In this document: positions 1-64,000 of the stretch, piece by piece
Layout: each line of letters starts with the position of its first letter
Numbering within the stretch: position 1 is the first letter of the stretch
DNA from: an uncultured Planctomycetia bacterium
GTDB lineage: Bacteria > Omnitrophota > Gorgyraeia > Pluralincolimonadales > Pluralincolimonadaceae
DNA length: 64,000 nucleotides
Direction: 5' to 3'
NCBI GenBank assembly: GCA_964650515.1
Contig: CAZYUB010000008.1
Location: 16,126 to 80,125, forward strand
Program-made: the position numbers and the translations under genes
Notes under the pieces: model-generated
Database searches by the model: none
What the model saw: only the letters and a program-made list of their open reading frames with translations
What the model was told of the DNA's origin: nothing

Positions 1-794
1 ATCTGGAACCCGAAATCCCTCTTGCCGTCCCTTATCCCGGTAACCTTGTCGTTATGGAGTATTGCCATGTACTGGAACGCTTTTACGCCGGCAAGTTCCT
101 TCTCGAGGATCGCCGTTGCCTTGCGGACCGTCGCGATCTTGTCGGGCGTTGCTTCGCCGATTATCCTGGCTGCAAGCGCCGGGCCCGGGAAAGGCATGCG
201 GTTATATATGGACGCCGGAAGGCCGCAGGCCGCGGCGAGTTTCCTTACTCCGTCCTTGCGCAGTTGGACGAGCGGTTCAATTATCTTGTATCCGAAGGCC
301 TCCTGCGGGTCGATCCCAAGCTGTTCGAACACATTATGCTGCCTCTTTATGCCTGCGACCGTCTCGTCGATATCGGTCAGTATCGTGCCCTGCAGCAGGT
401 ATTTCGCGCCGCTCTGCCTGACGAGCAGGCCGAATACGTCCTTATAGAAGGTCTGCGTTATCGCCTCCCTCTTCTCTTCGGGGTCGGTAATGCCCTTAAG
501 GGCCGCAAGGAACTTTCCGCGCGCGTCGATTATCTCGACCTTCACGCCGAGTTTCCTGAATATTGCGGCGATCTCCTGCGGTTCGCCTTCCCTCATTATG
601 CCGTTATCTATAAAATATGTCTTTAGCCGGCGGCCGAGCGCCTTATGCCCGAGCATCGTGACGGCCGACGAGTCGACGCCGCCTGATAGCGCGTTGATCG
701 CGTACCCGTGCCCTACCGCGGCCGAGATCTCGGCGCTTTTTTCGCGGATAAATTTCGCCGTATTAAGGTCTTTCGCCCTTATTTCTTTCTCCAT
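1..794 (-). CDS. guaA: GMP synthase ATP-pyrophosphatase (PP-loop) subunit; stand-alone/split form; 3' end cut by window edge
   Basis: Manual minus-strand translation from ATG at 794: MEKEIRAKDL...ALSGGVDSSAV (PP-loop), FIDNGIMREGE, LQGTILTDIDE, MPFPGPALAARI. These match the GuaA C-terminal domain. No amidotransferase domain is fused upstream. Absent from the ORF track because no stop lies inside the window. Confidence 0.8.
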   Translation of the reverse strand, partial: MEKEIRAKDLNTAKFIREKSAEISAAVGHGYAINALSGGVDSSAVTMLGHKALGRRLKTYFIDNGIMREGEPQEIAAIFRKLGVKVEIIDARGKFLAALKGITDPEEKREAITQTFYKDVFGLLVRQSGAKYLLQGTILTDIDETVAGIKRQHNVFEQLGIDPQEAFGYKIIEPLVQLRKDGVRKLAAACGLPASIYNRMPFPGPALAARIIGEATPDKIATVRKATAILEKELAGVKAFQYMAILHNDKVTGIRDGKRDFGFQ

Positions 795-808
795 TACGCG
801 CCTCCGTT

Positions 809-3800
809 TTAGCCCGTCTTCTCTTTGTAATAATCCTGGATGGCTTTCGGGGAGATCCCCTTCTTTTTTATCTCTTCGATGGCCTCTACGCTCGCGAAAG
901 CCGCCGCCATTGTGGTTATATAGGGTATCTTGTGCTGTATGGCCATTATTCGTATATAGCTGTCGTCGTATTTGCTCGTCCTGCCCGCGGGAGTGTTCAC
1001 GATAAGGTTCAGCTCCGCGTTCTTTATCAGGTCGGTGATGTTGGGCCTGCCCTCGTGCAGCTTCTTCACCGCGGTATTTTTTACCTGGTTGCCGTCGAGG
1101 AATCGGCTCGTGTTCTCCGTCGCGTAAATATTGAACCCGAGGCCCCTGAGCTTTCTCGCTATCGGTAGCAGTTCCGGTTTGTCCTTGTCGGTCACGGTCA
1201 ACAGGACATTTCCATCGAGAGGGAGCTTCGAGCCCGCGGCTTCCTGCGCTTTATAAAAAGCGAGGCCGAAGGTCTCCGCGAGCCCCATCACCTCCCCGGT
1301 AGAACGCATCTCCGGCCCGAGTATCGGGTCGACCTCGGGGAACATGTTGAACGGGAATACGGCCTCCTTCACGCCGACGTAATTGACCTTGTTCTTCTTG
1401 AGCCCGGGATAATCCTTCAGCATCTTCCCGAGCATTATCTCGGTCGCGATCCGCGCTATCGGCACGCCCATGACCTTCGATACGACCGGCACCGTGCGCG
1501 ACGCGCGCGGGTTCGCTTCCAATATATACACCTTCCCGTCGCATATCGCGTATTGTATGTTCATTATGCCTACCACTTTGAGCTCGCGGGCTATCTGCGC
1601 CGAATACTTTTCGATATCGTCGAGGTGCGCCCCGCTGATGCTCCTCGACGGTATCATGCATGCCGAGTCGCCAGAATGTATGCCGGCGTACTCGATATGC
1701 TCCATCACGGCAGGGACGAAGACGTCCGTCCCGTCGGATATCGCGTCGACCTCGCATTCGAGCGCGTGCTCGAGGAAACGGTCTATAAGCATCGGGTATT
1801 CGGGGCTGACTTTTATCGCTTCGACGGCGTATTTACGCAGCATCGTCTCGTCGTATATTATCTCCATGCCCCTGCCGCCGAGCACGAAGGACGGCCGCAC
1901 CATCAGCGGGTATCCTATCCTGTTCGCTATGAGGACGGCTTCCTCAAGCGAGCGCGCGATCCCGCTCTCCGGCTGAGGTATACCGAGCTCTATCATCTTC
2001 TGTCTGAAGAGCTCCCTGTCCTCGGCGAACGCTATGCTCTTGGGGCTCGTGCCGAGTATCCTAACGCCGCTATCCTCGAGCTCATTGGCTATATTCAGCG
2101 GCGTCTGCCCGCCGAACTGCACTATGACGCCTTCCGGCTTCTCCTTCTCATATATCGAGAGGACATCCTCTACGGTCAGCGGTTCGAAATAAAGCTTGTT
2201 AGAGGTATCGTAATCGGTGGATACGGTCTCGGGGTTGCAGTTCACCATTATCGACTCGAAGCCCGCGTCGCGCAGAGCGAACGCGGCATGCACGCATGTA
2301 TAGTCGAACTCTATGCCCTGGCCTATCCTGTTAGGGCCGCCGCCGAGTATCATTATCTTATTCTTGCCCGATACGGGAACGGCGTCCTTGCCGGGGCTGT
2401 ATGTCGAATAATAGTACGCTGCGTTCTCCACACCGCTGACCGGTACCGCCTCATATCTTGCGGCCTTGCCGAGCGCGAGCCTGCGCGCCCTTACCTCGCC
2501 CTCCTTGGTCCCGAAAAGCTTCGCGAGGTACCTGTCGGCGAAACCGAGCTCCTTAGCTTTTATGAACTGCTTGTCGGTGAGGCCTTTCCACTGGCATTTC
2601 AGCAATTCTTCTTCGAAATCTACAAGCTCTTTTATCTCCTTTATGAACCACACGCCGATATGCGTTATCCTGTGGACCTCATCCGGTGTTACTCCCTTGC
2701 GAAGCGCTTCGTATATGAGGAAGACCCTCTCGCTGGAGGGCTGCGAAAGTTTTTGCCTGAGCGTATCCGCGGAGAGCGATCCAAAATCCTTCGCCCCGCC
2801 GAGCCCGTACCTGCCTATCTCGAGCGAGCGTATCGACTTCTGGAGCGACTCCTTGAAATCCCTGCCGATGCTCATTACCTCGCCGACCGCCTTCATCTGC
2901 GTGCCGAGTATATCCTTCGCCTTAGGGAACTTCTCGAAAGCCCAGCGCGCGAACTTCACGACGACGTAATCCCCCCAGGGCTCATACTGATCGAGCGTGC
3001 CTTTCCTCCAATAGGGTATCTCGTTCATCGTGATGCCGGAGGCGAGCTTTGTCGATATGCGCGCTATCGGGAAGCCCGTGGCTTTTGAGGCGAGCGCCGA
3101 AGAACGCGATGTGCGGGGATTTATCTCTATGACGACGAGGCGGTCATCGGCCGTGTTATGCGCGAACTGTATGTTCGTCCCTCCGACCACGCCGATCGCG
3201 TCTACTATCTTATATGAATAATCCTGCATGCGTCTCTGCAGTTCCGAGGGAACCGTAAGCATCGGGGCGACGCAGAAGCTGTCTCCGGTATGCACGCCCA
3301 TCGCGTCGACGTTCTCGATGAAGCATACGGTGATCTTCCTGCCGTCCTGGTCGCGTACGACCTCGAGCTCGAGCTCCTCCCACCCTATCACGGCCTCCTC
3401 GACAAGCACCTGGTGGACAATACTGGCCGCGAGCCCGCGCGATACTATGGCCCTGAGCTCCTCGACGTTATACGCTATGCCGCCTCCGGTCCCGCCCATC
3501 GTATACGCGGGGCGAAGCACGACAGGATATTTGAGCTTCTCGGCGGTCTTCTCGGCCTCTTCGACGGAACGGCAGATCTCGGAGAGCGGAAGAGAAAGGC
3601 CCAGTTGCTGCATCGTCTTCTTGAACACTTCGCGGTCCTCGCCGCGTTCGATCGCGTCGGCCTTTACACCTATGATCTCTACGTTATATTTCTTAAGTAT
3701 GCCCGCCTTATGCAGGCTCGAGGCGAGGTTCAGGCCCGTCTGGCCGCCGAGGTTAGGCAGCAGGCCGTCCGGCCTCTCTTTTTCTATGATCCTTTCGAGG

Positions 3801-4018
3801 CTCTCCACCGTAAGCGGTTCTATGTAGGTCTTGTCGGCCATATCCGGGTCTGTCATTATCGTGGCGGGATTGGAATTGACGAGGACGATCTTATACCCCT
3901 CTTCGCGGAGCGCCTTGCACGCCTGCGTACCGGAATAATCGAACTCGCAGGCCTGTCCTATGATTATGGGCCCCGAACCTATGATGAGGACCTTCCTGAT
4001 GTCCTTACGATGCGGCAT
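809..4018 (-). CDS. carB: carbamoyl-phosphate synthase large subunit
   Basis: 1069 aa with two ATP-grasp halves (IGSGPIIIGQACEFDYSGTQA... and KIMILGGGPNRIGQGIEFDY...) and a C-terminal MGS-like domain. Confidence 0.97.
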   Translation of the reverse strand: MPHRKDIRKVLIIGSGPIIIGQACEFDYSGTQACKALREEGYKIVLVNSNPATIMTDPDMADKTYIEPLTVESLERIIEKERPDGLLPNLGGQTGLNLASSLHKAGILKKYNVEIIGVKADAIERGEDREVFKKTMQQLGLSLPLSEICRSVEEAEKTAEKLKYPVVLRPAYTMGGTGGGIAYNVEELRAIVSRGLAASIVHQVLVEEAVIGWEELELEVVRDQDGRKITVCFIENVDAMGVHTGDSFCVAPMLTVPSELQRRMQDYSYKIVDAIGVVGGTNIQFAHNTADDRLVVIEINPRTSRSSALASKATGFPIARISTKLASGITMNEIPYWRKGTLDQYEPWGDYVVVKFARWAFEKFPKAKDILGTQMKAVGEVMSIGRDFKESLQKSIRSLEIGRYGLGGAKDFGSLSADTLRQKLSQPSSERVFLIYEALRKGVTPDEVHRITHIGVWFIKEIKELVDFEEELLKCQWKGLTDKQFIKAKELGFADRYLAKLFGTKEGEVRARRLALGKAARYEAVPVSGVENAAYYYSTYSPGKDAVPVSGKNKIMILGGGPNRIGQGIEFDYTCVHAAFALRDAGFESIMVNCNPETVSTDYDTSNKLYFEPLTVEDVLSIYEKEKPEGVIVQFGGQTPLNIANELEDSGVRILGTSPKSIAFAEDRELFRQKMIELGIPQPESGIARSLEEAVLIANRIGYPLMVRPSFVLGGRGMEIIYDETMLRKYAVEAIKVSPEYPMLIDRFLEHALECEVDAISDGTDVFVPAVMEHIEYAGIHSGDSACMIPSRSISGAHLDDIEKYSAQIARELKVVGIMNIQYAICDGKVYILEANPRASRTVPVVSKVMGVPIARIATEIMLGKMLKDYPGLKKNKVNYVGVKEAVFPFNMFPEVDPILGPEMRSTGEVMGLAETFGLAFYKAQEAAGSKLPLDGNVLLTVTDKDKPELLPIARKLRGLGFNIYATENTSRFLDGNQVKNTAVKKLHEGRPNITDLIKNAELNLIVNTPAGRTSKYDDSYIRIMAIQHKIPYITTMAAAFASVEAIEEIKKKGISPKAIQDYYKEKTG

Positions 4019-4062
4019 AAATGCTGGCTCTTAGGGTAATATAAATCGAGGTTAAAATCGAA

Positions 4063-6276
4063 TTATTGTGATGATTTTACCACCTGCGCCCACGTATCGT
4101 CAAGCGAATACCTGCGCAGTTCTATGTTTTTCATGAAACCGAACACTTCGTCGAAGACACGTAGCGGTTTTATGACCGTCTGCTGTTTAAGCTCCGGCCA
4201 CTTTCCCGATATCTTTATCATGATACCGTCCTTGACGAAATCGAAACCGAGCGTGGCGGGTATCAGTATCTGCCTAGCCGTCTTTATCGGGCTCAGTCGC
4301 GAGACATTGGCTCCCGCGGTCATATCGACGTTCCCGGAAAAATCGCAATTTCCGGACATATCTATCTTTATCAGCGGCGACTGGCAGGCGGACCTTACCG
4401 CTATATTCCCGTCCGCCACGTCGAAGCCCGCCCTTATCTCCTTGAAATCCGGCAGCACGAAATCCTTTATTACGGAGTTCATTCCTCTCTCAACGGCGAT
4501 GAATATAGGGACCCCTTTGATGCTGCAATCGGCTATCTTCACATAACCGCCGCCTATCGCGGCTTTCGGCTGCCCGAGGACGCCCGAGCACGCGATGTTA
4601 GCGTCAAGAAGGCCCTTCATTCCCGAAAGCCGGGCGTCTTCCAGGGATAGGGATGACAGGTCGCATTTTTCAAGGTCGAATGAAAAACCCCACTTCCGGG
4701 GCGAGAGCCCCGCATCGAATCTTACTCTTGCCGCGGCCGTGCCTTCGTAAAGCGGGAATTTCGGCGCTTCACAGTCCACGAGCCCGTCCTTGACCGCCGC
4801 TTTTATAGAGAACGACTTAGGCGTCATGTCGAACAGGGTGAAATCGTCCACTTTCACGCCGGTCCTGCCGTTGAACGAAGCGGTCCGGTCAAGTTCCCCG
4901 GAAAGCGTTCCCGATACCGATGCCTTGCCTGACATCTCGCGCTTTACCAGCCCGGCCACCCTGCCGATATCCGAAAGGTCTATGTCACCGGCCATATCGA
5001 TATCGAAAACGAGCCCCTTCAGGTCGTTCGACGAGGCCTTCACCGCAAGCTTCGAGTAGGACGTGAATACCTGCAGGACCGATGAGGCCTTATCCGGGCC
5101 CGATATCTCCATATCGAGAGTGTTGCGTATGCCGCACACCTGGCCGTCGACGGAAAGCCGTTTCGGCTCCCCGAATATGAACATGCCCTTGTATGATACC
5201 GGCTTTTTGAACGCCTGGCCCTCGATATCCGATATATCCACGCCGTCTTTGTCTATGTAAGCCCGGCATTCCGCGCCGGAGACCATCACGTTCTCCCCCG
5301 CGCTTATCTCCATTCCCTTCAACACGAGCTCCGCGTAAGATACTCTCTTGCCCTTCAGGCGCTCGAACGTGTGCTTCATGACACAATCGGCGGATATGTG
5401 AAGGTCCCCATAAGTGATCTCGCCGTCCCTGAGGCCGTAAACACCCTCCATCCTGAACATCCCCGGAGAGAATGCTATATCCGCCTTGAGTTCGGCATCC
5501 CCGACCTTCAGTTCCCACGGTTTTATGAGGTCGTCTATATAGTAGCTCCAGTACTCGTTTATGTTGGGGGTATTTATCCTTATACTGCCCTTCCCGCGGG
5601 GCTCGGCGTCCGGGGAATATTCTAGCGACAGCTTCAGCGAGCCCTTCTTCGGGCCGGTCGATTTCGTCGAGAGAGCGATCCTGCTGCCGTTACCAGAGCC
5701 CGTGACGGAGACGTAAGCGATATCGTATGTCTTTTCTATAGAATTCCCGGGGACAAGGCGGTCGGAATACCTTGCTTTCCCGCCCAGGAGGCGTAGTTCC
5801 TTTACCGTTACCTGGAAGCCGCCGAAATGTTTAGACGCGTCATCCCCAATGCCCATGCTCGCAAGCGGGCCGACGTTCCATAAGCCGTCGCTGCCGCGGT
5901 ACACGTTAAGTTCCGCGTCCGTGATATCGAACCTCCTTATCGTCACGCGCTTGAAGAGCAGGTCAAGCCATGCGAGGTCTATATCGACCGCTTTCGACGA
6001 CACGATATAGTCGGACGGGGAGCCGTTCTTCGTATAAAGCCGGACATCCTTTAACAGGAAACCTGTTGCTGGCACGAAATCGATATCGCCCACGGAGACC
6101 ATCAACGGGCCGGTATTGCCCGATTCGAGGTACGCACGGACCTTAGGTATGAGGACGCGCGGGATGAATACCTTGCCGATGTACTGGCACAACAAGGCAT
6201 AGATGACCACAACCGCGGCGAGTAAATACGCGGGCCGGCGGAACCTGCCGAATATACTTTTACTGCGTCTCTCCAT
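4063..6276 (-). CDS. AsmA-family outer-membrane assembly protein (N-terminal membrane anchor, large periplasmic domain)
   Basis: 737 aa; N-terminal hydrophobic anchor (YLLAAVVVIYALL); AsmA/TamB-like composition; ends at carB. Confidence 0.6.
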   Translation of the reverse strand: MERRSKSIFGRFRRPAYLLAAVVVIYALLCQYIGKVFIPRVLIPKVRAYLESGNTGPLMVSVGDIDFVPATGFLLKDVRLYTKNGSPSDYIVSSKAVDIDLAWLDLLFKRVTIRRFDITDAELNVYRGSDGLWNVGPLASMGIGDDASKHFGGFQVTVKELRLLGGKARYSDRLVPGNSIEKTYDIAYVSVTGSGNGSRIALSTKSTGPKKGSLKLSLEYSPDAEPRGKGSIRINTPNINEYWSYYIDDLIKPWELKVGDAELKADIAFSPGMFRMEGVYGLRDGEITYGDLHISADCVMKHTFERLKGKRVSYAELVLKGMEISAGENVMVSGAECRAYIDKDGVDISDIEGQAFKKPVSYKGMFIFGEPKRLSVDGQVCGIRNTLDMEISGPDKASSVLQVFTSYSKLAVKASSNDLKGLVFDIDMAGDIDLSDIGRVAGLVKREMSGKASVSGTLSGELDRTASFNGRTGVKVDDFTLFDMTPKSFSIKAAVKDGLVDCEAPKFPLYEGTAAARVRFDAGLSPRKWGFSFDLEKCDLSSLSLEDARLSGMKGLLDANIACSGVLGQPKAAIGGGYVKIADCSIKGVPIFIAVERGMNSVIKDFVLPDFKEIRAGFDVADGNIAVRSACQSPLIKIDMSGNCDFSGNVDMTAGANVSRLSPIKTARQILIPATLGFDFVKDGIMIKISGKWPELKQQTVIKPLRVFDEVFGFMKNIELRRYSLDDTWAQVVKSSQ

Positions 6277-7213
6277 GCCCCATCAAGCTTTCGTAGAATT
6301 CCCTGTAATCTTCCTTCCTGTCGCTGCCCCTGAGCGCCATCGCCGAACGCGGGTGTTCGTCGAGTATCCCTGTTATCGCGTAAGGGATCAGGTAGCCCCA
6401 TTCTATCTTCTCCCTCAGCGGTATGAACTCCTTCGATATGAGGTCGAGGATGGGGCGTATATCGAACTTCGGGTTCTTCAGGAACCCGAGAATCAGTTCG
6501 AGCGGGCAGTTACCCGCCGCCCTGCCGAGGCCGTAGACGGTGCCATCGACATAATTCGCGTCGTGTATTATCGCCTCTATCGTATTTCCGAAGGCAAGCT
6601 GCTGGTTGTTATGGGCATGCATGCCTATCTCCTTGCTCTTTATTATATGCTTCGCCTTCTTGACGAGCAGTTCGGTCGTCTCCTGGTAGAGAGCTCCGTT
6701 GCTGTCTACGAGATATATGACACCGGCCTTGCACTCCTGCTCGAGCTGGTGGAACGCTTCGGTCAGTTCATTGTCCATCGCCCGCGATATGGCCATTATG
6801 TTTATGGTCGTCTCGTAGCCCTTTTCGGAGCAATGGTTGGCGAGGTATATCGCCTTGTCTATGTCTTTTACATACGTTGCCACGCGCATCATCGCTACCG
6901 GGCTCTCTTTCCGCGGCTTGATATCATCAAGGTCCACTCGGTCGACGTCGACCATTACGGAGATCTTCGTCTGCGATTCGATGCCGTCGATAACCTTCCT
7001 TATCAGGTCGTCTTCGCAAAATTTCCACTGGCCGTATTCCTTGTCGGAGAAGAGCTTCTTCGAGTTCTTATACCCTATCTCCATGTAGTCGATCTTCGCT
7101 TCAGAGAGCGCCTTATATACCGCGCGGACGAATTTGAAGTCGAAGTCGTGCTTGTTTATGAGACCGCCGTCGCGTATCGTGCAATCCAGTACTTTTATCT
7201 TTTCCCTGAACAC
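6260..7213 (-). CDS. DRE-TIM metallolyase (HMGL-like / pyruvate carboxyltransferase-domain aldolase)
   Basis: N-terminal VLDCTIRDGG motif typical of the HMG-CoA lyase / 4-hydroxy-2-oxovalerate aldolase / IPMS superfamily; 317 aa. Confidence 0.7.
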   Translation of the reverse strand: MFREKIKVLDCTIRDGGLINKHDFDFKFVRAVYKALSEAKIDYMEIGYKNSKKLFSDKEYGQWKFCEDDLIRKVIDGIESQTKISVMVDVDRVDLDDIKPRKESPVAMMRVATYVKDIDKAIYLANHCSEKGYETTINIMAISRAMDNELTEAFHQLEQECKAGVIYLVDSNGALYQETTELLVKKAKHIIKSKEIGMHAHNNQQLAFGNTIEAIIHDANYVDGTVYGLGRAAGNCPLELILGFLKNPKFDIRPILDLISKEFIPLREKIEWGYLIPYAITGILDEHPRSAMALRGSDRKEDYREFYESLMGHGETQ

Positions 7214-7226
7214 TTTTTCATTCTCC

Positions 7227-7682
7227 TTATTTTCCTATGTCTTCATCCCATAGCCGGGGTTTCCCGCGGATGAACCGCCTCATCATCTCCCTGCATTCCC
7301 TGTCGTCAAGGTTGATGAGCTTAACTCCCCTTTTCCTGGAATAGGCCTCCGGCCCCTTGAACGTCCTGTTCTCTCCTATGACCACGACAGGTATCTGATA
7401 TAACAGTATCGCGCCCGTGCACATATCGCACGGCGATAGCGTCGAGTATATGACGCATTTCATGTAATCGCCCGCCTTGAGGCGCCCCGCGTCCTCGAGG
7501 CAGTCCATCTCGGCATGCAGTATCGCGGACTTCTTCTGCGCGCGCCTGTTATGGCCCCGCCCTATTATCCTGCCGCCTTTCACGAGGACCGAGCCGATGG
7601 GGATGCCGCCTTCCTTTTCCCCCTTCCGGGCCTCTTTTATCGCTTCCTTCATGAATTTGAGATGCTGCGACCCGGCGGCCAT
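7227..7682 (-). CDS. cytosine (nucleoside) deaminase, FCY1-like CDA-fold zinc enzyme
   Basis: HAEMDCLE and [13 protein letters not shown] zinc-binding motifs; [10 protein letters not shown]...GRGHN near-collinear with yeast FCY1. Start moved to the internal ATG at 7682, which overlaps the upstream stop (TGATG). Confidence 0.75.
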
Positions 7683-8833
7683 TACTGCGATTTCCTTCTC
7701 GTCGCTATATCTACCCACACCGCCAGCAGCAGTATCATGCCTTTAATAATATACTGGAAAGTTATATTCGTGTCCATAAGGCTCATGCCGTTATCGAGGC
7801 TTGCCATGATGAGCGCGCCGATCAGGGCCCCGAACACCGTGCCTTCGCCGCCCATTAAACTTGTTCCGCCTATTACCGCGGCCGCGATGACATCAAGCTC
7901 CATGCCCTGCCCCGCGGAAGTAGTCGCCGCGTTAAGCCGAGCGGTAAGCACGATACCCGCTATCGCGGTCAGCACGCCGAATATCGCGTAGAGCATCAAC
8001 ACCCTTTTCTTTATATTTATGCCTGATAAGGCGGCGGCATCCGGGTTCCCGCCGATCGCATATAGTTGCCTTCCAAAAACCGTATTCTGAGCGATAAAAC
8101 TGAACCCGAGGGCCAGAGCCATGACAAGCAATACCGCGTAAGGTACTCCCCTGTTATGCACCATGACCCAGAAGAATGCGCCTATAGCAGCGGATATCAC
8201 GGCTACCTTCGCGAGTTCGGCCGGCAACGGCGAGACCGTAAACCCGTATTTCTTCCGTTGTCTTCTCTTGTTAAGATCGAAGAGAACATATGCTGCGATC
8301 GTCGCTATGCCGACTATTAAACTGGCATCCGGCGACAGATAACTCTCACCGATGGCCTCGAAACGGTGAGAAAGCGGCGCGATCGTGGCGCCTTTAGTTA
8401 TCCCGAGAACAGCCCCCCTAAATATCATCATGCTCGCGAGGGTCACGATGAACGAGGGCACATACCTGTATGCTATCCAGAACCCGTGCCAAAGGCCTAT
8501 CAACAGCCCCGCGCCGCACGCGGTCAGTATCGCGGCTTCGGCGGGCCAGTTCATGTTGACCTGCAGGAACGCGCCTATAGCGCCGGCCAGCGCGGCCACG
8601 GAACCTACGGAAAGGTCGATATTTCGCGTGACAATGACAAGTGTCATGCCTATGGCTATTATCGCGACGGTGGCGGTCTGCAGGAAAAGGTTTGAGAGGT
8701 TGCGAGGGGTCAGGAATATCCCTTGTGTCAGGGACGTGAATATCAGCCATATCGCGACGAGCGCGATCAACATGGTAAACTTGCGTATCTTGTCCTGGGC
8801 TATCGCCTTCCTGAGTCCGGGTCTCTTTTCCAT
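7682..8833 (-). CDS. xylH: sugar ABC transporter permease (XylH/RbsC family)
   Basis: 383 aa polytopic membrane protein of the monosaccharide ABC permease type; third gene of the F-G-H set. Confidence 0.8.
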
Positions 8834-8851
8834 GTCCTTATCCTTATGTCG

Positions 8852-10378
8852 TCATTGGACGCACTCCTGCCGCGTCCCTGTGGCGAATAACATGATCTTT
8901 TCCTGCGTCGCGGCCTTATTCAGCATCTCGCCGGTTATCTGGCCTTCATGCATCACGATTATCCTGTCGCTGATGCCGAGCACTTCATTCAGCTCCGACG
9001 ATATGACGAGCACGGCCACGCCCTTATCGACAAGGTCGTTAATGATATTATAGATCTCGACCTTAGCGCCTACGTCTATACCTCTCGTCGGTTCGTCGAG
9101 TATCAGGACCTTCGGCTCTGTCATGAGCCATTTCCCGAGAACGACCTTCTGCTGGTTGCCGCCGCTGAGGTTGCCCGCCTTCTGCTCTATCGACGGGGTC
9201 TTTATCCTCAGGTCTGCGGCATATTTCTCCGCCGACTTGATCTCTTCGTTCTCGTTGACTACCTGCGCGGTCGATATCTTGTCGAGGCTCGCAAGCGAGA
9301 TATTCCTCTTTATGTCCTCGTCTAGTATGAGACCGTAGCGCTTGCGGTCTTCGGAAGCCATACTGATCCCGACCGCGACCGCGTCGCCGGCGTCGCGCAG
9401 GGATATCTCCCTGCCTTCGAGGAATACTTTCCCGGACATCGCCTGCCCCCACATACGGAAAAGGCTCATCACGAGCTCCGTCCTGCCGGCGCCGACAAGC
9501 CCCGCTATGCAGAGTATCTCGCCCCTGCGCACCGAAAGGTTTATGTTGCGCACCGCCCTGTTCATGCCGGAGTTGATCGCGGTCCAGTCCTTTATCTCGA
9601 GGACGGTCTCTCCAGGCACGCGTTCCTTGCGCGGGTAGACGTTCGAAAGCTCGCGGCCGACCATGAGCGATATAAGCTTGTTCTCGTCAAGGCCGTTCCT
9701 AGGGTAGGTGCCGACGGTCGCGCCGTCGCGCAATACCGTGATGCTGTCGGATATTTCCAATACCTCCTTCAGCCGGTGGGAGATATATATGCAGGTGACG
9801 CCGCCTGCCTTCAGCGCCTTAAGGATATTCAGCAACCGGTCGGCTTCACCCGCCGATAACGAGGCGGTCGGCTCATCAAGGATAAGTATGCGCGCCTGCT
9901 TTGATACCGCCTTCGCTATCGCGACGAGCTGCTGCTCGCCGGTACCGAGCTTGGACACTTCCGTAGAAGGGCTTACATCGAGGCCCACCTGCTTCAGGAC
10001 TTTCTCTGTCTTCAGGAAACATTCGTCCCAGTTTATTATGCCGTTCTTCGCGGTCTCGTCGCCGAGAGTCACGTTCTCCGCGATACTGAGCTGCTGGATA
10101 AGCGCTAGCTCCTGGTGTATTATCGCTACGCCGGCGCGCTCGCTGTCTTTTATGTCAGAAAAACGCATGGCCTTGCCGTCTATCGATATCTCTCCCTCAT
10201 AGGACCCTGCGGGATATACGCCGCTTAATATCTTCATCAGCGTCGACTTGCCCGCACCGTTCTCGCCGACAAGCGAATGTATCTCTCCCTTCGCGACGCC
10301 TAACGTAACCCCATTGAGAGCCCTTACTCCGGGGAACTCCTTCGTTATGCCGCTCATATCAAGTATGTTTACTGCCAT
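8852..10378 (-). CDS. xylG: sugar ABC transporter ATP-binding protein with duplicated ABC domains (XylG/RbsA type)
   Basis: Walker A GENGAGKST, LSGGQQQ signature and a second ABC half; 508 aa. Confidence 0.85.
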   Translation of the reverse strand: MAVNILDMSGITKEFPGVRALNGVTLGVAKGEIHSLVGENGAGKSTLMKILSGVYPAGSYEGEISIDGKAMRFSDIKDSERAGVAIIHQELALIQQLSIAENVTLGDETAKNGIINWDECFLKTEKVLKQVGLDVSPSTEVSKLGTGEQQLVAIAKAVSKQARILILDEPTASLSAGEADRLLNILKALKAGGVTCIYISHRLKEVLEISDSITVLRDGATVGTYPRNGLDENKLISLMVGRELSNVYPRKERVPGETVLEIKDWTAINSGMNRAVRNINLSVRRGEILCIAGLVGAGRTELVMSLFRMWGQAMSGKVFLEGREISLRDAGDAVAVGISMASEDRKRYGLILDEDIKRNISLASLDKISTAQVVNENEEIKSAEKYAADLRIKTPSIEQKAGNLSGGNQQKVVLGKWLMTEPKVLILDEPTRGIDVGAKVEIYNIINDLVDKGVAVLVISSELNEVLGISDRIIVMHEGQITGEMLNKAATQEKIMLFATGTRQECVQ

Positions 10379-10398
10379 ATCTTTTCCGCGGCCCCGCC

Positions 10399-11418
10399 TT
10401 ATTTATATACGTCCGCCTTCTTCAGGTATCCGCTGTCTATCAGTACCGCGTCAATATTATTCTTATCGACTACGACCGGCTTAAGCAATATCGACGGGAC
10501 GTCCATCTTGTTGTTATTAACGGCCCCCGTGGCCCCGGGATCCTGTTTGTTAATCATCTTCAGCGCGGCATCCATCGCTTTCGAGGCGAGTTCCCTCGTG
10601 TCCTTGAAGACGGTCATCGACTGTGTGCCTTTGACTATCCTCTGGGCGGCCGTCAGCTCGGCATCCTGCCCCGTGACGGGGACTTTTCCCGCGAGGCCGG
10701 CCTGCGCGAGGGCCTGTATGACCCCTCCGGCGGTATTATCGTTGGGTGCCAGCACCGCGTCTATCCTGTTGTTGTTCGCCGTAAGCGCGTTCTGCATGAG
10801 GTTCATCGCGACGGTCGGCTGCCAGTCCTGTATCCACTGGTCCATGACTATTTTAATGTCGCCCTTGGCCGCGAGCGGCTTTATGACCGACATAGCGCCC
10901 TGCTTGAAAAGCTTCGCGTTGTTGTCGGTCGGCGCGCCGCCGAGCACGACGTAATTCCCTTTCGGCACCGCTTTCGCGAGGTAATCCCCCTGCAACCTTC
11001 CGACCTCGACATTGTCAAACGAGATATAAAGGTCGACCTTCGTGTTCAGCACGAGCCTGTCATAGGATATCACTTTAATACCGGCGCCGTGCGCCTCATC
11101 GACAATAGCCGCAGCACTCGTCGCGTCATGCGGCGCAAGGATGAGCACGTCGATGCCCTGCGCGAGCAGGTTCTCGCATTGGGACATCTGTTTCGCGGCG
11201 TCATTGTCCGATATCTGCATCTTCAGGTCGAGGCCCTGCGCCTTTGCGACATCCCTCATCTTCTGCGCGTCCCTGACCCAGCGCTCGTCCCTTTGGGTCG
11301 GCAGCGACGCGCCTATACGCACCTTCTTCGCGGCCGGCGCGGCATCGCACGGCCCGAACGCGGTAACTGCGATAATTAACGATGCTGCAAACGAGGCATA
11401 TTTGAGCTTTACGTCCAT
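10399..11418 (-). CDS. xylF: periplasmic D-xylose-type sugar-binding protein
   Basis: Signal peptide; long collinear matches to E. coli XylF (YISFDNVEVG..., NNAKLF, KIVMDQW, LTANNNRIDAVLAPNDNTAGG, VPSILL). Confidence 0.85.
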   Translation of the reverse strand: MDVKLKYASFAASLIIAVTAFGPCDAAPAAKKVRIGASLPTQRDERWVRDAQKMRDVAKAQGLDLKMQISDNDAAKQMSQCENLLAQGIDVLILAPHDATSAAAIVDEAHGAGIKVISYDRLVLNTKVDLYISFDNVEVGRLQGDYLAKAVPKGNYVVLGGAPTDNNAKLFKQGAMSVIKPLAAKGDIKIVMDQWIQDWQPTVAMNLMQNALTANNNRIDAVLAPNDNTAGGVIQALAQAGLAGKVPVTGQDAELTAAQRIVKGTQSMTVFKDTRELASKAMDAALKMINKQDPGATGAVNNNKMDVPSILLKPVVVDKNNIDAVLIDSGYLKKADVYK

Positions 11419-11443
11419 CTTCCTTCTCCTTTATCAAAAGGCC

Positions 11444-12844
11444 TTATTCCCGCTCGAGTATCCTGATAAACGCCTCTACTACCTTTGGGTTGAACTGCGT
11501 GCCGCTGTTCTTCCTCAATTCATCTATCGCCGCGGCCTTGCCCATCGAATCCCTGTAGGCGCGCTTTGACGTCATGGCGTCGTATGAGTCCGCAACGGAG
11601 ACGATCTGCGCGAGGATATCTATCTCGTCGCCCTTGAGCCCGTCGGGATACCCCTTGCCGTCGTAGCGTTCGTGGTGCGACCTGACTATCGCGAGTTTCT
11701 TCTTGTCGAGGAAGACCGGCGTCAATATCTCCTCCCCGGTCTTCGGGTGTTCCTTGATTATCTCCCATTCCTCCGGGGTCGGCTTGCCGTCTTTGTTCAA
11801 TATCCCTTCCTCTATGCCTATCTTGCCTATATCATGCAGCTCGGCGACGCTCTTGAGCATCTCGGCTTCTTCCGAGGATATGCCCAGTTCGAGCGCTATC
11901 TTCATAGCGTATTCCGCGACCCTGTCGGAATGGCCCTTCGTGTACGTGTCTTTAGCTTCGATACTGCGCGCGAGTGTCTGCACTATCCTGTAAAAATAAT
12001 CCTGCAGCGCCTTTCGCGACTCGGATATGCTCTCGGCCATCCTGTTGAACGCCTTGCCGAGGCGGCTTATCTCGTCGTTGCCCCTGATGTCTACCCTGTA
12101 CTGGAAATCCCCGGAAGATATCCGCTGTGTCGCCTCTTCCAGCTTCTTTATGGGGTCGGTGGTGTTCTTGCCTACGAGCAGGCCCAGGATGACCGCGAAG
12201 AAGACACCGAGAAGCAGGACTATGAGCGCGCGGCGGTTCAGCTCTTTTTCCATATCACGGACTTTTTTCGCAGACATATCTATCCCGATCACCGCTACGG
12301 CCTTGCCGCCGGCGTCCCGTATCGGCGCGTAACCTGAAAGCGTCGTGCCCCACTCGTCCTCGACGAGTTTCTTGTCCGAGGACGGGACCTTCAGGGCCTT
12401 CATCATCTCCGGAAAGCGCGATACATCATACCTGTCGCCGGGATAGGAGGTCGAGGCCTCCTTCCTTTTCGACTTCGCGAGCGGCTCAGGGTCCACGATG
12501 AACTGCCATACGCCTTCATCGGATGTCCTGGCCATCGTATATACGAACAGGATCTGCGGGTCGGACGATTTTATCTTGCGGAGTTTCTCGGCTATTATCT
12601 TATATTCCTCGCTGTCCACGCCGGAACGATCGAGCGGCACGCGCATCAGTATGCTCTCGTCTATGCTCAAAGCCGCGGTCTGCGCGACAAGCTCGAGCTC
12701 TTCCCTGAGCTGGGAGAACCTCGAATCATAACTGTATTTGTATACCAGGAAATTGCTGAGGAATGCCACGAAAAGCAGCGAGAGGACAAACGCAATAGTT
12801 ACCTTGGTGCGGAACCCGCCGAATAAAGGATGGGAATACCTCAT
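11444..12844 (-). CDS. membrane HD-GYP c-di-GMP phosphodiesterase with periplasmic Cache-like sensor and HAMP
   Basis: Two TM segments around a periplasmic domain, a HAMP region, then HD-GYP motifs (HSDRVAEY, HDIGKIGI, HHERYDGKGYPDGL). Confidence 0.85.
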   Translation of the reverse strand: MRYSHPLFGGFRTKVTIAFVLSLLFVAFLSNFLVYKYSYDSRFSQLREELELVAQTAALSIDESILMRVPLDRSGVDSEEYKIIAEKLRKIKSSDPQILFVYTMARTSDEGVWQFIVDPEPLAKSKRKEASTSYPGDRYDVSRFPEMMKALKVPSSDKKLVEDEWGTTLSGYAPIRDAGGKAVAVIGIDMSAKKVRDMEKELNRRALIVLLLGVFFAVILGLLVGKNTTDPIKKLEEATQRISSGDFQYRVDIRGNDEISRLGKAFNRMAESISESRKALQDYFYRIVQTLARSIEAKDTYTKGHSDRVAEYAMKIALELGISSEEAEMLKSVAELHDIGKIGIEEGILNKDGKPTPEEWEIIKEHPKTGEEILTPVFLDKKKLAIVRSHHERYDGKGYPDGLKGDEIDILAQIVSVADSYDAMTSKRAYRDSMGKAAAIDELRKNSGTQFNPKVVEAFIRILERE

Positions 12845-13821
12845 TTCACCAGGCTATAGGCCAAAGCCGATATTAACGCCGAACACGGTATCGTCAATAC
12901 CCATGCCCAGACGATCTGCCCCGCGACCCCCCAGCGGACCGCGCTGAGGCGCCTGAGCGACCCGACGCCCATTATCGCCCCCGTTATCGTATGCGTCGTG
13001 CTGACCGGGATGCCGAAGGCGGATGATATGAACAGCGTTATAGCCGCGCCCGATTCGGCGCAGAAACCGTCGACGGGCTTCAGCTTCGAGACCTTTTGCC
13101 CCATAGTCTTGACTATGCGCCAGCCGCCGAACATCGTGCCGAGGGCTATGGCGGCATGGCACATAATGACGACCGCGAACGGAATGTGGAACTCATTACC
13201 GAGCAGGCCGGCGCTGAAGAGCAGGCTCGCTATTATACCCATCGTCTTCTGCGCGTCATTTCCGCCATGGCCTAAGCTGTATGCGGCAGCCGACACGAGC
13301 TGGCCTTTCCTGAATATATGGTCAACCTTAAGCGGGGCGCTGTAGCGAAATATCCAGTGGACGGCGATGCCGAACGCGAGGCCGAGAACGAGGCCCACTA
13401 CGGGGGATACGACGATGAATGCCGCGGTCTTGATGATGCCATTCCAGACAAGCGCGCTTGTTCCGGCCTTTACGAGAGCGGCGCCTATAAGGCCGCCCAT
13501 CAGCGCATGCGAAGAGCTTGTCGGTAGGCCGAAATACCACGTGATTATGTTCCATCCGCAAGCGCCGATAAGGGTGCCGAAGATTATCCCCTTATCCACT
13601 ATTGAGATATCTATTATACCCTTTCCGATAGTATTGGCGACATGGAGGCCAAAGAAAAGGAACGCTATGAAATTAAAAAACGCCGCCCATATTACTGCAT
13701 GGCGCGGCGAAAGGACCCTCGTCGACACGATCGTGGCGATAGAATTCGCCGAATCGTGGAAACCGTTCAAAAAATCGAACAATAGGGCAAGGAGGATCAG
13801 GAAAATGATGGTTATTGTCAT
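12841..13821 (-). CDS. inorganic phosphate transporter, PiT family
   Basis: LLFDFLNGFHDSANSIAT and GHGGNDAQKTMGII signature repeats of PiT/Pho4. Confidence 0.85.
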   Translation of the reverse strand: MTITIIFLILLALLFDFLNGFHDSANSIATIVSTRVLSPRHAVIWAAFFNFIAFLFFGLHVANTIGKGIIDISIVDKGIIFGTLIGACGWNIITWYFGLPTSSSHALMGGLIGAALVKAGTSALVWNGIIKTAAFIVVSPVVGLVLGLAFGIAVHWIFRYSAPLKVDHIFRKGQLVSAAAYSLGHGGNDAQKTMGIIASLLFSAGLLGNEFHIPFAVVIMCHAAIALGTMFGGWRIVKTMGQKVSKLKPVDGFCAESGAAITLFISSAFGIPVSTTHTITGAIMGVGSLRRLSAVRWGVAGQIVWAWVLTIPCSALISALAYSLVK

Positions 13822-13883
13822 AAGTTGGGCTCGATTTCACGCATTATTATAGATAACGGCCGCCGCAACGTCAAGATATTATA

Positions 13884-15134
13884 TCAGGGCCTGCGGCTGT
13901 GGTACCTCGAACGCCTCTGCTTGAATACGTACCTCGGCCTCCTGCCCTCGGCCGGGCCCTGCAGCTTGCTGAATTCCGCGGGAGTGACGTCGGGATGCTT
14001 CGAGACCGGGAGCGAGATCCTCATGAGCTTCTCTATATTGCGCACGTCCCCGCTCTGGTCCGGGGTCGCGAAAGATATCGCGTGGCCCTTGTGCCCCGCC
14101 CTGCCCGTCCTTCCTATCCTGTGGACGTAATTGCCCGCGTCTTCCGGAAGGTCGTAATTTATGACGAGCTCGATCCCGGCGACGTCTATTCCCCTCGAGG
14201 CGATATCAGTGGCAACGAGGACCCTGTACCTGCCCGACTTGAACCCGTCGAGCGCTTCCCTGCGCTGGCCCAGCGAGCGGTTCGAGTGTATCTCGGCCGA
14301 GCTGACCCCCATGTTCTTTACGGCTTTCGCGATCTTCTTCGCGCCATGCTTGGTCCTGGAGAACAGCAGGACGGCGCCGTGATATTGCGAAAGAAGTTTC
14401 GTAAGCAGTTTGGTCTTTGATTCCTGCTGGATTATGAACAACTCCTGCGTGACCTTTTCCGCGACCGTGCCCGAAGGGGCGATCTCTACGGATACGGGAA
14501 GCTTCATATGGCGCGATGCCATCTGCAGTATCTCCCTCGGAAGCGTCGCGGAGAATAGCATCGTCTGCCTCTCCCTCGGAAGGTGGCGTAATACCCTTTC
14601 TATCTGCGGCGCGAATCCCATGTCGAGCATGCGGTCCGCCTCGTCGAGTACGAGCATCGCCGTATCGCCGAGCGTGAGGTTCCGCTGCTCGAGATGGTCG
14701 AGCAGGCGCCCGGGCGTCGCGATTATGACGCGCGGGTTCCTGCGCAGCGCGCGCATCTGCTCGTGCATGGATGCCCCGCCTATAAGACAGGCGGTCTTTA
14801 TCCCGAACGCGTGCGCGAGGCCCTTGAAGACCTCGTCTATCTGCAATGCAAGCTCCCGCGTCGGGGCCATGACAAGGCCCTTGCCTTTTACCTGCGCGAG
14901 GCGCTGTACCATCGGTATGGCGAACGCGTGCGTCTTGCCCGTGCCCGTCTGCGCTATGCCGACGACGTCCTTGCCCTCTATCGCGAGCGGGATCGCCTTG
15001 AACTGTATCGGCGTCGGGACGGTGAATTTTATGCGCTCGAGTATATCGAGTATCTTCGGCGCGATGCCGAGCCCGTAAAAACTCTGTGCGGGCTGCGCGG
15101 GTTTTTCGTTATGTATGTTCTTATGCTGCATCAT
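13884..15134 (-). CDS. DEAD-box ATP-dependent RNA helicase
   Basis: Q-motif, GTGKT, DEAD, SAT and HRIGRTGRAG motifs; basic C-terminal tail. Confidence 0.92.
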   Translation of the reverse strand: MMQHKNIHNEKPAQPAQSFYGLGIAPKILDILERIKFTVPTPIQFKAIPLAIEGKDVVGIAQTGTGKTHAFAIPMVQRLAQVKGKGLVMAPTRELALQIDEVFKGLAHAFGIKTACLIGGASMHEQMRALRRNPRVIIATPGRLLDHLEQRNLTLGDTAMLVLDEADRMLDMGFAPQIERVLRHLPRERQTMLFSATLPREILQMASRHMKLPVSVEIAPSGTVAEKVTQELFIIQQESKTKLLTKLLSQYHGAVLLFSRTKHGAKKIAKAVKNMGVSSAEIHSNRSLGQRREALDGFKSGRYRVLVATDIASRGIDVAGIELVINYDLPEDAGNYVHRIGRTGRAGHKGHAISFATPDQSGDVRNIEKLMRISLPVSKHPDVTPAEFSKLQGPAEGRRPRYVFKQRRSRYHSRRP

Positions 15135-15300
15135 CTTTATACCTCCGCCTTGGCTTTGTGGTCCTGCGGCATCTGGTGCAGATGCACATGGCAGTAGGCC
15201 TCGTGGTTATAGATGCTCAGGATCTGCTTGCAATGCAGATGCTTGCATTTCCTTCCCTTTGATGAAGTCTTTACTCTTTTGATATCTGCTCCTTTTGTTT

Positions 15301-16752
15301 TTAAGCCCTGTTGACTACGAATGTCCTCTTTAGCGAATCCTTAAGCCTGCCCTTCTTCAGGTCGCGCGCTATCGCGCTGACAAGAAGGCGCGGCATCACC
15401 GCGACAAGGGAGGCGACCTCCCCTAAAGACAGGAACCTGTTACTGAAAACGCCCTTCCAAAATACCCTGATAAAACGCTGCGGCGTGTAAAAGGAGAACT
15501 TGATGGTCCTGCCTATCTTCTTGAGCGCCGCGTGGCTGTAGGTATCCGAGTACAGTTCGCCCTTCTCGGTAATGTGGTAACCGGCCGTCTTCTCGGCCAG
15601 TTCCCTGAGCGGCGAGAACCTCTCTATCCTCAGCTTGTTGCACGATATGAAATCCAGCCCGATCTCTTTAGCGAACCTCGGGATATAGAGCATCTCTTCC
15701 TTGCTCTCCCCGATATTGCCGTAAATGAAATACCCGTTATAGAAGATCGGGTACTTCTTGAGCACTTTAAACGCCTTGCGGACCGTTGCCGAATCGAACC
15801 CCTTGTTCAACTGCGCAAGGATGCGGTCGTTCGGGGATTCTATCCCCATCAGCAGGGCCTTGAACCCAGCCTTGACCATCTTTTCGAGCAGGCGCGGATG
15901 CTTGTATATCTCTATACGCGCCTGGGCGATGAAACGCTTCTTTATCCCGCGCTCGATGATGCCGTCGCACAGTTTCTCCGCCCTTGAGGGATTCACAAAA
16001 AGGTCGTCATCGCTGAAGAGTATCACCTGGGCGGTTATGCCTTCGAGCTCTTCCAGGACAGAATCGACGCTTCGCGCCGAATAGGTCCTTTTCTGGCCCA
16101 GCGGGTTAAGGCTGAACGTACAGAATTTGCAGTTGTGAGGGCAACCCCTTGCGCTCAATACCGAATCGAAGGTCAGGCCCATCACTTCTATGCCATTGAT
16201 CGCGAGCTTGTATTTGTTCGCCCTCAATGCCCGGTCCGGGGAATCGATATCATTTACGTCGCGCAGCGGCCTGTTCTTGTTGTGGACCACGGCGCCGTTC
16301 TCCGCGTACGATATGCCGAGGATATCCTTCAGCGGGACCCCGTTGAGTATATCCTTTATCGTCTCCTCGCCCTCACCGCGGACTATTATGTTTATCTTTG
16401 GGCACAGCTTGAAAAGCTCATCCGCCATCTCGGTCGCCTTGTATCCCCCTACGACGAGGGTCTTTCCGGAAGGCATGCGGTTCAGCAGGTCGCATATCTC
16501 CTTGAACTGGCGGTCCCAGCCGATGCTGACGCAGATTATGTCGATCTCTTTCGATATGAAATCGAGCAGTTTTGCGGTGTCCGAAAGTTCCTTCTCATAC
16601 CTGAGGTCGAGCATGGAGATCCTGCCGACAAGGCCTTCGGCGCTTGTCGCGACGTATTCGAGGCCGGTCGGAGGAAAAAGCTTCATTACACTGGTGTTGT
16701 TGCTCTCAATGTAGGGATTCAGGAACAAGGCATGATCGTATTTCACCTGCAT
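15301..16752 (-). CDS. B12-binding-domain radical SAM enzyme (class B)
   Basis: N-terminal cobalamin-binding-like domain and CPHNCKFC radical-SAM cluster motif. Start moved to the internal Met (MQVKYDH) so that it abuts the upstream stop instead of overlapping it by 89 nt. Confidence 0.75.
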   Translation of the reverse strand: MQVKYDHALFLNPYIESNNTSVMKLFPPTGLEYVATSAEGLVGRISMLDLRYEKELSDTAKLLDFISKEIDIICVSIGWDRQFKEICDLLNRMPSGKTLVVGGYKATEMADELFKLCPKINIIVRGEGEETIKDILNGVPLKDILGISYAENGAVVHNKNRPLRDVNDIDSPDRALRANKYKLAINGIEVMGLTFDSVLSARGCPHNCKFCTFSLNPLGQKRTYSARSVDSVLEELEGITAQVILFSDDDLFVNPSRAEKLCDGIIERGIKKRFIAQARIEIYKHPRLLEKMVKAGFKALLMGIESPNDRILAQLNKGFDSATVRKAFKVLKKYPIFYNGYFIYGNIGESKEEMLYIPRFAKEIGLDFISCNKLRIERFSPLRELAEKTAGYHITEKGELYSDTYSHAALKKIGRTIKFSFYTPQRFIRVFWKGVFSNRFLSLGEVASLVAVMPRLLVSAIARDLKKGRLKDSLKRTFVVNRA

Positions 16753-16753
16753 A

Positions 16754-17863
16754 TTATAGCATATTGCGGGCATAATCTGTAAGAAACTTTGCCTTAAGCA
16801 GGCCCTCTTCCCATTCGCCGCGCGGTGTCGAGTCCCAGACAATGCCGCCGCCTACGCCCATCTCGCCCGCGCCGTCCCTGATAAGCAGCGTGCGTATGGG
16901 TATATTGAAGAACATGTCCCTCTCCGGGGATATGTAACCTATCGCTCCGGTATATATCCTGCGGTCCTCCCCCTCAAGCTCCCTTATTATCCGCATCGCC
17001 CGTATCTTCGGCGCGCCTGTGACGGAGCCCGACGGGAAGAGCGATGAGAAGACCTGCCGGAACGGGATGCGCGCGTCGATCTCCCCCGTGATGGTCGAGG
17101 TCATCTGGTGCAGTTTCCTGTATTTAGTTACCTCGAACAGCCTCGGGGCCTTTATGCCTGTGCCCATCCTGCCGAGGTCGTTCCTCAGGAGGTCGGCTAT
17201 CATGACGTTCTCCGCCCTGTTCTTCGTGTCGTATTTGAACCGTATCCCGGCGACCGCGTCGGATATTATGTTGCCGCCCCTCGGCCATGTGCCCTTCATG
17301 GGTTTCGTGGTTATATTCGGGCCCTCCTTCCTGATGAACATCTCCGGGGAGAGCGAAAGTATATGGTGGCTGCCGGTATCTATATATGCCGGATAAGGCA
17401 CGGGCTGTTCCCTCAGCAGTATCCTGTAAAGCGAGAAAGGGTCCCCGCGGAACCTGAAGAGGAACTTGATGCAATATGTCACCTGGTAGACATCGCCGTT
17501 CTTTATATATTCGCGTATAGCCGTTATATCGGAGTGGTAATCCTCGTATGGGATATTGAGCCGCATATCCGCCAACGATATCCGCGTCCGGACGGGTGCG
17601 GGAGGTATCCTTACGGCGGCAGGCGCGTCATAAACTCCCATGCGCAGCAACGGAAAATCCCTGCGGATATCGCCGCCGAGGCACTCCTCAAAGCTGTATC
17701 CGGCTTCGTAAGAGACGAATCCCGCGAGATAATAACCCCTCTCGATGGCGTCTTCCATCTTATCGAAACATTCCCAAAGCGACGACGGGTCTTCGCACGA
17801 TATCACCGAGACGGGGTCACGGAAAAGCAGCGGTTTCTTTTCGAATTGGATGAGTACTTTCAT
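16754..17863 (-). CDS. chorismate-utilising enzyme, aminodeoxychorismate synthase component I-like (PabB/TrpE family, short form)
   Basis: SGSVTGAPK and chorismate-binding C-terminal motifs; 369 aa, lacking the usual N-terminal region. Confidence 0.75.
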   Translation of the reverse strand: MKVLIQFEKKPLLFRDPVSVISCEDPSSLWECFDKMEDAIERGYYLAGFVSYEAGYSFEECLGGDIRRDFPLLRMGVYDAPAAVRIPPAPVRTRISLADMRLNIPYEDYHSDITAIREYIKNGDVYQVTYCIKFLFRFRGDPFSLYRILLREQPVPYPAYIDTGSHHILSLSPEMFIRKEGPNITTKPMKGTWPRGGNIISDAVAGIRFKYDTKNRAENVMIADLLRNDLGRMGTGIKAPRLFEVTKYRKLHQMTSTITGEIDARIPFRQVFSSLFPSGSVTGAPKIRAMRIIRELEGEDRRIYTGAIGYISPERDMFFNIPIRTLLIRDGAGEMGVGGGIVWDSTPRGEWEEGLLKAKFLTDYARNML

Positions 17864-17953
17864 GACCTTTAGGCGGGTCTGGATGCCCCATTGCTTCTAT
17901 AAGCGAGGGGCTATCCACTACGCTTATAAAAGAGGAGCTAGGTCATGACCTCT

Positions 17954-19720
17954 TTAAAGATGAGATTTCAGCGCTTCGTATTCTTTCCAGATCTCGGCGG
18001 GCATGCTGTCGCCGAATTGCTTCAGGAACTTCTCTATATCCTCGAGCTCGGGCCCCCATTCCTTCGTATTTATCTCGAGGAGCTTCGCGAGGTTCTTTTC
18101 CGGTATCGAGAGCCCTTTAAGGTCAAGGTCCGACGCGTGCGGGACATATCCGATGGGGGTCTCTTTCGCTTTCGCGCCGTTATTGACCCTTTCTATTATC
18201 CACTTGATGACCCGGATATTCTCGCCGAAACCCGGCCATATATACCTGCCGTCATCGTCCGTCCTGAACCAGTTGACGGAAAATATCTTCGGCGGATTGC
18301 GCATCTGCCTTCCGATATTGAGCCAATGGCTGAAATAATCCCCCATGTTATACCCGCAGAACGGCAGCATCGCCATAGGGTCGCGCCTAAGCACGCCGAC
18401 CTGGTGGGCCGCCGCGGCCGTCGTCTCCGAGCCGGTGCGCGCCCCGAGGAATACGCCCTGCTGCCAGTTCATGGCCTCGACAACGAGCGGTATCAGGTGC
18501 GTCCTGCGCCCGCCGAGTATTATCGCGGATATCGGCACGCCTTTCGGGTCGTCGAATTCCTTTGAAAGCGTCGGGCAATTATATATGGATGCCGTAAACC
18601 TTGAATTCGGGTGCGCGGCTTTCTTGTCCGTGCCCGGCTGCCACGGGTTACCCTGCCAATCGAGCGCGTGCTGCGGCTCAGGGCCGTCAAAGCCCTCCCA
18701 CCACGGCTCGTTCTTGTCGGTATCAAGGGCGGTATTCGTGAAGATGGTCGGGAAGAACTTATTCCCCTTCAGTGTCCTTATCATGTTCGGGTTCGTCTTC
18801 ATCGAGGTGCCCGGCGCAACACCGAAAAACCCGGCTTCCGGGTTTATCGCATAGAGCCTCCCGTCGGGGCCTACGTTGAGCCATGCTATGTCGTCTCCGA
18901 TGGTCCAGACCTTGTATCCCGGAAGCGCCGATTCGAGCATCGCGAGGTTCGTCTTGCCGCACGCGGACGGCATTGCCGCCGTTATATAAGTGATATTGCC
19001 CTTAGGGTCTTCTACGCCGAGGATGACCATGTGCTCGGCAAGCCATCCCTCCTGGTAACCGAGCCAGGATGCGAGCCGCAACGAGAAGCATTTCTTCCCG
19101 AGCAGCGCGTTTCCGCCGTATCCCGAACCGATGCTCCATACGAGATGGTCATCGGGAAAATGCATTATGAAACGTTTGTTGGGGTCGAAATCGCCTACGG
19201 AATGGAGGCCTTTCACGAAATCGCTGCGGCCGCCTATCTTTTCGATGACCTTCCTGCTCATGCGCGTCATTATGCGCATGCTTACCGCGACATACGATAC
19301 GTCGGTAAGCTGCACGCATGCCTTCGCGTACGGTGAATCGGGGTGGCCCATCATATAAGGAAGGACGTACATCGTCTTGCCCTTCATGCAGCCGTCCGAA
19401 AGCTTCGTCATCATCGCCTTCGCTTCGCCGGGGTCCATCCAGTTATTGTTCGGCCCGGCGGTGGCTTTCTCGGGATGGCAAACGAACGTCAGGTGCTCCG
19501 TCCGCGCGACGTCGGTATGGTGGCTCTTATGGTAATAAGCGTTCGGCCAGGTCTTCTGGTTCAGCTCCTTGAAGATCGGGTGTCCGTCGATATTCTCTTC
19601 CTTCATCCCAATCTCTATGAGCCTGCGCGCTTCCTCTTCGGAACCGTCGCACCAGATTATCCTGTCGGGCTTAGTGAGCTTTGCTTGTTCTTCTACCCAT
19701 TTTTCGAGGGGAGTGGTCAT
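17954..19720 (-). CDS. pckG: phosphoenolpyruvate carboxykinase (GTP)
   Basis: Full-length GTP-PEPCK signature (CGKTNLAML, WxGDDIAW, FFGVAPGT). Start placed at the internal MTTPLEKW rather than the 65-codon upstream extension. Confidence 0.92.
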   Translation of the reverse strand: MTTPLEKWVEEQAKLTKPDRIIWCDGSEEEARRLIEIGMKEENIDGHPIFKELNQKTWPNAYYHKSHHTDVARTEHLTFVCHPEKATAGPNNNWMDPGEAKAMMTKLSDGCMKGKTMYVLPYMMGHPDSPYAKACVQLTDVSYVAVSMRIMTRMSRKVIEKIGGRSDFVKGLHSVGDFDPNKRFIMHFPDDHLVWSIGSGYGGNALLGKKCFSLRLASWLGYQEGWLAEHMVILGVEDPKGNITYITAAMPSACGKTNLAMLESALPGYKVWTIGDDIAWLNVGPDGRLYAINPEAGFFGVAPGTSMKTNPNMIRTLKGNKFFPTIFTNTALDTDKNEPWWEGFDGPEPQHALDWQGNPWQPGTDKKAAHPNSRFTASIYNCPTLSKEFDDPKGVPISAIILGGRRTHLIPLVVEAMNWQQGVFLGARTGSETTAAAAHQVGVLRRDPMAMLPFCGYNMGDYFSHWLNIGRQMRNPPKIFSVNWFRTDDDGRYIWPGFGENIRVIKWIIERVNNGAKAKETPIGYVPHASDLDLKGLSIPEKNLAKLLEINTKEWGPELEDIEKFLKQFGDSMPAEIWKEYEALKSHL

Positions 19721-19833
19721 GGGCGATATTATAGTGAATTTGCCCCGGAGTATCAAGAATATTCTTGGAACAAACGGGTCCCCTCCCCTGTCTAAAGGTT
19801 GAAGGCGAAAAACCCTAACAAAAGGAGGAAGCC

Positions 19834-21150
19834 ATGGGACACTTAAGGGCAGCAGCAATAGTGGTGTGTTTTGCGATCGTCGCGGTGCTCGCTTCGCAGG
19901 CGGACGCGAGAACACTGGATTACGGCAGCGTCATAAACCGTACCGCGAACATGACCGGCGATCATGATGCGATCAGGCTCGCCCGCCAATACGGGCTCGA
20001 TATCCTGAACCTGACATGGGAGGATACGGGCAGGTACAAGAACTCGAGCGTAGGGCCCAACATAAGCGATATGACGATACAGGTCCAGCAGAAGGACCCG
20101 TATTCGGGCAATTATAACCTGACCTGCATGCCCGTCATACGGTTCCCGAATTTTTCAGACAGGACCGGCGACGTCGACCTCGACAAGCTCTATATCCTCG
20201 TCGGCAACGAGAGGGGTAATAACCTGCAACGCGTGTCATTGCGCGAATTCCTTGGCGATATACGCAAATATATGAGCGAGCCCGACTCATGGAAAGGCGG
20301 CCGCAGGTCCCTGCTCGCGCCGCGCGATTCCCATGTGCTGGTCAGCGCGCAGGCATGTTTCCTGCCGATACCCAAGGAAGGCATAGCGGAATTCAACCCG
20401 GTTTTGTTCAACTACCAGTCGACCGAAGGTGATCCCGCAGTCCTTACCATCCTCGCTACGCGAGAGGGCACGAGCGTTACGGTCATCGATAACAAACGCG
20501 ATGGCTTCAACACCGGCGGCGTATGGGGCCAGCGCCTCTTCTTCAACCAGGACGGCGAGCGCGCGAGCCTTACCGGAAAACGTCTCAGCGATTACCTCGG
20601 GAACAACGATGAAGGTTATTCGGCCGACAGCGGGCCGCACGAGACCGAAGCTCTGAATATGGTGATGCTGATACAGGTCCCCTTAAAGCAGAAGAAACCG
20701 ATGAGGCTCGGTTATGCCTGCGATATGTGCGCGGCTATGCCGGTGTTCAAAAGCGAGTGCGAAAAGAAATATAAGGAAGCCGGAAACGTGGAGAACGCCG
20801 TTATCGGGCACGGCAGGGTCGAAGGGCCGTTCACCGAGATCGCGGGGCTCGATATCGAGCGCGACCCGGCATATCCGATAAGGGTCACCGTGCAGTTCTA
20901 CAAGGCGACAAGCAACGGCATAGTGACGGAGCAGGACATGAAACAGATAGCGGAGCAGATCGAGAAAGTATACGCCAAGGCGGACTATGTGGGCAGCCTC
21001 GTAGTCGGCGGCGACACGCACCGCCCGACGGAATATACGGGCGACAAGAACAAGCCGTGCAACTGGTGGAGGGAATTCTGGAAGAGGCATAATGCGAACA
21101 TGGGTAATACCTGCAGGCCGTCGACACGCCCCGAGTGGGGATTAGATTAA
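19834..21150 (+). CDS. secreted hypothetical protein (signal peptide); the only plus-strand gene
   Basis: Strong RBS (AAAGGAGGAAGCC-ATG); cleavable signal MGHLRAAAIVVCFAIVAVLASQADA; 438 aa with no recognisable motif. Confidence 0.6.
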   Translation: MGHLRAAAIVVCFAIVAVLASQADARTLDYGSVINRTANMTGDHDAIRLARQYGLDILNLTWEDTGRYKNSSVGPNISDMTIQVQQKDPYSGNYNLTCMPVIRFPNFSDRTGDVDLDKLYILVGNERGNNLQRVSLREFLGDIRKYMSEPDSWKGGRRSLLAPRDSHVLVSAQACFLPIPKEGIAEFNPVLFNYQSTEGDPAVLTILATREGTSVTVIDNKRDGFNTGGVWGQRLFFNQDGERASLTGKRLSDYLGNNDEGYSADSGPHETEALNMVMLIQVPLKQKKPMRLGYACDMCAAMPVFKSECEKKYKEAGNVENAVIGHGRVEGPFTEIAGLDIERDPAYPIRVTVQFYKATSNGIVTEQDMKQIAEQIEKVYAKADYVGSLVVGGDTHRPTEYTGDKNKPCNWWREFWKRHNANMGNTCRPSTRPEWGLD

Positions 21151-22263
21151 ACCGTCGGCGATATCCTTGACGATGCCTGCGATGGACAGGCATCCGGTCA
21201 ACCCGGGCGATTCGATCCCGATAAGGTCGATGAGCCCGGGAAAACCTTTTTCGGATTCTTCTTTTATCACGAAATCCCTGAAATCCTCGCCGGGGCCCTG
21301 CAGTTTCGGCCTTATGCCCGACGTATCCGGGCTCAGGTCATCCGGCGATATAAAAGGAAGGAAAGTCCTCGCGCTATCGTAAAATCCTTTTCTCTTTGAC
21401 GCGTCGACGCCGTAATCTATGCGATTCACGTATTCTTCGTCCGGCCCGAGCCTGACGCCTCCGCCGAGGTCGGGCGTTGCGTGTATCCCGAGCCCCGCCC
21501 CCTTCTTTTTAGGCACCGGATACACGAGCCTGCTTATCATCTTCGCCTTCGACGCGCTTACGCGGAAGTAATCCCCCTTGCACGGCTTTATCGCGTATTC
21601 TGCGCTGTCGAGCCCCGCCATCGCCGCAATCCTGCCTGAATCGAGCCCGGCACTGTTTATCAGTATCCTGGTGTGGAAATCCAGCTCTCCGCCGTCGGTA
21701 TCTTTCACCGTTACCTTGTAACCGCCCGCGGCCTTCCCTATGCGCGTCACTTCCGTATTATATGTGATAGTCCCGCCGCGGGACTTGAACTTGCGCTCAA
21801 GGTCCTTCATGAGGCCATGCGTATCCACTATTCCCGTTGACGGCGACCATATCGCGGCTTCGGCGGATATGTTCGGCTCTAGCTTATTGGCGTCTTCCGC
21901 CGATATCAGTTCAAGGCCGGGGACCCCGTTCTCCGTCCCTCTTTTGAAAAGCGCCTCGAGGTCCGGTATCTCTTCTTTGTCCACCGCGACGATGAGCTTG
22001 CCGGTCTTCTTATGCGGGATATTGTTCGCGAGGCAGTATTCGTAAAGCAGCCTGTTGCCTTCTACGCAAACCCTTCTCTTCAACGAGTCCTTCGGATAAT
22101 ATATGCCTGCGTGGATGACTTCGCTGTTGCGCGAACTCGTCTCGCGCCCGAACGAATCGTGCCTCTCTATGAGGAACATATCACTGTATTTTACGGACAA
22201 TGCCGCCGCGGCAGCCAACCCGACGACGCCCGCGCCGATGACCGTTATTTCCGTCTTTTCCAT
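21142..22263 (-). CDS. FAD-dependent oxidoreductase, L-2-hydroxyglutarate oxidase/dehydrogenase-like
   Basis: N-terminal VIGAGVVGLAAA dinucleotide fold; DAO-family architecture. Confidence 0.7.
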   Translation of the reverse strand: MEKTEITVIGAGVVGLAAAAALSVKYSDMFLIERHDSFGRETSSRNSEVIHAGIYYPKDSLKRRVCVEGNRLLYEYCLANNIPHKKTGKLIVAVDKEEIPDLEALFKRGTENGVPGLELISAEDANKLEPNISAEAAIWSPSTGIVDTHGLMKDLERKFKSRGGTITYNTEVTRIGKAAGGYKVTVKDTDGGELDFHTRILINSAGLDSGRIAAMAGLDSAEYAIKPCKGDYFRVSASKAKMISRLVYPVPKKKGAGLGIHATPDLGGGVRLGPDEEYVNRIDYGVDASKRKGFYDSARTFLPFISPDDLSPDTSGIRPKLQGPGEDFRDFVIKEESEKGFPGLIDLIGIESPGLTGCLSIAGIVKDIADGLI

Positions 22264-22267
22264 TTGC

Positions 22268-23479
22268 TTATAAGTATACTATATCATCGGGATGATACAA
22301 AGAAAGAAAAAGGAGCATGTACTCCTTCAGGTGGCGTGTTATGAGGAAATTGTTCTTCACGTGTTCCCTGCCGTTCTCGCCGAGCTTGCGCGCGTAATCC
22401 GGGCTGTGCAGCAACTGTTTCAGCGAGAAACCGGCGCCTTCTATCGAGTTGCATAGCAATCCCGAATACTTGTGCGCTATCTGGAGAGGTATCCCCCCGA
22501 CGTTCGACGCGACGACCGGTTTCGCTTTCCACAACGCTTCCGATACCGTCAGCCCGAACCCTTCCCGCAGGGATTTCTGCATTATGACGGTCGAGGCCCT
22601 CTGCAGAGCGTTTATCTCTATGTCGTTCTGCGCAAGCAGCAATATATGTATATCGGGATCGTCCTTGGCGGCCTCCCTGACCTCAAGAAGGACTTCCGTG
22701 CTCTCCGGATCGTCGGAGGCGCCGCCTCCGGCGAGCACGAGTCGGCAATCGGAGTATCTCTTCACCTGCTTGTAGACCTGTATCACCCCGAGCGGGTCCT
22801 TCAACCTGTCGAAACGCGATATCTGCGTCACTATCGGCTTGTCCTTCGGGATGCCGTATTTTTCCAGCACCGCGTCTATCGTCTCCTGCGGCAGATCCTT
22901 GTTCTTGTCGCTAAGCGGGTCTATCGACGGGGATATCAGGAACTGCCTTATCGGCAATTTTTGCGAGAACGCGGGCGCAGAGAAGACGGACGCGTCATAC
23001 TTGTCGATATAACCCCTGAGGAAATCCCACACCCTTTTATCGGGTTCGGATACGTCGACATGGCAACGCCATACCCATTTGTTGCCTGCCTTTTTGTCCA
23101 CAAGCGCTACCGGCTGGGGGTCGTGTACGAAGACGACGTCGCCGTACGTATTGAGATCCTCTATATTGCTGCGGCTTGTCTCGAGGAAGATATCGAAGTC
23201 CTGGTCGAGCAATTCGACATTGACGCCGTGGAGGGCGTTATGGAATTTCTTCGTCGCCTCGAAGAACCTCTCCCCCCCTTTGATGAAATCCCATCTTGCG
23301 TCGACACCGAGTTCCTTCAGCATCGGCACCATCCTGCTGAGTCTCTCGGCCACGCCGCCGCCCACGGATGTGGACTGTATAGTCTGGATCACCTTGCCCT
23401 TCAGCTTCTCGGCAAGGAGCCTCAGGTCGTCTATCTGCGGCTGCCCGACCACGGGTATATATTCGTCTATCTTTGCCAT
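22268..23479 (-). CDS. treT: trehalose glycosyltransferring synthase-like GT4 glycosyltransferase
   Basis: STSVGGGVAE...FHNALHG N-terminal region collinear with archaeal/bacterial TreT; GT4 C-terminal Rossmann half. Confidence 0.7.
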   Translation of the reverse strand: MAKIDEYIPVVGQPQIDDLRLLAEKLKGKVIQTIQSTSVGGGVAERLSRMVPMLKELGVDARWDFIKGGERFFEATKKFHNALHGVNVELLDQDFDIFLETSRSNIEDLNTYGDVVFVHDPQPVALVDKKAGNKWVWRCHVDVSEPDKRVWDFLRGYIDKYDASVFSAPAFSQKLPIRQFLISPSIDPLSDKNKDLPQETIDAVLEKYGIPKDKPIVTQISRFDRLKDPLGVIQVYKQVKRYSDCRLVLAGGGASDDPESTEVLLEVREAAKDDPDIHILLLAQNDIEINALQRASTVIMQKSLREGFGLTVSEALWKAKPVVASNVGGIPLQIAHKYSGLLCNSIEGAGFSLKQLLHSPDYARKLGENGREHVKNNFLITRHLKEYMLLFLSLYHPDDIVYL

Positions 23480-23480
23480 C

Positions 23481-24152
23481 TCAGGAGGATGCCCTTGTTT
23501 TAATTATGCTGACCATCCTGTTCCTCAGGCCCTCGAGCGTGAACGTATACGGGTCCAGCTGGGATATCTCCCTCGCTATGCGTTCGTCCCCTACCGAGGT
23601 CCTTATCCAGTTGGAAAAATCGTTCGTGTTCTTCTCGAGCCTCAGGCGCGCCTCGAATATGTGATAATAGATCGAATCTATGGTGACCTTGCCCAGCATA
23701 TCCGCGAATTCACCGAGGTCATGCGCGGTATATTTCGTCGATATCACGAAGCTTATCGACTTCATGAAATGGAACTCTTCGTTCTCCCCGGAAAACCTGA
23801 CTTTTGCCATCGGGTTCTTTGCCAGGTATGTTTCTATGGTCGCGGCTATCTTCTCCCTTAGGCTGCGGATAGTGCTGAACTGTACGACATCGATGCTCGC
23901 GAGCCGCTCCCCGAGTTCGTCCTCGCCGAGGACCTCGGTTACCCAATAAGCAAAATCATTCGGGGGTTCGGGCGAAAGGTACTGGTGCTGCTGCAGGAAC
24001 CTGTGCGTATGGTGATAGATGCAGGAGCCGTTGACCTCTTTGACGAGCTCGAGCAGCTGGCCGAGCGTCGATGCCCTCAGGCCGGTCAACTCGGTAAGAT
24101 GCATCCTCGTATAGAATACAAAGGGCTCTTTGGCTGTCCCTGTCTCCGCCAT
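23481..24152 (-). CDS. conserved hypothetical protein inside the trehalose operon
   Basis: 223-aa ORF packed between treT and otsB on the same strand; no known motif. Confidence 0.5.
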   Translation of the reverse strand: MAETGTAKEPFVFYTRMHLTELTGLRASTLGQLLELVKEVNGSCIYHHTHRFLQQHQYLSPEPPNDFAYWVTEVLGEDELGERLASIDVVQFSTIRSLREKIAATIETYLAKNPMAKVRFSGENEEFHFMKSISFVISTKYTAHDLGEFADMLGKVTIDSIYYHIFEARLRLEKNTNDFSNWIRTSVGDERIAREISQLDPYTFTLEGLRNRMVSIIKTRASS

Positions 24153-24156
24153 TCGG

Positions 24157-24903
24157 CTATTCCCTCTCCAGGCGCCCCGCCTGCCTTATGAACCTTATGA
24201 CTTCCTTATAGTCCTTCAGGGAATAAGCGGCCTTCGTCTTGCCCGGCCTCCCGACAAAAACCGTTATCCCCTTCTTGCCCAGCGCCGCAAAAGCGTCCTC
24301 GTCGGTAGTGTCATCGCCGATATACACCGGCAGGACCGGCTCCTTGACGCCAGCGGATGGCCGATGTTTTGCCAGCAACCACATTATGAGCTTGCCTTTA
24401 TCCCAGTCAACCGGAGGTTTTATCTCCAGCACCATCTTGCCTGTGCCTGCCTTGACCTTTCCTCCGGCAATATAACGCGCCGTCGCTTCCCTGAATGCCT
24501 TCCTGATGCGGGGAATATCCTTACGCCCCGCCAGCCTGTAATGAACGCTTAGAGTATAGCCCTTGTCTTCGAGGACCACGCCGTCTATCCCGGCCAGGCC
24601 CCTGCGCAGGTCCTGCGCTATCTTTTTTACGAGTTTACTGAAGCCTGCGGGGACAAAGCTCCTGGATTTGATGCCGGGGCCGCTGACCTCGAGCCCGTGG
24701 TTGCCGGAATACACTATACCTTTGACCCCGACCATCTTCTTTATGTCTTTAAGCGACCTGCCGCTTATGACAGCCAGCCTGCATCCGCCGTCCAGGGCCA
24801 GCCTGCGCAAGAGGCCCCTCGTACTTTTCGGGATGACCGCCTTTCCGGGGGTATCCGCGATCGGGACCAGGGTACCGTCATAATCGAGGAACAGGTATAC
24901 CAT
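24157..24903 (-). CDS. otsB: trehalose-6-phosphate phosphatase (HAD family)
   Basis: FLDYDGTL HAD motif I and IGDDTTDEDAF motif IV. Start set to the internal Met so that start and otsA stop overlap by 1 nt. Confidence 0.85.
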   Translation of the reverse strand: MVYLFLDYDGTLVPIADTPGKAVIPKSTRGLLRRLALDGGCRLAVISGRSLKDIKKMVGVKGIVYSGNHGLEVSGPGIKSRSFVPAGFSKLVKKIAQDLRRGLAGIDGVVLEDKGYTLSVHYRLAGRKDIPRIRKAFREATARYIAGGKVKAGTGKMVLEIKPPVDWDKGKLIMWLLAKHRPSAGVKEPVLPVYIGDDTTDEDAFAALGKKGITVFVGRPGKTKAAYSLKDYKEVIRFIRQAGRLERE

Positions 24904-27137
24904 TATTCTTTTTTCAATGAGGTGAGCTCCGTCACGATGCTGCCGGCCCACTTGAATACGTTGTTATCCCTCACGATATTGCGCATATTTTCCATGCGCT
25001 TCCTCTTGTCTTCTTCCGGCATCTCTATGGCCGTTTTTATCGCGTCGGAGAACTCCTCAATGGAGTAAGGGTTGATCTGCACCGCATCGGTCAGCTCCTT
25101 TGCCGCCCCGGTGAATCGGCTCAGTATCAGGACGCCGTCGAGGCTCTTGTTCGACATAACGTACTCTTTCGCGACGAGGTTCATCCCGTCGTGGAGCGAG
25201 CTTACGATGCAGATATCTGCGATAGCATAATACGGCTTTATCTCTTCCGGCGAAAAATGCTTTTTCAGGTATATGACCGGTTTCCAGTCGCCGTCGGAAT
25301 GCTTCCAGTTCACTTTCTCGACAGCTTCATCTATCTCCGCTATCAGATCGTGGTAACGTTTTATATGCGTCCTGCTCGGGGCCGCAAGCTGCACGAGGAC
25401 GAACTTCCCCTTATATTGAGGGTATTTCTCGAGGAACCTGTCGACCGCAGAGATCCTCTCGACGAGGCCCTTGGTATAATCGATCCTTTCGACGCCGACG
25501 GCCACTATCTTGCCTTTCAGCTCGAATTCCTCTTTAAGGCCGTTGATCGCGCTCATGTCCTGCTTGGCGCTGTCCTCCATGAAGCTGTCTACGCTTATCG
25601 GGAAAGCCCGGACGAACGTCTCTGACCCGGAGCGGACGATGCTGAATTTTTCCGTGTCAACTCGCGACTCAAGCAGCCTGTTGGCGGTATCAAGGAAATT
25701 ATTGCAATGGTACTGGACATGGAACCCTATCAGGTCGCACCCGAGCATCCCGTCGAGTATCTCTTTCTGGTAAGGGCATGTCGCGAATATCTCCGGGTTT
25801 GGCCACGGTATATGCCAGAAGAGCGCTATCGTCGCGTTCGGCTGCTTCTCTTTTATCATCTTCGGCAGAAGCGTAAAATGGTAATCCTGTATGAATATGA
25901 ACGCGTTTTTCGAAGGAAGCTCTTCGAGGATGGCGTCCGCGAATTTCTGGTTCACTTCTTTGTACATCCCCCAGTCCCAATCCCTGAAGACGGGCCGCGT
26001 ATGTGTTATGTGGCAAAGGGGCCATAAGCCCTCGTTCGAGAAACCGTAGTAATAACCCTGCTCCTCCTCCTTCGAGAGCCACACCCTTTTGAGTATATAA
26101 AGGTCCTCGCCCGGCGGCACCGGAAGCTTGTTCTTCGAATTCACGAACTTCCTGTCCTCGTTCCCGCTGCCATGGGCTATCCATGTGCCTCCGCACGCGC
26201 GCAATATCGGGTCTATCGCGGTTACTACGCCGCTCGCGGGGCGTATGCATTTCGTTTTGCCCGTCTCGTCTTCGCTGACATGCATATACGGTTCCCTGTT
26301 CGAGACGACATAGAGGGCATTCTCTCCGAGTTTCGCGAGTACAAGGTCCCGGAGCTTCTCCTGCGTCCAGAGCTCCTCATTCTTCAGCCGTGCCTGGGCC
26401 TCGCCCGATATGGTCTTGCGCGCTATCCTCAGGCTCAATGCTATCTGTTCCACTTCGCTGGCAAGTTTCCCGAAAGCGCCTTTCTCCTTGGTTATAGGAT
26501 GCTGCTCGTCGGTCTCTCCCTTCTGGAAACTGTGGAACCAATCGGTAAGCTGGAGTATCGGTAGTATGAAGATCTGCCTTTGCAGCATCAGCATTACGAG
26601 CGCGATGGACACAACGAGGGTTATCAAGGCCGTGCTAATATGCTTCCACAAGCCGGCCAGCGTCGTAAACACATACGACGTGTCATATATGACCTCGACG
26701 ACGCCCAGCTTGTTGTTCTCATCATCGGTTATCGGAAGGACATAACTGTATACCGAAAATTCCTTGAACTTTTCGAGCGCTCCCCTCGGTGCCCCTCCTT
26801 CCAGCGATTCCTTGACGTAGGGTTTGTCCTTATGCCCCCAGTCCGCGATACGGGAAGTTATGGAGAGTATGTTCCCGTTCCCGTCATAGATAACGCATCC
26901 CTGGAGCCTCTCCCTCTTCTGGAAACTCTCGGTGAGCCGGTTGGCCGACCTGAGGTCGTTGTTAGCAAGGATATACCTCGCGGAAAGCTCCGTGCTCTCC
27001 GCAACTGCCCTCGCTTTCCTTTGCAGGTCGTCCATGAGCTTGCCTTCCTCATAATTGACCTGCACGATGCCGAAGACGGTAAAGACCGCGGCAACGATTA
27101 TGAGTATGGGCAGTATAAAGAGAAGTACTCGCCTCAT
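24903..27137 (-). CDS. otsA: membrane sensor/HAMP domain fused to alpha,alpha-trehalose-phosphate synthase (GT20)
   Basis: C-terminal ~470 aa is a full OtsA (GLWPL, FFLHIPWP-like, LHDGMNLVAKEY). N-terminal ~270 aa has TM1, a ~140-aa extracytoplasmic domain, TM2 and a HAMP-like helix pair. Confidence 0.85.
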   Translation of the reverse strand: MRRVLLFILPILIIVAAVFTVFGIVQVNYEEGKLMDDLQRKARAVAESTELSARYILANNDLRSANRLTESFQKRERLQGCVIYDGNGNILSITSRIADWGHKDKPYVKESLEGGAPRGALEKFKEFSVYSYVLPITDDENNKLGVVEVIYDTSYVFTTLAGLWKHISTALITLVVSIALVMLMLQRQIFILPILQLTDWFHSFQKGETDEQHPITKEKGAFGKLASEVEQIALSLRIARKTISGEAQARLKNEELWTQEKLRDLVLAKLGENALYVVSNREPYMHVSEDETGKTKCIRPASGVVTAIDPILRACGGTWIAHGSGNEDRKFVNSKNKLPVPPGEDLYILKRVWLSKEEEQGYYYGFSNEGLWPLCHITHTRPVFRDWDWGMYKEVNQKFADAILEELPSKNAFIFIQDYHFTLLPKMIKEKQPNATIALFWHIPWPNPEIFATCPYQKEILDGMLGCDLIGFHVQYHCNNFLDTANRLLESRVDTEKFSIVRSGSETFVRAFPISVDSFMEDSAKQDMSAINGLKEEFELKGKIVAVGVERIDYTKGLVERISAVDRFLEKYPQYKGKFVLVQLAAPSRTHIKRYHDLIAEIDEAVEKVNWKHSDGDWKPVIYLKKHFSPEEIKPYYAIADICIVSSLHDGMNLVAKEYVMSNKSLDGVLILSRFTGAAKELTDAVQINPYSIEEFSDAIKTAIEMPEEDKRKRMENMRNIVRDNNVFKWAGSIVTELTSLKKE

Positions 27138-27138
27138 G

Positions 27139-28194
27139 CTATCGGGCCCCTTCCTGTTCGTAGTTTATCGCCCTTATCGGATACGGTATGACTATGCCCT
27201 CTTTATTATACCTCTCGTGCAGCCTCTTTACAAACTCATGTTTTATGAGGTACTGGTCGACAAACTCCTTTGCCCTCAGGATGACAGAGAAGTTTATGCT
27301 GAAATCCCCGAAGGTATGATAACGTATGAACGGCTCAAATCCGGGCAAGCCCCCGGACACTTGCTCCATGACCTCTTTCGCCACCTCGCACGTCACTTTC
27401 TCGACCTTCTTGAGATCGCTATTATAATGGACCCCGAGGTTTACAAGCACCGCCATCTCTTTTTCCGGCAGGTAATAATTCGTCGTGATCACCTGCGTCA
27501 ATTTGGCGTTCGGGACGAGGATGACATTGTTAGCCAGCATCCTTATCTTCGTGCTCCTCCAGGTTATATCGCTGACATAGCCCTCCTCCCCGGTCTCGAG
27601 TTTTATGTAATCGCCTATCTTTATCTGCCTGGCGGCAACGATATGGAAACCGGCGAACAGGTTCGAGAGCGAATCCTGCAACGCAAGCGCAACGGCAAGG
27701 CCTCCTATGCCCAAAGTGGCCAGGATAGGCGTGATCGCTATGCCGAGGTTATTCAATACAAGCAGCAGGCCGACGCCGAATATTATTATCCTGCTTATGT
27801 TCTGCGTGAGCGATGTGACCGGCAACGCGGATTCTATCGCGCTCGAACGCGAAACTATAAGCCTTGTGGCTATATGCGAAAGCGCGATCATGACCGATAT
27901 TGAACCCAGCACGAACAGCGCTTTTCCCCCGATATCAACCCACTTGGCAGGAAGCGAAGAGATCCCGAGCCCAAAATATATGCCGAGCATAAGGCACCAT
28001 ATAATGAACGGGCCTCTGGTTGCGGCAATGATTATGTCGTCTATATCGGTCTTGGTCTTGCTTGCCAAATGCAGGAAATGCCTGAATATAATGCCTCTCA
28101 ACACATAACCGAGCAAGACGGTCCCGAGGCAAACCAACGACGGAAGTATATAGGCCGCTGTACCGTTGAGATTCTGTAAAATAAGCTCCTTCAT
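27139..28194 (-). CDS. mscS: small-conductance mechanosensitive channel, MscS family
   Basis: Three N-terminal TM helices plus the conserved MscS pore and beta domains; RBS AGGAGGG. Confidence 0.85.
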   Translation of the reverse strand: MKELILQNLNGTAAYILPSLVCLGTVLLGYVLRGIIFRHFLHLASKTKTDIDDIIIAATRGPFIIWCLMLGIYFGLGISSLPAKWVDIGGKALFVLGSISVMIALSHIATRLIVSRSSAIESALPVTSLTQNISRIIIFGVGLLLVLNNLGIAITPILATLGIGGLAVALALQDSLSNLFAGFHIVAARQIKIGDYIKLETGEEGYVSDITWRSTKIRMLANNVILVPNAKLTQVITTNYYLPEKEMAVLVNLGVHYNSDLKKVEKVTCEVAKEVMEQVSGGLPGFEPFIRYHTFGDFSINFSVILRAKEFVDQYLIKHEFVKRLHERYNKEGIVIPYPIRAINYEQEGAR

Positions 28195-28235
28195 GCGATA
28201 TCCCTCCTGAAACTAAAAAAAGCGCCCTCCCGCTT

Positions 28236-28278
28236 ACACGAGATGGCGGCCCGACCATCGTAATGCCTCCCGGAGCAA
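28236..28278 (-). repeat. conserved leader module copy 1 (CTCCGGGAGG-N6-ATGGTCGGGCCGCCATCT) in the mscS 5' leader
   Basis: 19-nt core identical to the copy at 54801..54820; flanking similarity ~40 nt. Confidence 0.7.
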
Positions 28279-28304
28279 CCTATTTGCCCGGGACCCGATT
28301 ATCC

Positions 28305-28333
28305 ATTATATTGACATCGGATGGACATAGCAA
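28305..28333 (-). promoter_or_regulatory. sigma70-type promoter of mscS leader (TTGCTA-17-TATAAT)
   Basis: Hexamers and spacing. Confidence 0.5.
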
Positions 28334-28353
28334 GATGTTTCGAACTAACATCT

Positions 28354-29391
28354 TCAATCCCTGTTGATAAAATGTATCATATCCGTCAGCTTCCCGTAGC
28401 TGTGGAAATCAAAATACATGACGAGCCTCGGAAGATGGGGGTACTCGCCCTTCTCTATCTCTTCCTTCAGCGGGGGCGATAGTTTTATCTCACCCTCCGT
28501 AAGGATACCCTTGAACTTCCTGTTAATGGCTGCCAGCGTCTTATCGGATATCTTCCTGTTCAGGCGCAGGACCGTCCGGCCCGACACATACCTTATCGAA
28601 TGGTATACCCTGTAGAATTCCTCTATCAGCCTGATCGCCTCGTCGGCCGTATTCACTATCCTGAAGAGGCTGAGGTCCTCTTTCTCTATGTACCCGTTCC
28701 TCAGCAGCTCATTGTTCACGAAACGCTTCCAGACCTCCCAATATGTCGAGCCCGCCGGCTCCATCATGATTATCGGCCTCGGCTTCGATTTGCCCGTCTG
28801 TATAAGCGTCAGCATCTCGAATCCCTCGTCATTAGTGCCGAACCCGCCCGGGAATAGGACGGTCGCATCGGTCTCCTTTATGAAGATGAGCTTTCTCGTG
28901 AAGAAATACTTGAAGCTTATTATCTTCTGTTTTTCGTATATGAACGGGTTGGGTTTCTGCTCGAACGGCAGGCGGATGTTAAGCGCGAATTCCATGCCCA
29001 TGTTCGCGCCTTTATTGCCGGCCTCCATTACGCCGGGGCCCCCGCCGGTAACGACCATATACCCCTTGCCGGTTATCTTCCTCGCGAAATCCTCCGCCAT
29101 CTTGTATTCCGCGGAAGAGGGCTTTGACCTCGCCGAACCGAATATCACTGCCTTCTTCACCTGCCTGTACGGCGCGAATATCTTGAACGAATACCTGAGC
29201 TCCTTAAGCGTGTTGTTAACGAGCTTAAGGTCCCCCTTGTCGTCGGATTCACGCCCCAATTTGACGGCGGTGGTGATTATCTCGCGCAGGATAGCCTCCG
29301 TCTCTGTGGAGCATGATTCGCAGGTAAGGTCGTTTATCAACCCGTCGACGCTCTTGTCGCCTATCTTATAATCCCCCGGGATCTTCTTCAT
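28354..29391 (-). CDS. LOG-family (TIGR00730, lysine-decarboxylase-like) nucleotide-binding protein, long type
   Basis: GGGPGVMEAGNKGA and PGGFGTNDE signature motifs. Confidence 0.8.
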   Translation of the reverse strand: MKKIPGDYKIGDKSVDGLINDLTCESCSTETEAILREIITTAVKLGRESDDKGDLKLVNNTLKELRYSFKIFAPYRQVKKAVIFGSARSKPSSAEYKMAEDFARKITGKGYMVVTGGGPGVMEAGNKGANMGMEFALNIRLPFEQKPNPFIYEKQKIISFKYFFTRKLIFIKETDATVLFPGGFGTNDEGFEMLTLIQTGKSKPRPIIMMEPAGSTYWEVWKRFVNNELLRNGYIEKEDLSLFRIVNTADEAIRLIEEFYRVYHSIRYVSGRTVLRLNRKISDKTLAAINRKFKGILTEGEIKLSPPLKEEIEKGEYPHLPRLVMYFDFHSYGKLTDMIHFINRD

Positions 29392-30761
29392 GTCTTTAGT
29401 TTGCCTTCCAGTTCCTTTATTCGCTCCTTAAGCTCTATCATCTTAAGCTCCCTGTCAACGGCTACCCTGTGGAACTTCTCCATGTCGTTCATCTTGTCGC
29501 GCAGTTCCTTCTGCGCCTTCTTGAGCGCCGAGATATCCTTCGCTATATGGACGGACCCCATGAACTCGCCGTTATCATCGTATATCGGCGATGTCGAAAC
29601 GAGCAGCGGCAGTCCTATTCTCGGGTCGAATACCTCTTCCACGTGCGTTTTCTTGTCGACGATTGTGAGCTGGTGCGGGCAGCCCGGCCATGGCTTCTCG
29701 GCCCCATGGATTATCCTGAAGCATTTCTCGCCGATGATATCTTCCGACTTCATTTTTAGAAAATTGGTCAACGCCTTGTTCACCCTCACTATCCTGCTGT
29801 CCTTATCTATGACAAATATAAGGTCCGTAATGGAGTCAAAAGTCGTCGACCAGTCCTTTGCCGCCTTACTTATCTCCTCCTCCGCATCCATCCGCTCCTC
29901 TTCGGTACGCAGGAGCGTCCTTGCGCTCATCATTACGATAATACAGAAGACGACCGCGTTAAAGAACGCGACAAGCGACACTCCGAGCTCATTTTGAATG
30001 ATACCGTATCTTTCTCCCGCCAACTTAAGCCATCCGAAGAACGGCGGCAATATAAGCGCGAACGGCAGGATCTTCCGCAGCATTATGCCCGCGGAAAGGT
30101 CTGAACACATGATCCTCATGAAACCCCTGTTCCCGGACGCAAATATCACGCCTACGGACAACAGCAGGAAAAACACGGCGGTATGCAGCGCCATAGCCGT
30201 AAAGCTATACTGTAAAATATACAGGATCTTTACCCCGAAGATATAACCGATCAGGTTCTGGTAGGCAAGCAATCCTGCAACCGCAGAGACAGCCTGCGCG
30301 GCGTAAATGCTGCGTTCCGTCTTTCCCCGGACCAAGGCCAGGGAAATGTTCAGCAGGATGAAATTTGCCGCTGTGACCGGGGCCATCCTTCCTAAATGCG
30401 TAGTAAGGATAGCGCCGGCAGGCTCCCTGAACAACAGCTGGTCGATACCCAGCTCAACGCCTGCGGCATATTCGATCACCGTCAGGAGCCCTATTATGCC
30501 CGCGGCCAAAGAAGCGGCGAGCGCAATACCTTCGCTTTTATTGTCCCTGCGAGGCCCGGAGGAGATGATATAAAGCGATATACCTGTAAGCATGAAAGCC
30601 AGCGCGGTATTGAACTTCATTGTGACCATGCCCGGAAAGACGCTTTTCAGGATACCGATATCCAGGAACCACCCGGCCAATACGAGGAAACCTCCGCATA
30701 CGGCAAGCAGCGCTGTGGCCACGGAGACATTCCTGTAATTCTTTTCCCTGGCCTCTTTCAT
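29388..30761 (-). CDS. polytopic membrane sensor with cytoplasmic PAS domain and C-terminal coiled coil (no output domain)
   Basis: ~6 TM helices in the first 280 aa, then a PAS fold (SITDLIFVIDKDSRIVRVN...), then a coiled coil. Confidence 0.6.
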   Translation of the reverse strand: MKEAREKNYRNVSVATALLAVCGGFLVLAGWFLDIGILKSVFPGMVTMKFNTALAFMLTGISLYIISSGPRRDNKSEGIALAASLAAGIIGLLTVIEYAAGVELGIDQLLFREPAGAILTTHLGRMAPVTAANFILLNISLALVRGKTERSIYAAQAVSAVAGLLAYQNLIGYIFGVKILYILQYSFTAMALHTAVFFLLLSVGVIFASGNRGFMRIMCSDLSAGIMLRKILPFALILPPFFGWLKLAGERYGIIQNELGVSLVAFFNAVVFCIIVMMSARTLLRTEEERMDAEEEISKAAKDWSTTFDSITDLIFVIDKDSRIVRVNKALTNFLKMKSEDIIGEKCFRIIHGAEKPWPGCPHQLTIVDKKTHVEEVFDPRIGLPLLVSTSPIYDDNGEFMGSVHIAKDISALKKAQKELRDKMNDMEKFHRVAVDRELKMIELKERIKELEGKLKT

Positions 30762-30780
30762 GTCATGCCTCCCTCAGGTT

Positions 30781-32085
30781 TTACCTCAACTCCAGTATGC
30801 GCCAATGCGTATCGTCGTCCTGCATCTCCTCCGTGCGCCCTTCGACGCAGGCGAAGATACTGTCCGGGTATTCCAGCAGCGAGAGCGGCACCCTGAGCGT
30901 TATCGTCCTGGGGCCGTGGTCCGCGCTCACCTCTTTGGATGATAACCTTTTGTGCATGTCCCTGCAATGGAGGCCGTCGGCATCCATCCTTATATGCAGT
31001 TTCGGCATGCCGGAAAATCCCCGTCCTTTTTTGTATCCTATAAGATAAGCCGTAAAATCCCTGTCCACATCCGCCCTTCCCGCCGTCGCCAGGTGCACTA
31101 CGACGCTGCCGTCTTCGATGCCGTATATGCCGCTGCGCCCGCCGTCTTTCATCTTAAGCGGCGCATAATCGCCGAAAAGCTCGTTCCTCCTGGCGAAGGA
31201 AAAGAGGTACGCCGGGTCATACGCCAACTGGCTCTTATAGGCCTTGATGGCATCATGCTTAGTTTTCACGTCCTCCTGCGGCAGGTCGAACGTCCCCCAT
31301 GATACCCGTTTGAACGGGACCGGCGGCTTCAGGCCCAGTTCGGGACGGTACCCTTTCGGCGCGGGCCAGCCCTGGACATGCACGATATAAGGATGCACGG
31401 ACGGCGGCTCGATCGAGCCTTCCGTGTCCCAGAGCGCGACGCGCAGGAAAAGATACAGCGCCTTATGGTCCGGGTTTGAATCCGACGGATGCGAAACAAA
31501 TATGTCGGTAGGCCGGAATTGCGTCAGGATGTCCTCCAGGTCCTTAAGTATGCTCTCGCCGGTATAGGGCGCGCCGCATGAGACCGCCCCGGAATACGGG
31601 ACCTTCGTCTGCTTTGTCAGCATCGCCTCGTAGGGCTTACCGTCGCCCCAGTAGCCCGTGAAGATCGCGAGCGTCCCGAAATCCGGGTAGCCGAGGAATG
31701 ATACATCCTGCGCCCCGAGCCCCATCCCGGACATTGCTGCCAACGTCTCCTTCATCCTCGTCTCCCCCATCGCGATGAGGCCTTTCGCCGACAGGACCGG
31801 GTGCTTCTTATATATAAGGAACGCTATCTCGTTATTGTCGCCGTTGGTCAGGCATACCACTTTTACTTTCGCGCCCGCGCCCAGCGCCTTCTTCATAACC
31901 CCAAAAGCGGCTATCGTCTCGTCGTCGGGATGGGGAGCGAGCACAAGGACCCTGTCGGAACGCTTGAACGTTATATCGTCGGAAGCCAAAGCGGTGACAG
32001 CGCATGACAGGAACAGGATGATGCCCGGTATTATTACGGAAGAGATCTTCGCCACGTCTTTATTATAAGGGCAACGGAATGCCAT
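30781..32085 (-). CDS. PIG-L/LmbE-family N-acetylglucosaminyl deacetylase with N-terminal anchor and ~230-aa C-terminal extension
   Basis: VLAPHPDDETIA motif. Start placed at the internal MAFRCPY so that the gene abuts the upstream stop. Confidence 0.75.
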   Translation of the reverse strand: MAFRCPYNKDVAKISSVIIPGIILFLSCAVTALASDDITFKRSDRVLVLAPHPDDETIAAFGVMKKALGAGAKVKVVCLTNGDNNEIAFLIYKKHPVLSAKGLIAMGETRMKETLAAMSGMGLGAQDVSFLGYPDFGTLAIFTGYWGDGKPYEAMLTKQTKVPYSGAVSCGAPYTGESILKDLEDILTQFRPTDIFVSHPSDSNPDHKALYLFLRVALWDTEGSIEPPSVHPYIVHVQGWPAPKGYRPELGLKPPVPFKRVSWGTFDLPQEDVKTKHDAIKAYKSQLAYDPAYLFSFARRNELFGDYAPLKMKDGGRSGIYGIEDGSVVVHLATAGRADVDRDFTAYLIGYKKGRGFSGMPKLHIRMDADGLHCRDMHKRLSSKEVSADHGPRTITLRVPLSLLEYPDSIFACVEGRTEEMQDDDTHWRILELR

Positions 32086-32086
32086 A

Positions 32087-32902
32087 TCAAGGATTTTCGG
32101 AAATCCGGTGCAAAGGCATATCGAGCAGGGCGGGCCACTTGCGGTCCCAGCCGGAATAATGATTGACGCCTTCCACGGCCGTGATGCTTTCGTGTTTTCC
32201 GTCTCCGGCCTTCTCGGCAAAGGACTCCGCCGCCTCCGGAGGTATTATCCTGTCTTCGTAAGAGATGAAATGCCGCTGCGGGACTCTTTTTAATTTAACC
32301 GCGGCATCGACCGGGTCCAATGACCCTTTTAGCGGGCTTACTTTGTTCTTTCTGCTGACGGCGGCGCTGTCGAGGTTGCCGGCTACCGTGCGCAGGCCTA
32401 TGACATCATCACGGCACGCGGCAATAAGCGCGGCGACAGCCGCCCCTCCGGAATATCCTACCAGGCTGACCTCTCCGGCGCCTGCCATATCGCGCAAGTC
32501 GCTTACCGCCGAATCCATGTCCGCTATGACCTCGGGCGCGAACCTTTTAGACATCCAGTATTTCGCGTCGCAGTCCGACGCTCCTTCCGAAGGATATTGC
32601 CCGGGACGCGCGAGATACGCGACATTCGGCGACGGGTCGAGGGACGCAAGCTTCATGACAAGCTGGCTTGCGGGAGTCGGGTCGGAAGATGCGCGGTACC
32701 GGTCCAGCCACGCGCGGCCGTCCCCTTCTATATATACGGTAAGCGGTTCGCCGGGGCTGGTTACCTTTATGCGGGAATACAGGATAAAATCGCGGCCGCG
32801 TATCAGTTTCTTCGTGAACCCGCTATCGTACCCAGGGTTATACGAGGTGGTCACGCATCCGGAAAGGCAAAATACCGCTATAATCGCGTACAGCGGCCTC
32901 AT
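32087..32902 (-). CDS. lipoprotein, alpha/beta-hydrolase-like (GYSGG nucleophile elbow)
   Basis: Lipobox LSGC; VGYSGGAAVA serine-hydrolase motif. Confidence 0.55.
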   Translation of the reverse strand: MRPLYAIIAVFCLSGCVTTSYNPGYDSGFTKKLIRGRDFILYSRIKVTSPGEPLTVYIEGDGRAWLDRYRASSDPTPASQLVMKLASLDPSPNVAYLARPGQYPSEGASDCDAKYWMSKRFAPEVIADMDSAVSDLRDMAGAGEVSLVGYSGGAAVAALIAACRDDVIGLRTVAGNLDSAAVSRKNKVSPLKGSLDPVDAAVKLKRVPQRHFISYEDRIIPPEAAESFAEKAGDGKHESITAVEGVNHYSGWDRKWPALLDMPLHRISENP

Positions 32903-32905
32903 TTC

Positions 32906-33595
32906 TCACTGTCCCGAGGAATGGCTCTGCAGCGACAGGCTGCAGCCGACCGTCCCCTTTATCAGGACGGGCAGGCGGTCCTTGTCCTTGCTGACCCATA
33001 TCTCGAACTTGTCGGGTTTGCTCGTGAAGTGGTAGGCGGTCACTTTCCTGTCATTGACCTTCACGTCCTCGATGTCGGTAAGAGTGACGGTAAACTCCTC
33101 CTGGAGCCGTATGACCGTGCTCCAACCCACTTCGAGGCCGTCGATACGCCGCAGGCTGAAAGGCAACAGCACGGCGTTATGGTACGGGCTGTCCGATTTA
33201 TATTTGTATTCGTCGGAGACCTTTTCGTTCATGAACTTCTTGATCACGAGGGAGTTGTTCCTGGGGTCGTATTCCTCGATAAGGTGCTCTTTGGCCAGCG
33301 GCCAGCTGATATGCCGCTCGACTATCAGCGGCATTCCGGTCTCCGGGTCGGCATATATCTCTTCGAGGTCGCTGAACCCGGCAAGTTTGGTCCGGAAGGT
33401 CACATGCCAGTACGTCTTGCCCTGGCGTTCTACGAGCCCCATATCCTCATACTCCGCCTTCCCTGCCGGGCTGACGTTATAGATGATCTTCTCGCCCTGG
33501 GATACCGTGGCCGGAATATTGCCGGACACGGCAAGCAGTGACGCCGCTAACATTATATTCAATACCGACTTGCCTTGCATGTCTATCGACCTCAT
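32906..33595 (-). CDS. secreted hypothetical protein (DUF3108-like beta-rich protein?)
   Basis: Signal peptide; 229 aa; no catalytic motif. Confidence 0.45.
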   Translation of the reverse strand: MRSIDMQGKSVLNIMLAASLLAVSGNIPATVSQGEKIIYNVSPAGKAEYEDMGLVERQGKTYWHVTFRTKLAGFSDLEEIYADPETGMPLIVERHISWPLAKEHLIEEYDPRNNSLVIKKFMNEKVSDEYKYKSDSPYHNAVLLPFSLRRIDGLEVGWSTVIRLQEEFTVTLTDIEDVKVNDRKVTAYHFTSKPDKFEIWVSKDKDRLPVLIKGTVGCSLSLQSHSSGQ

Positions 33596-33837
33596 TAACC
33601 GGGATTGCGTTTTGCCCTGACGAGTTCCACCAGCTCGCCCACGGTAGCGACTGCGTCAACCTCTTCATCGGATATTGTGATATTATACTTCTCTTCGATG
33701 TCAATTGCCAGTCTTACTATATCGACGAAATCCATAAAGAGGTGCTCTATCAGAAGGGACTCCGGCAGTATCCTCTCGACCGGCATCTTTATCTGCTCGT
33801 TTATCAGTTCCCTGACCTCTTCGAATAGTGTCTTCAT
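33595..33837 (-). CDS. acyl-carrier-protein-like small acidic protein lacking the phosphopantetheine serine (DSL replaced by DFV)
   Basis: 80 aa; aligns with the ACP helix II region (LFMDFVDIVRLAIDIEEKYNI versus LGADSLDTVELVMALEEEF); the codon at the Ser position is TTC. Confidence 0.6.
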   Translation of the reverse strand: MKTLFEEVRELINEQIKMPVERILPESLLIEHLFMDFVDIVRLAIDIEEKYNITISDEEVDAVATVGELVELVRAKRNPG

Positions 33838-35355
33838 CTAATGGACCATGACCGTCCCTTTATTCTTGACCTCACGGAAGATGAACACGAGGAAGACGCA
33901 TGAAAAAGCTATCATCCCGTAGTATTGGAAGCAATCGATATAGGAAAGAAGCGCTGCCTGGCGCATCAATTCCCTGTAAAGGAGGCCGTCCGCAAGCCCT
34001 GAATACGCTTTCGCCACCTGCTGATATATCTGGTTAAAGGGGTTTAGCTGGCCCACAAGGGCCGCCTGGTGCGCCTGCGCCATGCGGGACAGTATCGTCG
34101 TTGACACCGCAATGCCTACGCTTCCGCCGATATTCCTCATCAGGTTAAAAAGCCCGGAGCCGTTGCCTATGTCACTCGCATGCAGCGTCCCGAAAGCCAC
34201 TATCGATAACGGCACAAAGACCATCATCGTCCCGAAACCCAGGATAAAGAGCGGGACCACCCTCGAATCCATGGAGATCTGCAGGTTGATGTTGCCGAGG
34301 GACAGCGCCGCCAATCCTATTATGACAAGGCCTGCGGCTATCAGGACCTTGTTCTTGAAATAGATACATAGGCGCGAGACCGACATGGCCCCGATAAATG
34401 CCCCTATCCCGAGAGGGACCAGTATTAGCCCGCTTAAATAGGCCGTGTATCCCATCATCGTCTGGTAAAATAGCGGCATGAGCGCCATGACCCCGTACAT
34501 TATCGCGCCGATCATGAAAGCGATGATCATTCCGCCGGTAAGGTTCCTGTCCTTGAGGATGCGCAGGTCAACCACCGGATGCTTCACGCGGAATTCCCAT
34601 ATGATGAACGCGACGAGCGAAACGACGACAACGATCGTCGTCCAGCATATCCACGACGCCTGGAACCAATCCGCCTCCTGGCCCTTGTCGAGTACCAGCT
34701 GAAGCGCGCCGAGGCCCAGGGCCATCAGCGCGAACCCGTAATAGTCGATGCCGGTCCTGGTCTTACGTATGTACGGCGGATCCTCAACGAAGACCTTTGA
34801 CATAATGACCGCTATGACACCAACGGGCACGTTTATGAAGAAGAGCCACCGCCAAGAAAAGTTATCGGTGAGCCAGCCCCCGATGACGGGGCCTATGATA
34901 GGTGCCACTATCACACCCATCGCGAAGACCGCCATGGCTGAGGTGCGTTTCTCCTTCGGGAAACTTTCAAGCAGTATCGCCTGGGAGATCGGCTGGAGGG
35001 CCCCTCCACCTATGCCCTGGAATATACGGAACAAGACCAATTGCCCGAGGCTGCCGGCTATGCCGCAGAGGACCGACGAAATGGTAAACAATGATATACA
35101 GACAAGGAGCACGCGCTTACGGCCGAAAAAACTTCCGAACCATGCCGAGGCGGGCAATATGATGGCGTTCGCGACAAGATAACTCGTTAAGACCCAGGTC
35201 CCTTCATGGGTGGTCGCGGAAAGGTTCCCCGCGATCTGCGGCAAGGCGACATTCGCGATGGATGTGTCGAGGACTTCCATGGTCGCGGCCAGCATGACCG
35301 CAATGCAGATAAGCCACGGATTGCTTTTCGGGCGCCATTCCTCGTGCTGCATCAA
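33838..35355 (-). CDS. emrB: MFS drug:H+ antiporter, 14-TM DHA2 family (EmrB/QacA)
   Basis: 505 aa; MFS motif A; 14 TM helices. Confidence 0.85.
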   Translation of the reverse strand: MMQHEEWRPKSNPWLICIAVMLAATMEVLDTSIANVALPQIAGNLSATTHEGTWVLTSYLVANAIILPASAWFGSFFGRKRVLLVCISLFTISSVLCGIAGSLGQLVLFRIFQGIGGGALQPISQAILLESFPKEKRTSAMAVFAMGVIVAPIIGPVIGGWLTDNFSWRWLFFINVPVGVIAVIMSKVFVEDPPYIRKTRTGIDYYGFALMALGLGALQLVLDKGQEADWFQASWICWTTIVVVVSLVAFIIWEFRVKHPVVDLRILKDRNLTGGMIIAFMIGAIMYGVMALMPLFYQTMMGYTAYLSGLILVPLGIGAFIGAMSVSRLCIYFKNKVLIAAGLVIIGLAALSLGNINLQISMDSRVVPLFILGFGTMMVFVPLSIVAFGTLHASDIGNGSGLFNLMRNIGGSVGIAVSTTILSRMAQAHQAALVGQLNPFNQIYQQVAKAYSGLADGLLYRELMRQAALLSYIDCFQYYGMIAFSCVFLVFIFREVKNKGTVMVH

Positions 35356-36215
35356 CGGACCTTTATCTCTGCGATGACCGACATGCCTACGCCGAGGTCA
35401 TATTTATCGTAGGGTTTGCCGTCGAAGACGATCTTTACCGGAATGCGCTGGACCACTTTCACAAAGTTCCCGGACGCATTCTCGGGAGGGAACATGCTGA
35501 ATTTGGCTCCTGTGCCGCGTTGGATGCTGTCTACGCGGCCATCGAAGACCTTGCCCGGGTATGTATCTATCTTTATCCTGGCCTCCTGGCCGGGCCTGAC
35601 ATTCTTAAGCTGGGTCTCCTTAAAATTGGCGACTACCCACATTTCGTCCGAAACGACCGCCATAAGGCCCTGCCCAGGCTGTATCTGGTTGCCCGACTCG
35701 ACGGACCTTTTCGCCACATGGCCGTCCGCTGGGGCGCATATCTTCGTATATTCAAGGTTGCGCTGAGCGATGTTGAACTGCGCCTCGGCGGCTTCGGCCT
35801 GTGCTTTCGCTAGATTATACGCCGTGACGGAATTCTCATACCTTTCTTTCGGGTATACCTCTTCCTTATATAACGCCTCGGCGCGGTCCCTGTCGCGCGA
35901 CGCCTGCTCAAAAGCCACCTTACGTATGTCCAGGGCCGCCTGCGCCTCTTTTACCCTCAGTTCGTAATCCGCGGGATCGATCTCGACCAGCACGTCCCCC
36001 TTTTTCACGATACGGTTATCTTCCGCGTTCACCGTCCCGACCGTCCCGGGGACTTTTGACGCTATGCTGTGGATCCTTCCCTCGATGTATGCGTCATCGG
36101 TGGAAACGCGGCTTAGGCCGCCTATTACAAAGAGGATGAATACCACGGCGGCAGTACCGCACGCAGCCAGAAATATTCCAAGCAGTTTCGCTTTCTTAAT
36201 GTTTTTCAGGTCCAT
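35352..36215 (-). CDS. emrA: HlyD-family membrane fusion protein (EmrA-like)
   Basis: N-terminal anchor, coiled-coil and lipoyl/beta-barrel domains. Confidence 0.85.
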   Translation of the reverse strand: MDLKNIKKAKLLGIFLAACGTAAVVFILFVIGGLSRVSTDDAYIEGRIHSIASKVPGTVGTVNAEDNRIVKKGDVLVEIDPADYELRVKEAQAALDIRKVAFEQASRDRDRAEALYKEEVYPKERYENSVTAYNLAKAQAEAAEAQFNIAQRNLEYTKICAPADGHVAKRSVESGNQIQPGQGLMAVVSDEMWVVANFKETQLKNVRPGQEARIKIDTYPGKVFDGRVDSIQRGTGAKFSMFPPENASGNFVKVVQRIPVKIVFDGKPYDKYDLGVGMSVIAEIKVR

Positions 36216-37560
36216 TTTTGTTCTCCATTGTCTCGTAGATAAGTGTAAGGTCGATACCCATGGAATACATAAGCCTCGCGTAATTACGCTTCAACTCGTA
36301 ATCCGCGCTGTAATAATTGGTCCGGGCCCTCGTCTGAAGGGTTATCGCCTCAAGCACATCCGTGGGCGTGGCGACTCCCGCCGAATATTTTACGCGGTAT
36401 GCGCGGACGTTCTCGTCTGCCTGCCCGATCGCTTCCGAGGCAACGGAGACCTTTTCGCAGGCATCCTTCAGGCCGAGATGGCTGTCTTCCACCTCGAACT
36501 TGATATCCTCGACCAGCTTTTCCTTCTGTTCCTTTATCTGCTTCTGCAAAGCGCGTTCCTTGAGCAGGTCCGCCCTCGCCGCGCCGCCGTCATAGAGGTT
36601 CATCTTGACCCCGAGGTTTACCGACACGTTGTCCTCGTGGACCAAGTAACTATTTTTCGTGTGGTTATACCCGCCGTCGGCATAAAGGACGGGGAGGTTC
36701 TCTACCGCCTTCGCCCTCTCGCTCGAGACGGACGCTTTTATCCTGTTCTCATAAAAAGATATCTCCGGTCTCTGCTCCTGCGCGATAGCCCAGGCGTCCT
36801 CTATGCCAGGGCACTGCGGCAGTTCCATCTCTATGTCCCGCACAATGAGCTTCTCCCTAAGAGGGAAAGCCAGTATATTATTCAGCCTTGCCACGGCGAC
36901 TTCCCTGCCGTTACGCGCCGCTATCAGTTTTTGTTTGGCGTCGGCGAGCTCCACCTTTGCGGGAAGCAGGTCGTTCTTTACTATGACCCCCTGCTTGAAC
37001 AGGTGTTCCATGTCCTCAATATAGGAATCAAGGTTCTCGACCTCTTTTTCCGCGACATTTATCATCTTTTCCGATTCCAGCAGGTCCAGGTATGCCGTAA
37101 TGAATTCGAGCGTGGCCACGCGTTTAACGCTCTCGCTCCGGGCCTTCGACGCCTCGACCATATCCTTTGACGCACGGTAGTTGGAGAGGCTCTTGCCGAA
37201 GTCGAACAGCGTCTGGTAGACGCTCACGCCGAAAGAATACGGGTTCTTGTCAGAGGTCGGCACCGACACACCCCCGAATTTCATCTCCTGCTTATACCTG
37301 TTGAATGTCTGGACGGCGCCTACATTCAGCTGCGGAAGCATCACTGAACGGGCCATCATCGAGTTCTGGAAAGCCATCTCATCGTCATAGGCCGATATCT
37401 TGACCAACCGGCTGTCCTTCTGCACTATAGCGATCCCTTCCTGGATAGTCAGAAGCCTGCCTTCCTTCCCGGCCGCCTCTTCCCCGCATGCCGGACGTCC
37501 TGTACAAGCGAACAGGGCCAGGAATACGCTTGCCGCTATGATTACCGACTTCCTTGACAT
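36196..37560 (-). CDS. TolC-family outer membrane efflux protein
   Basis: Signal peptide; duplicated OEP repeats. Confidence 0.85.
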   Translation of the reverse strand: MSRKSVIIAASVFLALFACTGRPACGEEAAGKEGRLLTIQEGIAIVQKDSRLVKISAYDDEMAFQNSMMARSVMLPQLNVGAVQTFNRYKQEMKFGGVSVPTSDKNPYSFGVSVYQTLFDFGKSLSNYRASKDMVEASKARSESVKRVATLEFITAYLDLLESEKMINVAEKEVENLDSYIEDMEHLFKQGVIVKNDLLPAKVELADAKQKLIAARNGREVAVARLNNILAFPLREKLIVRDIEMELPQCPGIEDAWAIAQEQRPEISFYENRIKASVSSERAKAVENLPVLYADGGYNHTKNSYLVHEDNVSVNLGVKMNLYDGGAARADLLKERALQKQIKEQKEKLVEDIKFEVEDSHLGLKDACEKVSVASEAIGQADENVRAYRVKYSAGVATPTDVLEAITLQTRARTNYYSADYELKRNYARLMYSMGIDLTLIYETMENKNGPEKH

Positions 37561-37598
37561 ATTGCCGATCCTTCCTTTGTCACATGCTTACTATCAAT

Positions 37599-37635
37599 GG
37601 TGAACGTATACTTCATTTTATGAACCTTTGTTCAT
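37599..37635 (-). promoter_or_regulatory. two tandem TetR-type operator palindromes (ATGAAC-N4-GTTCAT, plus a degenerate copy) just downstream of the tolC -10
   Basis: Sense: TATATT-tctaaa-ATGAACAAAGGTTCAT-aaa-ATGAAGTATACGTTCA. Confidence 0.6.
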
Positions 37636-37641
37636 TTTAGA

Positions 37642-37670
37642 AATATACCATTCATTATGGGTTTTGTCAA
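37642..37670 (-). promoter_or_regulatory. sigma70-type promoter of the tolC operon (TTGACA-17-TATATT)
   Basis: Consensus hexamers with 17-nt spacer, ~80 nt upstream of the tolC ATG. Confidence 0.6.
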
Positions 37671-37700
37671 GATGGATATTTCAGGCGGGGTGATGTACCT

Positions 37701-38315
37701 CTACTTGCCGGATATGCCGTTCAGCAGGCACCTTATTATCATATCGGACATGTCGGCCAGGCTCTTCTTCCCTTTTCCGTCTTCCTTGAACCATTTCATG
37801 ACATATGACTTCATTATCGCGGTAAGTATGTCCAGGATCTGCGTAGGCTCGAAATCCCTGCTTATGACCCCTTCCTTCTGAGCCTGTTTGACTATATCCG
37901 CCATGTACCTTTCGAATTTCTGGCCTGCGGGTGTGCTCCTGAGCCCTTTTTCGGCGAGCATCATTTCATCGGCTTCCGATATGAAGATGCGGAAGAAATC
38001 CAGGTTGTTCTCGAAAAACACGAGGGATTCGCGCACGAACGTCTCCAGCTTACCCTTCGCGTCCTTAGCCGACGACATCTTCTCCTCGACTATCGACAGC
38101 ATCGTCTTCAGCTTTTCCGTGGACAAGGAGAGGTACAGCTCATCCTTATCCTTGAAATGCAGGTAGACGGTGCCGGTAGCATACTGGGCTTCTTTTGCGA
38201 TATCCCTTATCGTCGCCTTGTGGTATCCCTTAAGCGCGAAGATATGCTCCGCCGCCGCGAAGATATCCGATCTTCGCAATTGCCTGTCCCTTTCTTTCCT
38301 GCTGAATCCGGCCAT
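37701..38315 (-). CDS. TetR/AcrR-family transcriptional repressor
   Basis: N-terminal HTH (TIRDIAKEAQYATGTVYLHFKDK). Confidence 0.9.
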   Translation of the reverse strand: MAGFSRKERDRQLRRSDIFAAAEHIFALKGYHKATIRDIAKEAQYATGTVYLHFKDKDELYLSLSTEKLKTMLSIVEEKMSSAKDAKGKLETFVRESLVFFENNLDFFRIFISEADEMMLAEKGLRSTPAGQKFERYMADIVKQAQKEGVISRDFEPTQILDILTAIMKSYVMKWFKEDGKGKKSLADMSDMIIRCLLNGISGK

Positions 38316-38345
38316 TTCGCCTCATTTAGGATAATTTTCAATTAC

Positions 38346-38391
38346 TGAACATCCGTTCATAATATATACCATCCGGCCCCGCCCGTGTCAA
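38346..38391 (-). promoter_or_regulatory. tetR promoter (TTGACA-17-TATATA) with an overlapping operator copy ATGAACGGATGTTCAG
   Basis: Same TGAAC-N4-GTTCA palindrome as upstream of tolC, i.e. autoregulation. Confidence 0.6.
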
Positions 38392-38402
38392 GTTAATAAC
38401 CT

Positions 38403-39485
38403 TTAGGGATGGTGTTTCCTCAGGCGCAGCGCGACATTGACTAGGATTATGAGCGCAGGCACTTCTATCAGCGGGCCGATGACCGTCGCGAAGGCCTGGT
38501 TGGAGCTTATACCGAAGATGGCTACCGCGACCGCTATTGCCAGCTCAAAATCATTGCTGGCCGCGGTAAAAGACACGGCCGTGGTCTGGCCGTAGTTTAT
38601 TCGCATCTTCCTCGCGATGAAGAACGTCGCGAACCACATCACGAAGAAATATATCAACAGCGGTATCGCTATCCTTACCACGTCAAAAGGCATCTGTATT
38701 ATGTACTGCCCCTTCAGCGAGAACATGACGACAATAGTGAACAGCAGCGCAACGAGGGTCAACGGGCTTATCTTCGGGATAAAGACTTCCTCGAACCACT
38801 TCCTCCCTTTCAACCCGATGCCGCCGACGCGCGTAAGCGCTCCCGCAAGGAAAGGGATCCCCAGGTAGAACAGCACGGTCTTCGCCGCGTCTACCATCGA
38901 GATGCTGATATTTACGCCTTTCGCGAGTCCGAGCCATTTCAGCCCGAGCGTAATGAACAGGTATATATACGCGGCATAGAACAGGACCTGGAACAACGCG
39001 TTGAAGGCGACCAGCCCTATCGCGAACTCCCTGTCCCCTTCAGCGAGCTCGTTCCACACGATCACCATGGCGATACAGCGCGCAAGCCCGACAAGTATCA
39101 CGCCTATCATATATTCGGGGCGATCGCGCAGGAACGTTATCGCGAGGACGAACATCAACAGCGGGCCTATGACCCAATTCTGCACGAGGGAAAGCACCAG
39201 CAGTTTCGGCCTGCTGAATACCTTTCCCATCTCCTCGTATTTTACCTTGGCCAGCGGCGGGTACATCATGAGTATAAGCCCTATGGCTATCGGAATAGAG
39301 GTAGTGCCTACCTGCATGCCCGCGATGGCATCGGTGACGTCGGGAGCGAAATAGCCCAACGCTATTCCCGCAGCCATCGCGGCAAATATCAACGGCGTCA
39401 GGAGCTTATCCAGCAGGGATAATTCCCTCTTTATTTCAATGTCTTCATGTTTAGTATAAGGCATATATATAGTATGATCCGGCAA
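38403..39485 (-). CDS. arsenite efflux transporter, ACR3 family
   Basis: 10-TM BART-superfamily protein, collinear with ACR3. Confidence 0.8.
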
Positions 39486-40128
39486 TGATGAATATCGTGC
39501 CTGTGATCATCCTCATGTAATATTCTATGGAAGCCAGGCGCTTGAACCAACGGCCCAGGGATGCCACACCGAGCGATATAGCAAAAGCGAATATAAGGAC
39601 GGGCAATCCCGTGCCGATGCCGTAGACCAGCGGCAGTACGATGCCGTTTTTGCCGTTTATCGCCAAAGGAATGAGGCTTCCGAAAAACAGCGCTGCCGAG
39701 ACCGGGCAAAAGGCGAGAGCGAATACGATGCCCAGGAGAAATGCCCCGGGGATGCCCGCGCCGGCGAGCTTGTCCTGGTCTTTCTGCGAAAGGGAGAATC
39801 CCGGGACCCTGATCTTTATTATCTCCAACAGGACCAGCCCGGTGGCCACAAGCAGCGGTCCAAGCGCGCGGTTCATGTATTTCTGGAGGAACTGCGCTAC
39901 CTGCGGGACGCTCAACAACGAATTGACGAGTATGATCCCTAGTACGGCGTAGGAAACCATCCTGCCCGCCGTATACGCCGCGCCGGAGGCCAGGACCAGC
40001 GCAGGGCGGGATACCTTCTTGGCGATGAACGATATGGCCGCGACATTCGTGGCCAACGGGCACGGGCTTATAGAGGTCAATATGCCCAGCCATAACGCCG
40101 ACCCGATGCCCGCGAGCAACCCGGTCAT
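39451..40128 (-). CDS. DsbD/CcdA-like transmembrane thiol-disulfide transfer protein
   Basis: 6 TM helices; conserved Cys in TM1 and TM4 ([15 protein letters not shown]). Confidence 0.7.
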
Positions 40129-40520
40129 TGCGCCTCCTTCAACAGGGCCGACATTTCTTTTTTGACATAATCGATGAACTTCTGCCTGTTGCCGGAGTAC
40201 TCCCAGATCTTATCGAGGTTCTTCCATTTTATCTCTTTGCTGCCTTTTACCAATGACAACACGAGCGATTTGGTATAAAGCTGGTAGTCCTTAATATAAT
40301 GCCCGTTCTCCTTTTCATCCACATTGACCACTTTAAGGTCCGGCCCTATCGCTTCCTTTGAATATTGCTCCAGCTTATGGCATGTGGGGCAGCGCGCATT
40401 GCCGTGGAAATAATAGGCGACTACATGCGCGGCATCCGCATCTTCCGCCGCGCCCGCCGGCTCCGGAAATACCATGCTTATCGCGGCAAACGCCAGTATG
40501 GCTGTAAACAGTTTTCCCAA
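40125..40520 (-). CDS. secreted thioredoxin-fold protein (CPTC)
   Basis: Signal peptide; CPTCHKLE redox motif. Confidence 0.65.
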   Translation of the reverse strand: MGKLFTAILAFAAISMVFPEPAGAAEDADAAHVVAYYFHGNARCPTCHKLEQYSKEAIGPDLKVVNVDEKENGHYIKDYQLYTKSLVLSLVKGSKEIKWKNLDKIWEYSGNRQKFIDYVKKEMSALLKEAQ

Positions 40521-40530
40521 TCTCCCTCCT

Positions 40531-40764
40531 TTATTTTGATATTATACCCTTTATCTCTTCCCTGCTTAATACTTTCCCGGAGGATACCAGGGTGCCGTCT
40601 ACCGCGAGCGCCGGGGTCATCATCACCCCGTATCCCGTGATCTTATCGATATCGGTGACCTTCGATATCTCGGCGTCAAGGCCGAGCTCCTTTACCGCCG
40701 CCTCCGCGTTCGCCTTGAGCTGGTCGCATTTGAAGCAACCCATTCCTAATATCTCTATCTTCAT
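40531..40764 (-). CDS. small thioredoxin-like protein (redox-active disulfide protein 2 / MTH895-like)
   Basis: 77 aa; GMGCFKCDQ motif. Confidence 0.75.
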   Translation of the reverse strand: MKIEILGMGCFKCDQLKANAEAAVKELGLDAEISKVTDIDKITGYGVMMTPALAVDGTLVSSGKVLSREEIKGIISK

Positions 40765-40773
40765 CTCCCCCTC

Positions 40774-41520
40774 CTATTTGACCGCCCGCACACATATGCT
40801 GGCCACCGAATCATCGGCAGGATAGCCGGACTCTTTTTCCACGCTTACATCGCGGAATCCGGTCTTTTTTACCAAGGACAGGTATTCGTCCTTATTTATC
40901 GCGCCTGAAATGCATCCGACATACGCTTTGACGGATTCCTTTTTCTCCGGCGGAAGCTCTTTTATTAGGACCAGGTCGGAGACCATCATCCTTCCTCCCG
41001 GCTTTAATACCCTGAACGCCTCCCTGAACACGCTTTCCTTGTCGGGCGACAGGTTTATGACGCAGTTAGAGATGACCGCATCGATGCAACCGTCTTCGAC
41101 GGGCAGCTTCTCTATCTCGCCCAGCCTGAATTCGACATTTTTGTAGCCGCCTTTCGCGGCATTTCTCACGGCCTTCTCTATCATCTCCGGGGTCATATCC
41201 ACCCCGATTACCCGGCCGGCGGGGCCGACCCTGCGTGAAGCAAGGAAGGAATCGAAACCCGCCCCGCTTCCGAGGTCAAGGACGGTCTCCCCCTCCTCAA
41301 GTGACGTTATCGCTACGGGATTGCCGCATCCGAGCCCCAGGTTCGCGCCACCGGGAACGGCGTCCATTTCGGCATCGCTGTATCCTACGGACCTGCTAAT
41401 ATCCCGCGCGGCCTGCGCGCCGCCGGAACAACATGAAGATCCCTGACAGCATGAGCTTTCCGTGCGCGCTATCTCGGCGTACCCGTCCCTTACAATCTTC
41501 TTTATATTCTTCTTGTCCAT
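40774..41520 (-). CDS. arsM: arsenite S-adenosylmethionine methyltransferase
   Basis: SAM motif VLDLGSGAG plus N-terminal Cys pairs (CCQGSSCC) and C-terminal Cys, typical of ArsM. Confidence 0.85.
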   Translation of the reverse strand: MDKKNIKKIVRDGYAEIARTESSCCQGSSCCSGGAQAARDISRSVGYSDAEMDAVPGGANLGLGCGNPVAITSLEEGETVLDLGSGAGFDSFLASRRVGPAGRVIGVDMTPEMIEKAVRNAAKGGYKNVEFRLGEIEKLPVEDGCIDAVISNCVINLSPDKESVFREAFRVLKPGGRMMVSDLVLIKELPPEKKESVKAYVGCISGAINKDEYLSLVKKTGFRDVSVEKESGYPADDSVASICVRAVK

Positions 41521-41532
41521 AACGTTTCTCCC

Positions 41533-42657
41533 TTATTCCGCGATCAACCCGAACACGACACCGGATATCGTAGCCATTATCACGACCGACACCACATAGA
41601 CGGCCGTCTTCTTCGTGCCTATAACACCCCTGATTACAAGCATGCTCGGCAGGCTCAGGGAGGGTCCCGCCAGCAGCAGCGCAAGCGCCGGGCCTTTTCC
41701 CATACCCGAGGCCATGAGCCCCTGCACTATCGGCACCTCCGTCAATGTCGCGAAATACATGAACGCGCCTACGATCGAGGAGAAGAAATTCGCGAACAAC
41801 GAGTTCCCCCCGACGAGAGCTGCAACATACCTCGAAGGTATTATGCCTTCATGCCCTACCCGGCCGAGCAGGAATCCCGATATCAGGATACCGCCCAGCA
41901 AGAGCGGCAATATCTGCAACGCAAAAGCCCACGTCGCGGACACCCAGTCCTTGATCTCGTCTTTCTTGAACCAGCTGGCCAGCGCAGCAACCATAACCGC
42001 GAGAAAGAACCCGGTTATCCACCATCTCCCCGAGTTCGCGAAGACGAGCACCGCGATCATCGAGAAGAAGTAAACCGCGTTCTTCCAGAGCGGGCGCGGT
42101 TCCTTTATCACGCCCGGCTGTAACTCCCCCTTAGCATGGCGGGCATGCTCTTCCTTTATGAATATCAGGTGCATGATAAAACCTATAACTATACTGAAGA
42201 CGATCGCTCCTATCGCGCGCGCAAGGCCGATCTTCCATCCGAGGATGCGGGCGGTCAGTATTATCGCCAGCACATTGATGGCCGGCCCCGAATACAGGAA
42301 CGCTATCGCAGGCCCCAAACCGGCCCCTCGCCTGTATATTCCCGAGAAGAGCGGCAATATAGTGCACGAGCAAACCGCAAGTATAACGCCGGAGACCGAC
42401 GCAACGCCGTATGACAGCATCTTGTTCGCCTTTGCGCCGAAATACTTTATTACGGATGCCTGGTTGACGAATACCGCGATCGCGCCCGCTATGAAGAACG
42501 CCGGCACGAGGCACAGCAGCACGTGCTCCCGCGCATACCACTTCACCAGAGCGAGCGCTTCGAATATTGCGTTATCGAACCGCAGGTTCTCTATCGGCAT
42601 GTAAAAACAGCCGAGGAATATAGCAATTATATACACGAGTTTCTTCAATTCCTTCAT
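41533..42657 (-). CDS. arsP: organoarsenical efflux permease ArsP-like (DUF318 permease)
   Basis: Two-repeat permease carrying AVCSCTILPLF, which matches the ArsP TPFcSCSxxP signature. Confidence 0.7.
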   Translation of the reverse strand: MKELKKLVYIIAIFLGCFYMPIENLRFDNAIFEALALVKWYAREHVLLCLVPAFFIAGAIAVFVNQASVIKYFGAKANKMLSYGVASVSGVILAVCSCTILPLFSGIYRRGAGLGPAIAFLYSGPAINVLAIILTARILGWKIGLARAIGAIVFSIVIGFIMHLIFIKEEHARHAKGELQPGVIKEPRPLWKNAVYFFSMIAVLVFANSGRWWITGFFLAVMVAALASWFKKDEIKDWVSATWAFALQILPLLLGGILISGFLLGRVGHEGIIPSRYVAALVGGNSLFANFFSSIVGAFMYFATLTEVPIVQGLMASGMGKGPALALLLAGPSLSLPSMLVIRGVIGTKKTAVYVVSVVIMATISGVVFGLIAE

Positions 42658-42959
42658 TTCCTTCCTTTCCTAATGATCTCGCAGCATCCGCCTTCTATCC
42701 GTATGGCCTTGATATTTACCAGTCCGTCGGCTATCTTCTCCTGCGCGGAAGTCAGGATCCTCGAGAATGTCGGCCGTGATATCTTCATGAGTTTCGCGGC
42801 GTCGACCTGCTTTAATCCTTCGAGGCAAGCCAGGCGCATCGCCTCGAATTCATCGAGGGTCAAGGAAACCGCGTCCACCTTGTTCATCGGCTTGCAGAGG
42901 GGCTTGAAACACCTCTCCCCGGGGGCACATTTTATCCATCTTGTTATTTTCGGCCTCAA
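42654..42959 (-). CDS. DUF134 (UPF0251) predicted DNA-binding protein with Cys-rich termini; candidate regulator of the ars operon
   Basis: TTG start with a GGAGG RBS 6 nt upstream; CxxxxxC...C N-terminus, sigma-region-4-like HTH (LTLDEFEAMRLACLEGLKQVDAAKLMKISRPTFSRI), C-terminal GGCCE. Confidence 0.65.
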   Translation of the reverse strand: MRPKITRWIKCAPGERCFKPLCKPMNKVDAVSLTLDEFEAMRLACLEGLKQVDAAKLMKISRPTFSRILTSAQEKIADGLVNIKAIRIEGGCCEIIRKGRK

Positions 42960-42972
42960 GGCGATCCTCCAT

Positions 42973-43021
42973 TATGAACATATGTCCATAACAGTATAGC
43001 ATACATGCGGCGGTTGTCAAT
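42973..43021 (-). promoter_or_regulatory. ars-operon promoter (TTGACA-16-TATACT) followed by a 20-bp near-perfect palindrome TTATGGACATATGTTCATAA
   Basis: Palindrome (18/20) lies between the -10 and the GGAGG RBS of the DUF134 gene. Confidence 0.55.
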
Positions 43022-43026
43022 ACCGG

Positions 43027-43680
43027 TTATTTTTTCGCGCCGGCTTTGATCAGCAGGTGGACTATCTCGTTGTATTTTTTTTCTTTTGCGAGGCTGTATG
43101 CAGTCGAGCCGTCGATGACCTTGGCGTCGACACGGGCATCTTTTGCTAGGAGGGCTTTTACCACATCGATGTAGCCGTTGTTGGATGCTGCTATTAAGGC
43201 GGTGACGCCGTTATTCGCGGTCGCATTCACGTCGGCGCCCTTCTCGAGGAGCGCCTCCACTATCTTGGTATAACCATACTGCGAGGCCCATATCATGGCG
43301 GTAGTCCCGTCGTCGTTGGCTTTAGCGTCTACCTCCGCCCCCTTCTCCAGCAGCGCCTCGACAACATCGAGGTAACCTCTCTGGCATGCCTGCATAAGGG
43401 AGGTGACGCCGTTATCGGTCTTCGCGTTCACGTCGGCGCCTTTCTCCAGCAGCAGTTTCACGACCTCGAGATGGCCCTGTTCGGAGGCATACTGCAGCGC
43501 GGTGGCGTTGTAGGTGGTCTTCCCGTTAACGTCCACGCCTTTTGCAAGCATGGAGCGGACTGCGGATACATCGCCTTTCCAGGCGGCCCTTATAAGGTCT
43601 TCGCAGGAACTGTCAGCGCAAAGACCGGGGTATGCCAGGCAAATTAACGCGATCGCTAAAGCAAGGACGTGAGGCCTCAC
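43027..43680 (-). CDS. secreted ankyrin-repeat protein (5 repeats)
   Basis: Signal peptide; repeated G-TALxxAxxxGHxxVVxxLLxxGADVNA units. Confidence 0.85.
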   Translation of the reverse strand: MRPHVLALAIALICLAYPGLCADSSCEDLIRAAWKGDVSAVRSMLAKGVDVNGKTTYNATALQYASEQGHLEVVKLLLEKGADVNAKTDNGVTSLMQACQRGYLDVVEALLEKGAEVDAKANDDGTTAMIWASQYGYTKIVEALLEKGADVNATANNGVTALIAASNNGYIDVVKALLAKDARVDAKVIDGSTAYSLAKEKKYNEIVHLLIKAGAKK

Positions 43681-43692
43681 CGTATCTCCGGG

Positions 43693-46600
43693 TCAGAACT
43701 TATACCTGACATCAGCCCAGCCCGTATGCGCAGTGAAGTCCTCCTTGTATTCGAAATCATAGTTCGTCTCTAACACCCAGTTGTTATTCGCTATTAGGGT
43801 CACCTTGGCGCCGGCGTTCAGCGAGTTCTGCGCGGGATCAAAGCCGTTGGTAGCGAACGAGCCGCCTCCGCCCGAGAATGTCGAGGTCGTCTCCTGCCTG
43901 TCTCCGATAAAGTCATAAAGCCATTTCGCGTGGATCTCGGGTATTATCGTCCCCGTCTCCGTCTTGAACGGGCGCTCGAGCTTCATGCCGAGGCCGGACT
44001 GCAGGAGGTCGTAATTCTGGCTGTTGACGTGCAGGTTGAGCGCGCCCGCGTTCTTCTCCGTGTAGCCCTCAAGATGGAGCCGTTCGTACTGCAACGACGC
44101 CATGGGAGTGATGCCGAATTCGCCGGATTTGAACGTGTATCCTCCGTCCAGCAGCACGGAATACTGCTGGCCGTCATAATCAGAATTCGCAGTCCTCATT
44201 ATAGTGCCGACCGCTATATGCCTCGAGCTGTCATATTTATTATAGGCAAACGAGAAAGCGCCGTTCAGGTAATACGGGTTCTCCGCGTCCGCGTAACCGG
44301 CATAAAGCGTGCCCTGGTAGCTGTCTATGTCCGTCTTGCCGCTGTTATCCTTCGAATTGATGCCGCTCTGCGCGTAACCGCCGCTGAGGCCCATGCGGAC
44401 CCTGTTATTGAATGCCGGGATGTCCCCGCCGATGGCCGTGCCCCAGACGGTAGCGCGGTAACCGTTACTCGAGCCGCGCGGCTCCTGGCGAAGGTATTCA
44501 CCGAAGCCCTGGCCCCAAGCCTCAAAACCCTGCAGACCTTCGCATCCTGCCGACACGCCGGTTTCTCCGTCGCGCGCTCTTGCGAAGAGGCCCGTAAGCC
44601 TGTCGGTTACTGTACCTATAAACTGCCCTAATGACAGGTTGCTTGAGGCGATCACGCCGCCGTCCACGACCGGGATAAGAGTGTCCAGGGATGAGCCCAC
44701 TTCCGCATTGTTCAACCCTTCGAGCGCGTTCAACACGTCCGCCATGTCATCGGTCGGGTCAGATATATTGTCAAGCACTGCGCCTACAGCGGCAGTGTTG
44801 GAGTTCGTGGCGTCACCCGCAAAACCCTGTCCCGGGCCTGAACGGTTTACCGTAAGGATAAGGTCGCCGCCGACACTCGAGCCTATGAGAGTATATCTCG
44901 AATTGCTTGATGTTATCGTAGCAGGCACATTCACGCCGGCGCCTCCCGCTCCGTCTATGATTTTCAAGGTAGCATTATTCGGCAGATATTCGGTTATAGT
45001 GACATTGACCGCGCTTGCGGCGGAGACAACGGCATCGGCAGCGGATACGATACTGCCGAAGCTCGAAACGGAAGCCGCGTTCAACCTCAAGGTTGAGCCC
45101 GCCGCCTGCGTATAGACGCCGTTAAAAGTCAATGTAGTCGACCCGATATCGAGGGTGGCATTGTTCGTTAACGCCCCCGTACCGACGGCGCTGGCGTTGC
45201 TTGCCCTCAACGTACCCGCATTGATCGTCGTAGTCCCGGTATATGTGTTCGCGCCGCTGAAGATAAGGGTGCCTGTCCCCTCTTTCGTGAACGCCGTCGC
45301 AGCGGTACCGTCTGCGATGACTCCGCTGTATGTAGTGGAGCTGTCGTTGCCGCCCGCAACCAGCGTGCATGCACCGGCGCGGTTTATGACATTGCCTGCG
45401 CCGGAAAGCGAGCCTATAGTCTCGTTCTTGCCATTGAGGTCAAATTCCGCTCCCGCCGCGATATTAATGGCGCTGGCATCCGGTATGACCCCGGAGGCGC
45501 CGAGAGTAAATTTGCCTTCGTTGATGTTAGTCGCTCCGGTATAATCGTCCCCTGTCATGTAAAGCAGGAGTTCTCCCGCTCCGCTCTTATTTACGTCGCC
45601 ATTCCCGGTGATCTTGCCGGTCAGGTTGTTCACGATAAGAAAATCACCCGCGCCGGTGAATGTTATGTCGTATCCTGCGGCGCCGGTATTGATGTTGCGG
45701 TAGATGAGCATGCTGCCTGCCGCATCCGATACCCCGATAGTGCTGTCGGCAGTAAGCGTTATGGTGCCTGAATAGGTGGACATTCCGGCAGAGCTGTTGA
45801 AGAGCGCTCCTTCACCGGCGGTGCCGGTGCCGGCTATCGAGAGCGGTTCGTCTTCGCCGGCGGTGAAAAGGTCGTGCCCGTTAAGGTCCATGGAACCGCC
45901 CGAATTTATAGTAGTCCCCGAGGTCTGGTCGCCGAGTGCGGAATCATCCCCAAGCTTCACCGTTCCGGCGTTTATCGTAGTTGTGCCGGTATAGGTATTG
46001 ACGCCTGATATCGTAGTCGTGCCGGTCCCGTTATGCTCTACGCTCATCGCGCCGGATATTACAGGGCTGAAAGTAAGCGCCGCGCTCGTGTGGTTGAAAA
46101 CCAGCTTTGCGGTACCTGCGCCTGCGGCGACTTCAGCTGCGGTCAGAGTACCGGCCGCCGCGCCGTTGCCTATATTGACGGTACCTACAGAACCTGCGGC
46201 ACTGGCCACGTTAACGGTCCCGGCCCCCCCATTGACATTGACGGTGGCGCTGTCGGCAACGGTCAATGTGCCCGTGCCGTTAAGCCCTACGTCGATATCG
46301 TTGTTCGTCACATATGTAGAACCTGTGCCCGTGACGGTCAGGACGCCCACCGAATCCGCGCTCGTGCTACCTATATACGTCTTTTCGTTCGATACGGTAA
46401 AATCTCCGCCGTTCGAGACGGTCAGCGATCCGTTGGTGTTATCGCCTATGACAACGCCCCAGGTGTTAGTCCAGTTCGATCCTGAGCCGATGTTCAGGAC
46501 ACCCGTAGTCGCACCATCGAACTTGGTCCAGCTCGTGCAGCCGCCGACATAATTGGTCAGTGTCACGTCATAGCTGTTTAGGTCCAATGTGGTTTCGAAA

Positions 46601-46842
46601 CCGAGGGATGTGACGTAACCGGTCAGGTCTATCGTGCCGGAAGCCGCGCTTTCGTTGAATTCGATGGTGCTCGTCGCGCCGTGGCTATTGACGTCATCGA
46701 TAGCCTGGCTGAAAGATCCGGCGCCGTTAGGATCATAGTTGGTCACAGTAAAGGTATCGGCGCATGCAGTTGGCGCAAATGCAAAGATGAGAAATAATAT
46801 CGTGAGGGGTATTACCGAAATATTCTTGTCGGCCTTTATCAT
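43693..46842 (-). CDS. autotransporter (type Va) with a long G/T/A-rich beta-helical passenger and C-terminal 12-strand barrel
   Basis: Signal peptide; numerous autotransporter-associated beta-strand repeats (GTGT.., NGG...); C-terminal barrel ending WADVRYKF. Confidence 0.8.
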   Translation of the reverse strand: MIKADKNISVIPLTILFLIFAFAPTACADTFTVTNYDPNGAGSFSQAIDDVNSHGATSTIEFNESAASGTIDLTGYVTSLGFETTLDLNSYDVTLTNYVGGCTSWTKFDGATTGVLNIGSGSNWTNTWGVVIGDNTNGSLTVSNGGDFTVSNEKTYIGSTSADSVGVLTVTGTGSTYVTNNDIDVGLNGTGTLTVADSATVNVNGGAGTVNVASAAGSVGTVNIGNGAAAGTLTAAEVAAGAGTAKLVFNHTSAALTFSPVISGAMSVEHNGTGTTTISGVNTYTGTTTINAGTVKLGDDSALGDQTSGTTINSGGSMDLNGHDLFTAGEDEPLSIAGTGTAGEGALFNSSAGMSTYSGTITLTADSTIGVSDAAGSMLIYRNINTGAAGYDITFTGAGDFLIVNNLTGKITGNGDVNKSGAGELLLYMTGDDYTGATNINEGKFTLGASGVIPDASAINIAAGAEFDLNGKNETIGSLSGAGNVINRAGACTLVAGGNDSSTTYSGVIADGTAATAFTKEGTGTLIFSGANTYTGTTTINAGTLRASNASAVGTGALTNNATLDIGSTTLTFNGVYTQAAGSTLRLNAASVSSFGSIVSAADAVVSAASAVNVTITEYLPNNATLKIIDGAGGAGVNVPATITSSNSRYTLIGSSVGGDLILTVNRSGPGQGFAGDATNSNTAAVGAVLDNISDPTDDMADVLNALEGLNNAEVGSSLDTLIPVVDGGVIASSNLSLGQFIGTVTDRLTGLFARARDGETGVSAGCEGLQGFEAWGQGFGEYLRQEPRGSSNGYRATVWGTAIGGDIPAFNNRVRMGLSGGYAQSGINSKDNSGKTDIDSYQGTLYAGYADAENPYYLNGAFSFAYNKYDSSRHIAVGTIMRTANSDYDGQQYSVLLDGGYTFKSGEFGITPMASLQYERLHLEGYTEKNAGALNLHVNSQNYDLLQSGLGMKLERPFKTETGTIIPEIHAKWLYDFIGDRQETTSTFSGGGGSFATNGFDPAQNSLNAGAKVTLIANNNWVLETNYDFEYKEDFTAHTGWADVRYKF

Positions 46843-46911
46843 TATCGTCCTCCTTGCTATTTAGGATATGCTATCAGAAAGAGCCTGTATATAGCAAGAA
46901 AAAGTTATTTT

Positions 46912-47229
46912 CTATTTCCTCTTGAGGTTGTTCAGTACCTTCACAAGCATAAATATGGCGAATGCTATGATAAGGAAATCTATAAGAGTATTGATGAAAA
47001 GGCCGTAATTCAACGTGACTGCGGGATCAGTAGCCGTCGCCGCTTTCATCGTAAGCTTCAGGTCCTTGAAATCCACGCCGCCAAGCAGCAGCCCTATAGG
47101 CGGCATTATCATGTCATTTACGAGGGAACTGACGATCTTCGTAAAAGCCGCGCCGACGACTATACCTACCGCCATATCGATCGCATTGCCCTTGACCGCG
47201 AATTCCTTGAACTCCTTGATTATTTGCAT
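46912..47229 (-). CDS. mscL: large-conductance mechanosensitive channel (short form)
   Basis: [29 protein letters not shown]...[14 protein letters not shown] near-identical in pattern to MscL TM1 and loop. Confidence 0.85.
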
Positions 47230-47242
47230 TTCGGGGCTCCTT

Positions 47243-48610
47243 CTATTTCCGCGCCGCCAAAGCTACGGCCTTCGCCACATTCTCATGCACAGCGGCATTC
47301 ATGAAGTTCGGGACGACCTCGTTCTTGCCTGCGAGCGAGGCGATCGTCTCGGCTGCGGAGAACTTCATCTTTGTCGTGATCTCCTTGGCGCGCGAATCAA
47401 GCGCGCCCCTTATGATGCCGGGAAAAGCGAGCGCGTTGTTTATGGTCCTTCCGTCGAGCGCTATAGATGCGCCGGCCTCTTCGGCCTCTTTCGGCCATAT
47501 CTCGGGAACTGGATTGGCAAGCGCGAATATTATCGGGCGCCTGTTCATCGTCTTGACCATCTGCTTGCTGACGAGTCCCGGGGCGGACAGTCCTATAAAC
47601 ACGTCCTTGCCCTTCAACACGTCCTTAAGCGCGCCTTTCTCCCTGCGCTTGTTCGTTATGCAGGCGATCTCCTTCTTATACGGGTTCATATCGCCTGCCC
47701 TGCCTTTATAAATGGCGCCTGCCCTGTCGCAGAACACTATGTGCCTGAAGCCGTATCCGAGCATGAGCTTTGCGGCAGCAATACCCGCCGCTCCTGCGCC
47801 GTTGATGACTATCTCGACCTTCTCCTTCTTCTTTCCGGTCATCTTGAGCGCTTTTATCAACGCGGCCAATATGACGGTCGCGGTGCCGTGCTGGTCGTCG
47901 TGGAAGACGGGCACCTTTACCTTCTTCTGGAGTTTCTGCTCGACCTCGAAACAAAGCGGAGCGCCGACATCCTCTATCATGATGACGCTGAACGTCTCCG
48001 CGAGGCACGCGAGCGAATCGACTATCTCATCGGCGTCTTCGCTCTTGAGCAGCAGGGGCACACAGCTTACCTTTGCCATCTTGTTCAATATTATGGATTT
48101 CCCTTCCATGACCGGCATCGCGGCTAGGACGCCTATATTACCGAGCCCGAGGACGGCGGAACCGTTCGTCGCTATGCAGACCGTGTTGCCGATCGACGTA
48201 TAGTCGCGCGCCGACGAGGGGTTGGCGACGATATGGTTACATACCTGCGCGACACCGGGCGTATAGATCATGCGCAGGTCGTTGAGCGTCTCCACTTTTA
48301 CGCGTGGCTTTACTTCGATCTTACCGCCTTTATGCAGGTTGAGCACCTCGTCCTGTATGTTCAGGACCTTATATCCCTTGAGGGTCTTTACCGCGGCTAT
48401 CGCCTTATGGAATTGCCTCTCATCGTCGAAGAACGCTATTATGTCCCTTACTATATAATTTGACGTAAGGTGTATCTTCGTGATGTCGCCCAGCGTGACG
48501 CCTTCGATGCCGAGCGCAAGCGCGAGGGTGCCGAGGGCTCCGGGGACATCCGGTATCCTGAAGCGTATCTTCTTGACGATCTTATGCGAATACTTCTCTA
48601 CTTCCGACAT
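47243..48610 (-). CDS. malic enzyme (NAD(P)-dependent malate dehydrogenase, decarboxylating) with N-terminal ACT domain
   Basis: ACT-like first 75 aa, then malic-enzyme motifs ([25 protein letters not shown]). Confidence 0.85.
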
Positions 48611-48975
48611 TTTGCAAGTATCTCCTTGACCTGTTTTACGAATTTATCGTTCGGGGTGGATTTTGATATATAGTCGAGCCCGCCTATCTTCCCGTCCACA
48701 GCCGCGACCTCTTCATCCGTGACAAGCGCGGTCAGGAACGCGACCGGGATGCCTTTCGTCTTCTCATCAAGCTTCAGGCTTTCGTGGACCCGTGTTCCTT
48801 CCACGTCCGGCATCATTATATCGAGCAGGACAAGGTCAGGCGCCTGTTCCGCGGCCATGGCCAATCCTTTCCTCGCGTCGTTCGAGGATATAACTTCAAA
48901 ACCTTCTTTCGACAGGACCTCCGTATAGAGCTTGAGCACCATCGCATCATCGTCTATCATCAGGATCTTTGCCAT
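48598..48975 (-). CDS. single-domain response regulator (CheY-like)
   Basis: DDD acidic pocket, phospho-Asp (LLDIMMPD), conserved T and K. Confidence 0.85.
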   Translation of the reverse strand: MAKILMIDDDAMVLKLYTEVLSKEGFEVISSNDARKGLAMAAEQAPDLVLLDIMMPDVEGTRVHESLKLDEKTKGIPVAFLTALVTDEEVAAVDGKIGGLDYISKSTPNDKFVKQVKEILAKCRK

Positions 48976-48990
48976 GTCCCCTCCTTAGGG

Positions 48991-50118
48991 TTAATTTATG
49001 TTTAACGGCAGGGTGAAACAAAAACGCGAACCCTTGCCCTTGCCTTCGCTTTCGAACCACATCCTGCCGCCGTGCAATTCGATGAACTTCTTGCTCAGCG
49101 GCATGCCGAGTCCGGTCCCGGCATACTTGCGCGAGTATTCACTGTCTATCTGCTCGAACTCCGAGAAGACCTTGCTCCTGTCCTTCTCGTCTATGCCGAT
49201 GCCGGTATCCGAGACGCATACGGATATCTCCTTATCTCCGGATTTGCGGGCGGTGATCCCTATCTTTCCCCCGTCGGGCGTGAACTTCATCGAGTTCGAC
49301 AGCAGGTTGAACACGACCTGCTTTACCTTCCTCTCGTCCGCCCGGATGACGCCGATGCCTTCTTCTATGCCGGTCGAGAGCGCAATGCCGTGTTTGGCCG
49401 CCTTTTCCTTAATGAATACCAGGCTTTTTTCGAGCAAGGCCTTAAGGTCGAAATCGCTTAGTTCAAGCGCCATCTTCCCTGATTCGACCTTCGAGAGGTC
49501 AAGTATATCGTTAATGAGCGAGAGCAGGTGTTTGCCGCTCTCATGTATGTAATCTATATATTCTTTTTGTTTTCCGTTCAGCGGGCCTACGCCCTCTTCC
49601 TTGATAAGTTCGGAGAAGCCGATTATCGCGTTAAGCGGCGTCCTCAATTCATGTGACATGTTAGCGAGGAACGAGCTCTTCGCCTTATTCGCGCTCTCCG
49701 CCGCCTCCTTCGCCTTCAGTATCTCCTCTTCCGCCTGCTTCAGCCGGGTTATATTGTTGCCTATGCAGAATATCTCCCTGACGCGCCCGTCCTCGTCGAG
49801 GATCGACTTATTCGTCCACGCTATCCATACGCGCGCCCCGCTGCGCTGCATGTTCTCGTTCTCGTTATTCACGTAGCTCGAAGGATGGAGCGCCATATCG
49901 TCTATCATCGCCTTGAGGTCGCGTCCGGACGTATCGGTGGGGGCTACTATCGTGCCGACGACGTTCTTTCCTATTATCTCTTCGCGCCTGTACCCGAAGA
50001 AATCCTCGGCGTACCTGTTGAAATACGTGACGTTGCCCTTCATATCCATGCGCAGGATGATGCTGTTCGCGTTCTCTACGAGGTCCTCATATTGTATTAC
50101 CGGGCCGCTCCCGCTCAT
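48991..50118 (-). CDS. cytoplasmic PAS-domain sensor histidine kinase
   Basis: PAS, then HisKA H-box (MSHELRTPLNAI), then HATPase N, G1 and G2 boxes. Confidence 0.9.
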   Translation of the reverse strand: MSGSGPVIQYEDLVENANSIILRMDMKGNVTYFNRYAEDFFGYRREEIIGKNVVGTIVAPTDTSGRDLKAMIDDMALHPSSYVNNENENMQRSGARVWIAWTNKSILDEDGRVREIFCIGNNITRLKQAEEEILKAKEAAESANKAKSSFLANMSHELRTPLNAIIGFSELIKEEGVGPLNGKQKEYIDYIHESGKHLLSLINDILDLSKVESGKMALELSDFDLKALLEKSLVFIKEKAAKHGIALSTGIEEGIGVIRADERKVKQVVFNLLSNSMKFTPDGGKIGITARKSGDKEISVCVSDTGIGIDEKDRSKVFSEFEQIDSEYSRKYAGTGLGMPLSKKFIELHGGRMWFESEGKGKGSRFCFTLPLNIN

Positions 50119-50492
50119 CCGTTTAAGTGGTCCTTTATTTTCTTTATAAGGCCTTTCGTGTCGATCGGCTTCGGTATGAAATCGTCGAACCCGGCCGCCC
50201 TTACGCGTTCCTCGTCCTCCCTCATGGCAGAGGCGGAGAGCGCGACAACCTTTACCTTACCCAGGCGGCTGTCTTCCCTTATTTTCCCGTACACTTCGAA
50301 CCCGTTCATCTTAGGCAGGTTTATATCAAGCAGTATAAGGTCCGGGACGTTTTCTTTCAACATCCCGATCGCGCCGCATCCGTCGACACAGCTTAACACA
50401 TTGAAACCGTTCATTTCAAGCAAGTCGACAGCCAGCCTCATGCTCAACGGCTCGTCCTCGACGACCATCACCGTTTTCTTAATGTCGGGCAT
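50115..50492 (-). CDS. single-domain response regulator (CheY-like)
   Basis: VEDEP...LLDINLPKMNG...KPI receiver motifs. Confidence 0.85.
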   Translation of the reverse strand: MPDIKKTVMVVEDEPLSMRLAVDLLEMNGFNVLSCVDGCGAIGMLKENVPDLILLDINLPKMNGFEVYGKIREDSRLGKVKVVALSASAMREDEERVRAAGFDDFIPKPIDTKGLIKKIKDHLNG

Positions 50493-50496
50493 CGGT

Positions 50497-51039
50497 TCAG
50501 TTTCCCCCTGCCAGGCCCTTCAGCAATCCCTCGATAGCGTCTATATCGGCATCCGCTATCCTGCCTGAACCGAAATAACGGACGGTCCCGCCCTTATCTA
50601 TGATGATGACGTTGCTGACGCCCTCTTTTGCCATATAATCCGCCGACATCTTTCCGTCCCAGTCGCCGTAGATCGTTATGCCTTCTTTCGCCGAGTTGTC
50701 CCGGAGGTTCTTCCTCCACGCCCCACCAAACAACACGCCCTTGCAATCGACGACCGCTATCCTGGTTATGCCGTCTTTTATGCCTTCGGGCTGCCTGTCG
50801 TAAAATTCGTTGAGAGCAGTCTTTAATTTGCGGTTCTGTTCCACGGCGTTCTTCGATTCATAGAACAATACGGCGGTCTTTCCTTTTATGTCATCCAATG
50901 TCAACGTCTTGTTATCTCCGGATATTACCTTGAAATCCGGGGCGGGATTCCCGGTAAGTGTGCCGCCTGCAATACAACAGGCCAGCGGCAATATTGCAAA
51001 GGCCATAAATAGGATTGCGGATATCAGGTTTCGTCTCAT
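50497..51039 (-). CDS. thioredoxin-fold lipoprotein, TlpA/AhpC-TSA-like but lacking a CxxC motif
   Basis: Lipobox LPLAC; NPAPDFKV TlpA-type entry motif; no redox cysteine pair. Confidence 0.5.
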   Translation of the reverse strand: MRRNLISAILFMAFAILPLACCIAGGTLTGNPAPDFKVISGDNKTLTLDDIKGKTAVLFYESKNAVEQNRKLKTALNEFYDRQPEGIKDGITRIAVVDCKGVLFGGAWRKNLRDNSAKEGITIYGDWDGKMSADYMAKEGVSNVIIIDKGGTVRYFGSGRIADADIDAIEGLLKGLAGGN

Positions 51040-51043
51040 GTAA

Positions 51044-52486
51044 TCAGGACAACCTTCCCAGGAGTTCCCGTAATGAAACCAGCGCTATAGCCGTCTGTTG
51101 GTCGGATAACGCGTACGGGATGATTAGCGCATCACCATGGAGTAAAGCACCGCATGAATATACCACGTTCGGGACATATCCGGAGCGGGTATCGTCCTCC
51201 CAATGGATAAGCGGCTCCTTCAACCTTCCGATCACTTTTGAAGGGTCATCGAGGTCGAGCAAAGCTGCGCCGATCGAATACTGGCACATCGGGCCGACTC
51301 CGTGGGTCAGCAGCAGCCACCCGCGGCCGGTCTCTATCGGTGAACCGCAATTGCCTATCTGCACGAACTCCCACGGGCATAAGGGCTCCATGATCGGGAC
51401 GGCTTCGTGCCAGAAATGTATATTGTCGGAATACATCAGGAAGAGCCTTTCATTATCGTTACGGGATATCATAGCATAAAGGCCGTTTATCCTGCGAGGG
51501 AACAGCGCCATGCCTTTGTTGACCGCCGCCTTGCCGTTCAGCGTGATCATTTTGAAGCGGATAAAATCTTCCGTCTCCATTATCTGCGGCAGTATTGCCC
51601 TTCCGTCATACGCCGTATAGGTGGCGTAGTACCTGCCTGTCCCGTCATCGTCCCTGAAGAACACGAAACGCGCGTCTTCCATCCCGTTCTGCTCGCTCGG
51701 TGAAAGCGGGAACAACACGCGTTCCGAAAGCGGCGACCCGCACATGAAGTCCGCCTCATAATTGCACCGGGCAAGCCAAAGTATCTTTTCGCAGGTTATC
51801 TTATCCGTATGCGCAAGCGGCTGGTGGCCGGCGATATATTCATTCGCCCTATCCTCGAGATGCCCCATCGTGAACTGGTCCTGGAGCGGCCCCGTAATGA
51901 ATCCTGAACAATCGTTTTCCAGCCCCATCTCAAAAAGTTTCCTGACAAAACATGCCTTATCGTACAGCGTATTTGGTCTCGGTTCCGCGATACAAGCGAG
52001 GCCTGAAGCTTCGTCTATTGCTACTGATCCGTCCCGGCCCGCGACTCCAGAGCGGAATGTCAGCGTGGATATATGCCCTTCACCCGTTGCGCGCAATGAA
52101 ATGATAAAACGCAGTGAACCCTCGGGGATCCCCGATTGGTCGGGGTGCGCTATAATAGACGGATTGAACAGGGCGGTTGATTCATACGAACGCTCTCCGA
52201 TGAAATATGCCCCGATAAGCAGCCTTTGCGTCCTTGATGGGGAGAAATCGGCAGGCATATGGGAACGGACGACCTCGAATTGGCGCTCGAGTATAGTTTC
52301 GAAATTATAGTGCCGCGCCGAAAAATCCTTTATTGTCTTCCCAAGCTCTTCATCCGCGGCAGGCGCGCCAAGCGCCATGACACGCGCGATTATTTTAGGC
52401 ACTCTCGACTGGTCGCCGGGAATATACGGCCTGATTATGACACGCTTGCTGTCGGGAACGATCGATACGCCTGCGTCCTTTATCAT
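51044..52486 (-). CDS. glycoside hydrolase family 130 (GH130)-like (DUF377) glycoside phosphorylase/hydrolase with ~200-aa N-terminal extension
   Basis: C-terminal GH130 signatures (YVPNVVYSCGALLHGDALIIPYALSDQQT, GSPIETGRGWLLLTHGVG). Confidence 0.7.
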   Translation of the reverse strand: MIKDAGVSIVPDSKRVIIRPYIPGDQSRVPKIIARVMALGAPAADEELGKTIKDFSARHYNFETILERQFEVVRSHMPADFSPSRTQRLLIGAYFIGERSYESTALFNPSIIAHPDQSGIPEGSLRFIISLRATGEGHISTLTFRSGVAGRDGSVAIDEASGLACIAEPRPNTLYDKACFVRKLFEMGLENDCSGFITGPLQDQFTMGHLEDRANEYIAGHQPLAHTDKITCEKILWLARCNYEADFMCGSPLSERVLFPLSPSEQNGMEDARFVFFRDDDGTGRYYATYTAYDGRAILPQIMETEDFIRFKMITLNGKAAVNKGMALFPRRINGLYAMISRNDNERLFLMYSDNIHFWHEAVPIMEPLCPWEFVQIGNCGSPIETGRGWLLLTHGVGPMCQYSIGAALLDLDDPSKVIGRLKEPLIHWEDDTRSGYVPNVVYSCGALLHGDALIIPYALSDQQTAIALVSLRELLGRLS

Positions 52487-54774
52487 TCTTCCAACGGCTC
52501 CTTGAGGCTCTCGAGGACATTTTCCATCTGCGTCATTTCCGTAAGGGATAAAAGGAACGAGAGGGTGGATTCTGCGCCCTGGTTGCGGTTCACCCTGTTT
52601 ATATGGAGGCCGTCACAGCAACCGCCCGTAACCGGATCATATAAGGAGATCCCGAGATCGTTGCTCCCGAGGAACCACTGGAAGACATTCAAGGCCTCCT
52701 CATACCACGCCTTATCCCTTGTCACGCGATAGGCGTCCAGGCATGCCGATACGGTGGAATAGGCCTCGACCGGCTGCTGGTCAAAAACGGGCTTTACCCC
52801 TCCCTTGCGGTATTCACCGTCGGTACCTACCGGCTGGAAATGGCCGCGCGGTGATGTCTGTACTTTTGTAAGCCATTTCAGGGACTCTATCCCTGACTTC
52901 AGCATCTCCGCGTTATCGAGATCGTGCCCGCTCAAAAGCAGCGCGTGGGGAAGCCTGGCGTCGCAATATGTAAGGGATTCCTCAAACCACCGCCATTCGT
53001 CGCTATTGTTTGCCTTATACAGGTCGTAAAGCCGTGACGCGAGCGTCTGCAGGCAGTTACGCGCAAGCCTGTCGCCGTGAAAACGCTGCAGGTATTCATG
53101 TATGCCGAGTAGCGTAAAAGCCCATGCCCTGGGAGATGTGAACGACAATGTGGGAGCAAGGGCCTTTTCAAAAATTTCTACCGACATCTGGGTGAACCCC
53201 TCGTTCTTGGACTGCCCTATGCAGGTACCGATAGCCCATATCGCCCTACCGTGGCAATCTTCGCTCGGCACCTCTTCCTTCCAGTTCCGCTGGAACGTCA
53301 GGAAATTCCTGAATCGCCCGGCGGACGGGTCCCACGCATACGTGACAAACCCGAGGTAGCGGCTCGCGAGGTCGTTTATCTTTACGGGATTTATCGAGCC
53401 GAGATTCTCGAGCAGGACGGCCAGGATCAGCGCGCGCGCGTTATCATCCGTGCAATAACCTTCGGAAAAATTCGGGACATTGAACGTGGCATGCTGGAAG
53501 ACGCCTATAGAATCGGTCATCCGTATCAGATGGTCGAGTTTTATATCCGGCAATACCGGATACTCGTGCTCGAGAGGGTGCATCGTTATCTTCTTCTGCG
53601 CGACAGAGGGGCGTTTTGTCTTTGCTTCCTCGAAGATCGACGCGTATTTCGACCCGGTTTTGCTCCATATCATATCGCGGCCGAGAAGATAAGCGTTCTT
53701 GCGCATCGCGTTGCGTTCATTATCATTGGCAATGAGCTTTGTTATCGCCTGGGCCGTCGCCTCCGGGTCGTTGAACGGCACGAGGATACCCCTGCCGTCG
53801 CTGAGCAGTTCGGCGGCATGCCAATACGGAGTGGAGATGACAGCGTTGCCTACCCCGAACGAATAAGCAAGCGTGCCGGAAGTTACCTGGGCCTCCTCAA
53901 GGTACGGAGTGATATAAATATCCGCGAGCACGAGCAATTCTTTAAGTTCTTCGGGAGAAACGAAATGGTTATGGAAGATCACGTTCCCGGATATCCCGAG
54001 TTCATCGCAAAGGATCTGCAGGGAAAGCCTGTAGGCCTCACCTTCATGCCTCAACAGGTTCGGATGCGTGGCGCCGACGATAATGTACACCACGTTCGGA
54101 TACTCCTTTATGACTTTCGGGAGCGCGCGCAGGACTACCTCTATCCCCTTTCGCGGCGAAAGCAACCCGAACGTCAGGATAGTCGTCTTGCCCTCGACCC
54201 CGTACTGGTCCTTATAAAAATTCGGGTCAATAAAAGACACGTCCGGTATACCGTGCGGGACCAGCCTTATCTTGGACTTTTGCGCCTTATTTACCGACTC
54301 AAGGATATCGACGGCCTTTTGCGTCATTACTATCACGCTGTCCGAGAGGCTGATCAGCTCATCCATGACACGTTTCTGGCGCGCGGACGGATTCTTCAAT
54401 ACAGTGTGCAGGGTCGTTATGACAGGCATATTCAACTGGCGCAATAAAGCCAGTATATAGCTGCCGTCGTTGCCTCCGAAGATGCCGAATTCATGCTGCA
54501 GGCAAACGACATCGACATTATTGAGGTTCAGGAAGTCCGCGGCCGCTTTATACGAGTCTATGTTCTGTTCTTTGATCTCGAAGCGAACGCGTTCAGGGTA
54601 ATCATAACCTTCCTCGATATCCGTGACCGGTATAGCGAATACCTGGACAGATGGGTTCAGGGCCGCGAACGCCTCGCAAATATCGGTGGTAAAAGTCGCT
54701 ATACCGCAGCGCCTCGGCAGGTAATTTCCTATAAACGCTATTTTTTTTATCTCGTTTGCCATTGCCCTTCCCAA
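52483..54774 (-). CDS. GT4 glycosyltransferase fused to a C-terminal ~370-aa alpha/alpha-toroid (six-hairpin glycosidase-like) domain
   Basis: N-terminal 390 aa: GT4 Rossmann pair with EX7E-like region. C-terminal domain rich in W/aromatic residues, GH63/GH15-like. Track start is TTG at 54774; ATG MANEIKK at 54762 is equally plausible. Confidence 0.7.
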   Translation of the reverse strand: MGRAMANEIKKIAFIGNYLPRRCGIATFTTDICEAFAALNPSVQVFAIPVTDIEEGYDYPERVRFEIKEQNIDSYKAAADFLNLNNVDVVCLQHEFGIFGGNDGSYILALLRQLNMPVITTLHTVLKNPSARQKRVMDELISLSDSVIVMTQKAVDILESVNKAQKSKIRLVPHGIPDVSFIDPNFYKDQYGVEGKTTILTFGLLSPRKGIEVVLRALPKVIKEYPNVVYIIVGATHPNLLRHEGEAYRLSLQILCDELGISGNVIFHNHFVSPEELKELLVLADIYITPYLEEAQVTSGTLAYSFGVGNAVISTPYWHAAELLSDGRGILVPFNDPEATAQAITKLIANDNERNAMRKNAYLLGRDMIWSKTGSKYASIFEEAKTKRPSVAQKKITMHPLEHEYPVLPDIKLDHLIRMTDSIGVFQHATFNVPNFSEGYCTDDNARALILAVLLENLGSINPVKINDLASRYLGFVTYAWDPSAGRFRNFLTFQRNWKEEVPSEDCHGRAIWAIGTCIGQSKNEGFTQMSVEIFEKALAPTLSFTSPRAWAFTLLGIHEYLQRFHGDRLARNCLQTLASRLYDLYKANNSDEWRWFEESLTYCDARLPHALLLSGHDLDNAEMLKSGIESLKWLTKVQTSPRGHFQPVGTDGEYRKGGVKPVFDQQPVEAYSTVSACLDAYRVTRDKAWYEEALNVFQWFLGSNDLGISLYDPVTGGCCDGLHINRVNRNQGAESTLSFLLSLTEMTQMENVLESLKEPLEE

Positions 54775-54806
54775 AACAAAAAACCACCTGATCTTATATC
54801 AGATGG
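54771..54806 (-). terminator. intrinsic terminator or attenuator hairpin (CCAUCUGAU-AUAAG-AUCAGGUGG followed by UUUUUUGUUUU), 12 nt before the GT4-fusion start
   Basis: 9-bp stem including one G.U pair, then a U-tract. Confidence 0.65.
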
Positions 54807-54838
54807 CGGCCCGACCATCATAAAGCTCCTCCGGAAGT
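54797..54838 (-). repeat. conserved leader module copy 2 (TTCCGGAGGAG-N6-ATGATGGTCGGGCCGCCATCT) in the GT4-fusion 5' leader
   Basis: See copy 1; here the core overlaps the 5' arm of a 9-bp terminator hairpin. Confidence 0.7.
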
Positions 54839-54883
54839 ATTCGGGCTATCTCCGGACCCTTTATCATTTTCGCATACTTAAAG

Positions 54884-54912
54884 AGTATAACTGACTTTAA
54901 CCTATTATTCAA
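54884..54912 (-). promoter_or_regulatory. sigma70-type promoter of GT4-fusion leader (TTGAAT-17-TATACT)
   Basis: Hexamers and spacing. Confidence 0.5.
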
Positions 54913-54921
54913 CAGATATAA

Positions 54922-56535
54922 TCAGGTTATAGCCACAACGCATTTGCCCGCCGCTTTATCGGACAGGTATTCGTCATATGTTATGCCGGAACGGTCGATA
55001 AAACCGTCCGCCGTGATCTCGATGATGCGGTTAGCCACCGTCTGGATGAGCTGGTGGTCATGCGAAGCGAAGAGCAGGGTCCCCTCGAACTTCTCGAGCC
55101 CCTTGTTCAGGGCCTCGATCGATTCCAGGTCCAGGTGGTTCGTCGGCTGGTCAAGGATCATGACGTTAGGCTGGGCGACCATCATGCGCGACAACATGCA
55201 CCTGACGCGCTCGCCGCCTGATAAGACCCTTACCTGTTTTAGGGATTCGTCCCCGGAAAAAAGCATGCGCCCCAAAAATCCGCGTACAAAACCCGGATCG
55301 GTATCATCCGAATACTGGCGAAGCCAATCGATAAGGTTGCTGTCCGAATCGAAATATTTGGAGTTATCCTTCGGATAATACGCCAGGTTGACCGAGGCTC
55401 CCCACCTAAAACTGCCGCCGTCCGGCTTCGCTTCTCCCGCGAGGGCCTGGAACAGGGTCGTATTAGCGAGGTCATCGGAACCGACAAAAGCGATCTTATC
55501 ACCCTTCTCGACGGTAAAGGTAAGGCCCTTGAACATGTCCAGCCCGTCAAGCGACCTTGATAGGTCATTGACGGCAAGGACGTTGTTCCCCGCCTCGCGC
55601 GACTGTTCAAAATTTATGTACGGGCTCCGCCTTGAGGAAGGCACGATATCTTCGAGGGTAAGCTTTTCCAGGATCTTTTTGCGGCTTGTCGCCTGCTTCG
55701 CCTTGGAAGCGTTGGCGCTAAAACGGGCTATAAAACTTTTGAGCTCCTCCCGCTTCCTTTCGATCTTCTTGTTCGCCTCTATGCGCTGCCTGAGGATGAG
55801 CTGTGTTGATTCCATCCAAAAAGTGAAATTTCCAGGGTACAGCTGGATCTTGCCGTAATCGATATCGGCGATGTGCGTGCAGACCTTATCCAGGAAATGG
55901 CGGTCATGGGAGACGACGATCGCGGTATTCTTGAAATTCGACAAAAAATTCTCAAGCCACATACAGTTCTCGATATCAAGGTGGTTCGTGGGCTCATCAA
56001 GAAGCAGTACATCGGGGTTGCCGAACAGGGCCTGGGCCAGCAGGACGCGCACCTTCTGCCCCTCTTCCAGCTGTCTCATCTCGACCCCGTGGAACTCTTC
56101 CGTGATACCGAGGTCGCTTAACAACTTTGCCGCGTCAGATTCGGCGTTCCATCCGTCCAGCATGGAGAACTCCGCCTCAAGATCTGCGAGCTCCATCCCC
56201 TCCTTATCGGAAAAATCCTTCTTGGCGTGGAGCGCCTCTTTTTGCTCTATGATATCGTAGAGCCTCTTATGGCCCATGATGACTGTGGCCAAGGCCGTGG
56301 ATCCGTCGAAAGCGAACTGGTCCTGCCTCAGGACCGCGATCCGCTCTCCCGGAGTTACCGAGACCTCGCCCGCGGTTGATTCCAATTCTCCGGAGAGTAT
56401 CTTCAAGAACGTGGATTTCCCGGAGCCGTTGGCCCCTATCAGCCCGTAGCAATTCCCGGGAGAAAATATTATATTAACGTCGGAAAATAGTTTCCGCGCG
56501 CCAAAATGCAGTGATATGCCGTTTGCCGAGATCAT
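54922..56535 (-). CDS. ABC-F family ATPase (two ABC domains, no TMD; YbiT-like)
   Basis: Two Walker A (GANGSGKST, GSDDLANTT-degenerate), two LSGGE signatures, inter-domain linker. Confidence 0.85.
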   Translation of the reverse strand: MISANGISLHFGARKLFSDVNIIFSPGNCYGLIGANGSGKSTFLKILSGELESTAGEVSVTPGERIAVLRQDQFAFDGSTALATVIMGHKRLYDIIEQKEALHAKKDFSDKEGMELADLEAEFSMLDGWNAESDAAKLLSDLGITEEFHGVEMRQLEEGQKVRVLLAQALFGNPDVLLLDEPTNHLDIENCMWLENFLSNFKNTAIVVSHDRHFLDKVCTHIADIDYGKIQLYPGNFTFWMESTQLILRQRIEANKKIERKREELKSFIARFSANASKAKQATSRKKILEKLTLEDIVPSSRRSPYINFEQSREAGNNVLAVNDLSRSLDGLDMFKGLTFTVEKGDKIAFVGSDDLANTTLFQALAGEAKPDGGSFRWGASVNLAYYPKDNSKYFDSDSNLIDWLRQYSDDTDPGFVRGFLGRMLFSGDESLKQVRVLSGGERVRCMLSRMMVAQPNVMILDQPTNHLDLESIEALNKGLEKFEGTLLFASHDHQLIQTVANRIIEITADGFIDRSGITYDEYLSDKAAGKCVVAIT

Positions 56536-56561
56536 CTTCCGCTATCCTCAATATTAGGGAT

Positions 56562-56590
56562 AAAAAAAGGCCCTGTTATATAACAGGGCC
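56562..56590 (-). terminator. rho-independent terminator (GGCCCUGUUA-UA-UAACAGGGCC followed by U7) inside the ABC-F 5' leader
   Basis: Perfect 10-bp stem followed by TTTTTTT on the coding strand. Confidence 0.8.
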
Positions 56591-56623
56591 TCGTTCAACC
56601 CATTCTCTTAATTCAATGTATGT

Positions 56624-56652
56624 ATTATACCGGATAATTTGCGTTTTTGCAA
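56624..56652 (-). promoter_or_regulatory. sigma70-type promoter upstream of the ABC-F leader (TTGCAA-17-TATAAT)
   Basis: Hexamers and spacing; lies upstream of the terminator at 56562..56590. Confidence 0.5.
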
Positions 56653-56689
56653 GGATAAGCAGCTATCTCTCCCGTTATCCGGCGGATCA

Positions 56690-57241
56690 TTACATAGAAG
56701 GGGAAGCGCTGAAACAGGCGTCATCAAAATAGCAGGACCCGCCGGTCTCTTTTTTAGGGGCCTGTATGACCACCTTTATCTTTGCTTTAGCGGCGCCTGA
56801 AGGCGCGGTGACTTCCGGAGTCGATAAGAGCGTCCAATCGTCGAGTGTGGAGGTAAGCGGAGGGCTCTTTATCGGATCGCTTATCGCGACGTCATCGGCG
56901 GTATACCATTCTATCTGTATCCACGCCTGGGAATCGCCGGAAAATGTGTCGCCGGGCTTACTGAAGGCGTAAACGCTCGCCGTATACTTCGTGCCGGGGG
57001 TCACCTTGACGTACTGCTCGAACAAACCGTCGCCATAATCCCATGCCCACGTCTTGCCGGATTGCCCGCCGCTCCTGAATGTCTGCGTATCATACGTGGC
57101 GTCTCCGTACAAACTCCATCCCGCCGGGTCTGTTTTCTCAAAACCGGGGTTAACGAGCAGGTTGGCTTCTTCGGCGGACGACAGCATATTGACGCAGCCC
57201 AGCGCGAAGACAAGCAAGCATATCGCATACGGCCTCTTCAT
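56690..57241 (-). CDS. secreted CBM4/9-like (NPGFE) carbohydrate-binding protein
   Basis: The track start at 57277 lies inside the predicted -10 element. Start moved to MKRPYAICLL (57241), which has a GGAGG RBS. Signal peptide; NPGFE...YFDD jelly-roll markers. Confidence 0.65.
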   Translation of the reverse strand: MKRPYAICLLVFALGCVNMLSSAEEANLLVNPGFEKTDPAGWSLYGDATYDTQTFRSGGQSGKTWAWDYGDGLFEQYVKVTPGTKYTASVYAFSKPGDTFSGDSQAWIQIEWYTADDVAISDPIKSPPLTSTLDDWTLLSTPEVTAPSGAAKAKIKVVIQAPKKETGGSCYFDDACFSASPSM

Positions 57242-57275
57242 TTTTCCTTCCCTCCTCTTATTACTGGTTGATTTC

Positions 57276-57330
57276 ATTATAAGTATAATGCCTTCCTATA
57301 TCAAGGGATTTCGGAAAATGTAGGGGGCAG
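57276..57330 (-). repeat. promoter cassette copy A (CCGAAATCCC-TTGATA-17-TATAAT) driving the CBM-like gene
   Basis: ~55 nt, ~80% identical to 62371..62425. Confidence 0.65.
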
Positions 57331-57379
57331 GGAAACCTGAACGTGCTATCCGGGCACGCTTTCGGCTGACCCTGCCCCG
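57324..57379 (-). terminator. GC-rich nested hairpin (GGGGCAGGG...CGUGC-UAUCCGG-GCACG...CCCUGCCCC) downstream of the PEP-CTERM gene
   Basis: 9-bp outer and 5-bp inner stems; only a weak U-tract. Confidence 0.4.
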
Positions 57380-57393
57380 TCTCTTCCCCCGGG

Positions 57394-57975
57394 CTAGAAG
57401 GAAGTCCTTCTCCTTAATCCTAACAATCCGGCCAGGCCGGAACCGAGCAACAGGATACTTGCGGGTTCCGGGACCGCCTCAAAACCTGCGTCATCGAAGT
57501 AGACATCGTTGGAGCTCTGGCTTCCCGGAGCCAACAGCACATAGGCGACTTTAGCCGTGGTAACGCCTTCCGGCGCGACAATCCACGGGGTCTCGTAGTA
57601 TGACCAATCGGTGTTCGCGGCTGTCAGCTTGGCGCTTTCTATTGCCGTACCGGCGCCGTCCCACTGGAACTGTATCCAGGCGCTGCCGGTATCCAAACCT
57701 GAGGATTTCAGGTAACCGCTCGCCTTATAGGAGACTCCCGGAGTGACATCGACCGTCTGCTCGAACTTCCCGTCAACGTTGTCCCATGTCCAGGCATGCG
57801 CTGACTGCGCCCCGTTCGCCTTAATGTCAGTGACGTAGTTGCTGTCTCCCCAGTTGCTCCAGCCATTGCCGGTCTCAAAACCCGGATCGCTGAGCAGGTT
57901 AGCGGAAGCTGTTGACGGCACAGATATAGCCGCGGAAGCAATTATCACTAAGGCGACCAAATATAGTTTCTTCAT
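57394..57975 (-). CDS. secreted CBM4/9-like protein with C-terminal PEP-CTERM sorting signal; paralogue of 56690..57241
   Basis: SDPGFE...VYFDD; C-terminal VPEPASILLLGSGLAGLLGLRRR, which is PEP + TM + RRR. Confidence 0.8.
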   Translation of the reverse strand: MKKLYLVALVIIASAAISVPSTASANLLSDPGFETGNGWSNWGDSNYVTDIKANGAQSAHAWTWDNVDGKFEQTVDVTPGVSYKASGYLKSSGLDTGSAWIQFQWDGAGTAIESAKLTAANTDWSYYETPWIVAPEGVTTAKVAYVLLAPGSQSSNDVYFDDAGFEAVPEPASILLLGSGLAGLLGLRRRTSF

Positions 57976-58012
57976 CTTTCACCCCCTTTCCTTTAGGTTA
58001 TCCTTCATATAT

Positions 58013-58117
58013 CTGCTCTCGGGAGCAGACACAAGCAAAAAAATATATCCTTCTTTAAGCTGAAATCTGCTCTCGGGTGCATATTTGAAGTATACCATGA
58101 CTTTCCCAATATGTCAA
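58013..58117 (-). promoter_or_regulatory. promoter (TTGACA-17-TATACT) plus two LacI-type operator palindromes (CTGCTCTCGGGAGCAG; CTGCTCTCGGGTGCAT) upstream of the PEP-CTERM CBM gene
   Basis: Central-CG palindromes between the -10 and the start codon. Confidence 0.55.
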
Positions 58118-59118
58118 GTCGACTTCCTTATAATAATTTGCGGCTCGAAGAACTGCGTACAATCCCCCTGCTTTCCCGATGAGACCATTTTTATCAGGCC
58201 TTTGGTAGCGGCGGCAGCCATATCCTTTACGGGCTGCGCGACGGTAGTAAGCGCAGGCGAGAAATTTTCGCAATTCGGTATATTATCGAAACCCACTACG
58301 GCAATATCCTCCGGTATGCTCTTCCCCTTCTCCTTGATAGCCGACATAGCTGCGAGGGCCATCCTGTCATTGACGGTAAAGACGGCGTCCGGCGGCTCCT
58401 TTAATCCCAGAAGCTTTCCCACCGCTGCCTTTTCATAATCACCGTAAGGGCGGCCGGAGTTGTATTGCACATATACGTTCTCTATTTCCCTGCCCGCTTC
58501 CTTTAAGGCCTTTTTGTATCCTATGAACCTGTCCTCGGCATCTACCCAGTTCTCGTTACCGTGAAGAAAGGCGATCCTCTTGCGGCCCGATTCCAATAAA
58601 TGTTTTGTCGCGAGATAGCCTCCGGCCACGTTATCGCAATCAAAAGAAGATATGCCTTTAAGATGCGAGCATAGGAGGACAAGCGGAATTTTCTTTTCCT
58701 TCAGCTCCACGACATCCTTGTAATTATCCTTGCCTATGGACGGCAATATGAAGCCCGCGACTTGTTTGCTCAGGTGCAATCTAAGGCAATCGGCGCCGTT
58801 GAACTGCTCCTGGGTAAAGAGCATGAGCTGGTAGCCCTCTTTCTTCACGACCTCGCTTACCCCCTTGATTATCTCTTGTATATAATACTCCATGCTGAAA
58901 AATGCCTCTCCGAGGAAGACGAGCCCGAGGATCTTCACTTTTCCCGAGTAGAGCACGCTTGAATGGACGTTAGGGACATAGGGCTCTTTCTTCAGGTAAT
59001 CCAGCACGAGGGAGCGTTTTTTCTCTGAGACATACTTTTCGCCTTTCAGGACCCTCGCAACGGTGAACCTTGATATCTTCAGTTTCTTGCCGATCTCTTT
59101 GAATGAAGTCGAAGCCAT
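58114..59118 (-). CDS. LacI-family transcriptional regulator
   Basis: HTH (MASTSFKEIGKKLKISRFTVARVL) plus periplasmic-binding-fold effector domain. Start at the internal Met; the 117-codon upstream extension overlaps the preceding gene. Confidence 0.85.
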   Translation of the reverse strand: MASTSFKEIGKKLKISRFTVARVLKGEKYVSEKKRSLVLDYLKKEPYVPNVHSSVLYSGKVKILGLVFLGEAFFSMEYYIQEIIKGVSEVVKKEGYQLMLFTQEQFNGADCLRLHLSKQVAGFILPSIGKDNYKDVVELKEKKIPLVLLCSHLKGISSFDCDNVAGGYLATKHLLESGRKRIAFLHGNENWVDAEDRFIGYKKALKEAGREIENVYVQYNSGRPYGDYEKAAVGKLLGLKEPPDAVFTVNDRMALAAMSAIKEKGKSIPEDIAVVGFDNIPNCENFSPALTTVAQPVKDMAAAATKGLIKMVSSGKQGDCTQFFEPQIIIRKST

Positions 59119-59132
59119 AATATCTCTCTTCT

Positions 59133-62100
59133 TTATTTTAACGGAACGGTTATGTCGGCCGGCAGTTTTTTGAACTCTATTTGGCCGCCCACGCCATAAG
59201 GCAATATGAAGACAAACCCTTCGGGAGGCCGCGCTTTGCCCGAGACCTTTATGCGAAGCCCTCCTTTTTCCTCTTTTATTGAATAACTTAAAGTCCCGTA
59301 GTATGTCGGAAAATTCCCTATAGACACCCCTTCCTTGCCCAGGAGCCATTTCCGCGGTATACCGTGGCCCAGGATAAGGCGGCCGTCTTTTTCGTACACA
59401 AATAAACTCCTGAATGCATTTATATATATCGATGCGACCCATGTGTGGGGCAGGTCGCCGACGAACCACGGCTTCCGGTCGTCAGCCAGTATCCCTTCCG
59501 CCCATCCGTTCCAGGCAAGCGGCCTGTGCAGCCTCAGGTATTCTTCCATCATCCTCACGGCCTTTTCCCTTTGGTCCAGCAGGACGAATACCTGCGCTAT
59601 CCTGATGGCATACGGCGAATACGACCATTGAGGGCCCGCCGCCAGGCTCGGAGCGAACTGGTCCGTCCAGAATATGCCGAAGGTATTATAGAGCGAATCC
59701 TGGGGAAGGAACTGCGACTCTTCCGTAGGCCAGACCGCGATGGCCGTTGAAGGCGCGTCAAAATCGGCCTTCTCGACGCAGCCCGGTATATATTTTATCT
59801 TCGCGGATTCCCGGACCGCTTTAATGGAATCATAAACGCTCTTCCTGAAATCCGCCGCCTCCTTTTCCGCCCTGGCCGATAGTTCGCTGTCCCCGAGTAT
59901 AGCAGCGATCTCACCGGCATCCTTCCACCCCCTTATCCCCCAGAAATCATCCCAATAGCTGTGCATGCCCGGCGCCGGGAAATATCCCTCGTGGCTGACC
60001 GAGCGCGGGAATATGCCTGACGGCTCTTCCTTCCTGAGGGCTTCCATGAAATCCAGGACGCGTTTTACCGCGGGAAGTTTCCCTTTAAGCCACGCTTTGT
60101 CCCCGGAGAAACGGTAGTATTCGAGGACTGCGTAGACATATTGCCCCTGGCTGTCATACTCCTCGAACTCCCTCTCCCACGCGGGTTCCGCGGCGGCCTC
60201 TGATATCATAATAGGGGGCACTTTGCCGTCCGGCTTTATATGTCCGGTAAACCAGTCCAGGTATTCCTTCGCCTCGGCAGTGTGCCCCATCCTCATCATA
60301 GCGGCCGAAGCCGAACACGCGTCGCGTATCCAGGACTTCTTGTAAGCGCCGGAGCCGCCCTGCAGCATCGGCCCGTTTTTATTTATAAGGATATACGCGA
60401 GGCTGGTCTTGACGGCATCCGACATCTCTTTATCCGGGATATTTATCCGGACCTTGTTTAATTTTTCTTCCCAGGACCTCCTCGTCTTCTCCTGCATCGC
60501 GTCAAAATTCTTACTACGCGGTTTGCCGCCATGCAGCGGAATGATGAACAGGTATTCCTTTTCGGCTTTCGGGGCTATGCTGAAACCGTATTCAAGGGCT
60601 CCTGAGGCGTAGTCGAAAGGATCACTGACCGATCTCCTCGGGGTTATCGTCCCGGCCTTCAGATCGTCAATGAGGGTGTCTTCCATATACGTCGAGCCGC
60701 CAAACTTATCCGGCACAGTAAGGGAGACGAGGCGGTCTTTGCCGTCTATCTTCAGCGTATGCCCGCCCTTCGCATCATATTCCAGGCTCCTTATCATCGC
60801 CATCCCGCCGCTCCACTGCCATGAGGGATAGACCTGGAAAGGCCTTATGGTCAGGAAGAGTTTCCCTTCCAATTTCTTTTCGCTTTTGTTCTTTAACTTA
60901 TACCTGATGCAGGTAATGGCCTCGCCTTGCTTGCCGTAGCCGAACAGTTTCTGGGAAAAGGCCAGGCCGTCATTCTCCCAAACGACTTCGGGCATCGGAA
61001 GATAACCTTTTTCAAGGGACTGCGAGATCCGGAAATCCTCGCGGGTAAGGAGTTTACCGTCCATGTAAATGAAAGGCATCAGGGACGGGCCCCAATTATA
61101 CATTTGTATCTGGCCGTCTTCGCAGAAACAGCTCTCGGCAATATCCCCTTCCACGCCGACCACGGTCCAGTATGCCTGGCGGCCCCCTATCCATTCCGGA
61201 TAATATTTCCTTTCCGAGGGTTTCGCCTTCATCTGGTAATAACTCTGCGCGTCCAGCCGTTTCCTGATCTGCGGGACGGCATCCCCGTCCTGCACGAGCA
61301 CTATTGGCGGTTTGGATATGCCTCCGCCGCCCCACTCATCGAAGACGCGGAAAGTAAAATCATTCGGTTTACCCGGGACCAGGTATTTCCCTACGGGCGT
61401 AACGGTCAGCGTCTGGTTCACGCTGCCGTGTATAGTCGAGTCCTTGGCCCTCGGGCCGTAGCCGGCAACGAACTGGCCGTTAACATAAAGCTCGTAAGCG
61501 TCGTCCACTCCGCCTATCATCAGGACGGCCTTGCCGTCGTCCCAATTTTCGGGAATCGGAACATCCTTCTTGTACCAGGCGTATCCGTCGTAATCCGGAA
61601 AGCCCTGGTCTTCCCATAACCGCCCCGTCTCTATCTTGGCCCAGTCCTTTGAGGCGTCTGTCCTGAAATCCCATTCGCCCTCGAGAGGTATTATATCTGC
61701 CGTATTTATCCTGCCGGGATCATTGATACCGGCGCCGTTTACGGAGACCTCAAAGAGCGAATAGCCCCACTCCGTGGCCCTCTTTCCGAAAACCAGCTTT
61801 ATGTACCGCGCGGCGGCCTTATCGAAATATATCTCTTCATTGCCGCCGGCGCCTTTATCTTGTTTATATACGCTCTTCCAGTCCTTGCCGTCATCGGAGA
61901 GCAGGACCTCATAAGAAGACGCATATGCCGTCTGCCAGAAGAGCGTCAACCCGGATATTTCTTTGGACTCGCCGAGGTCGATCTCGAGCCATTCGTTGTC
62001 GGAGAACTTGCTGCCCCATCGCGTGGCCGTGTTGCCGTCGAGTACATATTCAGGCCCAAACGCGTCATTTTCCGATGACGACGCGGTTACCTTAATCTCG

Positions 62101-62195
62101 GCAGCGTATGATATGGAAGAAAATAGACAAATACAGGCCGCCGCTGACAAGCAATATTTCAGGTTTGCTCCTATATTTCCGGCTTTTCTATTCAT
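59133..62195 (-). CDS. secreted multidomain glycoside hydrolase: N-terminal F5/8-type-C (discoidin) domain plus large alpha/alpha-toroid catalytic region
   Basis: Signal peptide; discoidin markers (VTASSSEND...AxDGNTATRWGS...WLEIDLG); 1020 aa. Confidence 0.75.
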   Translation of the reverse strand: MNRKAGNIGANLKYCLSAAACICLFSSISYAAEIKVTASSSENDAFGPEYVLDGNTATRWGSKFSDNEWLEIDLGESKEISGLTLFWQTAYASSYEVLLSDDGKDWKSVYKQDKGAGGNEEIYFDKAAARYIKLVFGKRATEWGYSLFEVSVNGAGINDPGRINTADIIPLEGEWDFRTDASKDWAKIETGRLWEDQGFPDYDGYAWYKKDVPIPENWDDGKAVLMIGGVDDAYELYVNGQFVAGYGPRAKDSTIHGSVNQTLTVTPVGKYLVPGKPNDFTFRVFDEWGGGGISKPPIVLVQDGDAVPQIRKRLDAQSYYQMKAKPSERKYYPEWIGGRQAYWTVVGVEGDIAESCFCEDGQIQMYNWGPSLMPFIYMDGKLLTREDFRISQSLEKGYLPMPEVVWENDGLAFSQKLFGYGKQGEAITCIRYKLKNKSEKKLEGKLFLTIRPFQVYPSWQWSGGMAMIRSLEYDAKGGHTLKIDGKDRLVSLTVPDKFGGSTYMEDTLIDDLKAGTITPRRSVSDPFDYASGALEYGFSIAPKAEKEYLFIIPLHGGKPRSKNFDAMQEKTRRSWEEKLNKVRINIPDKEMSDAVKTSLAYILINKNGPMLQGGSGAYKKSWIRDACSASAAMMRMGHTAEAKEYLDWFTGHIKPDGKVPPIMISEAAAEPAWEREFEEYDSQGQYVYAVLEYYRFSGDKAWLKGKLPAVKRVLDFMEALRKEEPSGIFPRSVSHEGYFPAPGMHSYWDDFWGIRGWKDAGEIAAILGDSELSARAEKEAADFRKSVYDSIKAVRESAKIKYIPGCVEKADFDAPSTAIAVWPTEESQFLPQDSLYNTFGIFWTDQFAPSLAAGPQWSYSPYAIRIAQVFVLLDQREKAVRMMEEYLRLHRPLAWNGWAEGILADDRKPWFVGDLPHTWVASIYINAFRSLFVYEKDGRLILGHGIPRKWLLGKEGVSIGNFPTYYGTLSYSIKEEKGGLRIKVSGKARPPEGFVFILPYGVGGQIEFKKLPADITVPLK

Positions 62196-62225
62196 TACAA
62201 CTCCGCATTAAGTCGAATTCGGGTA

Positions 62226-62243
62226 TATGCTCTCGCGAGCATA
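62226..62243 (-). promoter_or_regulatory. LacI-type operator palindrome TATGCTCTCGCGAGCATA between promoter B and the GH start
   Basis: 17/18 symmetric, central CG; same GCTC-N4-GAGC core as 58013..58028. Confidence 0.55.
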
Positions 62244-62282
62244 AGCTTATCATACTTTCGTGCTTTGTCAAGTATGGCATAA

Positions 62283-62311
62283 AAAACCCCGATCGTTATG
62301 ATCGGGGTTTT
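62283..62311 (-). terminator. rho-independent terminator (AAAACCCCGATC-GUUAU-GAUCGGGGUUUU) after the low-GC island gene
   Basis: 12-bp perfect stem with a flanking A/U run; symmetric, so it could act bidirectionally. Confidence 0.8.
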
Positions 62312-62370
62312 CCCATTCAATCAAACCGCATTTATGACATTTGGGAAACCTCTCTGATTTAGCTGGCTTT

Positions 62371-62425
62371 ATTATAGGGGTAATACCTTACTATATCAAG
62401 GAATTTCGGGAATTAGAGAGGGATT
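62371..62425 (-). repeat. promoter cassette copy B (CCGAAATTCC-TTGATA-17-TATAAT) driving the discoidin-GH/LacI operon
   Basis: See copy A. Confidence 0.65.
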
Positions 62426-62543
62426 TCCTCGCTAAATATGTCCGTTTTGTCCGGTCTTTCTTGGCCGAAAATGACGTAACTATTTGAGGAATCGAAAGAT
62501 AAGGTTGTCCACACCTTGAGAAGCGGACAAAGAGCCAGCGCTT

Positions 62544-63533
62544 TTAACTGCCACCGCCTAAAATTTCACCGGTTTCAGCATCTATCCATACGTGTGCGGG
62601 ATCATAGTTCTTGGTGAATATCTCATCATAGCCCCAAGAGAAGCTTACTATCCACGCAAGACGGGTATAGGATTGAGGGTATTTACTATAATCCTTTACA
62701 CCTATTTTGCTGAAACCCTTTGCGAATTGGCCTTCAAAATAATTCGGGTTTGTTATCTGTAATTCGGCATCAAGAGCCTCGCCTGATTTATAACCGAATA
62801 ACCTCGCCATCTTCTTTGCAAATGGTTTTGCTATTCCAATCGCTTTTTCTTTTGAGATATTAACAATCAAAGAATCGGGAGGATCAGAGAAAAATACATA
62901 CCCGTATCCCGCAAGACCATACTTCTCATGTATAGTTACCCTTATTCCATCAAATCTATACTTATAACCACCTGTTTTTCTTCCCCAGTCAACTCGCCAT
63001 AGCCCTTCATAATATCGCTTTGTGTCAATACCAGAGGAATTATTATCGTAAATCGCTTTTTCATAATAAGCATCCTTTGGTATTTCACCATTAATTATTT
63101 GAATATACTTCTCGGCCTCCTTGATTATAAACTCCCTTTTCTCTTTGGGCTTAGAGCCACCCTCAAATACAGGAGCACCAACTCCACTTATTATATCGGT
63201 AATATACCTATTAGATAATCCTCTTATCGTTCCATCAACATAATCAATATCCATCACAATACCACTGTGCAGACAAGCAACATTCCACACTTTTTTGCCA
63301 TACCATTCTGTTTCAACGCCTATATTAAACGATTCATATTTGATTTTATCTCTATCAATATTAAACAAATTAAGAATTTTCAGTTTATCTGAATATATTA
63401 CAAATAATTCCTGTTTCGCAATACTTTTTGTCGCTCCGCATAATGCTAGGCTATTTATACATATTGCTAGAATAAACAATACTAAAATAACTATATAAAT
63501 TTTCATTCTACGGCGATAAATCAATACTGTCAT
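62544..63533 (-). CDS. hypothetical membrane-anchored/secreted protein encoded in a low-GC island
   Basis: N-terminal hydrophobic segment; AT-rich codon usage unlike every other gene in the window. Confidence 0.5.
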   Translation of the reverse strand: MTVLIYRRRMKIYIVILVLFILAICINSLALCGATKSIAKQELFVIYSDKLKILNLFNIDRDKIKYESFNIGVETEWYGKKVWNVACLHSGIVMDIDYVDGTIRGLSNRYITDIISGVGAPVFEGGSKPKEKREFIIKEAEKYIQIINGEIPKDAYYEKAIYDNNSSGIDTKRYYEGLWRVDWGRKTGGYKYRFDGIRVTIHEKYGLAGYGYVFFSDPPDSLIVNISKEKAIGIAKPFAKKMARLFGYKSGEALDAELQITNPNYFEGQFAKGFSKIGVKDYSKYPQSYTRLAWIVSFSWGYDEIFTKNYDPAHVWIDAETGEILGGGS

Positions 63534-64000
63534 CTTTGGGTCCTAAACAATTAATATTATCCGCATAGTTAATTTTATTTCCTGCAAGCTCATCAACTGC
63601 AACTTTTATAAAATATGGTTTCAGCGTATTACGATCAATTTGATTCATTTTATTAAAAAATGCCTTTGAATAATTTAATGCCGCCATCGGATTCGAAGGT
63701 ATTTTCCATCCCATATACTTACCAGTATTAAAAGCAGAAACAAATTCATCGGTATTGCTAGCAGTTTTTTCATCGCCACTTAGGCAAGCATTAATAAATA
63801 CTAGTTTATAACTATTATTATTCATACTGTCACTAACTTGTCGAGGGAATACTACTGTTGGCCACACTGTCGTTGTAGAATACTCATCTTCAATTGTTGA
63901 CTCTAACTTAATTCCTCTGTATATCATATTTGGTGCATACCCATGAGACGTTATGTACAATATTGAATGATTTGGTAACTCTTCCAGAAATTCCTTTGTT
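63508..64000 (-). CDS. clan CD (caspase/legumain/gingipain-like) cysteine peptidase homologue, 5' end beyond window
   Basis: Frame stays open to the window edge (..TKEFLEELPNHSILYITSHGYAP..). The His-Gly dyad after a beta-strand (ILYITSHG) and the downstream LVFINACLSG resemble the legumain FIYFTDHG / IEACESG pair. Confidence 0.45.
   Translation of the reverse strand, partial: TKEFLEELPNHSILYITSHGYAPNMIYRGIKLESTIEDEYSTTTVWPTVVFPRQVSDSMNNNSYKLVFINACLSGDEKTASNTDEFVSAFNTGKYMGWKIPSNPMAALNYSKAFFNKMNQIDRNTLKPYFIKVAVDELAGNKINYADNINCLGPKDDSIDLSP

Follow-up and report, generated by a model that had tools for sequence, protein, structure and literature searches.

A cysteine-bearing DUF134 protein as a candidate autoregulatory repressor of an Omnitrophota arsenic operon

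The seven-gene ars operon of an uncultured Omnitrophota bacterium opens with a gene for a small DUF134/UPF0251 protein. We suggest, with a probability of roughly 0.6, that this protein is an autoregulated repressor of its own operon, acting at a palindrome in the promoter and giving way to de-repression when its cysteines bind trivalent arsenicals. The proposal draws on the linkage of the gene to ars genes, the conservation of the operator, cysteines specific to the clade, covariation between protein and operator, the rarity of ArsR and the state of the literature on the family. From these comparisons we infer that the protein binds DNA and senses arsenic. DUF134/UPF0251 is an uncharacterised family of predicted DNA-binding proteins, and our literature search found no paper on its function, in line with the sequence-only reading of this window (the whole 64-kb stretch of DNA that was analysed), which knew of none assigned to it. 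That reading had also proposed a cysteine-based, arsenic-linked repressor of this family at the palindrome, and every comparative test that we ran on the sequences favours such a role.

Genes were assigned from open reading frame calls together with Pfam and NCBIfam models. Downstream of a near-consensus promoter and, after it, a 20-bp palindrome, the minus strand (43020 to 38403) carries seven genes in the order DUF134, arsP-like permease, arsM, arsE, arsF, arsG and acr3:

43015–43020, minus strand: −35 box TTGACA of the ars promoter, read from the sequence
42993–42998, minus strand: −10 box TATACT, with an extended TG at 43001–43000
42972–42991, minus strand: candidate operator palindrome TTATGGACATATGTTCATAA, 20 bp, overlapping the expected transcription start
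42966–42970, minus strand: ribosome-binding site GGAGG, read from the sequence, with the TTG start codon at 42959
42654–42959, minus strand: DUF134/UPF0251 helix-turn-helix (HTH) protein, 101 aa, TTG start (PF02001)
41533–42657, minus strand: ArsP_1-family permease (PF03773, 257 bits)
40774–41520, minus strand: ArsM, As(III) S-adenosylmethionine methyltransferase (NF008823, 352.8 bits against a cut-off of 263)
40531–40764, minus strand: ArsE-family thioredoxin-like protein (Thioredoxin_3, CxxC; MTH895/ArsE family; TIGR00412, 102.5 bits against 62)
40125–40520, minus strand: ArsF-family protein with a signal peptide and a CPTC motif (NF040494, 84.6 bits against 60)
39451–40128, minus strand: ArsG-family membrane protein of the DsbD_2 fold (NF040495, 281 bits against 200)
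38403–39485, minus strand: ACR3 arsenite efflux transporter, the last gene of the operon (TIGR00832, 445 bits against 283)

All elements described earlier from the letters of the sequence are present at these positions. The seven genes lie on one strand with overlapping or short junctions, the stop codon of the DUF134 gene overlapping the start of arsP (ATGA), and an arsenite pump and arsenic-modifying enzymes are brought together in one transcription unit (ACR3, ArsM and ArsP_1). The ArsP_1 permease is a putative exporter of trivalent (methyl)arsenicals. The periplasmic thiol-disulfide relay had been seen as inserted in the operon; it is not an unusual insertion, as its proteins exceed the NCBIfam cut-offs for ArsE, ArsF and ArsG, and their genes are contiguous at 40764–39451. 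An ArsEFG module within ars operons has been described before (Chen, Zhang and Rosen 2019, Environ Sci Technol 53:6182, as cited in PMC9144182). The function described for it is to reduce nitro-aromatic arsenicals and to export the amino-aromatic product. The thioredoxin-like, secreted CPTC and DsbD_2 membrane proteins found here match the same three families, and their genes stay together in most related operons. The function of the module was reportedly worked out in a Shewanella system, whereas the hosts here are anaerobic Omnitrophota; what we read here is family membership, and a role with nitro-aromatic arsenicals is putative. A CcdA-like thiol-disulfide relay had been suggested instead on the basis of fold.

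The promoter has a 16-nt spacer with the extended TG, and its boxes match the consensus at 11 of 12 positions. The palindrome, which is 18/20 self-complementary, begins 1 nt past the −10 box, between promoter and ribosome-binding site (42991–42972) as first noticed. Motifs of the form TTATGAAC-N4-GTTCATAA with up to three mismatches occur three times in the window, compared with 0.09 expected, and none of 100 shuffles reached three copies. Across relatives the same motif is kept directly 3′ of the −10 box while its flanks are not conserved; the consensus of the operator in this clade is TTATGAACATATGTTCATAA. Of 73 orthologous loci, 66 have exact outer arms TTATG-N10-CATAA and the other seven have near matches. 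High information content upstream of the gene is limited to the −35 box, the extended −10 box and a 22-bp palindrome, the last forming the peak. TTGnCA is conserved at the matching distance in the 73 anchored upstream regions, and the orthologous loci have a conserved extended −10 consensus, TnTGnTAAAnT. The operator starts 30–31 nt past the start of the −35 box in 54/76 loci and ends 12–16 nt ahead of the start codon in the related loci. Since the palindrome covers the transcription start, a bound dimer would block initiation.

The linkage to arsenic genes was followed through 73 GTDB species-level loci (L007–L079) carrying a DUF134 orthologue of at least 61% identity. Nearly all are from Ca. 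Omnitrophota, with one Syntrophaceae and one Auribacterota metagenome-assembled genome. Co-occurrence of DUF134 with ars genes in other genomes, which had been named as a check on the arsenic link, is borne out: ars genes directly follow DUF134 in 72 of the 73 loci, and in the remaining one (L058) the contig ends too early. They lie on the strand of DUF134, often with a 4-nt overlap, in varying combinations and between differing flanking genes. Orthologues of the ArsP_1 permease (65–97% identity) come after DUF134 in most loci, and in two apparent exceptions (L049 and L059) the ars gene is a second ArsP_1 type of 320 aa. Minimal DUF134-acr3 operons occur in five loci (L031, L052, L061, L076 and L169), one of which (L052) is in the complete genome of Velamenicoccus archaeovorus LiM, with DUF134 and acr3 only. 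In a separate observation, a DUF134 relative of 51% identity sits before a MIP channel gene.

The operon was said to lack ArsR and ArsD, and this holds within the 64-kb window: no ArsR came up when every ORF of 60 aa or more was searched with an iterated ArsR/SmtB profile, and the list of small genes of the window contains no ArsR- or ArsD-like gene. The same iterated search found ArsR-family ORFs in 4 of 86 loci, of standard length in L030, L073 and L074 and of an atypical 195 aa in L060. The first three lie within related clusters, and a distant ArsR or the adjacent TetR might be thought to own the palindrome, with DUF134 in an accessory role (arsenic chaperone or nucleoid-type protein, for example). 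Two further operator-like palindromes lie at neighbouring promoters:

38343–38362, minus strand: second operator-like palindrome TTATGAACGGATGTTCAGTA, directly after TTGACA-N17-TATATA
37618–37637, minus strand: third operator-like palindrome AAATGAACAAAGGTTCATAA, after TTGACA-N17-TATATT

The former is upstream of a TetR gene (38315–37701) and the latter upstream of OEP/HlyD/MFS efflux genes. In locus L015 the gene for a TetR homologue likewise has ATGAAT-N4-ATTCAT after its −10 box. With similar sites flanking the adjacent TetR gene and this one in L015, another HTH protein might bind similar sites here. We nevertheless consider ownership of the ars palindrome by another regulator very unlikely. 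TetR homologues are found in only two related loci (L007 and L015), whereas the palindrome is kept in nearly all; DUF134 genes of unrelated phyla and in unrelated gene contexts have related palindromes upstream; and DUF134 itself has a bona fide DNA-binding HTH by fold and profile matches.

Moreover, the half-site covaries with one residue of the recognition helix of DUF134. This residue, number 63, is at the start of the helix (SR-P-TFSR), and by raw counts, in which kinship is ignored, Pro or Ser at this position tracks A or C in the operator half-site. Pro63, present in 65 sequences, goes with ATGAAC half-sites; among the 11 sequences with Ser63 there are eight with ATGCAC and one with ATGCAT. 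On a neighbour-joining tree the Ser63 sequences are spread over three or more separate lineages, and ATGCAC operators recur in two further relatives with Ser63 (P0121 and P0131). There are exceptions in both directions: Ser63 without a CAC half-site in L028 and L058, and Pro63 with one CAC arm in L046, L051 and L061.

The DUF134 protein matches PF02001 over residues 2–92 with 75.4 bits (gathering cut-off 27; E=5.5e-21). It has the core motifs R2-P3, F18-x-P20, E37/E39/A40/R42/L43, S61-R62-x-T64 and G90-G91, which correspond to columns of full or at least 90% conservation in an alignment of 124 sequences including representatives at 41–60% identity. It scores 53.8 bits against the NCBIfam equivalog PRK04217, below the cut-off of 115, and so is a member of the family but not of that equivalog. 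An AlphaFold model (pLDDT 81.6) contains a three-helix HTH core, with confidence of only 56–73 at the cysteine-bearing ends. Its best structural matches are the DNA-binding domain of Bacillus subtilis DeoR on its operator (7bhy; 42% identity, rmsd 0.7 Å over 40 residues) and sigma-70 region 4. The modelled fold is that of a sigma-70 region 4/DeoR-type HTH and not of ArsR/SmtB: the top 50 PDB structural matches listed contain DeoR-type and sigma-70-r4-type HTHs and no ArsR/SmtB entries, and an ArsR/SmtB winged helix was rejected in the absence of HTH_5 or HTH_20 matches at E≤0.01, the true ArsR of L074 matching HTH_5 at 8e-15 as a control. A SorC/DeoR regulator was rejected as well, as the HTH alone aligns (38–40 residues) and the 101-aa protein has no effector domain.

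An HTH core whose nearest structures are sigma-70 region 4 and PhyR sigma-like domains could also belong to an activator or a sigma-like specificity factor at the palindrome. We regard this as highly improbable: repressors classically sit where this site lies, 3′ of the −10 box and across the transcription start; the promoter already matches the sigma-70 consensus at nearly every position; and sigma regions 2 and 3 are missing from the protein. DUF134 opens an ars operon and has a palindromic candidate operator that overlaps its own promoter, and in this it occupies the place of an ArsR.

The extra cysteine clusters first noticed at both ends of the protein are present, as CAPGERCFKPLC (residues 11–22) and GGCCE (residues 90–94). 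Among 76 clade members, C11 and C17 are each found in 74, C22 in 71 and C92 and C93 in all 76; Cys45 is a further conserved cysteine, bracketed in the feature list of the protein. The five clade cysteines are absent from seven non-ars DUF134 proteins (L080–L086). It may still be that DUF134 autoregulates at the palindrome without sensing arsenic directly, its cysteines holding Zn or an Fe-S cluster or forming a thiol redox switch, and the operon answering general thiol, redox or metal stress. Non-ars DUF134 proteins carry cysteines too (C5/C6 close to the N-terminus, and CxxC...CxxC zinc ribbons or RCCRxHD tails at the C-terminus) and adjoin genes related to metals or Fe-S, namely those for NifX-like PF02579, Mrp/NUBPL ATPase and ZIP transporters, suggesting that cysteine and metal chemistry is a trait of the family and is not specific to arsenic. 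However, C11/C17/C22 and C92-C93 are confined to the ars-linked clade, and the smallest regulons consist of a lone ACR3 arsenite pump, which would be odd for a response to general redox stress. Known ArsR proteins, moreover, bind As(III) through three thiolates, with a vicinal Cys pair among them. On balance we find a Zn, Fe-S or redox role unlikely.

For the arsenic-responsive repressor that we favour, dimerisation, repression as opposed to activation, the identity of the ligand and the cysteines that bind it are inferred as follows. A DUF134 dimer would place its HTHs on two ATGAAC half-sites with centres 10 bp apart, in the palindrome, which begins 1–2 nt past the −10 box and covers the expected transcription start. 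Trivalent arsenicals, probably As(III) and perhaps MAs(III), the product of the operon's ArsM, would bind to the thiolates of Cys11, Cys17 and Cys22 at the N-terminus and of the vicinal Cys92-Cys93 at the C-terminus. Binding would release DUF134 from the DNA and de-repress the permease, ArsM, ArsEFG and ACR3.

The DUF134 family comprises 3087 representatives at E≤0.001 from anaerobic bacteria and archaea. Upstream of 55 of 75 non-ars DUF134 genes from metagenomes, at 35–50 nt, we find a TTATGAGCATATGCTCATAA-like palindrome scoring at least 12/16, a score reached in about 4% of random 150-nt windows, suggesting that the operator type is family-wide. The sequence-only reading was right to place a palindrome at the ars DUF134 gene, but the type is not specific to the arsenic clade. 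Clade and family (PF02001, COG1342) have the near-invariant motifs FKP, LTLDEFEA-RL, SRPTF-RI and IEGG in common, and palindromes of the type TTATGnnCATATGnnCATAA lie upstream in both. Behind the genes of typical members come NifX-like PF02579, Mrp/NUBPL, ZIP or TrmO genes, and these proteins have Cys at 5/6 and long C-terminal tails (zinc ribbon, RG-rich stretch or fused NifX-like domain), whereas those of the ars clade are followed by ars genes, are about 100 aa long and have C11/C17/C22, a GGCC terminus and ATGAAC or ATGCAC half-sites. A bolder extension, which we hold tentatively and at slightly worse than even odds, is that the whole family consists of autoregulated, cysteine-based metal(loid)-sensing repressors with this common operator over the transcription start. 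The Omnitrophota clade would then be a second, non-homologous arsenite/methylarsenite-sensing ars repressor beside ArsR, with an S3 site formed from the N-terminal Cys triad and the C-terminal Cys-Cys, and residue 63 and half-site position 6 would form a specificity code.

If the repressor is confirmed, DUF134/UPF0251, with its thousands of members, would gain a first function, DNA motif and ligand hypothesis, and a new arsenic sensor scaffold would become available, of use in biosensors and in the annotation of ars islands of candidate phyla. The control of arsenic methylation and efflux in Omnitrophota, a phylum widespread in groundwater and sediment, would be explained as well. A family-wide operator would allow regulons to be predicted for non-ars DUF134 proteins beside NifX-like and Mrp genes.

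To our knowledge, it is ArsR/SmtB proteins that regulate the ars operons of prokaryotes, and ArsD acts as a secondary repressor. Like the ArsR/SmtB repressors of E. coli R773, Acidithiobacillus ferrooxidans and Corynebacterium glutamicum, the DUF134 protein is small (about 100–120 aa) and is encoded by the first gene of its ars operon, autoregulation being known for ArsR and proposed here. Both have an imperfect palindromic operator overlapping the promoter (a candidate in our case) and conserved terminal cysteines including a vicinal pair; in the C. glutamicum and A. ferrooxidans ArsR, terminal cysteines form an S3 As(III) site. DUF134 nevertheless has no homology to ArsR/SmtB, its operator sequence is unrelated, and in place of a winged helix it has a predicted three-helix sigma-70-r4/DeoR-type HTH between short beta strands. 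The best match in both sequence and structure is B. subtilis DeoR of the SorC family (PDB 7bhy and 8r7y; profile E=6e-8), a dimeric repressor whose HTH has been solved on its operator, just as a dimer is proposed for DUF134. Here, the HTH alone is common to the two, and the C-terminal sugar-phosphate-binding effector domain of DeoR, of about 250 aa, is absent from DUF134.

The ars operon is preceded by a promoter that agrees with the σ70 consensus at 11 of 12 positions, and a palindrome lies between this promoter and the ribosome-binding site of its first gene.

Promoter and genes of the ars operon in the window
43020-43015, minus strand: −35 box TTGACA, with a 16-nt spacer to the −10 box
42998-42993, minus strand: −10 box TATACT, with an extended TG
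42991-42972, minus strand: 20-bp palindrome TTATGGACATATGTTCATAA, 18/20 self-complementary, 1 nt past the −10 box
42959, minus strand: TTG start codon, preceded by a GGAGG ribosome-binding site, both 3' of the palindrome
Gene 1: DUF134/UPF0251, 101 aa (PF02001, 75 bits, cut-off 27)
Gene 2: ArsP_1 permease
Gene 3: ArsM (NF008823, 353 bits, cut-off 263)
Gene 4: ArsE-family thioredoxin-like protein
Gene 5: ArsF-family secreted CPTC protein
Gene 6: ArsG-family DsbD_2 membrane protein
Gene 7: ACR3 (TIGR00832, 445 bits, cut-off 283)

The seven genes are co-directional on the minus strand with overlapping or very short junctions, the DUF134 stop codon sharing an ATGA with the start of the permease gene. 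An iterated ArsR/SmtB profile, seeded with E. coli ArsR sequences and applied to every ORF of 60 aa or more in the window and 86 loci from other genomes, detected no ArsR in the 64-kb window, although very divergent ArsR-like proteins could escape a profile built from so few sequences. Inspection of the gene list likewise gave no ArsR or ArsD candidate among the small genes of the window, in agreement with the sequence-only reading that the operon has neither. The sole transcription factor near the operon is a TetR heading the next one. Among the 86 loci, ArsR-family ORFs are found in four (L030, L073, L074 and, as an atypical 195-aa ORF, L060), that of L074 being a true HTH_5 protein (E=8e-15). 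About 40 nt upstream of this genuine ArsR gene, and ~2.7 kb downstream of the DUF134-ars operon of the same locus, lies a DUF134-type palindrome, TTATGACCATATGTTCATAT (L074, 15482-15501), which hints at cross-talk between the two types of regulator.

By sampling one genome per GTDB species we collected 80 loci with DUF134. In 73 of these (L007-L079) the protein is 61-92% identical to that of the window, and ars genes follow it on the same strand in all loci with enough 3' sequence; L058 stops 350 nt past the DUF134 gene. The co-occurrence that the sequence-only reading had wanted looked for in other genomes is therefore present throughout the readable orthologous loci. No ars neighbours were found at the seven distant DUF134 genes from other phyla (L080-L086, 52-58% identity). 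The nearest relatives belong to Candidatus Omnitrophota, and L007 carries a near-identical operon. The subset of ars genes varies between loci, drawing on ArsP_1, ArsM, ArsE, ArsF, ArsG and two types of ACR3, and the smallest operon consists of DUF134 and ACR3 only (L031, L052, L061, L076 and L169; L052 comes from the complete Velamenicoccus archaeovorus LiM genome, NZ_CP019384.1). Two apparent exceptions, L049 and L059, have a second type of ArsP_1 permease, of 320 aa as against 375-390 aa for the window's type and only ~24% identical to it. This second type bears a TPFCSCSS motif, and we take motifs of the TPFCSCS type to be a feature of ArsP.

Genes for the 320-aa ArsP_1 type with the TPFCSCSS motif
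L038, 10464-11426
L049, 10479-11438

In L038 this permease is followed by ACR3 and an arsenate reductase of the LMW-PTP type, and in L049 by a thioredoxin-reductase-like flavoprotein, with a CitMHS/ArsB-like permease further downstream. In a further locus, L168 (26-1001), a DUF134 gene of divergent CC type (51% identity, EAGCC terminus) runs into the start of a MIP-family channel gene; some MIP aquaglyceroporins conduct As(III). The contigs of two distant CC-type relatives, P0122 and P0131, are too short to include neighbouring genes.

Since the flanking genes vary between loci, the conserved unit is the regulator plus ars genes. Directly upstream of the ars promoter of the window (43027-46842, minus strand), and outside this unit, are genes for a secreted ankyrin-repeat protein of 217 aa, common only to the window and L007, and an autotransporter of 1049 aa with PATR repeats and, at its C-terminus, a beta-domain. 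In L003-L006, a single lineage (Verrucomicrobia in NCBI), arsE and arsF are separated by the gene for a DGC-domain protein (PF08859; L003, 12734-13141), and the arsP-like permease gene and arsM by a 54-aa ORF; an ArsB/CitMHS-like permease gene is directly upstream of DUF134, itself preceded by a transposase in L003 and L004. Some MAGs hold two separate DUF134-ars operons (L012/L056, L009/L010 and L045/L047).

The secreted CPTC thioredoxin and the DsbD-like protein of the operon had been read as a periplasmic thiol-disulfide relay inserted among the ars genes. The genes are present, and a thiol relay is a possible reading of their folds; their insertion, however, is not unusual. With the thioredoxin-like protein they form the ArsE/ArsF/ArsG module, which is kept in most related operons and was already known from the detoxification of aromatic arsenicals (Chen, Zhang and Rosen 2019, as cited in PMC9144182).

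Upstream of DUF134 the motif TTATG-N10-CATAA is exact in 66 of the 73 orthologues and nearly matched in the other seven, giving the operator consensus GTTATGAACATATGTTCATAAC. Aligned on the palindrome, the 73 regions are conserved there, in the −35 box and in the extended −10 box, and nowhere else. The operator starts 30-31 nt downstream of the start of the −35 box, directly past the −10 box (54 of 76 loci), with 12-16 nt between its end and the start codon. Since the palindrome covers the start site of a promoter that is strong in its own right, its position is of the repressor type, and this contradicts the weaker alternative that DUF134 is an activator.

In DUF134, residue 63, where the recognition helix begins (SR-P-TFSR), varies together with the operator half-site. 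Pro63 (65 sequences) goes with ATGAAC, and Ser63 (11 sequences, in three or more lineages on a neighbour-joining tree) with ATGCAC in eight cases and ATGCAT in one. Among relatives identified afterwards, P0121 and P0131 also combine Ser63 with ATGCAC operators. The exceptions are L028 and L058, with Ser63 and no CAC half-site, and L046, L051 and L061, with Pro63 and one CAC arm. As the test carries no phylogenetic correction, we regard the covariation as supportive rather than decisive. In the MAG fen_1320, both DUF134 copies have Ser63, with ATGCAC in one or both operator arms.

DUF134 genes away from ars operons (L080-L086 and the metagenome loci L087-L166) are usually followed by a NifX-like gene (PF02579) and often, after it, by genes for Mrp/NUBPL P-loop ATPases, ZIP transporters or TrmO-like proteins, and are preceded by the palindrome TTATGAGCATATGCTCATAA or a variant. 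In a metagenome scan with an 18-sequence alignment (A2) as query, 55 of 75 such genes had a palindrome of this kind 35-50 nt upstream of the start codon, at a score reached by ~4% of random 150-nt windows. On this comparison the palindrome type is a trait of the DUF134 family. Binding of the palindrome by some factor other than DUF134 is a weaker explanation, contradicted by this family-wide occurrence, by the covariation of residue 63 with the half-site and by the lack of TetR or ArsR at most loci. As a TetR operator, the ars-promoter palindrome was rejected, TetR homologues being present in only two related loci.

Two further palindromes of the form ATGAAC-N4-GTTCA lie near the TetR gene of the window, each right after a near-consensus σ70 promoter.

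Further palindromes in the window
38343-38362, minus strand: upstream of the TetR gene (38315-37701)
37618-37637, minus strand: upstream of the OEP/HlyD/MFS efflux genes (37560-33838)

Counting the ars operator, a stretch of 5.4 kb holds three such sites, whereas 0.09 would be expected over the entire window. The two are arranged identically in L007, and a TetR gene in L015 (product 47% identical) has ATGAAT-ACAA-ATTCAT after the −10 box in the same position. The additional palindromes may therefore be operators of TetR that are similar to the DUF134 site, or may be a sign that the efflux pump and the ars operon are regulated together.

The cysteine clusters to which the sequence-only reading had drawn attention do exist, at residues 11-22 and 90-94. 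Among 76 clade members Cys92 and Cys93 are invariant, and Cys11 (74), Cys17 (74) and Cys22 (71) nearly so, with Cys45 in 53; these clade cysteines are absent from the seven non-ars proteins compared (L080-L086). Non-ars DUF134 proteins instead have cysteines at residues 5/6, and their C-terminal tails are long (zinc ribbon, RCCRxHD, RG-rich or a fused NifX-like domain). An AlphaFold model (pLDDT 81.6) places a three-helix HTH at residues 35-46, 51-57 and 62-81, with the cysteines on short N- and C-terminal strands of lower confidence (56-73). In profile and structure comparisons the best matches of known structure are σ70 region 4 and the operator-bound DNA-binding domain of B. subtilis DeoR (7bhy; profile E=6e-8, 42% identity, rmsd 0.7 Å over 40 residues), and the 50 best structural matches listed include no ArsR/SmtB winged helix.

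We suggest that a DUF134 dimer would occupy the palindrome and block initiation, and that trivalent arsenicals would bind the clade-specific thiolates and cause DUF134 to leave the DNA. The ligand step we infer from two features, the pattern of cysteines and the fact that the clade is linked to ars genes exclusively. Its main rival is that the cysteines are Zn or Fe-S ligands or a redox switch, which would suit the metal-related genes that neighbour DUF134 in the wider family. The whole case for DUF134, including the arsenic-responsive repression that we favour, is computational.

Full-text searches for DUF134, UPF0251, PF02001 and COG1342 yielded passing mentions of DUF134 in just two papers and no functional study, consistent with the earlier statement that no regulatory function had been assigned to the family; within the literature searched, a regulator role would thus be new. 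Three papers found on Omnitrophota, arsenic and arsM are, to judge from their abstracts, community surveys. The proposed action of DUF134 is like that of ArsR, but the folds are unrelated. A metalloid-responsive, autoregulated ars operon is already known; what would be new is its control by a non-homologous family of regulators whose function was previously unknown.

Follow-up and report, generated by a model that had tools for sequence, protein, structure and literature searches.

Known monovalent-cation riboswitches

The nhaA-I motif was described by Weinberg et al. (2017) and validated by White et al. (2022, Sci Rep 12:19145, PMC9646797): nhaA-I RNAs bind Li+ and activate expression, and less often the motif is associated with otsA (16), glycosyl transferase (5) and mscS (3) (PMC9646797). 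A terminator-coupled variant from Desulfobulbus propionicus showed Na+-dependent read-through in single-round transcription, termination being prevented; mutation of its junction GG to AA abolished switching, and a C-to-U (C54U) mutant responded to Li+, Na+ and NH4+ (PMC9646797). Na+-I riboswitches operate by a P2-versus-terminator logic (White et al., 2022, Nat Chem Biol, PMC9337991). Within the collection of papers searched, no work on Li+-I or Na+-II riboswitches later than PMC9646797 and PMC9337991 was found. White et al. left open whether the otsA-associated nhaA-I RNAs sense Li+ or Na+, and the two copies described here bear on the answer.

The leader of the GT4 fusion-GH130 operon

We analysed a 64-kb stretch of DNA, hereafter the window; all coordinates of promoters, aptamers, terminators and genes are on the minus strand. 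Positions 54912..54763 (-) very probably constitute the promoter and 5' leader of a GT4 fusion-GH130 operon, with a monovalent-cation riboswitch of the nhaA-I class (copy 2). The second such element (copy 1) precedes an mscS operon. The features of the two leaders are the following:

54884..54912 (-), sigma-70-like promoter, copy 2: -35 TTGAAT (54912..54907), 17-nt spacer, -10 TATACT (54889..54884)
54801..54859 (-), nhaA-I (Li+-I / Na+-II class) aptamer, copy 2, assigned by RF03057 match and covariation in relatives
54802..54819 (-), P2 hairpin GAUGG-UCGGGCCG-CCAUC, -6.1 kcal/mol on its own
54773..54807 (-), intrinsic terminator, the putative expression platform of copy 2: stem 54807..54783 with 10 pairs, 5-nt loop, U6GU4 to 54773
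54747..54821 (-), 24-codon frame MMVGPPSDIRSGGFLFWEGQWQTR and stop, judged to be incidental to the RNA sequence and no leader peptide
28305..28333 (-), promoter, copy 1: TTGCTA-17-TATAAT
28241..28296 (-), nhaA-I aptamer, copy 1: RF03057, 49.9 bits, model positions 1-55 of 55
28215..28248 (-), terminator, copy 1: stem 28248..28223, U7 28221..28215, -14.8 kcal/mol

A preliminary description had placed a regulated leader just 5' of the GT4-fusion gene, and this is borne out, with a hairpin and an intrinsic terminator that are mutually exclusive. Most of its elements lie where it put them: the promoter TTGAAT-17-TATACT (54912..54884, -), the TCCGGA...TCCGGA hairpin (54856..54851 paired with 54835..54830, -), GGAGGA (54832..54827, -), ATGATGGTCGGGCCGCCATCT (54821..54801, -), the hairpin CCAUCUGAU/AUCAGGUGG, which has 9 pairs including one U-G wobble, or 10 once the closing G-U is counted (54807..54783, -), and the U6GU4 tract behind it (54783..54773, -). 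The second copy of the leader that it claimed was also recovered, at about 28240..28296, and the window holds two occurrences of the 19-mer GATGGTCGGGCCGCCATCT, for which chance would give only 0.03 matches, even allowing for as many as 3 mismatches. Two details had to be corrected, since the last U (54773) lies 10 nt, and not 12 nt, before the ATG at 54762, and the terminator, called strong, is only moderate (-11.0 kcal/mol vs -6.1 for P2). The transcript of copy 2 is predicted to start ~18 nt 5' of the aptamer, and a purine-rich GGGAAGGG stands at 54772..54765 (-), ahead of the GT4 fusion gene.

The aptamer of copy 2 matches RF03057 with 45.2 bits (model positions 1-55 of 55, E = 5e-8), and both copies exceed the gathering score of 37 bits across the full-length model. 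Copy 2 is made of a 5' GGGU, P1 (54856..54830), an AGG junction (54830..54828), a linker and P2 (54819..54802). GGAGGA consists of the P1 3' base and the conserved AGG junction. The conserved core (GGGU, P1, AGG junction and P2 closing on UCGGGCCG) is complete in both copies, and each copy follows a promoter and precedes the leading gene of its operon, on the same strand. In the 64-kb window there was no other Rfam match at gathering score, the Na+-I (DUF1646 motif) model included, and a search with a loose core pattern found no third aptamer copy, the aptamer context being confined to the two known sites. Matches to ncr952 (16 bits vs a gathering score of 100) and RMST_1 near both copies were weak and dismissed as chance. 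The leader element is a new example of a known cation sensor, nhaA-I, and not a new ribosome-stalling mechanism. This removes a false lead, namely a new Pro-Pro stalling attenuator, as the class is an existing Rfam family with experimental tests behind it.

Covariation and distribution among relatives

We collected 52 related aptamers, scored in part with filters of our own choice (P1 with at least 4 pairs, P2 with at least 5 pairs), so that the paired-cell counts among the relatives lean toward structure. P1 pairing predicts P2 pairing among the 122 raw pattern matches (Fisher p = 8e-10). About half of these raw matches, found in genome contigs, were set aside as chance hits in GC-rich, mostly actinomycete DNA without P1/P2 pairing. 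RNAalifold applied to 49 aptamers gave both-sided pair-preserving changes at 8 of the 12 pairs, with P2 arms including GAUGG/CCAUC, AAUGG/CCAUU, GUUAG/CUAAC, GACAG/CUGUC, GAUAG/CUAUC and GGUGG/CCACC. While the stem arms co-vary, the eight loop-region bases UCGGGCCG are invariant in the 49 aligned relatives, except at the known U/C position.

A compact terminator starting inside P2 is present in 24 of the 52 related aptamers, and such terminator-coupled relatives also occur in Elusimicrobia, Nitrospirae, Planctomycetales and Spirochaetaceae MAGs. Matches to RF03057 at gathering score (43.8-56.2 bits) precede GT4 operons in 11 relatives (L123 and ten metagenome loci). Among Omnitrophota relatives, one riboswitch heads GT4-GH130-MscS-OtsA in L123, SPFH-SPFH-MscS-GT4-GH130 in L140 and cupin-GT4-GH130 in L136. 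A close, 97%-identical relative, L121, shares the promoter hexamers TTGAAT/TATACT but has no riboswitch, the ~100-nt aptamer-terminator cassette being absent. The cassette thus behaves like a regulatory module that can be detached.

The open frame within the leader

The preliminary description had read this part of the leader as an 8-codon mini-ORF, MMVGPPSD, in which a ribosome stalled at Pro-Pro-Ser would mask the terminator 5' arm and thereby permit read-through. Such leader-peptide attenuation would draw on the overlap between the Pro-Pro-Ser codons and the terminator 5' arm, on the AUG or GUG kept at the start position by most relatives of the subtype, and on a GGAGG lying 5-7 nt 5' of the AUG in both copies. 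Because this GGAGG resembles a Shine-Dalgarno sequence, some ribosome loading may take place in vivo in either copy. Nevertheless, the frame has 24 codons (54821..54747), running through the terminator and the U-tract to end 15 nt inside the GT4 gene, in another frame, and CCA UCU GAU are its codons 6-8 instead of 5-8; the equivalent frame of copy 1 is open for 107 codons (27935..28258), and those of relatives range from 7 to >1000, so that no defined peptide exists. The supposed peptide is the P2 hairpin of the aptamer read as codons (M-V-G-P-P-S), and the segment said to sense by stalling on Met-Met-Val-Gly-Pro-Pro-Ser falls within 54859..54801, the full-length nhaA-I match above gathering score.

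Substitutions among relatives tell against translation as well. GUA, ACA, GCA, AUA, UUA or AGG replaces the start codon in 11 of the 52 relatives, among them 7 of the 24 terminator-coupled ones, and the matching change in the opposite arm converts Pro-Pro to Pro-Leu. Three fourfold-degenerate third positions (in the 'Val, Gly, Pro' codons) are invariant in 49 sequences from many phyla, a pattern that speaks for constraint on the RNA and not on a peptide. The AUG is absent at the P2-stem position in the validated RNAs of P. monteilii, R. eutropha, A. caulinodans and D. propionicus, the D. propionicus switch is active in a purified transcription system without ribosomes, and both the AUG and the GGAGG are base-paired within the aptamer fold. 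Since neither a conserved short ORF, nor its start, regulatory codons and stop ahead of the terminator are kept, we consider leader-peptide attenuation very improbable.

In two other loci, the aptamer AUG opens frames of 769 codons (L030) and >1050 codons (L023), which raised the idea that it could be the true start of a long gene. This was rejected, because the frames cross terminators and the real genes begin downstream.

Terminator and switching mechanism

The preliminary description had held that the GAUGG...CCAUC fold and the terminator cannot coexist, and in this it was right: P2 and the terminator are mutually exclusive because the P2 3' arm (54806..54802) doubles as the terminator 5' arm. 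In copy 1, the terminator 5' arm takes in the final bases of the loop together with the P2 3' arm. Both copies have an intrinsic terminator that excludes P2, as expected of a Na+-II platform. The terminator is present in the minimum-energy fold of each leader.

We propose that, during transcription of the leader, the aptamer would fold into GGGU, P1, the AGG junction and P2 (GAUGG-UCGGGCCG-CCAUC). At low cation concentration, P2 (-6 kcal/mol) would give up its 3' arm to the terminator hairpin (-11 kcal/mol), and the hairpin with its U6GU4 tract would stop transcription 10 nt before the start codon. With the cation bound, P2 would be held, the terminator blocked, and RNA polymerase could enter the operon, making this an ON switch with ligand; copy 1 (28296..28215) would act likewise on mscS-otsA-otsB-DUF5752. 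Family membership, alternative folds, covariation and gene contexts are shown here, and cation binding and, for D. propionicus, anti-termination are taken from published experiments on relatives. Taken as a whole, a cation riboswitch with a terminator platform, ON with ligand, is very probably the best explanation of the leader.

The scan found no other terminator from the stop of the upstream ABC-F gene (54922) to the promoter or the GT4 start, so it is plausible that the leader hairpin also ends ABC-F transcripts. This same scan could be taken to mean that hairpin and U-tract are merely a constitutive ABC-F terminator whose resemblance to a riboswitch is incidental. However, a promoter lies between ABC-F and the hairpin, copy 1 lies behind another gene altogether, and the aptamer-terminator unit precedes the GT4 operons of relatives despite unrelated upstream genes (a CLC channel gene in L123), standing directly before GT4 in some and before cupin or MscS/SPFH genes in others. 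With an Rfam E-value of 5e-8 and comparative data that already contradict it, we give this explanation next to no credence, and the cation riboswitch remains the preferred reading.

The regulated genes

The genes placed behind the two copies are the following:

52483..54762 (-), GT4 fusion gene, 759 aa, first regulated gene of copy 2
51044..52486 (-), GH130 gene, second in the operon, with a 4-nt overlap with the GT4 fusion gene
50497..51039 (-), AhpC-like gene, after the GH130 gene
23481..28194 (-), copy 1 operon, mscS-otsA-otsB-DUF5752
27139..28194 (-), mscS
24903..27137 (-), otsA, with a long N-terminal extension
24157..24951 (-), otsB
23481..24152 (-), DUF5752 gene

The N-terminal half of the GT4 fusion is PimA/MshA-like and its C-terminal domain is uncharacterised, residues 606-755 matching only the uncharacterised YPO2471 structure 7tem. 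A look-up of the GT4 fusion and MscS proteins by exact sequence returned no entry. The nearest homologues of the GT4 fusion, 85-97% identical, belong to MAGs named Candidatus Omnitrophota, and the window was assigned to this phylum through the 97%-identical ones; the family extends across many phyla at 54-70% identity. The GH130 protein resembles beta-1,2-mannoside phosphorylases and synthases. The gene order of the operon is kept in L121, L123, L134 and L136.

The two copies head the mscS-otsA-otsB-DUF5752 and GT4 fusion-GH130 operons, which suggests a regulon for salt or osmotic stress. Through these copies, a mechanosensitive channel, trehalose synthesis and a putative mannoside pathway would respond to a common ionic signal, which would tie MscS, trehalose synthesis and the uncharacterised GT4 fusion-GH130 pair together in uncultivated Omnitrophota and offers a testable functional hint for the GT4 fusion glycosyltransferase family.

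Na+ or Li+ as the signal

The window copies combine a Li+-type loop U, a Na+-type P1 base and a terminator. At the published discriminator, the first P2 loop position, both have U (GG-U-CGGGCCG) and not the C of D. propionicus (AG-C-CGGGCCG), yet their P1 base is of the D. propionicus type; the U is also found in 23 of the 24 terminator-coupled relatives sampled here. This U is shared with the Li+-validated RNAs of P. monteilii, R. eutropha and A. caulinodans, as would be expected of a strictly Li+-selective switch (Li+-I proper), in which case both operons would respond to lithium toxicity and not to sodium or osmotic stress; White et al. point to an effect of Li+ on trehalose metabolism in some eukaryotes as a possible reason for the link with otsA (PMC9646797). 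Against such selectivity, the copies share with the Na+-sensing RNA of D. propionicus a C-G base of P1 (GGGUCC...GGAGG) in place of G-C (GGGUGC...GCAGG), the terminator platform was tied to Na+ variants (PMC9646797), and the D. propionicus C54U mutant was still Na+-responsive. Moreover, NhaA, the hallmark Li+ exporter, is encoded by none of the 44 first downstream genes of the GGGUCC...GGAGG subtype; osmoprotectant, MscS and Na+-coupled functions are found instead (GT20/OtsA in 11 of 44, and also Na+/H+ exchangers, DUF1646, MscS, Rnf/Nqr and Na+/Ca2+ exchangers). We consider a strictly Li+-selective switch unlikely.

The gene context favours Na+ or osmotic stress, and the signal is most likely Na+ rising in salt or osmotic stress, although we infer both the identity of the acting cation and the osmoadaptation role of the genes. 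RNAs that are U-type, C-G-based and terminator-coupled occur in Omnitrophota, Elusimicrobia, Nitrospirae, Planctomycetes and other phyla. It is possible, if doubtful, that they form a distinct and widespread subclass reporting intracellular Na+ or ionic strength, not Li+, and that the regulon marks the GT4 fusion and GH130 as a new salt-induced mannoside pathway. If so, the pair would make or recycle a compatible solute of the mannoside type, in addition to trehalose synthesis and MscS.

Comparison with known systems

The element shares with trp/his-type leader-peptide attenuators the competition of a 5'-leader terminator with an alternative hairpin, but the conserved short ORF, regulatory codons and pre-terminator stop that characterise those attenuators are not conserved in it. 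Na+-I riboswitches (DUF1646 motif) are closer in logic, since there the cation reinforces P2 and blocks a competing terminator, and they control osmoprotectant and Na+ transport genes (PMC9337991); they constitute, however, a separate Rfam family in which the lower P1 and the P2 loop consensus differ.

Within nhaA-I, the window copies have a P2 loop region UCGGGCCG identical to that of Li+-I (RF03057), U included, and that motif is also associated, though more rarely, with otsA, mscS and glycosyl transferase. In typical Li+-I members, by contrast, P1 has a G-C base (GGGUGC...GCAGGUU), nhaA lies downstream and the switch presumably works through the ribosome-binding site, whereas the window copies have a C-G P1 base and a terminator platform, in a subtype with nhaA downstream in 0 of 44 cases. 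The Na+-II RNA of D. propionicus resembles them in GGGU, the C-G base of P1 (UCC...GGA), AGG and the P2 loop CGGGCCG, in a terminator 5' arm overlapping the P2 3' half to give a transcriptional ON switch, and in having downstream genes other than nhaA. It differs in the first base of the P2 loop, which is C54 there and U in the window and is the sole specificity determinant published so far, and in its host: terminator-coupled variants were found only in Deltaproteobacteria (PMC9646797), and the Omnitrophota copies and their relatives extend them beyond that group. The downstream genes, 'hypothetical' in PMC9646797, are here identifiable as MscS/OtsA/OtsB and GT4 fusion/GH130.

Identification of two nhaA-I RNAs

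Across the entire window, an Rfam search yielded two matches that reach the gathering score (37), both to the nhaA-I RNA (RF03057) and both over the full model; there is no third copy in the 64 kb.

54859..54801, minus strand: nhaA-I RNA, copy 2 (45.2 bits)
28296..28241, minus strand: nhaA-I RNA, copy 1 (49.9 bits)

Members of this family were shown to be Li+-binding riboswitches that switch gene expression on (White et al., 2022, PMC9646797). Both copies in the window are new representatives of this riboswitch class, whose mode of action is known, in a host phylum from which it was previously unreported. Read along the minus strand, the leader of copy 2 comprises:

54922, minus strand: end of the ABC-F gene
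54912..54884, minus strand: promoter-like site, TTGAAT-17-TATACT
54856..54851 and 54835..54830, minus strand: self-complementary TCCGGA arms of a hairpin, preceded by GGGU
54821..54801, minus strand: AUGAUGGUCGGGCCGCCAUCU, preceded by GGAGGA and a short linker
54807..54783, minus strand: hairpin, followed by U6GU4 (U-tract end at 54773)
between the U-tract and the ATG at 54762, minus strand: 10 nt including the purine-rich GGGAAGGG, before the gene of a 759-aa protein

The promoter, TCCGGA hairpin, GGAGGA, AUGAUGGUCGGGCCGCCAUCU and final hairpin with U6GU4 noted in the preliminary description are thus all present, and alignment to the RF03057 model explains each item listed there: GGGU and the TCCGGA hairpin are the 5' end of the aptamer and its hairpin P1, GGAGGA combines the 3' base of P1 with the conserved AGG junction, and AUGGUCGGGCCGCCAUC corresponds to P2, a hairpin that hardly varies within the family. 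Exactly two instances of the 19-mer GATGGTCGGGCCGCCATCT lie in the window, where 0.03 matches would be expected by chance with up to three mismatches permitted.

A structured RNA and not a leader peptide

AUGAUGGUCGGGCCGCCAUCU had been described as a mini-ORF encoding MMVGPPSD, with a ribosome stalling on Pro-Pro-Ser at the terminator. The term mini-ORF is inaccurate, since the frame runs for 24 codons (54821..54747), crossing the terminator and stopping within the GT4 gene in another frame, and the corresponding frame of copy 1 is open for 107 codons. We searched GTDB genomes, one for each species, for the pattern GGGTCC N8-30 GGAGG N5-13 RGYCGGGCCGCY, which yielded at least 120 loci; among the 122 matches listed, 52 passed an aptamer filter (P1 of at least four pairs, P2 of at least five) and the remainder are mostly chance matches in GC-rich DNA. 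P1 pairing predicts pairing at three P2 positions that the pattern leaves unfixed (50/12 vs 15/45, Fisher p = 8e-10, 122 matches listed). The P2 arms co-vary among the matches listed (GAUGG/CCAUC, AAUGG/CCAUU, GGUGG/CCACC, GUUAG/CUAAC, GACAG/CUGUC, GAUAG/CUAUC and CAUAG/CUAUG), with compensating changes in eight of 12 pairs (RNAalifold, 49 of the listed sequences).

The peptide is not maintained. Among the matches listed, the supposed start triplet is GUA, ACA, GCA, AUA, UUA or AGG in 11/52 aptamers, in which Pro-Pro also becomes Pro-Leu; a start codon is absent from seven of the 24 aptamers with a compact terminator, and the frame can be as short as 7 or exceed 1000 codons. Read as Val, Gly and Pro codons, the loop would have fourfold-degenerate third positions, yet the bases at these positions are invariant across phyla in the listed sequences, which argues for constraint on the RNA and not on a peptide. 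In addition, the P2 stem of validated nhaA-I RNAs lacks an AUG at the corresponding site (construct sequences, PMC9646797), and the Desulfobulbus propionicus switch functions without ribosomes (PMC9646797). On P2 covariation together with these five results (missing start codons, variable frame length, invariant degenerate positions, validated RNAs lacking AUG and ribosome-free switching), we reject the leader-peptide reading, and the stalling mechanism is left unsupported.

Expression platform

The mutual exclusion of the two hairpins proposed earlier does hold, since in copy 2 the 3' arm of P2 (54806..54802) doubles as the start of the terminator 5' arm. The copy 1 terminator stem (28248..28223, followed by U7) starts in the last loop bases and spans the P2 3' arm. 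P2 alone has a folding energy of -6.1 kcal/mol, the terminators -11.0 (copy 2) and -14.8 kcal/mol (copy 1), and the minimum-energy fold of both leaders contains P1 plus terminator. An ON switch would be expected to have this arrangement, with termination as the default state and ligand-stabilised P2 preventing terminator formation.

Regulated genes

Copy 1, minus strand: mscS, otsA (24903..27137, N-terminal extension of ~270 aa), otsB and a DUF5752 gene (23481..24152)
Copy 2, minus strand: 759-aa GT4 fusion (52483..54762) and a GH130 protein, with an AhpC-like gene next

The N-terminal half of the GT4 fusion resembles PimA and MshA, and the only match to its C-terminal part is 7tem, a structure that is itself uncharacterised; the GH130 protein is similar to beta-1,2-mannobiose and oligomannan phosphorylases and to a mannoside synthase. 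The extension of OtsA (trehalose-6-phosphate synthase) opens with a hydrophobic, probably membrane-spanning segment; the OtsA homologue of the related locus L123 has a weak dCache_3 match, and at L028, L030, L046, L105, L113 and L119 (Elusimicrobia, Omnitrophota and others) the riboswitch is followed by an ORF of comparable size (733-751 aa) whose N-terminus is likewise hydrophobic. These sequence features suggest a second, protein-level sensory input. The position of the DUF5752 protein (E = 1e-69) as the final gene of its operon suggests that it takes part in trehalose or osmotic-stress physiology. Downstream of GH130 (47243..51039, minus strand), the AhpC-like gene, a response regulator, a PAS histidine kinase, a second response regulator and a malic enzyme are separated by only a few bases, in an order identical in the related locus L121, and may share a transcript with the genes under riboswitch control.

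Distribution in relatives

The closest GT4 fusion homologues belong to Candidatus Omnitrophota MAGs (up to 97% identity), which places the window in this phylum. In relatives both gene sets can sit under one riboswitch:

L123: riboswitch, GT4, GH130, MscS, OtsA
L140: riboswitch, SPFH, SPFH, MscS, GT4, GH130
L164: riboswitch, MscS, SPFH, SPFH, GT4, GH130
L135, L136, L149, L158: riboswitch, mannose-6-phosphate-isomerase-like cupin, GT4 (GH130 next in L136 and L149)

A riboswitch precedes the GT4 operon in 12 of 24 evaluable metagenome loci (GT4 fusion at least 78% identical), and all 11 checked against Rfam reach the gathering score; none was found within 5 kb of 54-70% identical homologues from other phyla. 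Compared with window positions 54763..54912, L121:5900-6003 (GT4 fusion 97% identical) retains the TTGAAT/TATACT hexamers without the ~100-nt aptamer-terminator cassette; the cassette is thus acquired or lost as one piece. This clean indel provides a natural comparison between a leader that has the riboswitch and one that lacks it.

Over their full length, the GT4 fusion and its homologues (P0043-P0120) are unusually conserved (54-70% identity), homologues at 67-76% identity occur in Bacteroidota, Chlorobiaceae, Kiritimatiellae and Thermoplasmata archaea, and a GH130 gene usually follows; this pattern suggests a horizontally spread two-gene module. On another Omnitrophota contig (L152) there are two nhaA-I riboswitches, one preceding the GT4 fusion by ~400 nt and the other 4 kb downstream (4541-4598 and 11189-11243), the latter before an ORF whose product begins with MDWQ, as in the riboswitch-led SPFH genes of L140 and L141; several copies per genome neighbourhood are thus seen there and in the window. 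Unrelated to nhaA-I, a ZMP/ZTP riboswitch (L164:8797-8877, 50.1 bits) lies directly after GH130, before a PFL-like glycyl-radical enzyme.

Ligand and comparison with known family members

Most nhaA-I RNAs precede nhaA, and the published gene associations include otsA (16), glycosyl transferase (5) and mscS (3), with Li+ versus Na+ sensing by otsA-associated RNAs left open by the authors (PMC9646797). Among the matches listed, the first downstream gene of the subtype is GT20/OtsA in 11/44 and NhaA in 0/44, the others including Na+/H+ exchangers, DUF1646, MscS, Rnf/Nqr, a Na+/Ca2+ exchanger and CitMHS. Rare variants with an intrinsic terminator, named Na+-II, were reported only in Deltaproteobacteria, and their D. 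propionicus representative showed strong Na+-dependent read-through in single-round transcription with purified polymerase (PMC9646797). Its C54, the first P2 loop base, distinguishes AG-C-CGGGCCG from GG-U-CGGGCCG of Li+-selective RNAs (construct sequences, PMC9646797), and C-to-U at this position widened the response to include Li+, Na+ and NH4+ (PMC9646797).

The combination of features in both copies does not fit the published Li+-I/Na+-II split cleanly. Strict Li+ sensing would agree with the U at the discriminator position, but the Na+ response persists in the U-bearing D. propionicus mutant (PMC9646797), and it is made unlikely by a C-G base of P1 shared with D. propionicus, by the use of a terminator as platform, by the lack of nhaA and by genes characteristic of salt and osmotic stress. 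Sensing of Na+, or of monovalent cations broadly with Na+ as the physiological signal, is the probable function.

In a Desulfobulbaceae MAG (JALNXE010000187.1; L058:501-790), a tandem array of three near-identical nhaA-I aptamer-plus-terminator units at ~118-nt spacing precedes a 428-aa membrane-protein ORF; this array appears to be the 'triple riboswitch arrangement' named, uncharacterised, in PMC9646797. The competition between P2 and terminator in copies 1 and 2 follows the same logic as in the sister class Na+-I (PMC9337991).

Follow-up and report, generated by a model that had tools for sequence, protein, structure and literature searches.

The 64,000-nt stretch of DNA analysed here (the window) appears, from comparison with related loci, to end inside a conserved two-gene module. 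The first gene runs off the end of the window and carries a divergent domain with a predicted caspase (clan CD) fold, a putative peptidase closest to the CHAT proteins. The second encodes a predicted exported protein with three tandem PepSY domains. By analogy with known PepSY systems, the function most likely to be served by this arrangement, with somewhat better than an even chance, would be that of an exported protease produced together with a co-translated PepSY chaperone-inhibitor.

The CHAT-like domain of the truncated gene

63508..64000, minus strand: 3′ end of a large gene, 163 codons plus stop, running off the window (translation)
63943..63945, minus strand: putative catalytic His19 of the fragment, in S-H-G after the strand ILYIT (invariance and SAVED-CHAT alignment)
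63784..63786, minus strand: putative catalytic Cys72 of the fragment, in LVFIN-A-C-LSG (invariance and alignment to the Cys of LVVLNAC in 8tl0)

The truncated ORF corresponds to the last ~77% of a C-terminal domain of ~211 aa, the first ~48 residues of which lie beyond position 64000. It is 58% identical to the C-terminus of a 1275-aa protein in the relative L001 and 41-55% identical to counterparts in L003, L004, L007 and L009. Relatives were collected with an exhaustive phmmer search; a word-indexed protein search returned 0 for the fragment and 4 for the family profile. Plasmids and viral contigs yielded no relatives, and a scan of genome contigs with the close-family alignment gave no match. 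An exact 55-mer from the window end is likewise absent from the genome and metagenome contigs searched.

In the AF2 model of the truncated fragment (pLDDT 91.9, pTM 0.87), the top Foldseek match is SAVED-CHAT (1e-5), with further matches to Craspase TPR-CHAT, DdvA, separase, gingipain K and RgpB, clostripain and the MARTX CPD; the best-ranked 41 PDB matches are all clan CD proteins. A profile search against the PDB gave the CHAT protein 8tl0 as its sole match, with the HG and NAC motifs aligned. The first-pass annotation had singled out ILYITSHG and LVFINACLSG as the hallmark pair of caspase-fold peptidases, and the proposal is well borne out: both motifs are found exactly in the minus-strand ORF, and their His-Gly and Ala-Cys form a conserved putative dyad. 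In the model, S-H-G follows a strand at residues 13-17 and A-C a strand at residues 66-70. The His and the Cys are invariant in family alignments of 41 and 37 members (mean column identity 23% among the 41 sequences), and they align with the dyad of SAVED-CHAT, the His-Cys spacing in the aligned chain being 47 and equal to that of H375/C422. In SAVED-CHAT, these two residues are the proven dyad, of which C422 is the proven nucleophile.

The fragment has no Pfam, NCBIfam or PADLOC match of its own. Neither it nor the L001 domain matches Pfam CHAT (PF12770) even at E≤1, and the fragment matches neither Peptidase_C14 nor Peptidase_C13. Weak matches to CHAT occur in 11 of 41 family members (remote relatives, best E 6.7e-7), to C25 in 5/41, and to C50 and C14 in 1/41 each (E=0.04 for C14), all of them clan CD families, whereas C13 is matched by 0/41. 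Because PF12770 is missed by both the fragment and the L001 domain and is matched only weakly among relatives, the domain is termed CHAT-like and is not classed as a member of CHAT. The earlier wording of a “clan-CD (caspase/legumain-like) peptidase” was apt as to clan and fold, but the nearest family is CHAT rather than C14 or C13. Similarly, the “peptidase fragment” of that description is indeed a peptidase domain, but not a free-standing one, as in relatives it forms the C-terminus of an exported protein of ~1,300 aa.

Judging by these relatives, the full gene 1 probably encodes an exported multi-Ig/fn3 protein of ~1,280-1,310 aa, an N-terminal architecture extrapolated from proteins 41-58% identical to the 163 residues that the window covers, with ~1,100 upstream residues lying beyond position 64000. 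The L001 protein has a signal peptide and Ig-like domains, and its gene comes after AAA_22, GspC-like and secretin genes. The parts found among relatives comprise a signal peptide and the beta-sandwich domains CarboxypepD_reg, fn3, Big_7 and Glucodextran_B, followed by ~600 aa of uncharacterised sequence and then by the final CHAT-like domain. All apparently full-length members begin with a signal peptide or a lipoprotein signal peptide. Across the family the N-terminal regions vary greatly beside a constant C-terminal domain and protein length ranges from 261 to 1618 aa, although many of the short members are contig fragments and this variability is partly an artefact. Gene 1 carries no known trafficking domain, be it of T5/T6/T7SS, RHS, PAAR or another type.

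The PepSY partner and its linkage to gene 1

62544..63506, minus strand: partner gene, 320-aa exported protein with three predicted tandem PepSY-like domains (Pfam, homologues, AF2, Foldseek)
63438..63506, minus strand: N-terminal hydrophobic segment MKIYIVILVLFILAICINSLALC, a candidate Sec signal peptide (A-x-C/G then E/G) or signal anchor (sequence)
62547..62891, minus strand: third PepSY domain, residues 206-320, the most conserved part of the partner (per-domain identities)

The 329-aa ORF reported earlier is present at 62544-63533. Its 26-nt overlap with gene 1 does arise if the longest ORF is taken (start at 63533), but it is probably a start-codon artefact, since relatives start at a conserved Met that usually lies 0-3 nt past the upstream stop. 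The partner start is probably the ATG at 63506 (TAGAATG), 1 nt after the gene 1 stop, which yields 320 aa; the start at 63533, yielding 329 aa, is the alternative.

The label “unknown function” initially given to the partner can be replaced, as its fold, its homologues and its matches to YpeB and to propeptides all point to three PepSY domains. The Pfam PepSY model (PF03413) matches just the last domain, at 19 bits, where the cut-off is 24. Database entry P0001 is identical to the partner, and homologues are 55-67% identical to it; P0006 is named “PepSY domain-containing protein” by NCBI, and P0002 carries a precomputed PF03413 match. The AF2 model (pLDDT 75.6) consists of three helix-plus-four-strand units, which Foldseek matches to the YpeB C-terminal domain (5boi, 6e-8), the vibriolysin MCP-02 propeptide (3nqy_A) and the A. 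fumigatus Mep prodomain (4k90_B), with E-values from 6e-8 to 8e-5, YpeB included. These matches have low TM-scores (0.26-0.44), as the domains are oriented differently relative to one another. The model suggests that the partner is a triple-PepSY protein resembling YpeB and the M4 propeptides.

The N-terminal segment is helical in the model (residues 3-21), and an A-L-C/G followed by E-T is conserved there in the alignment of homologues. The partner had been described as N-terminally anchored; a hydrophobic N-terminus is present, but a predicted cleavable signal peptide would fit it at least as well. A lipoprotein was also considered and rejected: P0006 has Gly in place of the Cys that precedes the predicted cleavage site, and the Leu at −1 is unfit for a lipobox.

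A full-length homologue of the partner lies directly downstream in 11/11 distinct CHAT-like genes with visible downstream DNA (the window, L001, L003, L004, L007, two in L009, L010, L011, L013 and L015), the distance between the genes ranging from a 4-nt overlap to 46 nt. The linkage holds down to ~25% domain identity. For a twelfth member, P0051, the gene listing, taken without DNA, gives a next gene of 323 aa. L009 and L010 each have the whole pair twice, as diverged copies in tandem. In L002 (Omnitrophota), a partner homologue occurs without a CHAT-like gene upstream, so the partner can exist alone.

The third PepSY domain shares 98% protein identity with that of L007, where the CHAT-like domains are only 41% identical, a mosaic pattern. 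In blastn, L007 matches window positions 62368-62987 at 91.6% DNA identity. Rapid joint evolution is seen in the CHAT-like domain and partner domains 1-2, and partner domain 3 is conserved. A remote family member resides in an ICE-like region with an integrase, ParB and a TrwC relaxase. Near the L001 pair there is an RHS-repeat protein.

Composition and history of the AT-rich end

62343..62543, minus strand: conserved non-coding stretch 3′ of the partner gene (comparison with relatives)
62274..62316, minus strand: intrinsic-terminator hairpin, core 62283-62311 (fold energy and sequence)
59133..62195, minus strand: next gene downstream, a 1020-aa F5/8-type-C / GH2_N-like glycoside hydrolase (GC3 0.66, normal composition)

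Mean GC is 0.544 (sd 0.024, minimum 0.46) in 1-kb segments before position 62000 and 0.323 in the last 1 kb of the window. The first-pass annotation was right that GC falls steeply at this end, but its background of 58-60% was too high (~54% as measured) and the fall is not abrupt: the profile is stepwise, at ~0.43 across 62200-62800 and 0.30-0.33 from 63000 on. The AT-rich codon usage is likewise atypical, as had been noted, with GC3 at 0.25 in the cut ORF and 0.30 in the 320-aa partner gene versus 0.70±0.05 (minimum 0.53) for 34 other long ORFs. The pair has a higher AT content than its flanks in every genome seen.

The hairpin at 62283-62311 folds with −23.1 kcal/mol (z = −4.07), and 0/200 shuffles fold equally well; the consensus scan did not flag it. 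It had been called a strong bidirectional terminator; the hairpin itself is real, but a six-U run follows on the minus strand only, the plus strand having TTTT, and the element is for that reason mainly a terminator of minus-strand genes. Its position is at the border with the 54%-GC DNA, beyond the conserved module. Homology to relatives stops at 62343, and the non-coding stretch at 62343-62543 contains a near-consensus promoter-like site (TTGATA-17-TATAAT at 62399..62371). The same stretch is located upstream of a beta-lactamase/TENA gene in L001 and L005. No conserved RNA structure was found in these 200 intergenic nucleotides, and Rfam gave nothing but sub-threshold terminator-like matches across 61800-64000.

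In L001 and L008, the pair resides 6 kb upstream of the same GT-GH130 genes; neighbourhood and strand are as in the window, at 6-8 kb from GT-GH130. For GT and GH130 on the flank, identity to the orthologues of the window is 56% and 50%, and for the pair it is 58-66%. A recent horizontal acquisition, as first proposed, is not supported, given the presence of the pair in syntenic position in so distant a relative. The module is persistently AT-rich and seems mosaic (recombining), yet at an old syntenic position in this lineage. The marks of a mobile island suggested as a check (integrase, tRNA, direct repeats) were not encountered in the visible part of the locus: there is no tRNA in the window, flanking repeats are only short matches at chance level, and no integrase was seen, the other end of the locus lying beyond position 64000. 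The defence setting envisaged for the pair fared no better, given its export signals, the lack of any PADLOC match on the window, and the absence of SAVED, TPR, TIR or sensor domains and of nuclease partners from the pair and from the neighbouring genes, which encode a glycoside hydrolase and a LacI regulator.

Proposed function, alternatives and known systems

The PepSY domains of YpeB have been proposed to act as chaperone-inhibitors of SleB, the enzyme encoded in the operon (bioRxiv 10.64898/2026.06.01.729290). By extension from the observed fold, conserved dyad, export signals, PepSY fold and gene linkage, a similar scheme can be envisaged for the CHAT-like/PepSY pair, in which the physical interaction, the inhibition, the protease activity and the substrates are what we infer. 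With gene 2 starting 1 nt past the gene 1 stop, the two would be translationally coupled. The PepSY protein could then serve as a chaperone-inhibitor in trans, bound to the peptidase domain in the periplasm or on the cell surface and keeping the protease folded yet inactive until export, release or degradation of the partner. Once freed, the domain may cut its own passenger, or else substrates in the envelope or outside the cell. The known partners of PepSY domains are, to our knowledge, metallopeptidases and a lytic transglycosylase, with no cysteine peptidase among them, and no paper in the literature searched brings PepSY and CHAT together.

A protease with its own chaperone-inhibitor is preferred over a defence island because both genes always co-occur in the relatives examined. 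The strongly atypical composition would suit a recently acquired defence or conflict island, with an intracellular caspase-like effector and its partner as in CRISPR/CBASS-associated CHAT/caspase systems, and the closest solved structures are indeed defence-associated CHAT proteases. Such an origin is nonetheless barely credible in view of the signal peptides and extracellular-type domains of the family, the syntenic pair in a relative with flanks 50-56% identical, and the want of PADLOC matches, of SAVED, TPR, TIR or sensor domains in the pair and its neighbours, and of an integrase, tRNA or repeats in the visible part. It is also very improbable that the caspase-fold domain is catalytically dead and acts as a binding or structural module only. 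That the window fragment has no Pfam peptidase match would agree with this, but the His and Cys are retained in 41 sequences of 23% mean column identity and in the model come, as is canonical, after two consecutive beta-strands.

More serious, though still unlikely, is the idea that gene 1 is a secreted interbacterial toxin with a C-terminal CHAT-like domain and that the PepSY protein is a periplasmic immunity protein guarding the producer's envelope. An effector C-terminal domain followed by a small, tightly linked gene would suit such a system, as would the rapid joint evolution of the CHAT-like domain and partner domains 1-2 beside a conserved domain 3; the AT-richness of the module in all hosts, the RHS-repeat protein near the L001 pair and the remote member in an ICE-like region point the same way. 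However, a constant C-terminal domain with variable N-termini is the reverse of polymorphic toxins, gene 1 has no known trafficking domain, PADLOC gives no match, and the partner is folded like protease prodomains and YpeB rather than like a known immunity family. The same constancy of the C-terminal domain and partner beside highly variable N-terminal regions could reflect a maturation device for variable Ig-like passengers, with the PepSY protein as a membrane-side cofactor, acting either by self-cleaving release (as in the MARTX/TcdB CPD) or as a sortase-like transpeptidase (as in the C25-related PorU), so that the passenger would be attached or set free. The structural matches do include the MARTX CPD and gingipains, and transpeptidase activity occurs in the clan CD members legumain, GPI8 and PorU. 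We regard this as decidedly unlikely, as there is no sign of a cleavage or sorting motif, the architectural variability is partly a contig-fragment artefact, and the closest structures are true trans-acting proteases.

A bolder form of the protease and chaperone-inhibitor reading, offered tentatively and on balance doubtful, is that the family represents an undescribed extracytoplasmic CHAT-like branch, mosaic and mobile, that is always accompanied by a dedicated, free-standing triple-PepSY protein serving in trans as chaperone-inhibitor or immunity protein. Mosaic recombination and mobile elements would be in keeping with a secreted protease weapon that comes with a factor for self-protection, and this would be the first PepSY-cysteine-protease pair.

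PepSY domains have long been proposed as regulators of secreted peptidases, and the direct evidence comes mainly from cis-acting M4/M36 propeptides and, recently, from the action of YpeB on SleB. An operon of PepSY and a clan-CD cysteine peptidase would extend this regulation to another catalytic class, in trans, and the CHAT-like/PepSY pair would be a simple two-protein system for testing PepSY control. CHAT-like proteases, now studied as cytoplasmic defence and signalling enzymes, would in turn have exported relatives. Neither the peptidase domain nor the two-gene link is captured by Pfam, NCBIfam or PADLOC.

Comparisons can be drawn with several characterised systems. CHAT peptidases (PF12770; SAVED-CHAT 8tl0 and Craspase TPR-CHAT/Csx29) provide the best structural and profile matches of the window domain, with a common caspase-hemoglobinase fold and aligned H-G and (N/S)-A-C motifs. 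In contrast to them, the window domain is minimal (~211 aa), lacks a SAVED or TPR sensor and forms the very C-terminal end of Ig-rich proteins exported by Sec; SAVED-CHAT and Craspase act on cytoplasmic partners in CRISPR-linked defence, whereas the window family is exported. Gingipains (C25) and clostripain (C11) are, like the family, exported clan-CD cysteine peptidases, with Ig-like domains and prodomain latency. Their inhibitor is an N-terminal propeptide in the same chain and their catalytic domain is much larger, while in the window family the catalytic domain lies at the C-terminus and a distinct protein, of PepSY type, is the putative inhibitor.

On the PepSY side, SleB-YpeB (the Bacillus spore cortex-lytic enzyme and its partner) is likewise an operon of two genes, that of the enzyme preceding that of the partner, and YpeB, the best fold match, shares an N-terminal hydrophobic segment and three PepSY domains. 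The enzyme here is a cysteine peptidase domain rather than a lytic transglycosylase, there is no sporulation context, and YpeB and the partner have no detectable sequence similarity beyond the PepSY motif. The M4/M36 PepSY propeptides (vibriolysin MCP-02 and A. fumigatus Mep) also associate the PepSY fold with a secreted protease, for which it is an intramolecular chaperone and inhibitor. They act in cis on metallopeptidases, whereas the module at the end of the window pairs a free-standing triple-PepSY protein in trans with a putative cysteine peptidase.

A CHAT-like domain at the end of a probable exported protein

The open reading frame cut by the end of the window carries the motifs ILYITSHG and LVFINACLSG, exactly as the first-pass annotation had stated. 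It belongs to the following set of features:

63508 to >64000, minus strand: cut open reading frame of 163 residues, the 3′ end of the CHAT-like gene
62544 to 63506, minus strand: partner gene, 320 aa
62343 to 62543, minus strand: non-coding stretch downstream of the partner
62399 to 62371, minus strand: near-consensus promoter-like site (TTGATA-17-TATAAT) within that stretch
62274 to 62316, minus strand: terminator region

The domain escapes the Pfam, NCBIfam and PADLOC models, none of which matched the 163-residue fragment, and a word-indexed protein search with the fragment returned zero homologues. The partner gene did have homologues, and genomic context was read from the contigs carrying them. 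In the related locus L001 (GCA_022710515.1), the gene before the partner homologue encodes a protein of 1275 aa, and over the last ~165 residues of this protein identity to the fragment is 58%; the same arrangement, a protein with a fragment-like C-terminus before a partner homologue, recurs in L003, L004-6, L007 and L009. The L001 protein comprises, in order, a signal peptide, CarboxypepD_reg, fn3, Big_7 and Glucodextran_B domains, ~600 residues of unassigned sequence and a conserved C-terminal domain of ~211 aa, of which the window holds the last 77%. When 1.84 billion representatives were searched exhaustively with phmmer, 41 remote relatives were recovered (E 5e-13 to 9e-4, ~30-35% identity). 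The domain lies almost always at their extreme C-terminus, and those that are apparently full-length contain Ig-like domains and have a signal or lipoprotein signal peptide at the N-terminus.

Across the domain alignment (41 sequences, 23% mean column identity), a His, a Cys and one Tyr are invariant; conservation reaches at least 90% for the G of H-G, the N of N-x-C and several aromatics. Weak Pfam matches among family members all fall within clan CD: CHAT in 11 of 41 (best 6.7e-7), Peptidase_C25 in 5 of 41, and C50 and C14 in one each. Among all PDB sequences, a profile search matched one protein, the SAVED-CHAT protease 8tl0 (E=0.0023), in which IGHG aligns with the family H-G and LVVLNAC with LVFxNxC. 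Counted along the 8tl0 chain, the distance between the aligned His and Cys is 47 residues, the exact spacing of H375 and C422, the experimentally proven dyad of SAVED-CHAT. In an AlphaFold2 model of the fragment (input, the window fragment plus 36 relatives; pLDDT 91.9, pTM 0.87), S-H-G and A-C each follow a beta-strand. Foldseek comparison of this model with the PDB returned, in rank order, SAVED-CHAT (1e-5), Craspase TPR-CHAT/Csx29, the DdvA CHAT domain, separases, gingipains K and RgpB, clostripain with other C11 enzymes, and the MARTX CPD. The alignment, PDB profile and structure matches thus bear out the earlier assignment of a caspase fold. The nearest family is CHAT; because the sequence fails the Pfam CHAT model, the domain is termed CHAT-like rather than a CHAT member.

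The triple-PepSY partner and its linkage

The partner most likely starts at a conserved Met (ATG 63506), 1 nt past the upstream stop (TAGAATG), and the start is placed likewise in the L003, L004 and L007 homologues; the 26-nt overlap previously drawn between a 329-aa reading frame and the cut one is probably spurious. At the N-terminus of the partner a hydrophobic helix leads into A-L-C/G and then E/G, a pattern that fits signal-peptidase I cleavage, although the segment may instead serve as an anchor. The protein described as a “membrane-anchored unknown” can be given an identity. There is a sub-threshold Pfam PepSY match in its last ~40 residues, one homologue bears the NCBI name PepSY protein, and the predicted structure contains three helix-plus-four-strand units (AF2, pLDDT 75.6). 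Foldseek matched this model to the triple-PepSY C-terminal domain of YpeB (6e-8) and also to the PepSY-containing propeptides of vibriolysin MCP-02 and A. fumigatus Mep. On this evidence, the partner is a triple-PepSY protein.

HMMs of both families were scanned over six-frame translations of all fetched loci. A full-length partner homologue follows every CHAT-like gene with visible downstream DNA (11 of 11 distinct genes), with the linked CHAT-like domains ranging down to ~25% identity to the window. By annotation the two genes are at most 46 nt apart, and in most cases 3 nt or less; at the other extreme they overlap by 4 nt. In a twelfth member, P0051, the gene that comes next encodes 323 aa and is a candidate partner. 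This consistent adjacency is strong evidence that the pair is a functional two-gene module. The whole pair occurs in two diverged tandem copies in L009 (3-3763) and L010 (2-2890). The first copy consists of a large CHAT-like gene and a PepSY gene; in the second, a protein of ~455 aa that ends in a CHAT-like domain (27-28% identity to the window) is paired with a PepSY paralogue (39-41% identity). L002 (Candidatus Omnitrophota) carries a triple-PepSY partner homologue (1921-2877, 55% identical) without an upstream CHAT-like gene; two unrelated ~210-aa genes stand before it.

Composition, synteny and exchange

Mean GC is 0.54 for the whole window and, in 1-kb windows before 62000, 0.544 (sd 0.024, minimum 0.46), falling to ~0.43 across 62200-62800 and to 0.30-0.33 between 63000 and the window end. 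GC3 is 0.25 in the cut reading frame and 0.30 in the partner, against 0.70±0.05 (minimum 0.53) in 34 other long reading frames. The anomaly, ~8-9 sd from the remainder of the window, is therefore real, as first reported from ~62.3 kb, although the background had been put too high at 58-60% and the fall is in two steps rather than abrupt. The hairpin at 62283-62311 is likewise real (-23.1 kcal/mol, z = -4.07 on folding); a six-U tail follows it on the minus strand only, so that it terminates minus-strand genes.

Homology to other contigs covers the partner gene and a ~200-nt non-coding stretch beyond it, and ends at 62343, 30 nt ahead of the terminator. This stretch shares 80-92% DNA identity with L001, L005 and L007, far above flanking-protein conservation, and also contains TTGTCC/GGACAA motifs. 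In L001 and L005 it stands before a beta-lactamase/TENA gene; in the window, where homology stops and the terminator lies ~30 nt on, it leaves an orphan promoter and terminator ~60-90 nt apart, which could produce a short transcript or else act as leader of the glycoside hydrolase (GH) gene.

In every genome examined, the pair has a higher AT content than its flanks (GC3 0.30-0.37 for the partner and 0.37-0.49 for the CHAT-like gene, flanking genes up to 0.53-0.73); the L001 CHAT-like gene has GC3 0.32 over its last 633 nt. In both the window and L001 the pair lies 6-8 kb upstream, on the same strand, of GT4/GT1 glycosyltransferase (759/760 aa) and GH130 genes (window 51044-54762, L001 17212-20978), which are 56% and 50% identical and mark the two genomes as distant relatives with shared local synteny. 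The intervening genes are GH/LacI/ABC-F in the window and beta-lactamase-TENA/CstA/MFS/GlcN-isomerase in L001. The pair itself is 58-66% identical. The module therefore most likely occupied this position before the two lineages separated, and the recent horizontal acquisition first suggested is not upheld. Elsewhere in the window (43693-46842, minus strand) lies the gene of a 1049-aa autotransporter, which combines PATR passenger repeats with a beta-barrel domain at its C-terminus.

There is nevertheless sequence evidence for exchange. The third PepSY domain (62547-62891) shares 98% protein identity with L007, and with its downstream stretch 91.6% DNA identity (L007 4437-5056), whereas PepSY domains 1-2 are 48-55% and the CHAT-like domain 41% identical. 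This mosaic suggests recombination within the partner gene or a hypervariable 5′ part of the module. The flanking features for which a search had been advised are absent from the window, which shows neither tRNA nor integrase nor any meaningful repeats; the far end lies beyond it. Plasmid and viral collections yielded no relatives. The most remote member examined, P0046 (L012/L013/L014; 1257 aa, with a 321-aa partner), has a phage-type integrase, ParE toxin, ParB and DUF932 on one side and a TrwC/TraI relaxase on the other, surroundings that are integrative-conjugative-element-like.

Proposed mechanism and precedents

The best-supported reading is that a large Ig-rich protein would carry a CHAT-like cysteine peptidase domain outside the cytoplasm, where the co-translated triple-PepSY partner would control it in trans as a chaperone-inhibitor. 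The peptidase fold, the conserved dyad, the export signals, the PepSY fold and the linkage of the two genes are observed here; from these we infer partner-peptidase binding, inhibition, peptidase activity and substrates. In L001 (2703-10978) and L008, MerR, AAA_22 ATPase, GspC-like (T2SSC) and secretin genes lie upstream of the module, in L001 on its strand with minimal gaps; in this one lineage they hint at a dedicated outer-membrane export route. An RHS-repeat protein is encoded further upstream in L001.

The same exported, linked pair could instead be a secreted toxin with protease activity and its immunity protein in the periplasm, or the C-terminal domain could be a self-processing or sortase-like device. 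An inactive caspase-fold domain is a further rival, to be set beside the invariant His and Cys, and an intracellular defence effector, to be set beside the signal peptides, is disfavoured.

The components of the preferred peptidase-and-inhibitor reading are of known kinds, a clan-CD peptidase and a PepSY regulator; no paper in the literature collection searched mentions PepSY and CHAT jointly. With this module, the old hypothesis that PepSY domains are regulators becomes testable for a cysteine peptidase controlled in trans. Precedents are the M4/M36 proteases, whose PepSY propeptides are among the structures matched by the partner model, and YpeB, which is encoded just downstream of SleB, as the partner is downstream of the CHAT-like gene, and whose PepSY domains have been proposed to embrace, stabilise and inhibit SleB (2026 preprint, bioRxiv 10.64898/2026.06.01.729290).
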